Shown here piece by piece: positions 1 through 64,000 of a DNA stretch of 64,000 bases. Under the pieces are notes generated by a model, which was not told the DNA's origin, ran no database searches, and was given only the letters and a program-made list of their open reading frames with translations. Made by a program: the position numbers and the translations under genes. This DNA is from Azolla caroliniana. Its lineage: Eukaryota > Plantae > Polypodiophyta. Location of the stretch: the NCBI GenBank assembly GCA_043228905.1, contig JBHGNT010000006.1, positions 17,484,001-17,548,000 on the forward strand. The letters run 5' to 3'. Each line of letters opens with the position of its first letter. The first letter of the stretch is position 1.

Positions 1-79
1 GTATCCGCTCCTTCGGTTCCTTCGCGGGTGTTGTCGGTATCCGCTCCTTCGGTTCCTTCGCGGGTGTTGTCGGTATCCG
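1..79. repeat. 36-bp tandem duplication (2.2 copies) in the leader of a minus-strand LTR element
   Basis: gtatccgctccttcggttccttcgcgggtgttgtcg at 1-36 and 37-72, restarting at 73. Confidence 0.85.
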
Positions 80-354
80 GTCCGCCTCCCTCGGCGATTG
101 CCGGTCACCGAACTCCAAGGTTATTTCTTCCTCTGGCTCCGGTGTTACTGAGTCTTCCGACCCCTCTTCCCCCGGGTCGTTTGGTGTGTCGTGGCTGCTT
201 TTATACTGGGACGCAACGCTTCCGTCGCTTTCCGACTCCGCCTCAAGTGTTGCGAATGCTTCCGAGTCCCCGTCGCCCCCGGCGAGCGTCTGTAGTATCG
301 TTTCCACCTCTTTCAGGCTTGTTATGCTACTGCCTTCGTCGGTCGCCAAAATAG

Positions 355-769
355 TGTTGTCTGCCTGGCCGGACTAGCCTCAACACAGGTGTCTATCCGA
401 CACTTCTCCAAAGGGGTGGTAAGGATTGGATGCTAGGTTACACGCGTAAGATGATTACGATTAAGCACAGACGGTAAACAATACGAAGATACAGATAAAC
501 ACGCAATAATTACTATTGTATTACTTCCCTCAAACCCTTTACAATTCATCGGATCCTTTTATAGGCATCCGGCAAGGTTACAATCGGTGCGCTTAGGCAA
601 CCGACATCCGAATCGGTCCGCATCCGGATCGGTACAACTGTACCGGATCCGGATTGGTACAACTGTACCGGATCCGTCCCTCCGAATAATAATTCTACTA
701 TTATTTACTTCCTATTATCCGATCCGACTCCGCCTTCCCACTTGTCCTTGCTCTTCTGACCGACCAACA
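355..769 (-). mobile_element. Probable 5' LTR of a minus-strand LTR retrotransposon that extends left out of the window
   Basis: TGTTG at 355 and CAACA ending at 769; TATA-like tttata near 558; PBS-like TGGCGACC on minus strand at 341-348; Copia A sequence starts at 770. Confidence 0.5.
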
Positions 770-819
770 ATGATGAGCTGGCAAGTAGTGAAGACACAAT
801 CGTGCTCTCCCCACGTAAG

Positions 820-1514
820 TGTTGGGGAACTTGACGTTTCTTATGTCCGACGCTCGGCCACAACCGAGATTCTTTACATACACAGCAAAACAGGTGATTA
901 AAAACGCGACACAAAAGAGGAGAAATGGTGCACAGGAGGTATACGTGGAAAACCCCAAAAAATTAGGGGGAAAAACCACGGCAACCCACAAGCTGCAAAC
1001 TGTCACTATGCAGAAGTATACAACAGTGAGATCACTGAGGCAACGACCTCGTGCTCTCAGATCTTCGCCACAGGCGGTGGTTACAACAGAGGCAGGCAAC
1101 GACCTCGTCTCTCTCTCTCTCTCTCTCTATACAGTTACGCGCTCTGATTTCTTCTTGCACCAACAACTACAGAGATAACAACTAGAATAACTATATGTAT
1201 AGAACAACAACACACACGTATAACTAAAAGGTTTGCCCTAAGTCATATTTTACTAATATGACTTTTCGGCTATTTACAAATGTAGCCTTGATGGGCTCCA
1301 TCCGGCTCTCCGCAGTCGGGTACTCCTTATCCGGCTTTCCGCAGTCGGGCCTACACCATCCGACTCTCCGCAGTCGGGTACTCCTCATCCGGCTTTCCGC
1401 AGTCGGGCCTACACCATCCGACTCTCCGCAGTCGGGTACTCCTCATCCGGCTTCATACCGTTTCGTCGGCACTGTTCTTCTCCCTTCCCATCCGGAGGGA
1501 CCTGTCTACCAACA
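820..1514 (-). mobile_element. Solo LTR related to Copia C, TSD GTAAG
   Basis: TGTTGG...CCAACA; gtaag at 815-819 and 1515-1519; shares blocks (ctcggccacaaccgag, acgtggaaaaccc, tttgccctaagtcatattt) with the 43580 LTR; host sequence rejoins across it. Confidence 0.93.
1300..1452. repeat. ~28-29 bp tandem array in the U3 of the solo LTR
   Basis: atccg(g/a)ct(c/t)tccgcagtcggg core repeated about 5 times. Confidence 0.85.
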
Positions 1515-4500
1515 GTAAGGAACCGAAGACACGGTTCATGTGCAAAGAGAAGGGGAAGAATAAGATGCCGGAGTACGACATTGGCAGATATGAGTCAGAT
1601 TGGAGCGAATCCGAATCCAAACAAAACAACGACCCGAAGTTCGAGTCAGGCAAGAGAGCCTTGAAATTGGCTAATGAGAAGTTGCGATGATCCACCTACC
1701 AAAAGAACCTTGTGAAGAGGTACGGGTAAAATGAGTATATGGCGCATCATTATGCGTACATGATGAAGGTGGCGGTAGTGCGTGAGCCGGAGAGCTCCGC
1801 AGAAGCGGCGAAGGATGCAAATTGGTGTGCCGCTAGCTATGGAGGAAGAGATGTACACAGTCACAGAAAACGAGGCATGGGATTTAGTTGATGTACCGAA
1901 AGGGGTGAAGGCGATTGGTTGCCGATGGGTATAAAAGATCAAATAAAACACAGATGGCTCCATCAACTGATACAAGACCCGATTAGTGATGAAGGGCTAC
2001 ACGTAGCAGCATGGCATCGACTACGATGAGATGTTCGTGCCGGTCTCAAAGATGTCGACTATCCATGTCTTACTTGCGGTGGTAGCGGTGAAGGGGTGGC
2101 ATCTACATAAAATGAATGTGAAAAATATGTTCCTGCATGGTGATCTTGAGGAACAAGTATACATGGTTCAGCCCCCAGATTTCAGGCCGGAATGAACACG
2201 TCTATTGTTTACTGATTGTTGAGCAGACAAGCTCAACCAAGTCTGAATCGGCTGAGCCAGATCGTTGTGCAGATGGTATCCGGAACTAGGAGCCGGATCA
2301 GATTGTAACCGGTAGGCCGTTAGAGGCCTACAAATATAGCCTACTAAGTAGGCATACTTTCGGGAGTCAGTGTCAGTCTCTCGTATGAGCATTGAAGTAC
2401 ATGTTAGTACTTCTGTGAGTCCATATAAGGACTTGTATAAAAGTGCTCACTAAGCACATTGTATGTACAGATCATTATCTTTTTGAATTGAGTTAGTTGT
2501 TCTGCTCTCTCTAACTCTCCTGCTCTCTGTCTTTGTGATTCAAATTTCCATCAAATCTTGTCTTTGTTTTTCTGTTGCTATCCATATAAACTGGTTTGTC
2601 AAAGCTTCCGCATATTAACTTTGACATAGTATCAGAGCGCGAGGGTTGAGAACCTCTGCAGCTGACAAGCGTTTTCTAAAGACAAACCCTAATACTCGGT
2701 AAAGAACATACAGAAGAGAAGGTATGGAGAGAAGCACGGCGAGCTCGCTCCCAACAGAAAAGTTGGACCGGAGTAACTATGCATCGTAGTCGTATAAAAT
2801 GCACCAGTACATGCTGGGGCACGGATAGCAGAGCTAGGTGGAAGGAGCAAATGTAGGAGCGCCGGTTTCGGCAATCGACTTCCCAGCATGGGAGCAAGGA
2901 GCAAGCAGAGTGTTGTATTGCCTCGTGTCTTGTGTGCACGACCAAATGGTAGGCTACATCAAGGAGGAAAAAACGTTGAAGGAAGCCTAGGAAAATCTCT
3001 AGAAGATTTTCTCGGGAAGTACCACGGCTCGGAAGTTGCAACTCTAGCAAGAGCTCAACAGTATTCGACAACGGGACATGTCGATCACTAACTACACCAC
3101 CAAGATCATGGAGATCTACGACACACTCGGTTCCATCAACGTGACAGTGGACATGAATGGGATCAACCATATCTTCCTTAGTAGTCTAGCACAATGGTAC
3201 GGGCCAATCGCGACAACGATTTGCACCCTGGAAAAGCCACCGTCCTTCTTCGACCTGCAATCGATGCTCTTGGTTGAAGAAAACCACGTGAGTGGCTCGA
3301 GGAATACTCAATCAGACAACCAGATGTTGTACACGAAGGCGGATCGGCTCCATAGGTGTGGAGGACGAGATTGGTCGGCATGCAATAACAGCAACCAACA
3401 AGAGCAGAATTAGAGTCACAATGATGTTGCTGACAACAGTTCCAGACCCTCCACAAGCATGGGAGTCAAAGCGGCGCTGGAAACCGGCAATCGAAGGCTG
3501 ATATAGAACGTTGGTATTGTGGCAAGAAAGGTGACTAGGAAAGCGAAATCTGGAAGAATCGCACCGATTCGGATAAATCCAGATTCGGCAAAGCTAGACA
3601 AGGAAAATGGCAAAACTCGCATTACGCAGAAGGATCGGAAGGATCTGGAACCGGTAAGACCGGAAAAGGGCCAGCCTTTGTGATGAAACACAAGGTGAAC
3701 TCGATGAAGAAGAACACTTCCGGATCAGAGGAAGAGTGGTATGTTAACTCCGGAACATCAAACCACATGATGAGCCACGAAGATGGGTTCTCATACTTGG
3801 AGAAACTAGAGCAACCAGGAGTTGTCGAAACCGGAGAAGACACTCCTCACCCGATTGTGCATATTGGAGAAGTCCCTTTAAGCCATGTTGGACAAAAGGG
3901 AAAGCTGATGAATGTACTACATGTTTTGAAAATCACAAAGAACCTAGTGTTGGTTAGGCAGATCGTCGACTAGGGAATGTAGGTGTGTTTTATGCACCTC
4001 AGGTTGTTCACAGAGGAAGCACGCCAGATCATCGGGACGAGAGGATGTTCATCCACAACACCAATGACATCAGCAACACTAAGTTCACAAAAGGACATAA
4101 GGTTGATTAAGATATCGGTCTATGGCACAAGCGGATCGGCCACGTCAACTATCAACAACTTAAAGACCTGCAAATAGGTAGTTTTCGGATTTTCAAAATT
4201 CAGTGGCCGAAAGGCCCTAATTTATGAAGCTTGCCAGCTCTGGAAGCAACACCGGTTTCCGTTCCCCACCGAAAGAAACCAGATCCGTAACAAGCTCAAT
4301 CTAATACATTCGGATGTATGAGGACCAACACAGAACGTTAGTCTTATGGGAGACAATATTTCTGCTCCTTCATCGACGACTATAGCTGGCACAGATGGAT
4401 CTACCTAATCCAAAGGAAAAGCAAAGTTTTTGACAATTTCCAAAACCAGCATGCAAAGTCTTGTCAAACGGGAAACAGAGAGGAAGATCAAGTGCATGCG

Positions 4501-5582
4501 GTTGGATTGCAGAAAATAATATTTTTTAGACCAATTCAACAGTTATCTGCAGCAGAAAGGAGTTCAGAGGGAATTCAGCTGTCGATACACATTAGAACAA
4601 AACGGTGTCGCCAAAAGGAAGAATTGGTCAATTGTGGAGGTGGCATGGGCAATGCTGGAATAGAAGAGCATCCCAAGTTCTATTGGGACGAAGCGGTTCG
4701 GTCGGTTCTCTACATCCAAAACTAGATCAGGAATAAGGTGTCAGCACACGAGCTATATTTTGGGCGGAAGCCAAATTTAAGACACCTTAAGATATTTGGT
4801 AGGATTGCATATGTGCATGTGCCAGATGAGAAATAGAGAAAGCTGGACCCGAAGTCGAAGAAGTGTTATAACCCCTAAACAAAACAAGTTCAAGTAAACT
4901 AAGATGTCGAATTTGATGAGTCAGCATCATGGTACTCTCTCCCAAGTCCAATGTCTAACTCTGATGTCCGACTCCGACCCGACTCTAGAGGCTGAGGCTA
5001 GTAAGCCCGAAACGATCCAAGCAAAAGATGAAGAAGGATTCGGTACTCTAGATGAGAGTCCGATCTCATTCAGGCTAAGTGGGCCACATGAGCGATTGAG
5101 TCGGAATGACTAGTCAGATGAAGAGCCGGTGAGTAGTGGAGACTTGACCGTGCTCTCCCTGCGTAAGGAACCTAGGAGACGAATCACACGCAAGGAAAAG
5201 GGGAAGAAGAAGATGTTGGAATATGCCACCAGTAGAGACGAGTCGGATCGGAGCAAAACCTACTCCGGGAAGAACAAAGACAGACCTTCGGAAGAGAAGT
5301 CTGCGTTGGCCAAGAGGGTGTCAGGGATAGTACTAGAGGAAAGGAGAATTAGTACTAAAGGTAGAGGAGAAGAATGAGGATTAGTACTAAGAAGGGAAAG
5401 AGTGTGTGAGAACCACGTGAGAGGAGAGAGAGAGAGAGAGAGATAATGATGACCACAAGAAGTATAATATATTATAAGAAGAAAGATACAAGAACAACTA
5501 GGAGACTTAAGACTAACGTTGAACCGAATTGGTTCAGAATAATGCCTTTTGCCTCTATTTATAGTGTTGTTGAGATTACTCT

Positions 5583-5602
5583 TGAAGTTTCTAGAATATT
5601 CC
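5583..5602. promoter_or_regulatory. Perfect 4-unit heat-shock element in chromovirus LTR
   Basis: tGAAgtTTCtaGAAtaTTCc, about 20 bp upstream of minus-strand TATAAATA (5556-5563). Confidence 0.75.
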
Positions 5603-5676
5603 AAAGTAATCTAGAATATACATGAATTTCCTATAGAAATAATAAATGAAACTAATATTTTTCGTATTACAATTCA

Positions 5677-5730
5677 TGGTTTAATGGCAAGGGTTTAGCC
5701 AATGTTAGAGAAGGTCATGGGTTTGAATCC
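5677..5730 (+). promoter_or_regulatory. tRNA-like Pol III A-box/B-box module in LTR U3
   Basis: TGGTTTAATGG 5677-5687 and GGTTTGAATCC 5720-5730, start-to-start offset 43 nt. Confidence 0.65.
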
Positions 5731-5805
5731 CTTTGGAGCCATACCATGCCATATCATGACACTACCGAAATCCCTTTGGAGCCAACTTCGTATTCTGGTC
5801 CTGCT

Positions 5806-8800
5806 TCAAGCTCGATCGGGGGTGTAGTTGTGTAATACGATTCGGAATAGTGTTATCTGGATAGAGGGTTCGTGAAGAGAACTATGAAAAACCGGATGTA
5901 ACCATAGTTGTGGAGGTAGATCAAGGAGACAAGTAACATCATTAATTTTTCCAATAATACGGAAAGGACCTAATAGTTGATAATCCAATTTATCGCATGG
6001 TCGAGTAGTCTTCATGTGTTGTCGTAATAGTCATACTTGATTTCCAATGTCAAAACAGGATGGAAGCCGATCACAATCCCCATAAGCCTTTCGTGTTTGT
6101 TGAGCTTGATGTAAATGGGTAGATAGGTTTGCTTGTATCTTGCGTAGCCACTCCAAATGATCCTTTGCACGAGGATTTGTGGGTAACTCCAGAGCTTCGA
6201 ACACACACCATCGATGATGATAGCTTGTATAAGCATAAAATGTGCAATCTTAGTATATTGATCCACTACTGTTAAGATCGCATCGAATCCCTTTGAAACT
6301 GGAAGATCTGTGATAAAATCTAGAGAAATGGACTGCCACGGCTTGCTTGGAATTGGTAATGGTTCCAATAAATCATACAGATGATATCTTGGCATCTTTG
6401 CTTTGTAACATGTATCACATCTCCAAACATAGTCTTCGACAAATCGTCACATATGAGGCCACCAAAATGATCATTGTACTAAATCCAACGTTTTAGTACT
6501 ACCAAAATGTCCAAATGTATATGTGTCATGACAATTTTGAACTAATCAAAGGCAACAAGAACCATTGGAAACATACAAGAGTTTCTTCAACAATTGTAAT
6601 CTTTCATGACATTCGAATTGTCGATAGTCCGTACCTGGTTGTTGCGACTGTGAACAAGTTGCCCGCGAGGGATCAATTCAAGTCTTCAAGTCTTCACGTA
6701 TGGTCTCAATAATATGGGAATCCAATGGAGTGTTAAAAACCCACGTTGCTTGTAGTCGTGCTACTCCCACGATGACTTGCTTTTGATTATCGAATGCCAG
6801 ATCACTTGGAAGAGGTGTTAGATACGAGCGCCACGATAACGCATCTACCTTCCCTTGGATATGGGCCGACCGAGCTTGTCGTCAATTTAATACACGAGCA
6901 TTCTAGAAATAGGCAAGGTTTTTGTGATCACTGAATACGGTGACTTGATGAGAAGATCCCTCTAAAAAATGCCTCCATTGTGCAAAAGAATCCACTATTG
7001 CTAATAGCTCCTTGTCATGTATCTCGTAGTTGATTTCGGTGGCGTCAAACTTGTGCGAGTGGAAAGCTACAGGATGTAGTTTTTCATCATCACCTTGTTG
7101 TGACAAAATTCTACCAAAGGCGAAATCGGATGCGTCTGCCTCCGTGATGAATGGTTTTTTCAGATCAACATGAACTAGAATAGGAGTTTATGTAAATTCT
7201 TTCTTAAGATTTACAAAAGCCGTGTCCTCTTCCTTAGACCAAAAAAATGATTGCCCCTTCTTGGTAAGTTGTCTGAGAGGCTAAATAATCTTTGAGTAGT
7301 CCTGAATAAACATGTGCTAGAAATTTGCGAAGCCCAAAAAACATTGCACATCTTGCAACAATCAGGGAGGGATTCTACCACTCTACCACATTTTTGACCT
7401 TAGTTGGATCCATAGAGATGCCTTTCGAGGAGATGACATAGCCTAGAAATTCCACCTGGTTGGACTCAAAACTACAATTTTCTAGTTTTGCATAAAGACC
7501 ACGTTCTCAAAGTCGTTTTAGTACTAATAATAGTACATGAGAATCATGATCTTCTTCATTCTTCGAATAAACTAGTAGATCATGCAAATAGATGATCAAA
7601 TAGATCTCCAAAAGATCTCGAAATATATCATGTGCCATGACGCATTGGTGATATCAAATGGCATAACCGTATACTCGAAGTGCCTGTATTGGGTGCAAAA
7701 AGTGGTCTTCCATTCATCTCCCGATCGGATCCGTACGAGGTTATATACGGCTTGTAAGTCAATTTTTTTGAATAACATCGCACCATTAATCCATTCGAAA
7801 AGACTCAAGATAAGGGGAAATGCATACCTATTCCTGATGGTGACCTTATTCAAGCCCCGATAAATCTACAACGAGATGAAGTGATCCATCCTTTTTCTTC
7901 ACAAAGAAAATGGGTGCGCCGGCTAGAGATTTCGAATGTCGAATGAACCCGTTCGCCAAATTCTCCTCTATGTAGGCTCGAAGGACTGCTAGCTCGGTTG
8001 GTGACAAGTTGTAGATCGGTCCGCATGGGACTTAGTCGTTTAACTCATCTTCTAACTGACTAAGGACTTCAAATTTGTTCAATAGACTTGGGCTATTAGT
8101 GCTATTAGGACTATCAGACACTCCTACCGAAATAGAATTGGGTTTAGTACAAGCAACTATTTGATTTACTTGTGGATAGTCTATTGCGATATGCCCTGGT
8201 CCTCCATAGCAAGACATAATCGATTTACTAGGCCCCATTGCTTTTCTTCTTCCGACAATGGTCCACGACGAAGTGTGGTGTCGATTTCCATCCGTGTTGG
8301 AGTATTTGCTGGAGATGCATGATATGACTCCCTTGCAAATGGCTTTGCTATGACCGAGGCATATGTGGGCTCCGACTTGGTCCTTGGCATTTGTAATTGG
8401 TGTTCCGAACATCGTTTGAAAAGCCCATTATCGCATCGTACCGCTCGACTGATTCCCTCTGTGAGTGATTTTGGTTCTTCGGAGAAAGTTAGGAGTAGGC
8501 CGTCTCGAAATTTCTCCATCAATGCTTGGTCATCCCAGGGGATATCGGAAACGAGTAGATGGAAATCTGCAGCGTAAGCGGAGGATGGACAATCATCTTG
8601 ACGTAATTGTTAGATTTTGTTGGTTGCCGTCCTTATGGTATATGTATCTCCAAAACAGGCTTTAAACTCACTTATAAACTCTTCAAAATTATTTAGTAAT
8701 GGAGAAATATTTTCCAACAACGGAGTGAACCATACCAAAGTGGAGCCGCTTAGTAATGTGCCTACTAGACCCACTCGTGATGCATCGGTGGGATATCAGG

Positions 8801-9110
8801 AATGATGCATTTGAATGACTAATCGTACCTGATTAAGGAATCCTCTAAATTGTGATCGTGTTCCATCCAATTTCATAGGAAGGCCAATCTTGGCCTCTTT
8901 ATGAATCCCTTGAGTACTTGATCCTTGTTGTTGCAATGTTACAATGGTTGCTTCAAGTTGTTGCACGCGTACCGCGAACTCCCCATGTTGTTGCTTGCTT
9001 CTTTTCTAAAGAGTTTTGTTGAAGATCCCCCAATAACCGTTGTTTTTCTTGTTCCAATGTGACAAACCTTTCTTTCAAGCACTGCAGCTCCGAGAAAACA
9101 GATTGGTATT
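5806..9110 (-). pseudogene. Chromovirus gag-pol remnants; protease and parts of INT deleted
   Basis: ORF fragments 8181-8522, 8032-8412, 7596-7853, 6903-7106, 6012-6395, 5806-6015; gag stop at ~8032 abuts the RT N-terminal GPIYNLS. Confidence 0.85.
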
Positions 9111-9250
9111 CTTGAGCGCTAATAATTGCCATAATATTAGAGGAAGGAAGGATAAGAAGACTAGTATGAAGGGAAGGCGGGATACGAAGCTAAAGACTCA
9201 AACTGTCAAGGATAGTACTAAGAAGGGAAAGAGTGTGTGAGAACCACGTG

Positions 9251-9287
<37 letters not shown>

Positions 9288-9423
9288 TGATGACAACAAA
9301 AGGTATATTATATTATAAGAAGAAAGATACAAGAACAACTAGGAGGCTTAAGACTGGCGTTGAACCGAATTGGTTTGGAATAATTCCTTTTGCCTCTATT
9401 TATAGTGTTATTAAGATTACTCT

Positions 9424-9443
9424 TGAAGTTTCTAGAATGTTCC
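9424..9443. promoter_or_regulatory. Perfect 4-unit heat-shock element in chromovirus 5' LTR
   Basis: tGAAgtTTCtaGAAtgTTCc. Confidence 0.75.
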
Positions 9444-9517
9444 AGAGTAATCTAGAATATACATGAATTTCCTATAGAAATAATAAATTATAATAATATC
9501 TTTCGTATTACAATTCA

Positions 9518-9571
9518 TGGTTTAATGGGAAGGGTTTAGCCCATGTAACACAAGGTCATGGGTTTGAATCC
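9518..9571 (+). promoter_or_regulatory. tRNA-like Pol III A-box/B-box module in LTR U3
   Basis: TGGTTTAATGG 9518-9528 and GGTTTGAATCC 9561-9571, offset 43. Confidence 0.65.
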
Positions 9572-10248
9572 CTTCGGAGCCATACCATGCCATATCCTGA
9601 GAGAGGGCTGCGAAATCGTCGAATAAGGAATTGTGCCGATCGACCCGCCGAAAAAACCCTGTGAAGAGGTACAAGTACACTTAGTACATGCTGCATCTTT
9701 ATGTGTACATGGTAAAGGTGGCAACCGTGCGTGAGCCGGAGAGCTACGTTGAAGCGGTGAAGGACCCGAACTAGAACAACGCTATGGAGGAAGATATGCA
9801 CGCACTCACGGAGAATGAGATGTGGGATTTAGTGGACATACCGAAATGAGTGAAGCCAATCGGTTTCCGGTGGGGGTACAAGGTTAAATATAACACCGAC
9901 AGCTCCGTCAACTGGTACAAGGCCATGTTAGTGACAAAGGCCTACCCACAACATCACGGCATCGACTACGATGAGACGTTCACGCCAGTCGCAAAGATGA
10001 TGATTGTCCATGTCTTGCTTGCGATGGCAACGACGAAGGGGTGGCTTCTACATAAGATGGATGTTAAAAACGTGTTTCTCCAAGGTGATCTTGATGAACA
10101 GGTGTTTATTATTCAACCCCTGGTTTTCTGTCCGGAATGAATACATCGGTAGTGTGCTGATTGAGGAAGTCCCTATATGAACTTAAGCAAGCCTCGTGTG
10201 CCCGGAACACAAAGACCACGGAGAGACTCCTTCGGATGGGGTTTGCTC

Positions 10249-13200
10249 TGTTGAAGACAAGGCCGTCAATGCGGAAGATCAAGTAGCATTCGATTGGGGT
10301 TGAGTACCTGCGTATGACAGTTTCCAAGATCGTGCACAGAGATAGAGAGAGAGAGAGAGAGAGGAGGCACGCAAGACTCTTTCTATTCAATAGAAACAAT
10401 AATACAACCAACCTTACAAAAAGGTTACTAGGTCACTTTATATAGTGACCGACTTAGGGCAACTACCATTTATGCTAATTACACAAATGGCCCAAACTTG
10501 AGCTATACAAAGGGATAGTGTGAATACGTCCATTATACACTTGTATTCGACACTCCCCCGTAATGGGCGTATACATGGGTTATCTAAGATTACAGGTATA
10601 AACCTAGGTTCTCGGACATATCAGTTTTTGTTCGAGTCGGCAGGGTCCGAAGGCAGAAGACCGAACTGGTCGGGTCGGAAGAGTTGAAGCCGATCATTAA
10701 GGAACTGATGTCGGTTGTCCGAAACCATCCTGCGCTGTGTCCGGCTCTAACCGGACTGGTTTGTCGTTACGCCCATCTGATGCCGAAGGGACCGAAAGCG
10801 GTCTGCCGAAAGACACTTGGTCATTCCATCTGCGACATTGTCGGTTGTGGATATTTTCTCTAGACCGATTTTCCCTGAAATGACGCAGTCCCGAACGAAG
10901 TGATATCGAACGTCGATAAGTTTGGAGGTGTTGTGGTGAACCGGATTTTTCGACAAGGCAACAGCACCTTGACTGTCGCTATAGACAACTGGGGCCGAGT
11001 CATGGTCGACTTGTCGAAATGTGTGCGCCAGCCGGCCGAGCCACAAAGCTTCTTTTGCAGCGTCGGACGCAGCTACATATTCTGCTTCGGTCGTTGAGGT
11101 CGCTGTGCACTCCTGAAGTTTCGACTTCCACGAAATTGCTCCATTGCCGAATTTGAAGCAGTATCCAGTTGTTGATTTCCGACTATCTATACAGCCGGCG
11201 AAGTCCGAGTCGGTGTAACCGACTACGCCTGAGGTTGAGTTCGGACCGAAAAGAATGCCGTGGTCTTTTGTGCCAACCAGATATCTGAACACATGCTTGA
11301 CTGCGTTCCAATGCGATCGGCCAGGATTGTGCATAAATCTGCTAACGACTCCTACGGCATGAGAGATATCAGGCCGTGTCGCGACCATCAGGTACATAAG
11401 GGAGCCGACTGCCGGTGCATACGGTACCGACTTCATATCTTCCCCCTCCTGACCGGATGTCGGGCAGTCTCGCTGAGAGAGCCGAAGATTCATGGGGAGC
11501 GGGGTTGAAGCAGATTTGGCTGATTGCATGTTGAAGCGTTCCAAGACACGTCCGATATAGTCGGTCTGAGACAAAAAAAGATGTCGTTTATCGCGATGCC
11601 GACTAATCTTCATGCCAAGTATGTGTCGTGCCGGACCGAGGTCCTTCATGGCAAACTTGAACCGCAATTGCCGAATGAGATCGGCAAGTTCGCCCGCGTG
11701 GCGTCCAGAAATTAGCATGTCGTCCACGTAAATGATGAGGAAGATGGGTGATCCATCTTGAGCTGTGTTGGTAAAAAGACAATGGTCCTCATCGCTTTTT
11801 GAGAAGCCGATCGATTGGATGAAGTCGTCGAACTTCTTGTACCATTGTCGCGGTGCCTGTTTGAGGCCGTATAGACTCTTCCTGAGTCGGCAGACTAGAT
11901 GTTCTTGGCCATTTGCCACGAAGCCTTTTGGCTGCTCCATATAAATTTCCTCTGCAAGATCACCATGGAGGAAGGCTGTTTTGACATGTAGCTGAATCAG
12001 CTCCAAGTTGTCGGCTGCCACTACGCCGAGTAGAAAACGAAGGGTTGTCATTTTCACCACTGGTGAAAAAATCTCGTCGAAGTCGACGCCATATTCTTGT
12101 CGGAAGCCCTTCGCAACTAATCTGGCCTTGTACTTTGGGGTGGTCGAATCAGACGTCTCTTTTAGTCGATAAACCCACTTGCAAGGAAGAGCACGTCGAT
12201 TCTTAGGTAATTCGACCAGATCCCAAGTCTTGTTTGCCCGAATGGAGTGCATTTCCGACTCCATCGCCAGATGCCAGGTGGCTGAATCGACAGATGTCGA
12301 TGCTTCTTCGTAAGACGTCGGTTCGCCGGCGTCGGTGAAGAAAATTCCAGGAGAATACCTCTCCGGAGGTTGCGACAGTCTTTCGGATCGTCGAGGTATG
12401 ATTGGACTGGTCGTATCGGGTATCGAGGTCGGATGGTCCGAAAGCGAATTATTCTGCTGTGCCGAGTCAGAGTTGTCCGAGTCGGTAGTGTAAGGTTCAG
12501 CTACCCGTGAAGCTGACCGTGTGTTAAGAGCGGGGCTTTCTTGAAGGGTCGGCACGTCGGAAAATGTTACCCTTCGGACTTCGATCGGTGTTTCGACTGA
12601 TGGATTCATAGCCGACTCGTTGAACACAACGTCCGAACTTCGAACGATTTGTCTGCGTTCGGGGTCCCAGAGTCGGTATCCCATTTCGCCGTCTGATCCA
12701 TATCCAAGGAAAATGCATTTCCTGGACCGAGGTGCAAGTTTTCGGCGATCATCTTTCGGAATAAGGGCGTACGCCTCGCATCCGAAGATCCTCAGCTTGT
12801 CGTAATTCGGCTTACTGCCGATCCATAGTTCCTGAGGAATTTGAAGTCCTAGAGGTCTGCTTGGCGACATATTGATTATGTGTACTGCCGTGAGTAGAGC
12901 CTCTGCCCAGAAGCCATCCGACAGTCCGGAGTGTTGGAGCATGGAAACTATCCGTTCTTGGATTGTCTGATTCATGCGTTCTGCAATCCCGTTTTGCTCC
13001 GGACTGTGTGGTGCCGTAAATTCACGTCGGATGCCGCGTTGTCGGCAGAATTTGACGAATTCTTCTGATTTGAACTCTCCCCCATTGTCTGTCCGAAAGC
13101 ATTTCAGTTTTCGGTCAGTTTGATTTTCTACCATGGCGAGCCAATCGGAGAAGATCGAGAAGACACGATCTTTGGTGCGAATTGGATAAGCCCACACCTT

Positions 13201-15621
13201 TCGAGTCGAATCGTCAATAAAACTGACGAAGTAAGAGGCACCACCGAGAGACTGATGCGGAATTGGGCCACAGACGTCCGAGTGGACTAAATCGAGAGGT
13301 CTCGTTTCTCTTGGTGCTGATGTCGGGTGTGATGCGGCTGCTTGTTTGCCATACTGGCAATGTTCGCCGAATTGATGGTCCGAGAAGGAGAGTTTAGGGA
13401 TGTATCCGGCTCTAGATAGGTGCGTAATGCCGGCCTTGCTGAGGTGTCCTAATCTTCTGTGCCATAGTGATGACACAGGAATATCCACCAAAAACAGGTT
13501 ACCCTCTCTGAGCATAACATGTAACGGATACAGTGAGTGTATCTTGGGTCCTCTAACAAGCAGGAGGTTCCCCCTGTGGAGTGTCCACCCTCCCGAAGAA
13601 AAACCGGCACGAATGCCGTCTTCATCTAGTTGTCCGACTGAGATCAATGGCCTTGAGAGCTCGGGTACATGTCGGACATTGTGAAGTACAAGTGTAGAGC
13701 CACCTGCAAGGTTGAGCTCTACTGTGCCGATTCCAATGATGTCACAGTGTTGCGAGTTGCCGACTCGAACTGAGTCAGAGTGACGGATCGTATATTGCCG
13801 AAATTGGGATCGATGAGGAGTCACGTGAAATGACGCGCCCGAATCTAAGAGCCATGTGCTCGATTCTTCAGTCGTGAGCAGAACTTCTGATCCGACTGGA
13901 TTTTCGATTGATAGTATATTCGGGTCGTTTGGTAGCACATCAGCTGAGAAGCTGACGTAATTGATCTCCTCATGCCGGCCACTCTTCTTGTCTGATTTCT
14001 GAGACTTGTCGTTCTTGTTCTTGAGTGTGCAGCAGTCGGCTTTGATGTGTCCGGGTTTCTTGCAATAGTTGCAGATTCGATTATCCCGTGACTGGCTCCG
14101 TCTTCGCTGATTGTTCGGCTGCCGTGAGGAATCTCTTCCCCGTATGTTCGATCGGTCTGTCGAACCTTGTACTACATAAGCGTCGTCTGTTGAGTCTTTG
14201 GCGAAAGACTTTCTCCGAGCTGCTTCGGTCAGGATTGCGCTCGTGACTTCGGAGTATTTAACAGCCGTGGTTGACGCGTTGCACACGGTTGTGACGAAAG
14301 TTTCCCATGATGAGGGAAGGCTGCTCATGAGTATCATTGCTCTGAGTTCATCCTCGATTGCCGTCCCCTGAGATGAGATTTGGGAGCTTATGCTTTCGTA
14401 CTCATTGAGATGTGCTTGAACCGAATCTGATTCTTTCATCCGCAAGTTGTAGAGGCGCCGGATCAGAAACATCTTCGTTGCAGCGACCTTCTTTTCGTAG
14501 GTGTCCGACAGTGTTTTCCACAGTTCGAATGTTGTCGTACACGATTGCACCGTAAAGTATACCGATTCCGATAGGTGCATCCGAATCGTGGCGCGGACGA
14601 TTCTGTCCAGCTTCTGCCACTCAATTGGTTTGTATCCTTCTGGAGGTGCTTCATTTTCGATGGGATCGATTTGCCCCTTGACTATGAGATAGTCCTGCAT
14701 TTGCTCCTTCCAGAAGTTGAAGTTCGATCCATCGAACTTTCGTAGACTCATTTCTGACGAGCCGGATGTTGATGTCATGACTCTGCCCTAAGTCGGCTAT
14801 GAACTTTGGTGAGGTGCAGCGGTTTGGCCCACTCAGTGTAGTTCTAGCCGAAGTTGGACACAAGTGATGTTGATTACGGAGAATCGGGGATTTGGTTCGG
14901 ATTGACTACCGACAACTGTCTTAGTCGAGTTGAACCTCGATTTAGCGATCCGACAGTACTTCAAGCCGATTCGGTTTCGGTTGACTGCAACGGTGAGAGC
15001 AATGGAACCGACTGGTCCTTCCGATTATTGTCCAATCGAATGAAACGCGAACTGGGGTTGTCCTTGAAGTCGTCGTTGTGCAGGAAGCCCACCTCAAGCA
15101 GTTACGATCAAGGAAGTAGAGTACAGTCGACTGGCTTACTCCGAGTGATGATCTAACGCAGCGAGATTCAAGCTTGTGTTTGCCTACTTTCTTCTCTGTT
15201 TCTTCGAATGACTGGAGAAACCGAATGCTTTGCAGACTAGGATGAAGCGAAAGGCCGAATACTGTGCAGGCTGTGATGACGGCCGACAGCGGGTTGAGGA
15301 ACCTTGCTCTGATACCAAATGTTGAAGACAAGGCCATCAATGCGGAAGATCAAGTAGCATTCGATTGGGGTTGAGTACCTGCGTATGACAGTTTCCAAGA
15401 TCGTGCCCAGAGATAGAGAGAGAGAGAGAGAGGAGGCACACAAGACTCTTTCTATTCAATAGAAACAATAATACAACCAACCTTACAAAAAGGTTACTAG
15501 GTCACTTTATATAGTGACCGACTTAGGGCAACTACCATTTATGCTAATTACACAAATGGCCCGAACTTGAGCTATACAAAGGGATAGTGTGAATACGTCC
15601 ATTATACACTTGTATTCGACA
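10249..15621 (-). mobile_element. Full-length Copia family B element (B1), TSD TGCTC
   Basis: LTRs 10249-10552 and 15320-15621 (~4 substitutions plus a GA indel); PBS TGGTATCAGAGC 15306-15317; PPT at 10553; tgctc at 10244-10248 and 15622-15626. Confidence 0.97.
10747..14778 (-). CDS. Copia Gag-Pol polyprotein, 1343 aa (Gag-CCHC-PR-INT-RT-RH), with point lesions in catalytic/structural residues
   Basis: CNYCKKPGHIKADC, WLLDSGASFH, LVHSDVCGP..RTDNGGEF..NGIAER, YVDDML, YTDSDFAG..TEAEY; QLHVK replaces QLDVK; FGEHC replaces FCEHC. Confidence 0.95.
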   Translation of the reverse strand: MTSTSGSSEMSLRKFDGSNFNFWKEQMQDYLIVKGQIDPIENEAPPEGYKPIEWQKLDRIVRATIRMHLSESVYFTVQSCTTTFELWKTLSDTYEKKVAATKMFLIRRLYNLRMKESDSVQAHLNEYESISSQISSQGTAIEDELRAMILMSSLPSSWETFVTTVCNASTTAVKYSEVTSAILTEAARRKSFAKDSTDDAYVVQGSTDRSNIRGRDSSRQPNNQRRRSQSRDNRICNYCKKPGHIKADCCTLKNKNDKSQKSDKKSGRHEEINYVSFSADVLPNDPNILSIENPVGSEVLLTTEESSTWLLDSGASFHVTPHRSQFRQYTIRHSDSVRVGNSQHCDIIGIGTVELNLAGGSTLVLHNVRHVPELSRPLISVGQLDEDGIRAGFSSGGWTLHRGNLLLVRGPKIHSLYPLHVMLREGNLFLVDIPVSSLWHRRLGHLSKAGITHLSRAGYIPKLSFSDHQFGEHCQYGKQAAASHPTSAPRETRPLDLVHSDVCGPIPHQSLGGASYFVSFIDDSTRKVWAYPIRTKDRVFSIFSDWLAMVENQTDRKLKCFRTDNGGEFKSEEFVKFCRQRGIRREFTAPHSPEQNGIAERMNQTIQERIVSMLQHSGLSDGFWAEALLTAVHIINMSPSRPLGLQIPQELWIGSKPNYDKLRIFGCEAYALIPKDDRRKLAPRSRKCIFLGYGSDGEMGYRLWDPERRQIVRSSDVVFNESAMNPSVETPIEVRRVTFSDVPTLQESPALNTRSASRVAEPYTTDSDNSDSAQQNNSLSDHPTSIPDTTSPIIPRRSERLSQPPERYSPGIFFTDAGEPTSYEEASTSVDSATWHLAMESEMHSIRANKTWDLVELPKNRRALPCKWVYRLKETSDSTTPKYKARLVAKGFRQEYGVDFDEIFSPVVKMTTLRFLLGVVAADNLELIQLHVKTAFLHGDLAEEIYMEQPKGFVANGQEHLVCRLRKSLYGLKQAPRQWYKKFDDFIQSIGFSKSDEDHCLFTNTAQDGSPIFLIIYVDDMLISGRHAGELADLIRQLRFKFAMKDLGPARHILGMKISRHRDKRHLFLSQTDYIGRVLERFNMQSAKSASTPLPMNLRLSQRDCPTSGQEGEDMKSVPYAPAVGSLMYLMVATRPDISHAVGVVSRFMHNPGRSHWNAVKHVFRYLVGTKDHGILFGPNSTSGVVGYTDSDFAGCIDSRKSTTGYCFKFGNGAISWKSKLQECTATSTTEAEYVAASDAAKEALWLGRLAHTFRQVDHDSAPVVYSDSQGAVALSKNPVHHNTSKLIDVRYHFVRDCVISGKIGLEKISTTDNVADGMTKCLSADRFRSLRHQMGVTTNQSG

Positions 15622-18503
15622 TGCTCCGTCGAAATTAGACTCTTCACTTTTCATCCAGCAAGGTTGGAACAGGTCGGTTAGTATTTTACTTTATGTTGAT
15701 GATTTAGTCATCACCGACGCCGACCTCGACGATATCGGCCAGGTAAAGTCCCAGCTTGCGGCCTTATTTGATATCAAGGATCTTGGGGACCTTCATTACT
15801 TCCTTGGGATCAAAGTGATCCGCACCCCAGAGGGCATACTGATTCTTGAGTATTTGTTGAGTATCCTCTTAAAATTTGGTATGACGGAATGCAAATCCAT
15901 CTTGATTCCTTTGGATCAGAATGTGAAGCTTCACCCCAACTCCGGAATGGCATTCGACCCGAAAAGCTTCCGACAGATAGTCTGAAGCTTTATCTATCTG
16001 ACCATCACCCGAGGGGACCTGAGTTATCCGGTCGGCTTGATTAGTCAATTCATGGCGCATCCGACCATGGAGCACGTTCAATGTGCACACCGAATACTGA
16101 GGTATATTAGCGGCACTAAGGACCGGGGGTTGTTGTATCGAGATGGTGTAGCTGAACAACTTGTCAGCTATACGGATGCCGATTTATTAGCCGAGACCGA
16201 ACGTAGGGGGAACCACCAGAACGAAGAACCCAACCCAAAGTCAACCAAACAAGGGGGAGACAAAACCGGGAAGTCCAAGACACGGACATGGTCCAATGTC
16301 ATGAAGGGTTAGAAGATTGAGGACGAGTTGGAGACAGCCAATTCGGACAAGTGTTGGAACGAATTCAAGGCAACCGATTCTGAAGAAGAATTCGATTCGA
16401 AGGAGCCGGATCAACTGAAGCCCAAACGGACAAGAAGGCAGCGGAAGTCAACACCAACACGGAGGAACCGACGGGTCGAGAAGCGCCAAAGTCATAACAT
16501 CAGAGGAGCTGAGATGGGCCTTATGAGTAGACAAGCCGACCGAGAAGGTCAAGGTGCGTGGAACTAGATGGGTCATGGAAAGTGGAACCAGATCGATCGA
16601 GGGGCGCGAGCAAGGCGGGAAGATGCCAGGTGGAGCCGGAGAAGAGGACCAGCTACCACAGACACAAACATTGCGATCCAACCTCGAGTTGAGCTTGAGG
16701 GGGGTGTTCTACGGACAAACTCAACTGCATCTGGATCGGTGTCCAGATAGTATCTGGAACCAGGAGCCAGATCGGATTGTAACTAGATCACACAACGATT
16801 GTGTCGGATGGGGTTTGTTGCGTCAAAGTCAAATTCTTCGCTCTTCATGTAGCAAGCTCGGAACGGGCCGGTTAGTATTTTACTTTATGTTGATGATTTA
16901 GTCATCGCCGACACCAACCTAGACGAAATCGATGGCGTCAAGTCCGAACTCGCAGCATCATTTAACATGAAGGATCTTGGGAACCTTCAATACTTCCTCT
17001 GGATTGAAGTGATCCACCTTGGGAAGGCATATTGATCAGTCAACCCCACTATGTGTTGAGTATGATCTTCAAATTCGGTATGATGGAATCTGGATATGCA
17101 TTTTTACTTGGAAGTGTCATGATCAATTTCATCTAGCACTGTCGAGCATGGACGCCGAGTATTGAGTAGCGACTGGCGCAACGTGCGAAGCCATATGGCT
17201 CAAGAGGCTCCTAAAGGATCAACTAGTGGTGGTGTCTGATCCAACGGCGATCTATTGCGACATCCTCAACATCATCTAGCTGGCTAAGAATCCTATCTTT
17301 CACGCTCAGACAAAGCATATCGAGGTCCACTACCATTTTGTCCGTGAGCGCGTTCTCTCCGGTGAAGTTGAACTCTTGCATATGCCTACAGGTCGGCAGA
17401 TTGCCGATATTTTCACCAAACCCCTAGGCTTAGACAAGTTGTGGTAATTATTCGGAGCACTAGGTGTGTAGTACCTCTATATGCCGAACTTGAGGGAGAG
17501 AAACAAGTAAAATGACAAAGAAGTCGGGGTGCACGGGTCGGCTCAAGAAGCCACGACTGGACATAGGGGGAGCCACTAGAACGGAAAGCCCAAGCTAGAG
17601 CCAACCAAAAAAGAAGGAGGCAAAGCCGGAAAGACCGAGACATGGACATGGGCAGAAATGAATCGGAGACAATGGATTTGGTCAAGGGTAGAAATGAATT
17701 AGATGTATCCGATTCAATCAAAATGTTCGATTCGAGGATCCGAATCTATGATGGGCCAAGTGGACAAAAAGGCAGTTGAAGACGACGCTGAGACCGAGAA
17801 GCCAACAGGTTGAGGGGCACCAACACCATGATAGCAAGAGGCCTGGTAAGGCCCGAAGGAGCAGACAAGATGACTGAGAAGGTCGAGATGTGCGGAACGG
17901 GACGTGTCGCGGCAAGCCGAACCGAACCGGATGAGGAGCACAAGCCAAGCGAGAGGATGCTAGGGAGATTCGGAGGAGAGGACCAGCTACCACAGACACA
18001 GACACTACGATCCAACCTCAAGTTGAGCTTGAGGGGGAGTGTTGAGCCGATTGGTTCAACCGGATCTGGATCGGCTAAATAAGCTAGAGCCAGATCAATA
18101 TCCGGAATGGAGAACCAGCTTAGGTATCCGGATCGGTCTCCGTAATCATCAGCCGGACCATACTCTGGAATCATACTCTGGAATAGTGAGAACCGGTAGG
18201 CCGATGGAGCCTATGGTTCGAGCCTAGTGCGTAGGCATATTCCTTGGAGTTAGTGACGGTCGCTCGTATGAGCATTGAAGTACTTGTTAGTACTTCTGTC
18301 AGTCCTTTTAAGGACGTGTATAAAAAGTGTTATGTAGGACATAGTATGTACCGAGTGTTATTATCTTTGAATTGAGTTTCTACTGTTTTGCTCTCTCTGT
18401 CTCTCCCATGTATTCAAGCCTTCCATTAAACCTTCATTCTATTTTGCTGTTGTTATCCGGCTTAGCCGGTTTGTCTACTGGCTTCCGCACAATATCTTTC
18501 ACA

Positions 18504-18732
18504 ACATAGAATGGGCGAAAGAACAGGTGAAAGAGGCGCGGATGAAGAACAAAGGATGGTTCGACCGAACCCACCGATTGAGATCGAGAAAGATCGAGGA
18601 AGGTGACTGGGTGCTGGTCTACGACAATAGCCTTGACAACTAGCACCGGTCGACCCGGAAGTTTGCGAGGCGGTGGTTCAGGCCATATGTAGTGACAAAC
18701 ACTGAAGACAATGCAATGTATCACCTTGCGGA
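18504..18732 (+). pseudogene. Phygy-like Gypsy integrase C-terminal fragment (host of Copia A1)
   Basis: Translates EARMKNKGWFD..KIEEGDWVLVYDNSLDN..RKFARRWF, homologous to ORF 55404-56405. Confidence 0.8.
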
Positions 18733-19420
18733 GTGCGAAAGCGGAGCTAGATGTGCGTGAACGACAATGCGCAAGGGTGCATATGAACGAGGGCTTATGT
18801 ATATAAATTTTATGTGTCTGTAAAAATATATTAATCCTTGGGTACTTTAAATGTGTCGAATGTGAGGAGGAATGGTAGCGCGTTTGGCAAAAGATCATGG
18901 AAACACCGAGTCAATTGAAACAGGTTATATGTCGCAATTTAAGATTAGTCCGTCTAAAAAAGGCAGAAAGTAGGTCATTTCACAAAAAGGATCATCGCAT
19001 GCGTAAAGGGTTTTGGAAATTGAATCAAAATATATTGATTTATACCATGTCCAAAAGTTTAGGGCTTTCATAAAATGCCCCTAATAATCGACACGTGAAA
19101 TTTACAAGAAAACATACAAAAATTACAAAATGACTAACATGTATATTTGTGAATCGCCATATTGATGTAACATACAATATTTACATTTCATATATGAGAT
19201 CCGTCACTTCCTAGAGATACGCCTTCCTCTTCACACCCACCCGATGAACTAGAATAGCTTTGTGAGGTCTCATACTCATCATCACTACCAATCAATGCAT
19301 TTTCTTCATCCAATTGCAATCCAACGTCGTTGTGATTATGAGACATACTCCTTGTTCGTCTCTGTGTTGCGTCAACAAGCACATCTGGGATAGATAGATT
19401 ATATTATTGTTGTTGGGCTG
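18733..19420 (-). other. Unassigned segment, possibly the 3' end of a DNA-transposon or other ORF with an acidic tail
   Basis: Short acidic ORF 19188-19382 followed by AT-rich UTR-like sequence; no diagnostic motif. Confidence 0.25.
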
Positions 19421-19443
19421 GGGGGTGAAGCCTAGAATGGCTT

Positions 19444-22358
19444 CACCCCCTCCCAAGGGGTTTACGATAGAGAGAGAGAAGGAGAGAGTTAAAATAAGAA
19501 TGACACCAAAATAAGAGGGGAAAAGTGTATATCTCATTACATGCCCATAAGGGGTTTATATAATACATTCAATGTAACGGCTACATGACCGTTATAAATA
19601 AGACCGTTACACATTATTGTACACATGCACATAATTGTGCATGTGTCCATACACATACTCACACACTCATTTACTTTACACATACACATCAACCACATCA
19701 TTACACCTACCCTTATGCCTCCCCGTATATTCTTACGGGTAGGGTAACACATGGCACGCTTGTGGGACAGTGCATTGCACAGTGAACCCACTCGCCATGG
19801 CAACTCTTCTCGACCGGAACTCCATTGGTCATCTCAATGGTCGGAAATCCCTCGACCAGATCACTGCTCTACTATCGATAACTTCGATCGGAGCTTTGCT
19901 TAACTCAAACCTTCTCGTTCGGTTAGCACAAGTCGCGATTGGATCATACACCAATTGGTTAGTTCAATGTGGCATGGGTCGTGAAATTGTGTTGTGCATT
20001 TGTGTATTTTTTCTTTCATCATGTGAGTTGTGTTTTCGAAATTTCATGATTTGTACCACTTATTTTTTGAAATTCTAGTTTTTACCCTCATGTTTTTAGA
20101 TTTTTATTTTCTGCCCTCCGGTTTTGGAAATCTTCTCTTCTACCCTCGAGCTTCTAAAATTTGATTGTGTGCACTTGATTTCATGCAAATTTTCATTGTG
20201 TACCCTTCTCTTCTTTCGTTTCCTCTCTTCACCTTCTTTTTCTCTTGTCCTCTTTTTTTACTTCTCTCTTCTTTGCGTCTGACTTCGTTTTTCTCCTGAT
20301 TCTGATTTTTCTTCGTTCTTCTTTTATCTGCATTCTTCTTCCTCCTATGTCCTCTTTATCCCTTCCTTTCCCCTACTTTGCTTCCCTGTTTCCATCTTGT
20401 TCTCCTCTTTTTCCTTCTCTTTTCTTTCTTTCGTTTCTTCTTCACTTTCATCTGTTTCTCCTTCTTTAGCCATGGTAGAGCTCGATGGAGCTCTCTCTCT
20501 ACTCTGTCTTGGTCTGTGTTTGTGTCTGTGTCTATGTCTGTTTAGGTCGTTTATGTTCGTCGGCCGTCGGTCGTGCCTATCCGTTGGTCATCTGTCGACC
20601 GTCGACTGTCGCCGTCGCCGGCTGTCCGACGGCCATCTCTCAGTTCGGCCGGCTGAGTCGTCGGTGGTCGTGTCTGTTCGGCCAATGTCTTTTTGGACGT
20701 CTCTCTTGGGTGGCTGTTTGGCCATACTCTCGGCCACGCATCTCGGCCGTCGTTTTTCGGTCATCACTTGGCTGTACTCTCGGCCATCCGTCTCCGAGAC
20801 CGCGTGTCTCGGCTGTACTCTGGGCCACGTGTCTCCACCGTCTTCTCAGCCGCTCATCTGGACCGTGCTTTCGGCTGCGCATCTCGGCTATGCTCTTTGC
20901 CGCGCGTCTTGGCCGTCGTTTCTCGGCCATCACTTGGCCGTACTCTCGGTCTAGCCGGTTATATGACCACCTAGCCGGACCGGCTGTCCGGTTGGTTGTT
21001 GGCACCGACTGTCGCCGTCTATCTGTTAGCCGCCGCTCCTGGCCGTACTCTCGGTCTAGCCGGTTATATGACCACCTAGCCGGACCGGCTGTCCGGTTGG
21101 TTGTTGGCACCGACTGTCGCCGTCTATCTGTTAGCCGCCGCACTTGGCCGTACTCTCGGTCTAGCCGGTTATATGACCACCTAGCCGGACCGGCTGTCCG
21201 GTTGGTTGTTGGCACCGACTGTCGCCGTCTATCTGTTAGCCGCCGCTCCTGGCCAGTCCAGGTCCATCCGTTGTACATCGGTCGTCCGTATCCGGTGTCA
21301 TCTATGATTGCTAGACACCGGTTTTCTGGCTGTCTGTAGGCCTTTTTCATTCGTCGGTCGTCTCTCAGCCGATACTCGGTTGTTGGCCATCCCTGAACCC
21401 TGGCATGTTGTCAAACCTCACAATGAGTGCATACATTTCTCTATTGATAGAATAACATGTGCTTCATCATGTCCACTGATAGGAGATACGCCGCACACCC
21501 TATGCAATAGATGTTGAAGGCCTTGTAATTTGATCCCATTTTGTACTTGTTGATTACCACAGGTGAGAGTGACAGAGGCAATAGTTAGTTGCCCACAATA
21601 GCACAAGGATGAAGGCCGCCATGTTCACACCTAGATACTGCCCTCATTTTTGTAAAAGGCATAGGTCCGATTAGGAAAGAGTTCATCTTTTCTGCATTAG
21701 TGCTGAAGACGAGGCCATTGACATTGATTACAACACAAGAATAGAGGAAAAGGAGTGGGATATACCATGGGTCTGAAAGATTGAGTCTGTCTCCTTCTGA
21801 GATGACCAAAATACAACTTGTGGTAGCAACGTGTTGCAGCAAGGTAAAATGATCTTGCATGTTGATCTTCAAAGCGAGAAGAGAACCGGTAAGGGGGTGT
21901 AGGTAGTTGGATGAGATGATGATCCGAGACGATGACAATTAGAATCACAATAGTAGCTTGCTTTTGTCATAGTTAATGATGAAGCAAAATCAGAAATCAT
22001 TTTTGAAGAGGATTAACACACATATGCGGGACAAAAACCTTCTGCTCCCTGATCACACTAAACAACCAAGACCAAGCACGAAGTTTAGGGTTATGGGAAA
22101 GAGAAATAGATAGACTTCCTCTTAAGGGGTACTGTGGAGATCTCCATCATAGTTTGGCTGTCACACAAAGAGACCACGTACAAACCACACTCTCCAACAC
22201 AGATACAGATAGACACCCCCCTCCCAAGGGGGTTACAATAGAGAGAGAGAAGGAGAGAGTGAAAATAAGAATGACACCAAAATAAGAGGGAAAAAGTGTA
22301 TATCTCATTACATGCCCATAAGGGGTTTATATAATACATTCAATGTAACGGTCACATG
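19444..22358 (+). mobile_element. Non-autonomous Tat/Ogre-like LTR element without gag-pol; both LTRs truncated
   Basis: ~143-bp direct repeat 19444-19586 / 22214-22358; PBS TGGCACGCTTGTGGGAC 19752-19768 (tRNA-Arg-like); PPT-like aaggggtac then TGTGG at 22133; pyrimidine-rich leader. Confidence 0.7.
20935..21254. repeat. Tandem array, 3 x 105 bp, near-identical, preceded by degenerate ctcggcc-rich repeats
   Basis: tggccgtactctcggtctagccgg... starts at 20935, 21040 and 21145, with a partial restart at 21250. Confidence 0.95.
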
Positions 22359-24532
22359 TCTTCACAAGCATAATCTTTGTTTTAGAGCTATTGACACTTA
22401 ATTAAGTATGCATGCGAAATTTTTCCAATGCCTTCATAAGCTTTTGTGCATCTCCTAAAGTATTTGCAAAAAGCACTACATCATCTTCATATAGCAAAAG
22501 CATAGTCACAACAATCCCAATGGCAACTTCTTCAACCCATTCTTCCTTTGCAAACTTGGTAACCATTTCTTCCAATTCATCAATGCATAGACCAAATAGT
22601 GTTGGTGAGAGTGGGCATCCTTGCTTAACACCAATAGTGCTTGTGAAAAAATCTGAAAGTTAATCTCTCATACGCACACAACATATAACCTTCTCAAAAA
22701 TTCAGGAAATTGCAAGCATATATTCACTTGGCACCTCAAGTTCTTCCATTCGCCTCCAAAGATGCTCATGAGGTAGCATATCAAAAGCTTTCTTGAAGTC
22801 TACAAAGCAACAATATAAACCTGTACCTCTAAGATGACTTTCCTCCATTAATACTCAAAGGGTGACAAGGTGATCAATGGTGCTATAGTGTTTTTGAAAG
22901 CCAACTTGTCCATAAGCACTCTTACCATTTTTTTCAGCCCATACACTTATCTTTGATTTTATTATACATCAAATAGTTTTGCCAATAATGAGCCAACCAT
23001 GATGGTTCAATAGTTCTTTACATTATTTACATCTCCACCTTTATCTAAAGGTTGGATCCAATTTGTAGTCCAATCGTACTATATACCATGTTGCAATGCA
23101 TCATTAAACATATCGATTATCCATACATGTGCTTCCTTTCCCGTCCATTTGAGCGTTTTAGCCTTTATACGTTGAAGATCGCTTGCCTTTTGAGAGGCCA
23201 ATTTCTTAAGTCCTATGCTTATATCTTCAATTGTAAAGAAGGGAAACATATGTGAAAGGGAGCCATAACACATCATCTTTCGGGTAAGAGATAACTCATA
23301 TAAATTCTTACAATGCATAGACAAGTCGTGAAGAGTTAAGTCACCATAACTCTCAACACGTTTCCCCTTTAGATTTCCCCAAAATTTAGCACATGCATGT
23401 GCTTTCTCTTGCGTTTGGATAAATTGTTGAGTAACAAACTTCCCATATTCTTCTCTTTCTTTGAATAAGCCTTTTATACTCATGCAAATTCTTTTGGTAA
23501 TTCTCTTTATCCTTAACTACATCCAAAACCATAAGGCACTTTCGAGCTTCACGCCATTCTTTATCAAACCATTTTTTCCTAAGTTTCTTCGTGTATTTCC
23601 AAGATGTGCGGTTGGTCGAAAAACATTTGTTTCTATAGGAGAGAATGACTTTCTTGAAAGCTTCCCATTTACATTCTAGTGTGGCACCATGTTGTATCTT
23701 TGTCATTTGTAACATATCCTCAACCATCTTGGAATACATGGGCACTCGCATAAGGTTCATGCTCAAGTGCGGTTGTTTATTATCTTCTATAGCCTTGTAT
23801 ATCAATACACCGAGTGAGAATTTATGTATACGATCCAAAATACCTTCGGAAAGTAGCACATAGTCAATCACACTATTTCTATTGTGTTTTCTACATGTAA
23901 AACCATTAGTGTTGGGCCATAAGGAAATAGCATTTGCAATAAGCAATCCACTACTATTGCACATTTGTCAGAGTAACTTCCCAAATTGGTCCGGATCTTT
24001 TTCATCATTAGAAGAGGGGCTATACATTTGCATATCCTCTTGCATCCTTGAGATGTGGCATGAAAGATTCTTGTGAATCAAGTTGGAAACTTCTTATACG
24101 AGCATTCATGTCACCAAAGACAATAACTTCCCCTTTGGATTTGAAATAAGCAATATCATCTTCTAGATTAGCAAAAGGTTGATCTTTATCCAAACAAGCA
24201 TAAAAGTTAGAATGTTGATGAGGAATGTACCATCCAACTACAAAAGTGGGCAAATCATTAGGTGTTTCTATTTTGAGCCATATGTAGCATTTATGTTCAT
24301 CATTTTTTAATATTTCTCTATTTCCTTCTTAATCAAACATGCCACCCCTCGTCCTCTTCTTTGTCTTGGATTTTTCTTCCATATCAAAGAGTGTATATTA
24401 TAGTTTCCTAAACCTTGAATCCTTTGAGTATCACGCTCCCATGTTTCAACAAGAAGTGTGATATCCGAGTCATCAGTGAACTCCTCTATGCCAAATTCCG
24501 CATTCCATGGGTATCCATTGGAATTCCAAAAG
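22359..24532 (-). pseudogene. LINE ORF2 (APE endonuclease + RT), decayed, 3'-truncated; RTEX-like
   Basis: FWNSNG, LLVETW, GDMNAR, SVIDY, WFDKE, CFVDFKKAFD, GVKQGCPLSPTLF, YEDD. Confidence 0.9.
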
Positions 24533-25014
24533 TGTTGAGAGACAAGCTCAACATCGACCGGATTGGCTGAAGAAGCCGAGGACTGGATCGGTTGGGACTG
24601 ATTGGTTAGGCCGAGTGCGTAAACCGGGAGGCCGTTAGGAAAGATATTCCGTGAGGAATATATTTGGGAGTTAGTGTAAGAGCTCTTAAAGACCATTCAA
24701 GTACGGTCAGTACTTCAGTCAGTCCTTTGAGGACTTGTATAAAAGTGTTCATGGAACACACATATGTATAGAGTAGTGAATCGAGATCCTTTGTTGAATA
24801 TAGTTCTTGTGTTTTCTCTCTCACTCTCGCTGTCTCTCCCGCGTATACTGCGTAAGCTCAAGCTCTCCATTAAACCTGAGTTTTCTTCCTTCTATTTTGT
24901 CTTCATACTAGCTTCCGCACGATACTTTTTACATGGTATCAGAGCGCGAGGGTTGAGAACCTCTCTGCAACCGACACAACTTGATGAAGAAGAACAAGAA
25001 GAACGATGGATAGA

Positions 25015-26210
25015 GGCATGGCGAGCTCGCTTCCAACAGAGAAGCTCGACAGAACCAACTACGCGTCTTGGTCCTACAGGATGCACCAATACCTGCTCGG
25101 GCACGGCTACTGGAGTTATGTTGAAGGAGCTAATGACGCGGCACTCGAATCGACACAAAGAGACTTCCCGTAGTGGGAGCAATCAATGAGCAGGGTATTA
25201 TACTACTTCACGTTGTGTGTGGGCGAACAACTATTGAGCTATTTTCGGGAAGCAAAGACGCCGAAGGGTGCGTGGGAAAATCTGAAGAAGATTTTCGCCG
25301 CGAGCACCATAGCTAGGAAGCTTTAGCTCTGACAGGAGTTGACCAACCTACGAAAACGCGACTTGTCGGTGCCAGACTATACCTCGAAGATCAAGGATAT
25401 CTGCAACTCCCTTGCCTCCATAGAGGTGAACATCGAGGAGAGCGAGATGGTCCAGATCTGGCTCGGAGGTTTGGCGTCGAAGTTCGGAGCGTTCCAGACG
25501 GCTGTGTGTACCCGGAAGAATACGCCGTCCTTTTTCGACTTACAGTCAATGCTCCTGGTAGAGGAGAACCACGCGGGTGCATCTACAAGCACGCACACCG
25601 ACATCAGAATGTTGTACACGGAGGGAGATAGGCCCCGTGAACGTGGAGGACGAGTGCTGGTACTGTGGCAAGAAAGGCCACAGGGAAAGTGAGTGCTGGA
25701 AAAAGCGTGCCGATTTGAAGAGAAACGGTTCCAGAAACGGCTCCGGACATACCGACAAGGGAAATCGGCAGCGATCACACTACGCCGAAGACCCCGGGAG
25801 CGCCGGAGAAGGGTCTGCCTTCGTGACGAGACACGGAGCAAAGTCAATGAAACGGATTACCCCGAGATCGGACGAGGTGTGGTACGTAGACTCCGGCGCG
25901 TCAAACCACATGACGAGCCATAAGGAGTGGTTCTCGTACCTTGAAAAACCGATACAACCTGGAGTAGTCGCAACTGGAGACGACACTCCGCATCCGATCG
26001 CGAATGTCGGAGAAGTTCCCCTTAGCCATGTCGGGCAGAAAGGGAAACTCATGAACGTGCTGCATGTTCCGGCAATCACGAAGAAGTTGGTCTCGGTCAG
26101 ATAGATCATCGACCAAGGGATGGAGGTTCGGTTTACACACCTCTGGTGCTTCATTGAGGAAGAAGTCCGTGTGATTGCGCAATGCGCAGAGACGGGAGGA
26201 TGTTCATCCT
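25015..26210 (+). pseudogene. A3 gag/protease, disrupted
   Basis: CWYCGKKGHRESEC zinc knuckle, WYVDSGASNHM. Confidence 0.9.
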
Positions 26211-27124
26211 TGTAAAAAGTAACGTGCGGAAGCAAGTATGAAGACGGAACAGAAGCAAGAAAACTCAGGTTTAATGGAGAGCTTGAGCTTACGCAGTATA
26301 CGCGGGAGAGACAGAGAGAGTGGGAGAGAGAACCCAAGAACTATATTCACCACACTCTATACATATGTGTGTTCAATGAACACTTTTATACAAGTCCTAG
26401 AAGGACTGATCGAAGTACTGACAGTACTTCAATACTCATTAAGAGCTCCTACACTAACTCCCAAATATATTCCTCACGGAATATCTTTCCTAACGGCCTC
26501 CCGGTTTACGAACCGATCCGGCCCTACCTATGCACCGGTTTACACATGCGGCCTAACCGATCGGTCCCAACCGATCCAGTCCTCAGCTTCTTTAGCCGAT
26601 CCGGCTGATGTTGAGCTTGTCTCTCAACACTCCCCCTCAAGCTCAACTTGAGGCTCTTCGGGATCTTCGGGCTCACAGCTCCGGTTCCTCTTGGCTTCAC
26701 GCCTCGCTCGCACTCCACGGCCTGTTTGACTCTGTGCGCTTCGACTCTTCCGGTCGGCTTGTTTGCTCATGTGGCCCTTATCAGCTCTTCTGCTGTTGCG
26801 GTGTTGACGCTTCTCCTGCTGCCTTTTCTTCCGCTTGGGCCTCGGTTGATTCAGCGTATCTGAATCAAACATCCGAACCGACTTGGCTACCTCCAATCGG
26901 TTTTCGCTCTCGTCCGAGTTGGCTGTCTCCAACTCGTCTTCGGTCTTCTCACCCTTGGTGGCGTCATCAACCCCATGCGTGGTTGGCTTTGGCTCTCTCC
27001 TTCGGTTGCTCCCCTTCTATCCGCTTCCGGACTTTGCCGCGGGTCCGCCCTCGGCTTCTTCAGCCGATCCAAAGTCGAACTCGACAACCGAGTCAACCGA
27101 CTCGGTGTCTCGGTCTCCGCTCCT

Positions 27125-30100
27125 TGTTGGAGACAAAGGCCGTCAATGCGGAAGATCAAATAGCATTCGATTCGTGTTGAGTACCTGCGTATGACAGAAT
27201 CGAAGATCGTGCACAGAGATGGAGAGAGAGAGAGAGAGAGAGAGAGGAGGCACAAAAGACTCTTTCTATTCAATAGAAACAATGATACAACCAACCTTAC
27301 AAAAAGGTTACAAGGTCACTATATATAGTGACCGACTTAGGGCAACTACCATTTATGCTAATTACACAAATGGCCCAAACTTGATCTATACAAAGGGATA
27401 GTGTGAATACGTCCATTATACACTTGTATTCGACACTCCCCCGTAATGGGCGTATACATGGGTTATCTAAGATTACAGGTATAAACCTAGGTTCTCGGAC
27501 ATATCAGTTTTGTTCGAGTCGGCAGGGTCCGAAGGCAGAAGACCGGACTGGTCGGGTCGGAAGAGTTGAAGCCGATCATTAGGGAACTGATGTCGGTTGT
27601 CTGAAACCATCCTGCGCTGTGTCCGGCTCTAACCGGACTGGTTTGTCGTTACGCCCATCTGATGCCGAAGGGACCGAAAGCGGTCTGCCGAAAGACACTT
27701 GGTCATTCCATCTGCGACATTGTCGGTTGTGGATATTTTCTCTAGACCGATTTTCCCTGAAATGGCGCAGTCCCGAACGAAGTGATATCGAACGTCGATA
27801 TGTTTGGAGGCGTTGTGGTGAACCGGATTTTTCGACAAGGCAACAACACCTTGACTGTCGCTATAGACAACTGGGGCCGAGTCATGGTCGACTTGTCGAA
27901 ACGTGTGCGCCAGCCGGCTGAGCCACAAAGCTTCTTTTGCAGCGTCGGACGCAGCTACATATTCTGCTTCGGTCGTTGAGGTCGCTGTGCACTCCTGAAG
28001 TTTCGACTTCCACGAAATTGCTCCATTGCCGAATTTGAAGCAGTATCCAGTTGTTGATTTCCGACTGTCTATACAGCCGGCGAAGTCCAAGTCGGTGTAA
28101 CCGACTACGCCTGAGGTTGAGTTCGGACCGAAAAGAATGCCGTGGTCTTTTGTGCCAGCCAGATATTTGAACACATGCTTGACTGCGTTCCAATGCGATC
28201 GGCCAGGATTGTGCATAAATCTGCTAACGACTCCTACGGCATGAGAAATATCAGGCCGTGTCGCGACCATCAGGTACATAAGGGAGCCGACTGCCGGTGC
28301 ATACGGTACCGACTTCATATCTTCCCCCTCCGGACCGGATGTCGGGCAGTCTCGCTGAGAGAGCCGAAGATTCATGGGGAGCGGGGTTGAAGCAGATTTG
28401 GCTGATTGCATGTTGAAGCGTTCCAAGACACGTCCGATATAGTCGGTCTGAGACGAAAAAAGATGTCGTTTATCGCGATGCCGACTAATCTTCATGCCAA
28501 GTAAGTGTCGTGCCGGACCGAGGTCCTTCATGGCAAACTTCAACCGCAATTGCCGAATGAGATCGGCAAGTTCGCCTGCGTGGCGTCCAGAAATTAGCAT
28601 GTCGTCCACGTAAATGATGAGGAAGATGGGTGATCCATCTTGAGCTGTGTTGGTAAAAAGTCAATGGTCCTCATCGCTTTTGGAGAAGCCGATCGATTGG
28701 ATGAAGTCGTCGAACTTCTTGTACCATTGTCGCGGTGCCTGTTTGAGGCCGTATAGACTCTTCCTGAGTCGGCAAACTAGATGTTCTTGGCCAGTGGCCA
28801 CGAAGCCTTTTGGCTGCTCCATATAAATTTCCTCTTCAAGATCACCATGGAGGAAGGCTGTTTTGACATGTAGCTGAATCAGCTCCAAGTTGTCGGCTGC
28901 CACTACGCCGAGTAGAAAACGAAGGGTTGTCATTTTCACCACTGGTGAAAAAATCTCGTCGAAGTCGACGCCATATTCTTGTCGGAAGCCCTTCGCAACT
29001 AATCTGGCCTTGTACTTTGGGGTGGTCGAATCAGACGTCTCTTTTAGTCGATAAACCCACTTGCAAGGAAGAGCACGTCGATTCTTAGGTAATTCGACCA
29101 GATCCCAAGTCTTGTTTGCCCGAATGGAGTGCATTTCCGACTCCATCGCCAGATGCCAGGTGGCTGAATCGACAGATGTCGATGCTTCTTCGTAAGACGT
29201 CGGTTCGCCGGCGTCTGTGAAGAAAATTCCAGGAGAATACCTCTCCGGAGGTTGCGACAGTCTCTCGGATCGTCGAGGTATGATTGGACTGGTCGCATCG
29301 GGTATCGAGGTCGGATGGTCCGAAAGCGAATTATTCTGCTGTGCCGAGTCAGAGTTGTCCGAGTCGGTGGTGTAAGGTTCAGCTACCCGTGAAGCTGACC
29401 GTGTGTTAAGAGCGGGGCCTTCTTGAAGGGTCGGCACATCGGAAAATGTTACCCTTCGGACTTCGATCGGTTTTTCGACTGATGGATTCATAGCCGACTC
29501 GTTGAACACAACGTCCGAACTTCGAACGATTTGTCTGCGTTCGGGGTCCCAGAGTCGGTATCCCATTTCGCCGTCTGATCCATATCCAAGGAAAATGCAT
29601 TTCCTGGACCGAGGTGCAAGTTTTCGGCGATCATCTCTCGGAATAAGGGCGTATGCCTCGCATCCGAAGATCCTCCGCTTGTCGTAATTCGGCCTACTGC
29701 CGATCCATAGTTCCTGAGGAATTTGAAGTCCTAGAGGTCTGCTTGGCGACATATTGATTATGTGTACTGCCGTGAGTAGAGCCTCTGCCCAGAAGCCATC
29801 CGACAGTCCGGAGTGTTGGAGCATGGAAACTATCCGTTCTTGGATTGTCCAATTCATGCGTTCTGCAATCCCGTTTTGCTCCGGACTGTGTGGTGCCGTA
29901 AATTCACGTCGGATGCCGCGTTGTCGGCAGAATTTGACGAATTCTTCTGATTTGAACTCTCCCCCATTGTCGGTCCGAAAGCATTTCAGTTTTCGGTCAG
30001 TTTGATTTTCTACCATAGCGAGCCAATCGGAGAAGATCGAGAAGACACGATCTTTGGTGCGAATTGGATAAGCCCACACCTTTCGAGTCGAATCGTCAAT

Positions 30101-32666
30101 AAAACTGACGAAGTAAGAGGCACCGCCGAGAGACTGATGCGGCATTGGGCCACAGACGTCCGAGTGGACTAAATCGAGAGGTCTCGTTTCTCTTGGTGCT
30201 GATGTCGGGTGTGATGCGGCTGCTTGTTTGCCATACTGGCAATGTTCGCAGAATTGATGGTCCGAGAAGGAGAGTTTAGGGATGTATCCGGCTCTAGATA
30301 GGTGCGTAATGCCGGCCTTGCTGAGGTGTCCTAATCTTCTGTGCCATAGTGATGACACAGGAATATCCACCAAAAACAGGTTACCCTCTCTGAGCGTAAC
30401 ATGTAACGGATACAGTGAGTGTATCTTGGGTCCTCTAGCAAGCAGGAGGTTCCCCCTGTGGAGTGTCCACCCTCCCGAAGAAAAACCGGCACGAATGCCG
30501 TCTTCATCTAGTTGTCCGACTGAGATCAATGGCCTTGAGAGCTCGGGTACATGTCGGACATTGTGAAGTACAAGTGTAGAGCCACCTGCAAGGTTGAGCT
30601 CTACTATGCCGATTCCAATGATGTCACAGTGTTGCGAGTTGCCGACTCGAACTGAGTCGGAGTGACGGATCGTATATTGCCGAAATTGGGATCGATGAGG
30701 AGTCACGTGAAATGACGCGCCCGAATCTAAGAGCCATGTGCTCGATTCTTCAGTCGTGAGCAGAACTTCTGATCCGACTGGATTTTCGATTGATAGTATA
30801 TTCGGGTCGTTTGGTAGCACATCAGCTGAGAAGCTGACGTAATTGATCTCCTCATGCCGGCCACTCTTCTTGTCTGATTTCTGAGACTTGTCGTTCTTGT
30901 TCTTGAGTGCGCGGCAGTCGGCTTTGATGTGTCCGGGTTTCTTGCAATAGTTGCAGATTCGATTATCCCGTGACTAGCTCCGTCTTCGCTGATTGTTCGG
31001 CTGCCGTGAGGAATCTCTTCCTCGTATGTTCGATCGGTCTGTCGAACCTTGTACTACATAAGCGTCGTCTGTTGAGTCTTTGGCGAAAGACTTTCTCCGA
31101 GCTGCTTCGGTCAGGATTGCGCTCGTGACTTCGGAGTATTTAACAGCCGTGGTTGACGCGTTCCACACGGTTGTGACGAAAGTTTCCCATGATGAGGGAA
31201 GGCTGCTCATGAGTATCATTGCTCTGAGTTCATCCTCGATTGCCGTCCCCTGAGATGAGATTTGGGAGCTTATGCTTTCGTACTCATTGAGATGTGCTTG
31301 AACCGAATCTGATTCTTTCATCCGCAAGTTGTAGAGGCGCCGGATCAGAAACATCTTTGTTGCAGCGACCTTCTTTTCGTAAGTGTCCGACAGTGTTTTC
31401 CACAGTTCGAATGCTGTCGTACACGATTGCACCGTAAAGTATACCGATTCCGATAGGTGCATCCGAATCGTGGCGCGGACGATTCTGTCCAGCTTCTGCC
31501 ACTCAATTGGTTTGTATCCTTCTGGAGGTTCTTCATTTTCGATGGGATCGATTTGCCCCTTGACTATGAGATAGTCCTGCATTTGCTCCTTCCAGAAGTT
31601 GAAGTTCGATCCATCGAACTTTCGTAGACTCATTTCTGACGAGCCGGATGTTGATGCCATCAAATTTGGTTTCGGTTGACGAAGCTCGGTTCGGAGTTGA
31701 CTACGAACCTTGTTGGAGTGCAGCCGGTTGGCTCACCCGATATCGTTCTAGTCGGATTTGAACCCGAGTCGGTTTGGCTTCGGATATATGTATTGTTGAA
31801 CTTGCTCGAATTGACTCCGGTAACTTGAGGGACAGAACCAACTGGTCTTCCCGAATGTTGCCGAGTCGGAGTGAGCCCGGTTCGCTTCCGAATATATATG
31901 CCAAATACCGATTATTGAAACCGATTGTCTGGACCGATTCTGCTTCGGGTGACTGCAGCGATGACAGAGACGGATCCAACTGATCCTCCCGAATGTCGAT
32001 CAGCTGGATGAAGCACGAATTTGGGTTGTTGTCTTGAGACCGATCTGCACCGAGTGGTTACAATGAGCGGCGAGCAGCGTTTGATGACCTCTTCGGATGC
32101 CGTTTAACCGAGTGGAGCACGATCGTGTCAATGTTGCACAAGGGGATTTCACCTCGAGCGGTTACGATCACAAGGAACAGAGTACAACCGGCTGGCTTAC
32201 TCCAAGCGAAGATGATCTAACGCGATGAGATGCAAGCCTCGTTTTTCTTCTTCTTCTCTCTTCTTCGAATGACGCAAAAAACCGAATGCTGTGCAGGCTT
32301 AGACGACGGCCGACAGCGGGATGAAGGACCGAATACTGTGCAGGCTCTGATACCAAATATTGGAGACAAAGGCCGTCAATGCGGAAGATCAAATAGCATT
32401 CGATTCGTGTTGAGTACCTGCGTATGACAGAATCGAAGATCGTGCACAGAGATGGAGAGAGAGAGAGAGAGAGAGAGGAGGCACAAAAGACTCTTTCTAT
32501 TCAATAGAAACAATGATACAACCAACCTTACAAAAAGGTTACAAGGTCACTATATATAGTGACCGACTTAGGGCAACTACCATTTATGCTAATTACACAA
32601 ATGGCCCAAACTTGATCTATACAAAGGGATAGTGTGAATACGTCCATTATACACTTGTATTTGACA
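27125..32666 (-). mobile_element. Full-length Copia family B element (B2), TSD CTCCT, nested in A4
   Basis: LTRs 27125-27435 and 32358-32666 (~2 substitutions plus a GA indel); PBS 32344-32355; ctcct at 27120-27124 and 32667-32671. Confidence 0.97.
27629..31663 (-). pseudogene. B2 Gag-Pol with two in-frame stops (30974, 28661)
   Basis: Three same-frame ORFs nearly identical to the B1 polyprotein. Confidence 0.95.
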
Positions 32667-32671
32667 CTCCT

Positions 32672-35600
32672 TTCCTGCTGCCTTGCTTGGTCATTCGGGG
32701 CTGTTCTCCCCCTCAAGTTCAGCACGTGGAGGTGACGCAATCCGAGCGCACCTGAGAATTGCCGCAACTTGTCCAGACCAAGAGGCTTGGTGAAGAAGTC
32801 GGCAGTCTGCCGATCCGTCGGAACGTACTAACCTTCGACTTCACTGGAAAGGACACGCCCACGGACGAAATGGTAGTGCACCTCAATGTGCTTGGTCCGT
32901 GCGTGGAAAACAGGGTTTTTCGCGAGCTGGATGCTGCTGAGGTTCTCGCAGTAGATCGTCATTGGATCGGACACCTCCACCTGCAGATCCTTAAGTAGCC
33001 GCTTTAACCATATGGCTTCGCATGTCGCGACAGCCGCTCCTCGGTACTCAGCTTCGGTGCTCGACAGTGCAACTGTCGGTTGCATCTTACTACTCCCCGC
33101 GATCAGGACACTCCCGATGGAGAACGTGTATCCTGACGTGGATCGGCGATCGGTGGCATTGCCAGCCCAATTAGCATCGGTGTAGCCGACTAACTGCGCG
33201 ACTGCACCGGTCCGATATAGCAGTCCCCGGTCTTTAGTGCCGTTGACATAGTGAAGTATGCGTTGCGCACACTGGAGGTGCTCCTCGGTAGGTCGCGCCA
33301 TGAACTGACTGATCACTCCGACTGGATAACTGAGGTTGGGTCGGGTGATGGTCAAGTATATGAGGCTTCTGACAATTTGTCGGAACCTCGTTGGGTCGCA
33401 TACCTTTCCCGTATCGGGACGAAGCTTGACGGTTCTGTCTAGAGGAGTCGAGACGGAGTTACAGTCGGCCATCCCGAATTTGAAGAGCATACTCAGCACG
33501 TAATGACGTTGGCTGATCAATATGCTTTCGGGGGTACAGATCACTTCGATCCCGAGGAAGTAATGAAGGTCCCCCAGATCCTTCATGTCGAACGATGCCG
33601 CAAGCTGGAGCTTCACGCAATCGATTTCACCTAGGTCGGCGCCGGTGATGACCAAGTCATCAACATATAGTAAAATACTAACCGGTCCGAGTCGACCTTT
33701 CCGGATGAACAGGGAAGAGTACGATTTTGACGCGACGAAGCCCATCCGACGCACTTGTTGCGTGATCTTTGCGTTCCAAGAACGCGGGGCTTGCTTCAGT
33801 CCGTAAAGGGACTTCTTCAGTCGGCATACTACCGAGGAGTTCGTTCTAGAGTGAAATCCGGGGGGCTGTACCATGTACACCTGTTCCTCAAGGTCACATT
33901 GCAGGAACGTATTCTTTACATCCATCTGATGTAAGTGCCACCCCTTCACCGTAGCTACTGCGAGCAAAACACGGACGGTCGTCATTTTCGCAACCGGCGC
34001 AAACGTCTCATCGTAGTCAATGCCGTGTTTCTGCGCGTAGCCCTTTGCCACTAGCCGAGCCTTGTACCGGTTGATCGAGCCATCGGTGTTGTACTTGACC
34101 TTGTACACCAACCTACACCCGATCGGTTTTACCCCTTTTGGTGCGTCAACCAGGTCCCAGGTCTCGTTCTCCGCCAATGCGTGCATCTCTTCCTCCATCG
34201 CGGCACGCCAATTCGCGTCTTTAGCCGCTTTTGCGTAGCTCTCCGGCTCACGCACTTCCGCTACATGGGTCATGTACGCATAATGATGCGCCATGTACTC
34301 GTTGTATCCAAACCGCAAAACAGGATTCTTCTGGCGGGTAGATCGGCGTCATTTTACATTAGCCGATGTCGAGGCCTTCTCGGTCGATGCGGTCTTCACT
34401 TTTAAAGACCCGTCACCAGTTCCCTCGGAGTCGGACTTGCGTCGGTCTGACTCGTTCCTATCCGTGCCGGAATCCGACACCTTCTTCTTCCCTTTCTCTT
34501 TGCGCGTAAGCCGTCTCCTCGGCTTCCTGCGTGGGGAATGCACGGCCGAGTTTCCACTACTCGTCGGCTCTTTATCGGACTGGTCGTACCAACTCAGTCG
34601 TCCAATTGGTCCACTTAAACGGAGTGAAATCAGACTCTCTTCGCGGGTCTCGATTTCGGGCTCATCAGGAGGCATCTCGGCCTCTTTGACCTCATCGTCA
34701 GAGCTCGGATTGGAGTCGGGGTTCGGAGTCGGGGGCTGGTACCAGGACGCGGACTCGTCAAACACAACGTCGCGGCTAACACACGCTTGTTTGGTGCGAG
34801 GGTTATAGCACTTATAACCCTTCTGCTCGTCCGAGTAACCGACCAAGATGCATTTCTCGGCCTTTGCTTCCAGCTTCCTCCTTTTCTCCTTCGGTACAGG
34901 CACATACACAATGCTACCGAGCAGCCTCAAGTGTCGCAAGTTCGGCTTCGTTCCGAAATAGAGCTCGTGCGCCAACACTTTGTCTCCGATCCGGTTCTGG
35001 ATGTATACCGCGATCCTTACCGCCTCGGCCCATTAGAACTTCGGCAAGCTCTTCTCCTCCAACATTGCCCGTGCCGCTTCCACAACTGACCAATTCTTCC
35101 TCTCGGCCACGTCATTCTGCTCTGGCGTGTATCTACAACGGAATTCGCGCCGAATTCCCATTTGTTGTAGATAACCGTTGAATTGACCGGAGAAGTACTC
35201 TTTCCCGCCGTCCGACCGCAGACACTTGATCTTTCGTCCCGTTTTCGTTTCAATGAACCCTTTGAGGTCCCGAAAATAGTCGAAGACTTCGCTCTTCCTC
35301 TCAATGAGGTAGATCCACGTGTGCCGCATGTGGTCGTCGATGAAGGAGACGAAATATCGGCTCCCGCCAAGACTAACGTTTTGTGCTGGCCCCCATACAA
35401 CGGAGTGTATAAGGTCGAGCTTGTTCCGGCTCCGCTTTCGCTCGTTGGGGAAGGGAAGTCGGTGTTGCTTCCCGAGCTGGCAGGCTTCACAAATTTGTGC
35501 CTTTCGGCCACTAAATTTGGGCAATCCGAACACTACGTGTTTCGATTTCAAATCTTGAAGCCGCTGGTAGTTGACGTGGCCTATCCGCTTGTGCCACAAG

Positions 35601-36983
35601 TCGATGTCCAACTCGGATTTTTGTCCCTTCGCGAACATTGCGGTGCCGCCGTCAGTGGAGTCGAGGATAAACATCCTCCCATCTCTGCGCCCTTGCGCAA
35701 TCACACGGCCTTCTTCCTCAATGAAGCACCCGAGGTGTGTAAACCAAACCTCCATCCCTTGGTCGACGATCTGTCCGACCAAGACCAAGTTCTTCGTGAT
35801 TGTCGGAACGTGCAACACGTTCATGAGTTTCCCTTTTTGCTCGACATTGCTAAGGGAAACTTCTCCGACATTCGCGATCGGATGTGGAGTGTCGTCTCCA
35901 GTTGTGACTACTCCAGGTTGTATCGGTTTTTCAAGGTACGAGAACCACTCCTTATGGCTCGTCATGTGGTTTGACGCGCCAGAGTCTATGTACCACACCT
36001 CGTCCGATCTCGGGGTGGTCTGTTTCATTGAGTTTGCTTTGTGTCTCGTCACGAAGGTAGACCCTTCTCCAGCTCTCCCGGAGTCTTCGACGTAGTGCGA
36101 TCGTTGCTGATTTCCCTTGTCGGTATGTCCGGAGCCGTTTCCGGAACCGGTTCTCTCCGAATCGGCGTGCTTCTTCCAGCACTCACTTTCCCTGTGGCCT
36201 TTCTTGCCACAGTACTAGAACTCCGCGATGGCCTTCCCTTGCCGGTTCCCATCGCTTCGACTCCCCCTGTTTCCGGAGGGTCCGGAGTTGCTGTCGGCAT
36301 CACTTCGGTGCCTTCTTCCTTGATCTCATCGGCCGCCTCCATTGCGCGGCAACTCGCCTCGTCCTCCACGTCCATGGGGCCTATCTCCCTCCGTGTACAA
36401 CATTCTGTTGTCGGTGTGCGTGCTTGTAGACGCACCCGCGTGGTTCTCCTCTACCAGGGGCATTGACTGTAAGTCGAAAAAGGACAACATACTGTCCCAG
36501 GTACACACAACCGTTTGGAACGCTCCGAACTTCGACGCCAAACCTCCGATACAGATCTGGACCATCTCGCACTCCTCGATGTTCACCTCTATGGAGGCGA
36601 GGGAGTCGCAGATATCCTTGATCTTCGAGGTATAGTTGTAGGTTGGTCAACTCCTGTCGGAGCTGAAGCTTCTTGGCTGTGGTGCTCACGGCGAAAATCT
36701 TCTTCAGATTTTCCCACGCACCCGTCGGCGTCTTTGCATCCCAAACATAGCTCAATAGCTGTTAGCCCACACACGACGCGAAGCAGTATAATACCTTGCT
36801 CGCCGATTGCTCCCACGACGGGAAGTCTCTTTCTGTCGATTCGGATGCCGCGTCATTAGCTCCTTCGACATAACTCCAGTAGCCGTGCCCAAGGAGGTAT
36901 TGGTGCATCTTGTAGGACCAAGACGCGTAGTTGGTTCTGTCGAGCTTCTTTGTTGGAAGCGAGCTTGCCATGCCTTTATCCAT
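32672..36983 (-). pseudogene. A4 gag-pol (gag, PR, INT, RT, RH) with stops and frameshifts
   Basis: ORFs 36762-36983, 35033-36052, 34349-34978, 32828-34318 (HQMDVKN, YVDDL, TEAEY). Confidence 0.92.
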
Positions 36984-37436
36984 CGTTCTTCTTGTTCTTC
37001 TTCGTCAAGTTGTGTCGGCAACAGAGAGGTTCTCAACCCTCGCGCTCTGATACCATGTAAAAAGTAACGTGCGGAAGCAAGTATGAAGACGGAACAGAAG
37101 GAAGAAAACTCAGGTTTAATGGAGAGCTTGAGCTTATGCAGTATACGCGGGAGAGACAGAGAGAGTGGGAGAGAGAACCCAAGAACTATATTCACCACAA
37201 TCTATACATATGTGTGTTCAATGAACACTTTTATACAAGTCCTAGAAGGACTGATAGAAGTACTGACAGTACTTCAATACTCATTAAGAGCTCCTACAGT
37301 AATTCCCAAATATATTCCTCATGGAATATCTTTCCTAATGGCCTGCCGGTTTACGAACCGATCCGGCCCTACCTACGCTCCGGTCTGCGTACCGGTTTAT
37401 GAATTCGGCCTAACCGATCGGTCCCAACTGATCCGG

Positions 37437-40400
37437 CTTGTGGCACAAGCGGATAGGCCACGTCAACTACCAGCGGCTTCAAGATCTGCAATCGAAACAG
37501 GTAGTGTTCGGATTGCCCAAATTTGGTGGCCGAAAGGAACAAATTTGTGAAGCCTGCCAGCTCGGGAAGCAACACCGACTTCCTTTCCCCAATGAGCAAA
37601 ACCGGAGCCAGAATAAGCTCGACCTTATACACTCCGATGTATGGGGGCTGGCACAAAACGTTAGTCTTGGCGGGAGCCGTTATTTCGTCTCCTTCATCGA
37701 CAACCACACGTGGCACACGTGGATCTACCTCATTGAGAGGAAGAGCGAAGTCTTCGACTGTTTCCAGGACCTCAAAGGGTTCGTAGAAACTGAAACGGGA
37801 CGAAAGATCAAGTGCCCGCGGTCGGATGGCGGGAAAGAGTACTTTTCTGGTCAATTCAACGGTTATCTACAACAAATGGGAATTCCGCGCGAATTCAGTT
37901 GTATATACACGCCAGAGCAGAACGGCGTGGCCGAGAGGAAGAATCGGTCAGTTGTGGGAGCAACACGGGCAATGTTGGAGGATAAGAGCTTGCTTAAGTT
38001 CTAATGGGCCGAGGCGGTAAGGATCGCGGTATACATCCAGAACCGGATCGGAGACAAAATGTCGGCGCACGAGCTCTATTTAGGAACGAAGCCGAACTTG
38101 CGACACTTGAGGGTGTTCGGTAGCATGGCGTATGTGCATGTACCGAAGGAGAAAAGGAGGAAGCTGGAAGCAAAGGCCGAGAAATGCATCTTGGTCGGTT
38201 ACTCGGACGAGCAGAAGGGTTATAAGTGTTATAACCCTCGCACCAAACAAGCGCGTGTTAGCCGCGATGTTGTGTTTGACGAGTCCGCGTCCTGGTACCA
38301 GCCCCCGACTCTGAACCCGGACTCCAATCCGAGCTCTGACGATGAGGTCAGCGAGGCCGAGATGCCTCCGGATGAGCCCGAAATAGAGACCTGCGAAGAG
38401 AGTCCGATTTCACTCCATTTCAGTGGACCAATTGGACGACTGAGTCGGTACGACCAGTCCGATGAAGAGCCGGTGAGTAGTGGAAACTCGGCCATGCATT
38501 CCCCGCGCAGGAAGCGGAGGAGACGGCTTACGCACAAAGAGAAAGGGAAGAAGAAGGTGTTGGATTCCGGCATGGATATGAACGAGTCAGACCGACGCGA
38601 GTCTGACTCCGAGGGAACGGGTGACGGGTCTTTAAAAGTGAAGACCGCGTCAACCGAGAAGGCCTCGACATCGGCTAATGTAAAATTACGCGGATCTACC
38701 CGCTAGAAGAATCCTGTTTTGCGGTTTGGATACAACGAGTACATGGCGCATCATTATGCATACATGACCCGTGTAGCGGAAGTGCATGAGCCGGAGAGCT
38801 ACATAGAAGCGGCTAAAGACGCGAATTGGTGTGCCACGATGGAGGAAGAGATGCATGCATTGGTGGAGAACGAGACCTGGGACCTGGTTAACGCACCAAG
38901 AGGGGTAAAACCGATCGGGTGTAGGTGGGTGTACAAGGTCAAGTACAACACCGATGGCTCGGTCAACCGATACAAGGCTCGGCTAGTGGCAAAGGGCTAC
39001 CCGCAGAAACACGGCATCGACTATGATGAGACGTTTGCGCCGTTCGCGAAAATGACGACCGTCCGTGTTTTGCTCGCAGTTGCTGCGATGAAGGGGTGGC
39101 ACTTACATCAGATGGATATAAAGAATGCGTTCCTACAAGGTGACCTTGAGGAACAGGTGTACATGGTACAACCCCCAGGATTTCACTGTGGAACGAACTC
39201 GTCGGTAGTATGCCGACTGAAGAAGTCCCTTTACAGACTGAAGCAAGCCCCACGTGTCCGGAACGTGAAGATCACGCAACAACTGCGTCACGTCAAAATC
39301 AGACTCTTCTCTATTCATCCAGAAAAGTCGACTCGGACCGGTTAGTATTTTACTATATGTTGATGACTTGGTCAGCACCGGCGTCGACCTACGTGAAATC
39401 GACCGTGTGAAGCTCCAGCTTGCGGCATCATTCGACATGAAGGATCTGGGGGACCTTCATTACTTCCTCGGGATCGAAGTGATCCATACCCCCGAAGGCA
39501 TATTGATCAGCCAACGTCACTACGTGCTGAGTATGCTCTTCAAATTCGGGATGGCCGACTATAAGTCAGTCTCGACGCCTCTGGACAGAACCGTCAAGCT
39601 TCGTCCCGATACGGGAACGGTATGCGACCCGACGAGGTTCCGACAAATTGTCGGAAGCCTCATATACTTGACCATCACCCAACCCGACCTCAGTTATCCG
39701 ATCGGTGTGATCAGTCAGTTTATGGCGCGACCTATCGAGGAACACTTTCAGTATGTGCAACACATACTTCGGTATGTCAACGGCACTAAGGACCGGGGAC
39801 TGCTAACTGGGCTGGCAACGCCGCCGATCGTCGATCCACGTCCGGATACGCATTCTCCCTCGGGAGTGCCGCGATTGCGTGGAGTAGTAAGAGGCAGCCG
39901 ACAGTTGCACTGTCGAGCACCGAAGTTGAGTACCGAGGAGCGGCTGTCACGACATGCGAAGCCATATGGTTGAAGCGACTACTTAAGGACCTACAAGAGG
40001 AGGTTTCAGATCTGACGACGATCTACTACGACAACCTCAGCAGCATCCAGCTCGCGAAAAACCCCGTTTTCCATGCACGGACCAAGCACATTGAGGTGCA
40101 CTACCATTTTGTCCGTGAGCGTGTCCTTTCCGGTGAAGTCGAACTTCAGTACGTTTCGACGGATCGGCAGACTGCCGACATCTTTACTAAGCCCCTTGGT
40201 CTGGACAAGTTGCGGCAATTCTCCGGTGCGCTCGGATCGCGTCACCTCGACATGCCAAACTTGAGGGGGAGAACAGTCCCGAACGACCAAGCAAAGCAGC
40301 AGGAAAGGAGCGAAGGCCGCGACACCGAGTAGGTTGACTCGGCTGTTGACTCGGTTGTCGAGTTCGACTTCGGATCGGCTGAAGAAGCCGAGGGCGGACC

Positions 40401-40818
40401 CGCGGAAAACTCCAAAAGGGAACAGAAGGGGAGCAACCGAAGGAGAGAGCCGAAGCCAACCACGCATGGGGAAGATGACGCCACCAAGGGCGAGAAGACC
40501 GAAGACGAGTTGGAGACAGCCAACTCGGATGGGAGCGAAAACCGACCGGAGGTAGCCGAGTCGGTTCAGATGTTTGATTCAGATACGCTGAATCAATCGA
40601 GACCCAAGCGGAAGAAAAGGCAGCAGGAGAAGCGTCAACACTGCAACAACAGAAGAGCTGATAAGGGCCGCATGAGCAGACAAGCCGACCGGAAGGGTTG
40701 AAGCGCGCGGAGTCGAACAGGTCGAGGAGCGCGAGTGAGGCGTGAAGCCAGGAGGAACCGGAGCTGTGAGCCCGAGGATCCCGAAGAGCCTCGAGTGGAG
40801 GTCGAGGGGGAGTGTTGA
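37437..40818 (+). pseudogene. A3 pol (INT, RT, RH, C-terminal extension), disrupted
   Basis: ORFs 37438-38004, 38059-38706, 38719-39345, 39368-39973, 39970-40332. Confidence 0.92.
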
Positions 40819-41218
40819 GAGACAAGCTCAACATCGGCCGGATCGGCTGAAGAAGCGGAGGACCAGATCGGTTGGGACCGATCGGTTAGGCCGAGTGCGT
40901 AAACCGGGAGGCCGTTAGGAAAGATATTCCGTGAGGAATATATTTGGGAGTTAGTGTAGGAACTCTTAAAGAGCATTGAAGTACGGTCAGTACTTCAGTC
41001 AGTCCTTCGAGGACTTGTGTAAAAGTGTTCATGGAACACACATATGTATAGAGTAGTGAATCGAGATACTTTGTTGAATATAGTTCTTGTGTTGTCTCTC
41101 TCACTCTCTCTGTCTCTCCCGTGTATACTGCGTAAGCTCAAGCTCTCCATTAAACCTGAGTTTTCTTCCTTCTGTTCGGTCTTCATACTTGCTTCGGCAC
41201 GTTACTTTTTACAAAAAG

Positions 41219-41988
41219 CATAGTCGTAAAAGGCGTGGGTTAGTCTCATAGGTCACGTGTCCCTATTTGCCTACACTTCCATCTTTCCACACATCCTTAA
41301 CCTTATTTTTCAATCTCTCTTCATATGCTTTACAAAGAGCATTTTGTGATGAGATAGTACGATCTTCAATCACAAAGCATTGCATACTTTTGAGGTATAC
41401 CCAACTATTTTCGAGTATGATCCGCCGTTTTGTATCGTCTACCATTGTGCATACAATAGGACTTTCTCTGGAGCGAGTAACACCATGTTTCCCAACTCAG
41501 TGTGCACCATATACATTCACATCTGACATTCCATAATGCATGTGAAAAAATTCACCAATGGCCTTTCCAAGGGATGCAAGTGTTTCCATACTCTCTTCTT
41601 TAATCCCACGGACGACAATGTTCTTTGATCGTCATTCACGTTCTTTCAATTCTCGGACATCTATGCTTTCTATATTTTTCTTTTGATGCATCACATGCAT
41701 ATTAGATGAGTTTGATACCACATCCCCACCACATACATCGGCCCATGACTTCGTTGTACATACATTTTTCATCTCATTTACATCCCACCTCATGGTGTCC
41801 AATTTTTCTTCTTTTAATGCTTTCTTTAACTCAATCTTGTTAAGGCACTCATTTGTTTCGAAAGAAGCTCTTTTACATTCTTGAATCTCTTCTTCAAGTT
41901 TTGCAACCACTTCCTTAAAAATTTCATGCTCAATGACAATAATTTGGAGCTTCGTATTCTCTTTCATTAACGTCCTTATCTCTTCACC
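41219..41988 (-). pseudogene. LINE ORF1 remnant (coiled coil plus RRM-like C-terminus) and ORF2 start
   Basis: Heptad-rich ORF 41632-41967, RSKNIVVRGIKEE, VIEDRT; contiguous with ORF2 once A3 is removed. Confidence 0.75.
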
Positions 41989-44053
41989 TGTGAGAGAGAT
42001 ACAAAAGGTGTATCAGTTGTAACTGCCTGTTGGCAAAGATATTTAGTAGAAGGTTGTTGCCTCTGTGTCTCCTTTGTATCCTACCTTTCTTCCATAGTGA
42101 TCTAGTTCGGAGTTTGTGGACTCCCGTAATTTTTCCTCTCGAGGTTTTCCACATTAACATACTATGTCGACTTATTCGTGTGTAAGTGTATCAATATTTA
42201 CTTTTTGATTTTGTTTCTTTCATTTTGAGTGTGGAACTCGGTTTTGGCCGAAGGACGATTCCTCACAAACTGGTATCAGAGTGAATTTGTAAACTTCAAA
42301 GAAAATGGAAGACTCATTCGGAGCCATGTTCAAGCTCACCGGCTCCAACTACTCAATTTGGAAGTCAAAGATGAGGGATATGTTGGTGGTTAAAGATCTC
42401 TAGCTACCAGTACATTTGAAGACAAAAGATCAGACAAGATTGATGATGCGACCTGGGAAGTAATGCATATGAAGAAGATGACATATATAAGATTGACATG
42501 AGCCTATAGAATAACTTCAACAAACTGAACAAGGCCGACATCCTTTGGGACAAGATCGACATTATGTTAGAGAACAAAATAACTATGAATGGAGTCTCAG
42601 TATTCCGGAAAATAGTGAGGCTCAGGTATCAAGATGGTGCCAATATGGTAGAGCATACGAATGTTTTCCAGGGGCTAATAAACCAAACTACCTCGCGCGA
42701 AGTACCGCTAGCCAACGAGGTACTGGCATTGTTGCAGCTCGGATCCCCTCTGGATAGTTGGGAGATGTTGGTTGTCACGTTGGGCAACGCCGGACCAGAA
42801 GGGAATAACTTATCCTTGGCAAGAGGGAAATTGAGCTTGCTGAATGAGGAATCTCGTCGAAAGGACCAAGCGTCCAAAACCGACCCGATGGTCTTCGTTA
42901 CCGAAAATGACTCAAATCGGGGAAGAGGCTGGAACAGAAGCTCCTAGAACTGGGAAAAGTCGGAGACGAGGTCGTAGTCAAGGGGGAGGCCCACCTGCTT
43001 CCATTGCGGGAGGTTGGAGCACTTCTAGAAGAATTTCTGACACTTCCGGAAAGTAAAAGGGGGAGCCAATGATTCTGAACGAAAGAAGATTTCGGAAATA
43101 AGAGGAACATCAACAATCACAACAAGTGAAGAGGAACTGCTGCTCATCACCAAGGAGAGTGAGCGACACCTTGTCAACAATGAAATGACGTGGGTGGTCG
43201 ACTCCGGCGCATCGTTTCATCTTACCCCCGAATGGAAATGCTTCTCATCATACAGAGCCAGAGATCACGACCGTGTAAGGATGGGGAATGAGGGATCATG
43301 CCGAATTGTTGACATAGGAGATGTGTGGCTAACAACATCAACCGGGTGTAAGCTGTTGTTGAAAGATGTCTGACATGTTCTGGACGTTCGATTGAACCTT
43401 GTATCAGCTGGTTGACTGGGTGATGAAGGCTACACAGGTAGCATCCAGAATGGCACAATGAAGTTTTTCAGAGGGAGACTGATCATTGCCCATTCCCAGA
43501 AGATCAACACATTGTACCTGATGCATGCCCGGATATGCCGGAAGGAAGTGAATATAGCATCTGACACTGTCCATGAGATTGTTGGGAATCACCTGTTTGA
43601 TTCACCTTCTCCACTCGGCCACAACCGAGTAATCGCGGATCAATGCAGCAGAAAATAGGAAATACAGAGAAAGACGCGATACACAGGGATTAACGTGGAA
43701 AACCCTATACGGGAAAAACCACGGGAGTGCGAGACTCCAAACCAAACTATGCACAGAGAAATATACAATGGCGAGCTGCAAGGCGACGACCTTGAGCTCG
43801 CTGTCCTCGCCACAGGCGGCGGTATTACACAGAGGCGTCGACCTCTTCGTTTCTCTCTCTCTCTCTCTCTCTCTCGGCTGCTCTCACTCTGCTCTCTCTA
43901 CTAGAACATAAAATTAGCAACAACATAAACTATTTGCCCTAAGTCATATTTATACACATATGACTTTCGGGCTATTTACAAATATAGCCTCAAGGGCTCT
44001 TGGCAAACATATTCACAAATATGTCCCCGCATCCGGATCTCTCTCCGGGTACA

Positions 44054-44197
44054 TTCGTCATCCGGCTCCGTGGCCGGGGTCTACATCATCCGGCTCCGTA
44101 ACCGGGTCTTCGTCATCCGGCTCCGTAACCGGGTCTTCGTCATCCGGCTCCGTAACTGGGTACTATTCATCATCCGGTTCCGTAACCGTAACCGGGC
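44054..44197. repeat. 27-bp tandem array in Copia C U3 (second copy at 48841-48984)
   Basis: tcatccggctccgtaaccgggtcttcg, about 5 units. Confidence 0.88.
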
Positions 44198-44261
44198 TTG
44201 CCGTCATTTATCTCCGGGGACATCCCATCCGGAGGGACCGAAATCCCAACAAACTCCCCCT

Positions 44262-47200
44262 TCACTTCGGCATGGGATGTCTCTCCAATCCGATCCTCTT
44301 CCGGCATGCTTCCAGCTTGTCGGGTGTGAGCACCTTGGTCAGCATATCCGACCCGTTCTCGTCCGTGTGGATCTTTGTCAGCACGAACTCCTTGTCTTCT
44401 ATCCTTTCCCGGATCCAGTGATATCTTCGCTGGATGTGCTTCGTCCGGGAGTGATAGGCCGCGTTCTTCGCAAGGTGGATTGCACTTTGACTGTCGCAGT
44501 AGAGTCGGTACTCCTCCTGCCGGATACCAAGCTCTCTAATGAAGTCCTTCATCCATATTATTTCCTTGCCGGCTTCAACAGCCGCCATGTACTCCGCCTC
44601 CGTGGTTGACAGCGCAACCGTCTTCTGCAGCCTCGACTGCCACGAAACGGCTCCCCCTGCATAGGTCATCACATACCCTGATGTGGACCGGCTGGTATCT
44701 GCATCAGCCGACATATCCGAATCGGTGAAGCCGTCGAGTTCGGGCTTACCGGAGCCGAATCGGAGGCATACGTTTGCCGTGCCCTTCAGGTATCGGAGTA
44801 TCCACTTGACCGCGTTCCAATGCTCTTTGCCGGGATTGCTCATGTACCGGCTCACCACTCCGACTGCATATCCGATGTCCGGTCTCGTACACACCATGGC
44901 GTACATCAAGCTCCCGACGGCTGAGGCATACGGCACTTTCATCATATCCTCCTTTTCAGCCTTTGTCTTGGGGCTTTGCTTGCTGGACAGCTTGCAGTTT
45001 GCTGGGAGGGTCGATCCGACCGGTCTTGCCTCCGACATGTTGAACCGGTGAAGCACCTTCGTTACGTACTTCTCCTGTGACAGCCACAACTGCTTCTTCT
45101 TCCGGTCCCGGATGATGTGCATCCCTAATATTTGCCTCGCCTGACCTAGGTCCTTCATTGAGAAGGTTCGGTGAAGAGCCTTCTTCAGCATCCGTATCTT
45201 GACCTGGTCCCGTCCGACGATCAACATGTCGTCCACGTACAGGAGGAGTATTAGAAAGTCTCCTCCTTCGAACTTCTTCACAAACACGCAGTGGTCGGAC
45301 TGCGTTTTGAGGTACCCTTCGTCGGTCATGAAGGAGTCGAACTTCCGGTACCATTGCCGGGGAGCCTGCTTCAGTCCGTAAAGGCTCTTCTTCAACCGGC
45401 ATACCAGGTGCTCCTTCCCTTTCTTCTCGAATCCTTCCGGTTGCTGCATGTATATCTCTTCTTCGAGGTCACCGTGAAGGAATGCCGTCTTCACGTCCAT
45501 CTGTTCTACCTCGAGGTCCATGCTTGCCGCTATGCTCAGCACCGTCCGAATGGAGGTCATCTTCACTACCGGGGCGAATATCTCGTCGAAGTCGACGCCC
45601 TTCTTCTGCTGGAACCCCTTCACCACGATCCTGGCTTTGTATCTCGAGGGGTTTCCGGCATCTCCCGGTTTCAGCTTGAACACCCACTTGTTTCGAAGTG
45701 CCCGCTTTCCTTTCGGCAACTCCACAAGTTCATATGTGTGGTTCTCATGCAGGGAATCCATCTCGTCCTGCATGGCACTCAACCACCTGCGGCTCTTGGT
45801 GTCATGCTTTGCTTCTTCAAAGCTCTCCGGCTCCCCCTCGTCGGTTAGCAGCACGTGCTCTGGTTCCGGAAATCTCCGGGGGGCCCTTCTCTCTCTTAGA
45901 GGATATCTCCGTTCCGGAGCTTCGGTAACCGGTTCTTCCGATTCTTCTTCATCCGAATCCATTTCGGGATCGGGACCGGTTCCGGTATCATTTTCATCTT
46001 CTTCGGCCGGTTCTGTTTCTTCACCGTCTTCGGCCGGATCCTCGAGTGCTAACCGGTCCCTTGCCGGTCGGGACTGCTCCTCGTAGAGTTGATCCTCACC
46101 GGTCGACTTGGAGCTCTTCATCTTCTTCTCCGACTCCCAGTCGGCGAGTGTCTTGTCCTCCATGAAGATGATGTCTCGACTCCTGAATATCTTCTTGTCG
46201 ACCGGGTCCCATACTCGGTAGCCGAACTCATCGTTGCCGTAACCGAGGAATATGCATGGCCGGGTCTTTGGATCTAGCTTTCCTCTCCGGTCCTTTGCCA
46301 CATGCACGTATGCGAGACACCCGAACACCTTCAGATGCCGGTAGGACACTTCCTTACCGGTCCACACTTTCTGCGGCGTGTCTCCGTCCAAAGGTACTGA
46401 GGGTGATCTGTTTATCACGTATGTCGCCGTCGACATTGCCTCAGCCCAAAACCCCTTGGGTAATTTTGCATGCGCCAGCATACTCCGGACCCTCTCCATT
46501 ATGGTCCGGTTCATCCTCTCGGCCAGCCCGTTCAGTTCCGGCGTCTTCGGCACAGTAAACTCAAGCCGGATTCCCTTCGAGCGACAGTACTCCTGGAACT
46601 GCCCCCGGTATTCCCCTCCGTTATCCGCTCGTATCGCTTTCAGCTTCTTGCCGGATTCTCTTTCCACTCTCGCGTGGAGTTCTTTGAAGACGGACAATAC
46701 TTGGTCCTTTGTCTTCAACGGTGCCGTCCACAGCTTCCGGCTGTGGTCATCAATGAATGTCACGAAGTACTGGGCTCCGCCATGTGACTTCGTTTCTACT
46801 TGACACACATCAGTGTGCACCAACTCCAATGGTGCACTACGTCTCGTCGGTGGCCTTGAGTGGAAGGAGGCTCGGTTCTGCTTACCGGCCAGGCAATCGG
46901 TGCACTTCTCCAGATGCACATGCTTCACTGGAATGAGGTTGTCTTCTGCAAGCCTCTTCATCCCCTTCTCACTCATGTGGCACAGTCTCTTGTGCCACAG
47001 CTCACCGGCAGTGTCGGCTGCCACGTTCAACTCTTCCGGACATAACCGGGCATTCATCAGGTACAGTGTGTTGTCTTTCCGGGCCCGAGCCACTATCAGG
47101 CTCCCCTTGCTGAACTTCATTACGCCGTTCCGGATGCTACCTGTGTAGCCTTCATCGTCTAGCCTCCCGGCCGAGATCAGGTTCAATCGAACCTCCGGAA

Positions 47201-48335
47201 CGTGTCGGACATCCTTCAGCAGCATTTTGCATCCGGTCGGGGTTGTCAACCACACGTCTCCGATGCCGGCAATCCGGCACGTACCTTCATTTCCCATCCG
47301 AACACAGCCATGCTCACCGGCTGTGTAGGATGAAAAGTATCTTCTTTCCGGGGTCAGGTGGAACGACGCTCCGGAATCGACCACCCAGGTCATCTCTTCA
47401 CCGGCAAGGTTTAGCTCCCTCTCTTCGGTAATGAGCATTATCTCTTCTTCACTTGCCGCGAGTGCCGTCGTTCCTTTCCGGTCCTGCCCTCGCCGATCCG
47501 GACCTCTCCGGTCCGTGGCTCCCCGGTATGCACCGTTTCTCTCCGGTGACTTCTTCGAATCGGTGTCGTCGGCTCCGTTGTCTTTTCGGTAATGCCGACA
47601 ATTCTTCCGGAAGTGCCCCGGCTTCCCACAGTGGAAGCATGTGGGCCTTCCTCTTGACTGCGACCGGGTCCCCGACTTCTCCCGTCTTTGCGGACTCCGG
47701 TTCCATTGTCTTCCCCGATCCGATTCGGTAAGCAGCGCTTTTGGGTCGGAGGCCGGTTCTTTATCTCTCCGACGCGCTTCTTCGTTCAAAATACTTGTCT
47801 TTACCGTTTGTAGAGACAAGTTATCTTCGGTGCAGGAGGTGCTGAGAGTCACCACCAAGTTCTCCCAACTTTCCGGCAATGTACACATCAAGATGATGGC
47901 TTGCATTGCATCCTCCAACGGGAACTTGATTGCCGCAAGCTGGTTCACGAATCCCATGAACGTGCTTACGTGTTCCACCATGCTCTCGCCGTCCCGGTAC
48001 TTGAGGTTCACTATCTTCCTCATCAGGGAGGTCCGGTTCAACGCATTCTTCCTCTCGTAGAGGCCCGACAGCTTCCGCCACATCTCGTATGCGTTGGTGT
48101 CGTTCGCCACATGTTGTAGAACGCTCACGTCGACGTATTGCCGAATGGTTGCAACGGCTTTCCGGTTCAGAAGCCTCCATTCCGTCTCAAGTACCCCCTT
48201 CGGTATTTCCGACCTGTCAATCGGTTCGTACAGGTCCCGAACAATCAGAAGATCCTCCATCTTGATCTTCCAGTCGGCGTAGTTCTGCGCATTCAGCACC
48301 ATCATCCCCGGCTGCCCGCTGCTGCCGCCTTCCAT
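44262..48335 (-). CDS. Copia (Tnt1/Tork-like) Gag-Pol polyprotein, ~1357 aa from the first ATG after the PBS
   Basis: CFHCGKPGHFRKNC, WVVDSGASFH, WHKRLCH..CTDC, VHTDVC/RADNGGEY/NGLAER, QMDVKTAF, YVDDML, FTDSD/TEAEY/YCDSQSA all intact. Confidence 0.97.
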   Translation of the reverse strand: MEGGSSGQPGMMVLNAQNYADWKIKMEDLLIVRDLYEPIDRSEIPKGVLETEWRLLNRKAVATIRQYVDVSVLQHVANDTNAYEMWRKLSGLYERKNALNRTSLMRKIVNLKYRDGESMVEHVSTFMGFVNQLAAIKFPLEDAMQAIILMCTLPESWENLVVTLSTSCTEDNLSLQTVKTSILNEEARRRDKEPASDPKALLTESDRGRQWNRSPQRREKSGTRSQSRGRPTCFHCGKPGHFRKNCRHYRKDNGADDTDSKKSPERNGAYRGATDRRGPDRRGQDRKGTTALAASEEEIMLITEERELNLAGEEMTWVVDSGASFHLTPERRYFSSYTAGEHGCVRMGNEGTCRIAGIGDVWLTTPTGCKMLLKDVRHVPEVRLNLISAGRLDDEGYTGSIRNGVMKFSKGSLIVARARKDNTLYLMNARLCPEELNVAADTAGELWHKRLCHMSEKGMKRLAEDNLIPVKHVHLEKCTDCLAGKQNRASFHSRPPTRRSAPLELVHTDVCQVETKSHGGAQYFVTFIDDHSRKLWTAPLKTKDQVLSVFKELHARVERESGKKLKAIRADNGGEYRGQFQEYCRSKGIRLEFTVPKTPELNGLAERMNRTIMERVRSMLAHAKLPKGFWAEAMSTATYVINRSPSVPLDGDTPQKVWTGKEVSYRHLKVFGCLAYVHVAKDRRGKLDPKTRPCIFLGYGNDEFGYRVWDPVDKKIFRSRDIIFMEDKTLADWESEKKMKSSKSTGEDQLYEEQSRPARDRLALEDPAEDGEETEPAEEDENDTGTGPDPEMDSDEEESEEPVTEAPERRYPLRERRAPRRFPEPEHVLLTDEGEPESFEEAKHDTKSRRWLSAMQDEMDSLHENHTYELVELPKGKRALRNKWVFKLKPGDAGNPSRYKARIVVKGFQQKKGVDFDEIFAPVVKMTSIRTVLSIAASMDLEVEQMDVKTAFLHGDLEEEIYMQQPEGFEKKGKEHLVCRLKKSLYGLKQAPRQWYRKFDSFMTDEGYLKTQSDHCVFVKKFEGGDFLILLLYVDDMLIVGRDQVKIRMLKKALHRTFSMKDLGQARQILGMHIIRDRKKKQLWLSQEKYVTKVLHRFNMSEARPVGSTLPANCKLSSKQSPKTKAEKEDMMKVPYASAVGSLMYAMVCTRPDIGYAVGVVSRYMSNPGKEHWNAVKWILRYLKGTANVCLRFGSGKPELDGFTDSDMSADADTSRSTSGYVMTYAGGAVSWQSRLQKTVALSTTEAEYMAAVEAGKEIIWMKDFIRELGIRQEEYRLYCDSQSAIHLAKNAAYHSRTKHIQRRYHWIRERIEDKEFVLTKIHTDENGSDMLTKVLTPDKLEACRKRIGLERHPMPK

Positions 48336-51300
48336 TTTCTGCACTGCCGTCGCTCTGATACCAGTTTGTTGGGAATCACCTGTTTGATTCACCTTCTCCA
48401 CTCGGCCACAACCGAGTAATCGCGGATCAATGCAGCAGAAAATAGGAAATACAGAGAAAGACGCGATACACAGGGATTAACGTGGAAAACCCTATACGGG
48501 AAAAACCACGGGAGTGCGAGACTCCAAACCAAACTATGCACAGAGAAATATACAATGGCGAGCTGCAAGGCGACGACCTTGAGCTCGCTGTCCTCGCCAC
48601 AGGCGGCGGTATTACACAGAGGCGTCGACCTCTTCGTTTCTCTCTCTCTCTCTCTCTCTCTCGGCTGCTCTCACTCTGCTCTCTCTACTAGAACATAAAA
48701 TTAGCAACAACATAAACTATTTGCCCTAAGTCATATTTATACACATATGACTTTCGGGCTATTTACAAATATAGCCTCAAGGGCTCTTGGCAAACATATT
48801 CACAAATATGTCCCCGCATCCGGATCTCTCTCCGGGTACATTCGTCATCCGGCTCCGTGGCCGGGGTCTACATCATCTGGCTCCGTAACCGGGTCTTCGT
48901 CATCCGGCTCCGTAACCGGGTCTTCGTCATCCGGCTCCGTAACTGGGTACTATTCATCATCCGGTTCCGTAACCGTAACCGGGCTTGCCGTCATTTATCT
49001 CCGGGGACATCCCATCCGGAGGGACCGAAATCCCAACAGAGATGTGGCAGAAGAGGTTGTGTCACATAAGCGAGAAGGGGATGCAAAGACTTGGTGAAAA
49101 TAACCTCATTCTAGAGGTGAAAAACATGCAGCTTGAGAAGTGCACCGATTTCTTGGCCAGGAAGCAGAACAAAACCTCTTTCCGGTCGAGACCATCAATG
49201 ATACGGAAGGCACCACATGAACTCATGCATACTGATGTATGCTCCAAGCAAAGGAAGTCACGTGCCGGATCGGAGTACTTCGTGACTTTCATAGATGACG
49301 ACAACCGGAAGTTGTGGGTCTCCACGCTGAAAACGAAGGACCAAGTATTGTCCGTCTTCATGGAGTTTCATGCGAGAGTAGAAAGAGAAACCAGCCGGAA
49401 ACTGAAAATAGTTTGAGAGGAAAATAGAGGTGAATACCGAGGGCAGTTCGAGGAGTACAACTAGTCGAAGGGAATCCAGCTCGAGTACTCCGTGCTGAAG
49501 ATGCCAGAGCTTAACGGGTTGTCCAAGAGAATGAACTGGATCGTAATGGAGAGAATCTAGAGTATGCTTGCACATGCCATGTTGTCCAAGACGTTATAGC
49601 CAGTGACGTTGTCGTGCCTTTCGACGCTGGATCGTTGCGTGAGTCGGGAGGGAACTATTGGGGTTTTGGACTAGGAGGAGACGAATTTCTTAGACAGATA
49701 GGAATGTGAATAGATTGCAGGAATGAGATAGAAATTGGTGAATCCCATGAATATAGTGAATTAGTTTAACTTGATATTTAAAATCATAGTAATAAATTGA
49801 AATAGTTTAGAATAGATTAGAGTAGATTGAGAGAAGAGATTAAAATTTGTGAATCCCACAAGTATTATATTAAACAAGTAATATTTTCTTCTTTATCTTT
49901 ATCTTTATTGAATCGGGTACTCCGTACATATTTCACGTAATGTACAAAGTACACTACGACACTCACCCCCTCCGAACTTACACATCCTCCGATATGTGCC
50001 GAAGTTTCCGATACTTTTTACTCTTCTTCATCCGTAGCTCCCTCTATCTCTTCCGCTATGTTGATTATTAATTCTAGCCCACTTTCTTCGTTTTCTGCAC
50101 TTCCACGGTCCTTGTCCAATTGGTCCTCTGTGTCGGTTTTGTCCAAGATTACGTAGGGTTTGACATCACTTCACATCTTAAAAATCTTCACCAGCTTCCC
50201 CGCTATATGCACTCAAAGTATTGTTCCATCTAGCTCACTTAGCCGGTAAGTTCCGTTGTCAAATGTTTTTCGAACCTCGTATGGTCCGAACCATCGTTGA
50301 GTGAATTTCCATATCATTTGGTATTGATGATCCAAACTATTTTCATAGACTATCACCCAATCTCCTTCTTTAATATTGCGTGATCGTAGACTATGCTTTG
50401 TGTCAAATTGACTTTTCTTCTGGAATTGCGCTTCTTGTTGTCGGTGTATTGCTTTCGCTATGTCTTCAGGTCTTCCTTCTAACTGTCATATTCGAACTGC
50501 TAGTAGTTCTTCCTGACTCATCTCTTCCTTCCATGGTAGCACTATCCACGTTGCAATTGCGGTTTCCGTAGGCATTACCGAAGAATTCCCTAGCTCTATC
50601 GGAGTCATGTTCTCCCAAATCCGCAATTACTTGTCCTACGCACCTGTACCTACAAAACACTTCTTCCAAGAGAAATTGGCATACTACAGAACATGTTTTC
50701 ATCCATAGTGCCAAACCTTCTACTTGGTTTGACAGATCCCGGTTGGCATGGCCACGATGTCGACCATCCACTTAAAGTTGATTCTTGGTGAAAATGTCAG
50801 ATGTAATTCGTCCCGCTGTCGAACTCTGGAGTAGATCTGACATCTTTCAGTGAACTCCACTATATCCTTGTACATATTCTTCCACCAATATTTTTGTTTG
50901 ATCTTTGCAAATGTCGCCCGTGTTCCTTGATGTCCAACTCAATCAGATTCGTGAAATTCGGATATTACTTGTTTCTGTTGTTCCTTTGTGATGACTACCC
51001 GGATTGGTATGTTCGGTCTTTTCGGCTCCTTCCAGATTAAACCATTGTTCAAAAAGTACTTCTGAACTTGTCGTTTCTTCCTTCGGATCTTAGATCTCTT
51101 TTCCTTATTGTCCGGTTATTCCTCGATTTCTTGTAGCACTTTCCCAATCAACAAGATTTCTCCCTCGTATTCTTCTTCCTAGAACTCCCGAATTACGTTC
51201 ACTCGGTATATGTGCTACGAAGTAAAGTAGTCTTCCAAAACTTCTTCATTATTTGATTCGGCTACGTCATCTTCGAACCGTGCCCTTGGAAACATATCCG

Positions 51301-52099
51301 CTACCGCGTTGTCTTTTCTCGAGATGTGTCGGACCTCCGAATTAAGTGACTTTACATATGCAATCCATCTTAGCATAGCCATATTCGGTACCGTGCAACA
51401 TCGCATCATCCCAAGTATCGGAAGACAATCTGTTTCAATTACTTCAGCTCCGATCAAATAATCTGAATCCGATTTTATTACCAACAGGACTCCCCATAAT
51501 TCTCTTTTAATTTTTGCATTTCCACATTTCCTTTCGTTGAGAACCTTTGCTCCGAATTGAATCGGATATCATGAACCATCTGAGTCGGCTTGGTTGATGA
51601 CCCATCCGATCCCAGTTGGACTCGTATCTACCGTTACTATGATCGGTCTACCATAGTTCGACTTCTTAAGCGCAACCGCCCTCTGAAGTGCTTTCTTAAG
51701 CTTCCTCGCAACTTTGGTGTGCTCCAGATTCCATTCAAACTTCTTCCCCTTCCGCAACAGGTGATAGAGTGAGTCCACAATGTGTGCATAGGGCGGAATC
51801 CATATATGATAGAATGCACATGCCCCAAGGAACCTACGAACCTCAGATTGTGACTCGCATATTTCTTTCATGGCTTGAATCGCATCGATCTTGACTGGTG
51901 ACGGTCTTCCGTTGTAGGGCCCACATAGATGTCCGACGACCAATATCTCTTTTTGTCCGAATGCCGATTTCTCTCTAGAGAGTGTTATGTGCACATCTTC
52001 TAACCTTTGTAGCACTTTCTCACAATCGCGAATATGGGCTACAAACTTTCAGCATCCTCAATCATCCGTGTCATGATATAGCATGGTATGGCATTAAAA

Positions 52100-52153
52100 G
52101 GATTTGAACCCATGACCTTGTGTAACATGGGTTGAAGCCCTGCCATTAAGCTA
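52100..52153 (-). promoter_or_regulatory. tRNA-like Pol III A-box/B-box module in solo LTR
   Basis: Minus strand TAGCTTAATGG (52153-52143) and GGTTCAAATCC (52110-52100), offset 43. Confidence 0.68.
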
Positions 52154-52229
52154 TACATTGTTATACAAAAAATATTGTTTTCATTTATTATTGCACTATA
52201 GAAAATTGATGTATATTCTAGATTTATCT

Positions 52230-52249
52230 GGAACATTCTAGAAACTTCA
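52230..52249. promoter_or_regulatory. Perfect 4-unit heat-shock element
   Basis: gGAAcaTTCtaGAAacTTCa upstream of TATAAAAA (~52269). Confidence 0.75.
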
Positions 52250-53917
52250 GGAGTACTCCTGACAACACTATAAAAAGAGGCACAAAGCATTATTTCGAAC
52301 CAATTCGGTTCAACGCTAGTCTTAAGCCTCCTAGCTATTCTTGTACTTTTCATATAATATATCACCTGCTATCATCATTCTCTCTCTCTCTCTCATGAGT
52401 CTTACACACTCCCTTCCTCTTAGTACTAATCCTCATAGTACTTTCCTTCTCTGGTACTAATTCTCTCTCTATTTTTAGTACTATTCATGACAATCCGTAG
52501 TCTGATCCTTCTCTTCCATCACACATCCTTTCATTGGAATGTCATCTAAGAACGACATCGTTATCTCTAGAATGCAGTCTTGGAGCACCTTGTTCATCGC
52601 ATTCGTCATATGTGTGATTGAGTCTGCCGCTCCTTGTGGTTGCGTACACATCCGGACTAATCCTATCGGTGTCCGCATTGTAGTGATATCTTGGCAATCC
52701 ATGACTAGTGGAAATTGGTCATATCCAGAGTATAGGTCTCTGATAGGGTATATCGCATGTCCAGGAAATGCTTCTGAAAATTCATCCACTATCGGATCGT
52801 GACCTTGTTCACCCATTGCAACTCCTAAATGAACTGGAGTGACCCATTCTTCTTCGGAACCGTAAACCATCGATTTGAGTACGGAGCATTTGATGGCTCT
52901 AGAATCCCCATTGCCACCTTCTCCTTGAGCAAGTCAATGATTTTCGGAATATGCACCTGTGGCACCGGAATCGGCTTCAGGTTCCATGGCACATGTTCAA
53001 TCATGAAGATCACCATTGGCTCCACTATCTTCGGATCAAAGGACCCTATCTCTCTTGTTGTGAATGCAAATGCTTTTCCATGCTGCTCCAGCATCTCACG
53101 GAATCATTCTTTTTCATTCGGTAAGAGGAACCCATCTCCACTAATTCGGAGTTTCTTCTGGGTCTCATTCATGAAGGTATGTCCGATATCCACGGATTTT
53201 CGAAGTGTCGGATCTCCTAAGACTTCTTTCCTCTTTTGCTCACTATCGGCGTTTAACGGTCCCGGAGACGGTTTCACCTTCTTTCCCACAGTCTTGTATT
53301 CCATACATACCATTGCTTCTTCTTTGCGGAGCACATACGACCCCATTTCCGCATGATCTCGTATATCTCGGCCGATTCCACCAGAACTACCTGGTCTCCC
53401 AGGCTATTCTCTTTTGCAAGCTCTTCAAGCCATTTTAGCGTGCTTCCATAGAACATTTCTTCGATTACTCCCATGATTTCTTCGTCTTCTTTTATGATTG
53501 ATGCAGACGGTAGCTCATCCTGCATCTTCCAAAGTTCTTTCTTCTTTTCTTCGGTCACGGCCATGTATGTAGATGCACCATACATACTTATTCACACTTG
53601 TTTCACTCCGGGAGTTTTCTTCCTATGTGGGGTATCAGAACTTCGGGGACTATCCCTTGCTCACTCCGCAACAATGCACTTTAAAAATCCATTTCTTTTT
53701 GGGAAAAGAGCTCTCTCTTGTTGCTTTCTTGATTCGATGGCACAGTTAGGAATTGAACAGTTTTGCTTCTGCATTAAACACCTTTGATTCCATCCGCAAA
53801 GCCGTGATAAAGGGTTGCGCGAGTATTACGGAATGTGAGACCTCATCTTGCGCGAATAATTTTTTATCAATCTCCAAATCTCTGATCTTTACCATCACAT
53901 TTGGACAAGCTGCAAAT

Positions 53918-55385
53918 TGTCATGAATACATGACCATTATGGCATCACGCTAACGAATCTTAAATCCAAGTTCGCATCTCTTGAAGTAGAGAATCAGTGT
54001 CTACTTGGGGATCTACAAAAGGTTACTATAGAGAAGCAACAACAACAAGAGGAGTTCACACAACAAGTTCAATAGTTAGAGTCGACAATTGCAGTGTTAC
54101 AACAACAAAGGGTCGAAGGTCAAGGACTTAGCAAGGAGCCCAAAATCTGCCTCCCAGCTAAATATGATGGTTCGAGGGCACCTTATTGACTAACATAACA
54201 TTGTCATGGTTTGCTCCATTGCTAGATACAAATTCTCCTCTATTGAATAATTTCGAGGAATTTATCAAAGAATTTAAGGCTTGTTTCAGAGATACTGATG
54301 GGGCAAGAGAAACTATCAACAAGATTCGTACACTACGTCAGGGTGAACAACCAACTTCGACATATGCAGCCAATTTCCATCTCATCACAAACGATATTCC
54401 TTGGGATGAACAAGACCTAATGGAGCAATTCCATTTAGGCCTTCGTAGTGATGTCAAAGACTTACTTCTTCCCTTCCCCAAGGATCCAAGGTCACTTACA
54501 GAAGCTATTAGTTGAGCAATACGGTGTGATAATTGCCTCTTTGAGCATCGATGTGAGTGACGACAACAAATAACAAGATCAAGATTCACACCAACTTATG
54601 CATCAGTAATGACATAATCATCCCCAAGGCAAACATATAGCCCTGCTCCAACTCCAAGGCAAACACGCAGTCCAGTCCCAATGGATAGTCCTACACCCAT
54701 GGAGATCGATATGACTCAATGACGAGGGCCGTTGTCAGACGAAGAGAATCAACGACGTCGAGCAAACCATTTGTGCTTATATTGTGGAGGTTCCGGACAT
54801 ATAGGCATTGATTGCTCCTGTAGGCCGTGACGTTAGGTAAATCAAATTCACTATGACAATAAAAATGAGTTTAACATTTTAGAAACAGTTGAGTGAATCT
54901 CATATTATGAATAATCCACCCTTGTCCAATAAGTTTGAGGTCCTAAGACAATTAGAAGAGGAGTCAAACGAATAAGTCCGGCCAAAATAGGAGCCATTTG
55001 GTTGGAAAACCCTCGATATGTACAACCTAGTGTGGGTTCCATTTCTTCCAAGCATGTTAGTAGAGTCTTCTCAACCCAAGCATAAGTTAGGACACTGAGT
55101 TGTCAACTTCAAGTCCAAGCCCTCTTAGATACTGGGGCCAATTCTTGTTTCATGGATAGAGATTTTGCCCAAAAACACCACATATTCTTGCTTCCGGGAA
55201 GATATTCGAAGAGTTTGAGCCAATACACATACTCTTAGGTGATTTAGGATGTGTAGTTTCCTTTAACATAATCTGTAGTCCTAAGCATCCAATTGTCTTT
55301 GGTTTGCCATGGTTCGAGCTACATAACCCAACAATCGATTGGAGGAAGCGAGAAATTTGGTGCCCTTCAGCAGAAAATATCATTG
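53918..55385 (+). pseudogene. Tcn1-like chromovirus gag-protease fragment
   Basis: [69 protein letters not shown]; homologous to 8032-9110. Confidence 0.88.
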
Positions 55386-55403
55386 CCACGACACCCACCC
55401 CCT

Positions 55404-58400
55404 CTAAACTTGCACATTGGTTGTGCAGAGTTCATCCAACACTTCTTCCGATTCTTTTAGTTCTTCTATTTCTTCATAAAATTCGGGCTCTAATGACTCC
55501 CTCATTTTAAATATTTTAATCCTTTTTCCTGCAATTGGGATACGAATTTCTGTCCCATCTAATTCATTGAGGAAATATGTGGCTTTATTTGTTATTTTCC
55601 TAACTTCATAAGGTCCAAACCATCTTTTTGCAAACTTCCGAATAGTACTGTATTGATTATCTAGGCTACTATCATATACTAATATCCAATCTCCCTCTTG
55701 CACCTTTCTTGGTCGTATTCTTTTCATCTTGTCAAATCTGTCCTTATTCTTGATTCTTGCCTCTTTCAATCTAGTAGCTGCTTTTTCTATGTCTTCTATC
55801 CTTGATTGAAGTTGTCGTATTCGAACTGCAAGTAAATCTTCCCTACTCATTTCCGATTCCCGAGGCAACACAGCCCATGTAGTTATCTTTTCTTCAATTG
55901 GCATTATTGGCTTCTGTCCTGTGATTAATTCTGCAGGCATATATCCAGTAACAGTGCTGTGAGTTGTCCTATCAGCCCATAGTGCATAGGGTAAGGTTTT
56001 TGGCCAATCACTAACCCCTCCTCTACATGCCTTTGCCAAAGCTTTGACTATTGGCCCATGTCCCCTTTCTACCTTTCCATTAGCTTCTGGATTGTATGTT
56101 GTTGTCAAAGAAAGCCGAATTCCTATTTTGTCGAAAAAATCTTGAGCTTCCGCAGAATTGAGTTCTCCCCTATCTGCCACTATCTTCCCGATACATCCAT
56201 ATCTACAAACAATGTCCTCCAAGATGAATTGACATACTCCTAATGTCCCTTTTGTTCGCAATGAACGGCCTTCCACTTGATTTGTTAGATCTTCTCTAGC
56301 AAGAACCAAGTATCTCTTTTGTCCTACTCCAAGTGGCATTGTTACCAAATCTATCATCCACTTGTAATGCACCCCCCGGTGAGTATGTTGGGTGTAATTC
56401 ATCACAAAATTTTACGTTTGAATAATATTGACAAGTGGGACAAGTTTCCACATACTTTTTTATTTGCTCATAGTATCGACACCACCAAAATCGTTCTTTA
56501 ATCTTATTGAAAGTGGCCCACACTCCTCGATGACCAGCCCATTCTTTGTCATGCAGCTCTCTGATTATCTCCTTTCTTTGCCCTTCGAAACCTATTACTC
56601 TTTGTGGGTTTCCAGTATTGGTTTTCGGATGTCACCATAGATATCCTTCATGCAAGAAGAACTTATGGGCTTTCTTGCGAAACTGTGCGAACTCTTTTCT
56701 AGATCGACCTTTGTACTTGTTAGGGATTTGTAGGTATTTCCCTATTTCCTTGAATTCTTCTTCATACTCCTCTTCTAGAAACTGCATTCCTCCTTCCCGG
56801 GTAATGCTTGTGGTAAGGACTGTTTGTTCTTTGTCCTCATCGTCCGAGTCTGGAATCTCCTCTTCCTCATACCTTGCTCTTGATAACATATCTGCTACTG
56901 CATTTCTATTCCCAGAGATATGTCGAACTTCAGGGTTGACTGATCTAATATAGATACACCATCTTAACATGGCTTGATCTGGAATATCACAATTAGCTAT
57001 GATACCAAGAATAGGCAAACAATCTGTTTCTAATATTACTTCAGCACCAATTAAGTAATCTCTGTCTGTCTTTACTGCTGTTACTATCCCCCATAGCTCT
57101 CGTTTCACCTGTGCATATTTTCTTTGTCGACCACTAAGAACCTTTGCTCCGAATCAGAGTGGATACCTTTCTTCCCCATCTTGTTGGCTTATCACCCATC
57201 CAATTCCAATGGGACTAGAGTCTACTGTGAGATATATGGGTCGGGTGTAGTCAGGTTGCTTTAATGGTGGAGCTTTCGCTAAGTAGTACTTCAATTTCTT
57301 CATTGCCTCTGAATGCTCTTCACTCCATTCAAATATCTCTCCTTTTCTTAGGAGTCTATATAAAGGTTCAGATAAATGGGCATAATGTGGAATCCATTTA
57401 CAGTAAAAAACACATACCCCCAAAAACCTTCGTACTTATGAGACGGATGTACATTCCTCTTGCATATTTTGAATTGCATTGACCTTGGTTGGGGATGGAT
57501 TTCTCCCGTATGGGCCACACATATGACCAACTATTAATATCTCTTTTGCCCCAAATATTGACTTCACACCTGATAAGGTCAAATGCACTTCTTCCATCCT
57601 TGATAGCACCTTCTCACAATCCTTGATATGATCAACAACAAATTGACGGCAACCACTTTCGTCCAATTCCTCGTTCTTCTCTTCCTCCTTGCATCCCTTA
57701 ATTGGAACATCATCTAGAAAAGGCATTGTAATATGAGGAATAAAATCACGAAGGACCTTGTTCATTCCATTCATCATATGCGCCACTGAGTTAGTCGCTC
57801 CTTGCGGCAAGGTGCACATCCGTACTAACCCTATAGGTGTCTTGATAGAAGTTATATCTTGACTTTTGATAGCAAGTTGAAATTGATCATACCCGGAATA
57901 AAGGTCTCCCATTGAATATATAGCTCTTCCTGCAAACATCTCAGCAAACTCATCCACAATTGGCCCTACTCCCGAGTTTCGGATTGTTACCTTATTCACG
58001 GGTTGCATATCTTGGATAAATCGGAGTCGCCCATCTTTCTTTAACACAATGAACCATCGACTCGAGTAAGGAGCGTTCGATGGTTCCAAGATACCCATCC
58101 TTATCTTTTCTTTCAAAAGTTCTAATAGTTGAGGGATTCTAGCCCTAGGCATGGGTATTGGCTTAAAGTTCCATGGAATATGAGGGATAGTGAATATAAC
58201 CATGGGCTCCACAATTTCTGGATCCACACACCCTATTTCCTCTGGTTGGAATGTGAATGCCTTTCCATGCCTTTTTAACATCTCCCTGAACTGCTTTTCT
58301 TCAGCGGGTAATAGGAAGTCACCCCCTCCTATTTTCATCCCTTGTATTGTTTCCGGAGTAAACACATGTCCTACCTTTCGTGGGTCTCTGATCATTGGCT

Positions 58401-58851
58401 CTGTGGCTGCTTCTTTGATTGCCTTTTCACTATCCCCTGGAAGTGGAGCAGCAATAGGACGAACCTTCTTCTCCATTGTCTTGTATTTTGTTAGTACATG
58501 TGCTTCATGATCCTTTCGAGCAACTTCTTCAATGACCTCGTACATCTTGATTGAATGGACAGGAACTTGGATTTCGTTGTCTTCTTCAATTGCTTCCAAA
58601 TGAGTTATTGTATCTTCAAAACTTAATTCTTCAAACATATCCTGAATTTCTTCATCATCCTCTATTAATCCAGAACACTTAAAGTACTCGAAAGCAGTTT
58701 GTATTTTATTATTATTTACTTTTAGTATAAAAGTAGCACCATTAGATGAGATTGTACAAGGAATATCTTTATTTACATTATTATTTATGGGGTTTTCTTT
58801 TATGTTCGGGCTATCACAACCCCTACCTGTAAAAGCCCTATCTAAAAATCC
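55404..58851 (-). pseudogene. P1 pol (RT-RH-INT) with a few frameshifts and stops
   Basis: DLYSGYDQF, FLDDVP, VDSSPIG, ETDCLP, H..GHRG..CPTC, VADRGE, NGKVER, WFGPY. Confidence 0.92.
58789..58851 (-). other. Predicted -1 ribosomal frameshift signal (G GAT TTT plus stem-loop/pseudoknot)
   Basis: 0 frame reads CAG GAT TTT TAG; the -1 frame is open from here into pol (MFEELS); hairpin begins 6 nt downstream. Confidence 0.72.
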
Positions 58852-60956
58852 TGGGAAAACTCTTCATCCATCTCTTGAATTCGATGTTCCCTGAAGCATT
58901 CTTTGTTTCTTTCATGGTTGGGCTTCACAGTTAAGAATTGGACAGTATTTCTTCCATCTTGACTCTTGATTCTCGTGAAAGCCGAACCATCATCAATAAC
59001 CTTTGTTTCCATCCTCACTGCGGTGATGTAGGGCTGACCAAGGATGACGGGGTAGGTCGATCGATCCTGCACAAAGAAATTTTGATTCACCGAGACATCA
59101 CCAATTGTTACCTTCATACTAGGACATGCTCCGAATAGATCCTCCGTAGTTTCTGTGGCAGCTCTTATTTTCCACCCATGATTCTTGTCGATCGGTCACT
59201 GTCCTCGAGCGTAAAATTCCGATGACATCATGTTAATCTCGGATCCATGATCGATCAAAGCAATACATGGAATTTGTTGCTCCCCAATTTTTGCACGTGC
59301 CTCCGTTGTTGCTCGAGCCCAATGGTCCTTTGTATAGTGACTCCTATCCCCTTCATGAACACCAACATCATTCTGGTTTTTAACACTTGCAGCATTGATG
59401 GTGCCACCATACAAATCTTGGAGTTTTGTTGCACACCCTCCCGTAATTTCCTCCGTGACCTGTCTCTTCCTTCTAATAATATCTATGATAACTTCATGAA
59501 ATTCTTTCTTTGCTATACCCAACACTTCTCTTAAAGTAAATTCTACCTTACTATTTAATATTCTTGTTTCTAGTACCTTTTTTATATCCGTCATTGTTTC
59601 TATGTCCGAGGCAAACTTGAAAGATGGGCCTGTCTTTCCTTTTACTTTATCAGCTTCCTTCGGCTCAGTAGCAACCTTTTCCATCTCCCTTCTCTTTTGT
59701 TCTCGTGTCTCATGTCTCTTTGTTGGATCAGCTTCCTCAGCTCTCTTCCGCTTCTCTTCCACTAGCACATCTTGTGCATTCACTTGGGCGAATGCTGATA
59801 GCGCGTCTACTGGATCATTCCATCCAGTGAAGTTTCGTATTTCATCTCCCGCTCTTTTTAATTCATCCACTTGAACCTTCCCTTTCATTGCATAATCCAT
59901 CACATCTTGCCAAAACCCAGATCCACCATATGAGTCTTCTACGCGCAATCCTAAGGTTGCCACGGATTGTATCGCTTGAGTTGTTTCTCTCTCAACATCT
60001 TCCATTAGCTTTTTCATTCCTCCTCGCTCGAAATTGAGTTGAAGTGGTTGTCGAGTCTCTGTTGAGTGAATCTTGCCATCTTGATAGTAGATTTTATTAT
60101 GATTAAGAGCATCCCTATGCTCTTGACAATCTTTCTTCTGGTGGTCGATACTATCACACCACATACACCTTCAGACCATTCCACCTCCCTACCTTGATGA
60201 AGTCGAGCTTTGTCCCGATTCTAGCTTCGTCACTTTGATTGACAAGTCTTTCATACCTTTCACCAATTCGTGTAAGAGTGATTCTTCTACTTTCTTTTCT
60301 CCTGACTCGTTCCCTATTTCTTCATCATTTCTGTCGGGCAACTCCATAAACCATAACCTTCTTTTGCATAAATGGGCGCACGCCCTTTTCACCTCCTCCC
60401 AATCTTCGGTAAGTCCACTTGGACTATTCTGATCTTCTAAAAGCATTCCCAAGTCCTTCTTGTCTTTAATATTAGTAGCTTGTAGAAACAATATTACTTT
60501 ATCTGGCACTATTATATTTCTATCTCTAACATTTAGTTGCTCAAATCTTTCAGAAAACTCTTCTAATACTTCCAAAACACTTAAATGTTTATTAGACTCT
60601 ACCCAATCCATGAAAGCTCACCTTGTCATCCTTGACATATTGTTGAGGTTGTATTCATTGAGTAATGCCCTTTCGAATGTTGTCCATGTCTGATTCTCCC
60701 TTTGGAGCTCTTGGATCCTCTCTTCTAGCCCAATCGCAGCGACTCGACTAAAGCTATTAATTTTTGTAGCTTCGTCGACACCACGTTTAAGCATTTCTTC
60801 ATTATAAATCTTCAGAAATCTTGTTAAATTTATACCTTCGAAGATTCCTACTCGTGCGAGAATATTGTCGACGGCTTTGTCGATGCTTGCCATCATCCCT
60901 TGTTCCCGCATCACTCGTTCCATCATCGTACACATAAGCCTCATTTGCTCCTCCAT
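58842..60956 (-). pseudogene. P1 gag-protease ORF with in-frame stops
   Basis: C-MWCDSIDHQKKDC knuckle, ALIDHGSEIN protease, VILGQPY. Confidence 0.88.
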
Positions 60957-60973
60957 TTCTCCTCGTCGCCGCC

Positions 60974-60991
60974 TTCACGTCGGGTTTACCA
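60974..60991 (-). other. Primer-binding site complementary to the tRNA-Trp 3' end
   Basis: TGGTAAACCCGACGTGAA versus recalled plant tRNA-Trp complement TGGTGAACCCGACGTGA. Confidence 0.75.
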
Positions 60992-61099
60992 AATGTGTCG
61001 GGGTAGTTGTGGTTCGTGCGGCGAAGTCGAGGGGACTAAGGTTAAGGGGAGTTGAAGAAACTTAAGTTTTAATAAGGCTTGTATGGTTAAGGATAGAAT

Positions 61100-61100
<1 letters not shown>

Positions 61101-61134
<34 letters not shown>

Positions 61135-61240
61135 AACGAGCATAGATAAAAGATAGAGACAATGTATGATTCAAGAAAGAAGATTGAGACAAAGTATGAT
61201 TCTAGAAAGAAGATTGAGACAAAGTATGATTCAAAGAACA
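61101..61240. repeat. (GT)n(GA)n microsatellite and 30-bp tandem repeat in the P1 LTR
   Basis: gacaa(t/a)gtatgattc(a/t)agaaagaagattga, about 2.7 copies. Confidence 0.8.
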
Positions 61241-61337
61241 AGAGTATATGATATAAACATGATGTATATTAAAAATATAATATTTTACCAACTTTACAAT
61301 CCTTGATCGCAAGATGAATCTTTTCAATACCGACCCT

Positions 61338-61850
61338 TGATTTGAACCCTCGACCTCAACTTCGAAACGAGAGGTTCTCCACCCAATGAGCTAGTCTTCT
61401 TTACTTGATTGTATTATTTTTCATCTCTCCCTTGATTTCCTTTGTTTCCCTTGCCCCTCTTTTTATAAGTGTTGTCATGCATATGGTAATGTATGGGAGC
61501 ATGGCATGCATGCAATGCATGAGTTACATGTAATGCATGATCGCCATTTGGCGCACATGTATTGCACGTGATGCATGGTAGCCATCATGCTGACTTGAGC
61601 TCCCATGTATGAAAATAGATATGGGATAAGTATAATGATGAAAATGCATTCTAAAATAACTAACCTAGCTTAGTGGTGTATACTTTGTGTTTGGCATACA
61701 AAGTTGAGAGTTCAAGTCCCTCAATTTTACTTAATACAATATATAGCTTCATTCTTATATCATGAAGCACATTTACACTTTTACAAATAAATAGCCTAGC
61801 CTAGTGGTATGTACATTGTACTTCGTATATAAGGGTGTGGGTTCAAGTCT
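61338..61850. promoter_or_regulatory. Three tRNA-like A-box/B-box modules in the P1 LTR
   Basis: (-) TAGCTCATTGG 61393-61383 / GGTTCAAATCA 61348-61338; (+) TAGCTTAGTGG 61666 / AGTTCAAGTCC 61709; (+) TAGCCTAGTGG 61797 / GGTTCAAGTCT 61840. Confidence 0.7.
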
Positions 61851-61895
61851 CTCAAATATTATTAAATACAACATTGAAGCACAATATTCACGACA

Positions 61896-64000
61896 ACGCA
61901 TTGGCGGAAAACGAGACCTGGGATCTGGTTGACGCACCGAAGGGTGTGAAGCCGATCGGATGTAGGTGGGTGTACAAGGTCGAGTACAACACCGACAACT
62001 CGGTCAACCGATACAAGGCCCGGTTAGTGGCAAAAGGTTACGCCCAGAAACACGGCATCAACTACGATGAGACGTTTGCGTCGGTCGTGAAAATGAGGAC
62101 CGTCTATGTTTTGCTCGCAGTAGCTGCGGTGAAGGGGTGGCACTTACATTAGATGGATGTAAAGAATGCGTTCCTGCAAGGTGACCTTGAGGAACAGGTG
62201 TACATGGTACAACCCCCCGGATTTCACTCTGGAACGAACTGCTCGGCAGTATGCCGACTGAAGAAGTCCCTTTACGGACTAAAGCAAGCCTCGCGTGCCT
62301 GGAACGCGAAGATCACGCAACAGCTGCGTCGGATGAGCTTCGTCATGTCAAAATCGGACTCTTCCCTGTTCATCCGGAAAGGTCCACTTGGACCGGTTAG
62401 TATTTTACTATATGTTGATAACTTGGTCATCACCGGCGCCGACCTAGATGAAATCGACTATGTGAAGCTCCAGCTTGCGGCATCGTTCGACATGAAGGAT
62501 CTGGGGGACCTTCATTACTTCCTCGGGATCGAAGTGATCCGTACCCCCAAAGGCCTATTGATCAGCCAACGTCATTACGTGCTGAGTATGCTCTTCAAAT
62601 TCGGGATGGCCGACTATAAGTCCCTCTCGACTCCTCTGGACAGAACCATCAAGCTTCGTCCCGATACGGGAAAGGTATGCGACCCGACGAGGTTCTGACA
62701 AATTGTCGGAAGCCTCATATACTTGACCATCACCCGACCCGACCTCAGTTATCCGGTCGGAGTGATCAGTCAGTTCATGGCGCGACCTACCGAGGAGCAC
62801 CTCCAGTGTGCGCAACGTATACTTCGGTATGTCAACAACACTAAGGACCGGGGACTGCTATATTGGACCGGTGCAGCCGCGCAGTTAGTCGGCTACACCG
62901 ATGCTGATTGGGCTGGCAATGCCGCCGATCTCGGATCCACGTCCGGATACGCGTTCTCCCTCGGGAGTGCCGCGATCGCGTGGAGCAATAAGAAGCAGCC
63001 GACAGTTGCACTGTCGAGCACCGAACCTGAGTACCGAGGAGCGTCTGTCGCGACATGCGAAGCCATATGGTTGAAGCGGCTACTTAGGGACCTGCAAGAA
63101 GAGGTGTCAGATCCGACGACGATCTACTACGACAACCTCAGCAGCGTCCAGCTCGCGAAAAACCCTGTTTTCCACGCACAGACCAAGCACATTGAGGTGC
63201 ATTACCATTTCGTCCGTGAGCGTGTCCTTTCCGGTGAAGTCGAACTTCAGTACGTTCCGACGGATCGGCAGACTGCCAACATCTTCACCAAGCCTCTTGG
63301 TTTGGACAAGTTGCGACAATTCTCAGGTGCGCTTGGGTTGCGTCACCTCGACGTGCCAAACATGAGGGGGAGAACAGTCCCGAACGACAAAGCAAGGCAG
63401 CAGAAAAGGAGTGGAGACCGCGACACCGAGTCGGTTGACTCGGTTGTTGAGTTTGACTTCGGATTGGCTGAAGAAGCCGAGGGCGGATCCCAGGAAAAGT
63501 CCAGAGGTGGACAGAAGGGGAGCAGCCGAAGGAAAGAGCCGAAGCCAACCACGCATGGGGAAGATGACACCATCGAGGGCGAGAAGACCGAAGACAAGTT
63601 GGAGACAGGCAACTCGAACGAGAGCGAAAACCGATCGGAGGTAGCCGAGTCGGTTCGGATGTTTGATTCAGGTACGCTGAATCAACTGAGGCCCAAGCGG
63701 AAGAAAAGGCAGCAAGAGAAGCGTCAGCACCGCAACAGCAGAAGAGCTGATAAGGGCCACATGAGCAGACAAGCCGACCGGAAGGGTCGAAGCGCGCGGA
63801 GTCGAACAGGTTGTGGAGCGCGAGCGAGGCTTGAAGCCAGGAGGAACCGGAGCTGTGAGCCCAAAGATCCCGAAGAGCCTCAAGTTGAGCTTGAGGGGGA
63901 GTGTTGAGAGACAAGCTCAACATTGGCCGGATCAGCTGAAGAAACCGAGGACCGGATCGGTTGGGACCGATCGGTTAGGCCGAATGCGTAAACCGGTACG
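61896..64000 (+). mobile_element. Copia family A element (A5), 3' half: RT-RH-extension, PPT, start of 3' LTR at 63902
   Basis: ORFs 61896-62152, 62153-62698, 62723-63907; gcttgagggggag then TGTTGAGAGAC. Confidence 0.93.

Follow-up and report, generated by a model that had tools for sequence, protein, structure and literature searches.

The window, the 64,000-nt stretch of Azolla caroliniana DNA analysed here, is a nest of Copia and Gypsy retrotransposons, in which the Gypsy element P1 lies on the minus strand and spans ~6.5 kb in total. Its broken gag-pol region (55404..60170, minus strand) holds DUF4100, RT, RNase H and integrase domains in the Gypsy order. The 5' LTR (60996..61895, minus strand; 900 bp, TGTCG...CGACA) runs from 61895, where it begins with TGTCG, to 60996, and its outer boundary is marked by loose contig ends at 61896. 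A 4-nt spacer separates it from the primer binding site (PBS), which starts at 60991 (60974..60991, minus strand), is of the same type as in related loci and is presumably of the tRNA-Trp type. At the other end of the element, the polypurine tract and a 3' LTR reduced to a 7-nt remnant (55387..55405, minus strand) are followed by chromovirus-like internal sequence. P1 is a high-copy element: each of four runs gave over 1100 contigs matching it. The named relatives of its RT and integrase come from liverworts and ferns (45-75% identity), and the viral collection held no relative of its integrase. Phygy has been described as a non-chromovirus Gypsy lineage having a compact gag-pol, a tRNA-type PBS, relatives in liverworts and ferns and a preference for NCGN targets (PMC6317226). 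P1 resembles it in its compact gag-pol, tRNA-type PBS, liverwort and fern relatives and NCGN-fitting flank, the 5' flank terminating in GCGT (one site, the 3' side being lost), and we refer to it as Phygy-like, a putative lineage label.

Three A-box/B-box modules in the P1 LTR

The original prediction placed three A-box/B-box modules in this LTR, and every coordinate and offset was confirmed. Two of them lie in U3, antisense to the element and facing outward, each with an offset of 43 between the boxes: the distal module (61797..61850, plus strand) has box A TAGCCTAGTGG at 61797 and box B GGTTCAAGTCT at 61840, and the proximal module (61666..61719, plus strand) has box A TAGCTTAGTGG at 61666 and box B AGTTCAAGTCC at 61709. 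The third, a sense module (61338..61393, minus strand), consists of box A TAGCTCATTGG at 61393, an AGGT and box B GGTTCAAATCA at 61348-61338, with an offset of 45. At 61460..61467 (minus strand), the sequence TATAAAAA with a purine run after it marks a putative Pol II TATA box. Relative to this site, the A box of the distal module is located 330 nt upstream, with no TTTT up to the LTR end, and that of the proximal module 199 nt upstream, with a TTTT 5 nt past box B; the sense module begins 74 nt downstream, with a T5 run 62 nt past box B, in the position and the opposite orientation that had been claimed for it. The scan, which used a textbook consensus with at most one mismatch per box and offsets of 42-46, gave three box pairs in the P1 LTR; 1000 dinucleotide shuffles averaged 0.011 pairs, and not one of them had as many as two.

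The two outward modules are one duplicated unit, not independent modules: they form a tandem duplication with 77% identity over 90 nt. The claim that the sequence between the boxes differs stood insofar as only 21/32 positions there are identical, and fell short in that the outward pair is such a duplicate. The sense module is the weakest of the three; its box B ends in CA, and its counterpart in L001, the closest relative, is more degenerate. Between the proximal module and the TATA box lies a U3 block rich in CATG/TGCA (61476..61640, minus strand), and seven CATGCA/TGCATG hexamers, which we take to be RY-like, are found in the P1 U3, chiefly in this interval. Among related families, L029 has eight such hexamers and L008 and L018 have 3-5, with no significant association between hexamers and module presence. 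Neither ARAGORN nor the Rfam gathering score identified a tRNA gene in the P1 LTR, where no tRNA match appeared even at E<=10, and together they found zero tRNAs across the window and 40 of 85 related loci.

Other copies of the P1 family carry the modules as well, with contigs from three organisms spanning both U3 modules, and the absence from other copies that had been proposed as a possible outcome did not occur. In these copies, 36 positions are commonly variable, 3/44 in boxes, 20/64 between boxes and 13/120 in the flanks. The boxes vary less than the inter-box sequence (p=0.003), the variation of which is possibly inflated by cross-mapping between the two duplicates, and the difference between boxes and all non-box positions (3/44 vs 33/184) is not significant (p=0.10). 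The three box variants comprise two at degenerate positions and one change toward the consensus. Furthermore, contig joints that skip or repeat one U3 unit suggest that the unit number varies within the family, and 1-9% of the contigs on the module region continue into unlike sequence.

Occurrence and conservation of the modules among Phygy-like families

To survey related elements, we used an integrase alignment of 39 proteins and took the best 80 of 413 confirmed metagenome stretches, which fell into 27 families at 80% nucleotide identity (20 testable and 7 untestable). LTRs were delimited by the polypurine tract and the PBS; where the far end was unknown, up to 1100 nt were taken, some flank included, and LTR pieces shorter than 150 nt were dropped from the leave-family-out scan. 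The contigs are metagenome assemblies of repeats, some of them possibly chimeric. With the leave-family-out matrices, 68,379 bp of delimited LTR yielded 33 modules, a count that includes the three P1 modules and redundant copies. The 20 shuffled sets averaged 0.35 modules each, and the internal sequence (234,657 bp) had none; the alternative of an equal frequency in shuffled or non-LTR sequence is thereby refuted. When offsets of 25-110 were allowed, 33 of 55 pairs fell at 43-45 and every other offset occurred at most twice. Outside the delimited LTRs, five weak matches were found in 341,002 bp.

The modules are thus LTR-borne and extend beyond P1 to many other Phygy-like families, 11 of the 20 testable ones scoring positive among the best 80 of 413 loci. 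One positive is doubtful: the module counted for L026 probably sits in a P1-like LTR nested at +128, or the contig is chimeric, so that solid positive families number ten. The other 9/20 families were scored negative, and the cassette is optional among Phygy-like families. One of the negatives, the P1 sister family L002/L003, has two sense modules downstream of the TATA box with an offset of 47-48 and a weak box A (L003 3' LTR, 578-790; L002 5' LTR). In the 3' LTRs of L008 and L036, the AGGT/box B half is duplicated alone, 45 and 28 nt after the first copy. In L046 (11870-12100), a degenerate offset-43 module at 12069 occurs in a repeat inserted into a Copia RT region; this repeat may belong to a third lineage of LTRs or be SINE-like. 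Four Phygy-like loci in two bacterial genome assemblies (L082-L085, one weak match) are likely plant contamination and were excluded from all counts.

Conservation was read from 18 non-redundant modules, whose inter-box sequences have a mean identity of 46%. Information peaks at box A, at a TA after box A, at AGGT 8-5 nt before box B and at box B. The AGGT, which was absent from the search criteria, matches at 67/72 positions, and we take it to be the tRNA variable-loop motif. Meanwhile, the tRNA stems pair at chance level against a null of permuted partners in these 18 modules: 19/54 paired for the T-stem (null 21.4), 37/72 for the D-stem (40.1), 52/90 for the anticodon stem (54.0) and 53/126 for the acceptor stem (48.3), and register shifts of the T-stem from -2 to +2 all gave chance values. 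The expectation that no cloverleaf forms in the modules was therefore borne out, and with neither ARAGORN nor the Rfam gathering score giving a match, a functional tRNA gene is ruled out. Since the promoter part is kept and the RNA fold is lost, which neutral decay of a tRNA would not separate, this pattern argues for selection on the boxes. In ten homologous module pairs the gap is small, with boxes differing at 40/220 positions (18%) and inter-box sequence at 61/253 (24%); AGGT differs at 4/40 (p=0.063).

A TTTT is found within 40 nt downstream in 11/18 modules against a background of 24% (p=0.0007), an excess that is not significant when local T-richness is kept (8.3 expected, p=0.11). Downstream T-runs behind a promoter are what would be expected if the modules were Pol III genes whose short RNA (~80-130 nt) functions as a decoy or a small-RNA source. 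Foamy viruses offer a precedent, having Pol III miRNA cassettes with A/B boxes and terminators in the LTR (in U3 in the bovine virus), the deletion of which lowers replication (PMC3993851, PMC7693620). Over the 18 modules, folding is also slightly stronger on average than in shuffles (mean z -0.87, s.e. 0.25), and one chromovirus copy described below (52075-52165) folds well (z -3.6). However, folding of the two P1 U3 modules is no stronger than that of their shuffles (z +0.36 and +0.49), no stable hairpin precursor ending at a terminator was found in the set, and neither a conserved RNA sequence nor a common stem was seen. The terminator distance also ranges from 5 to 175 nt, with none for the distal P1 module. 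We consider a functional short RNA distinctly unlikely. The autonomous, A/B-box-bearing LTRs of foamy viruses are like those described here, but the viral units encode a structured miRNA precursor that acts in trans, whereas the plant modules keep a tRNA-like motif at a fixed spacing with no conserved RNA structure found.

Position, apparent U3 exchange and the chromovirus-type LTRs

Antisense U3 modules are present in 9/11 positive families, and the other two have sense modules only. The arrangement does not suit Pol III transcription of the element itself, with antisense modules in these nine families and sense modules that reach a TTTT within 14-110 nt. Over 8 families, box A of the nearest antisense module is found 179+/-33 nt upstream of the TATA box, a distance that varies less than the one to the start of the LTR (249+/-84 nt; F-test p=0.013), in a comparison where TATA boxes were chosen by eye and the families have U3 blocks in common. 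The original prediction described the P1 modules as a divergent bracket around the Pol II promoter. This holds for P1, and the two-antisense, one-sense bracket is seen again in L008/L018, where the integrase has 71% identity with that of P1 and the LTR has only 23-26 nt patches in common with the P1 LTR, but the bracket is not the rule, most module-bearing families having a single upstream module. U3 units are duplicated in P1 and in L018.

On an integrase tree of 55 rows, from which 27/80 loci were left out for a short integrase or too little LTR, module presence needs eight changes. P1 and the distant family L029 have the U3 block of the 61476..61640 region in common (81% over 110 nt) with integrases 67% identical, whereas L029 and L021, with integrases 89% identical, have only 32 nt of LTR in common. 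From the likeness of the P1/L029 block and the mismatch of the L029/L021 LTRs we infer exchange of U3 between families, and U3 blocks appear, from these comparisons, to have been swapped between Phygy-like families.

This patchiness, the occurrence of both orientations and the lack of a module in the close relatives L021, L033 and the window element P2 would also be expected if the modules were neutral relics, heads of tRNA-derived SINEs or alike, hitchhiking on exchanged U3 blocks. SINE heads likewise retain boxes and spacing while losing the stems, as the LTR modules do, and one module is inside the L046 repeat at 12069. An origin by SINE insertion has been proposed for the tRNA-like LTRs of Helenus (PMC10886601). 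The modules resemble tRNA-derived SINEs in having degenerate A/B boxes without a cloverleaf, but the 18 modules have no common body or tail 3' of box B, the 20 columns there holding at most 0.43 bits of information, and almost all matches are in LTRs, with the five weak ones in 341,002 bp as the only matches outside delimited LTRs and none outside LTRs in the window. Just 1-9% of the contigs on the P1 module region run into unlike sequence, and many separate SINE families would be required, each inserted near a TATA box. A neutral relic seems unlikely to us, though a dispersed SINE family matching the modules may exist beyond the sequences scanned.

A weight-matrix scan of the whole window found six modules, three in the P1 LTR and three in chromovirus-type LTRs (5677, 9518 and 52153), with no match outside LTRs. 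A chromovirus-type solo LTR with the target duplication ATCCG (52069..52492, plus strand) has an antisense module at 52153-52100 with an offset of 43, 116 nt upstream of the TATA box; the 3' LTR (5319..5761, minus strand) and 5' LTR (9204..9602, minus strand) of a chromovirus-type element have antisense modules at 5677-5730 and 9518-9571. In these LTRs the module lies 114-116 nt from the TATA box. A chromovirus copy scored 17.8 bits against the Rfam tRNA model, for which the cut-off is 29. The lineage is represented by these three LTR copies, all from the window; no further chromovirus LTR was found by pattern in 81 loci, BLAST gave one LTR end only, and the chromovirus integrase query returned one irrelevant match from the viral collection. 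The element at 5319-9602 has the target duplication CCCTC and no polypurine tract directly before its 3' LTR, where a 15-nt LTR stretch is repeated, and the end of its internal region therefore looks deleted. Elsewhere in the window, a second Phygy-like element has a 3' LTR (49606-49961) of a short form without the module, whereas its closest relatives (L035, L038, L043 and L048) have the module. Two Copia elements (43576-49038 and 10249-15621) have open 1404-aa and 1346-aa frames and LTR pairs 99.7% and 98.0% identical, which points to recent insertions; the window scan found no modules in their LTRs.

The chromovirus and Phygy-like modules have little in common beyond the boxes and AGGT. The solo LTR and P1 have 21/22 nt in common around the TATA box (52260-52280 and 61456-61477; E=0.014), which may reflect chance, convergence or a former exchange of LTRs. 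Convergent recruitment of modules in the two lineages, as originally suggested, may have occurred, their modules being alike in so little, but U3 blocks appear mobile, the tree needs eight changes and only three chromovirus LTRs are at hand.

The chromovirus LTRs carry the module without a tRNA primer site. In a related element adjoining L001, the PBS is complementary to a part of the LTR ~33 nt below the TATA box, which indicates probable self-priming, and self-priming has been reported for Tcn1 (PMC6317226). This bears on the idea that antisense modules make the genomic RNA complementary to the D/T loops of the primer tRNA and so aid reverse transcription. Ty3 has a bipartite primer site, and the antisense U3 position that such annealing needs is the commonest arrangement (9/11 positive families). 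Against it, the sequence 3' of box B differs from the primer 3' end read from the PBS, and the two families with sense modules only do not fit; comparison of this primer 3' end with the viral collection gave 31 matches, none a tRNA. Because the chromovirus family appears self-primed yet carries the module, we rejected primer annealing as the main role and regard it as scarcely credible.

Possible role and relation to known systems

We tentatively favor, at a little short of an even chance, the reading in which the cassettes in coding Gypsy LTRs are DNA-level type 2 Pol III promoters that act in cis on the Pol II promoter. TFIIIC would bind boxes A and B and load TFIIIB, which an antisense module would position between itself and the TATA box, and the bound TFIIIB would leave the Pol II promoter of the element itself within a patch poor in nucleosomes. 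Pol III transcripts, short and ending in T-runs, would be a by-product, the boxes would be under selection, and module-bearing U3 blocks would spread between families by recombination. In fungi and animals, the promoters of tRNA genes serve as barriers in chromatin. A review of tDNA and TFIIIC insulators describes nucleosome-poor surroundings and insulator activity for tRNA genes (PMC11346459). The modules are like these insulators in being A/B-box DNA, their nucleosome-poor insulating role being putative and drawn by analogy, and differ in lying within a plant LTR, whereas the known insulators are host tRNA genes and B-box sites (PMC11346459). Pol III promoters tolerate a wide A-B spacing (PMC12498455), so TFIIIC binding alone does not account for the fixed 43 nt. 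In a broader version, autonomous Gypsy elements of non-seed plants would have co-opted a tRNA promoter as a portable anti-silencing cassette. It would sit roughly a nucleosome's length upstream of the TATA box, in some cases as a duplicate or with a partner module downstream, would pass between Phygy families on U3 blocks and would have been acquired independently by a chromovirus lineage. We regard this version as conceivable but doubtful.

If such a cassette shielded the promoter from methylation, a trace might be expected in the sequence. Inside the bracket of four LTRs, we counted 8 CG against 38 expected, compared with 79 against 81 outside. In the stretch before the TATA box, families with modules have less CHG than those without (0.22 in 10 families vs 0.63 in 6; p=0.026 in one of five tests made without correction). 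By this indirect proxy, a sequence trace of methylation protection inside the bracket is absent, CG being depleted and not preserved, and the depletion gives no support for a simple methylation barrier. The CG and CHG depletion would suit a promoter that is methylated no less than one that is protected, and may reflect either heavy methylation or selection shedding methylatable sites. TFIIIC binding is impaired by methylation (PMC11346459).

The modules could instead be landing pads, if integrase were guided to Pol III complexes and module-bearing LTRs attracted insertions. In yeast, the integration of Ty1 and Ty3 is guided to Pol III complexes. Phygy is often nested in Tcn1 elements in Physcomitrella (PMC6911290), but at the junctions examined here, P1 interrupts a Copia RT and the solo LTR a Gypsy RT region, both of them coding sequence with no module nearby, and the preference reported for Phygy is for NCGN (PMC6317226). 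We hold this to be highly improbable.

The nearest plant counterpart is Helenus, which forms TRIMp3 with Cassandra and Ajax and whose LTRs resemble tRNA, with conservation of box A (TRGCY, YGG) and box B (GGTTC) and mostly no functional tRNA (PMC10886601). LTRs of the P1 type share the likeness to tRNA and the conservation of both boxes. Unlike the non-coding Helenus elements (311-1263 bp), however, the hosts here code for gag-pol and have a TATA box, all 80 loci having been found by their integrase, and whereas Pol III is proposed to transcribe Helenus, the present modules are mostly antisense, can be multiple and are followed by T-runs. We therefore rejected membership in Helenus/TRIMp3 for P1, a ~6.5 kb gag-pol element with mostly antisense modules. 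In the same study, autonomous partners are argued to need Pol II and not to have the TRIMp3 LTR, and 'not a few' Repbase LTRs are said to match tRNA, with only TRIMs followed up there (PMC10886601); some module LTRs may therefore already be flagged in Repbase or in the supplement of that study. The available text of the Phygy description has no mention of Pol III modules in the LTR (PMC6317226), and the full-text literature, a coverage that leaves out most subscription journals, yielded no account of such modules in the LTRs of Phygy, Tcn1 or other coding plant elements. The modules are thus apparently a lineage-wide LTR feature that has not been described so far. As a sequence pattern the feature is solid, and its functional role is a candidate one.

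One practical consequence is that LTRs will turn up when these genomes are searched for SINEs or tRNA pseudogenes. In the single study of tRNA-like LTRs that we found, they are treated as promoters of tiny non-coding elements (PMC10886601). If selection maintains the modules beside the Pol II promoter of coding plant retrotransposons, they would counter silencing in cis and supply these genomes with TFIIIC sites in high copy number. If true, this would permit a direct test of tDNA-type insulation in plants, in which sister families with and without the module would serve as natural controls.
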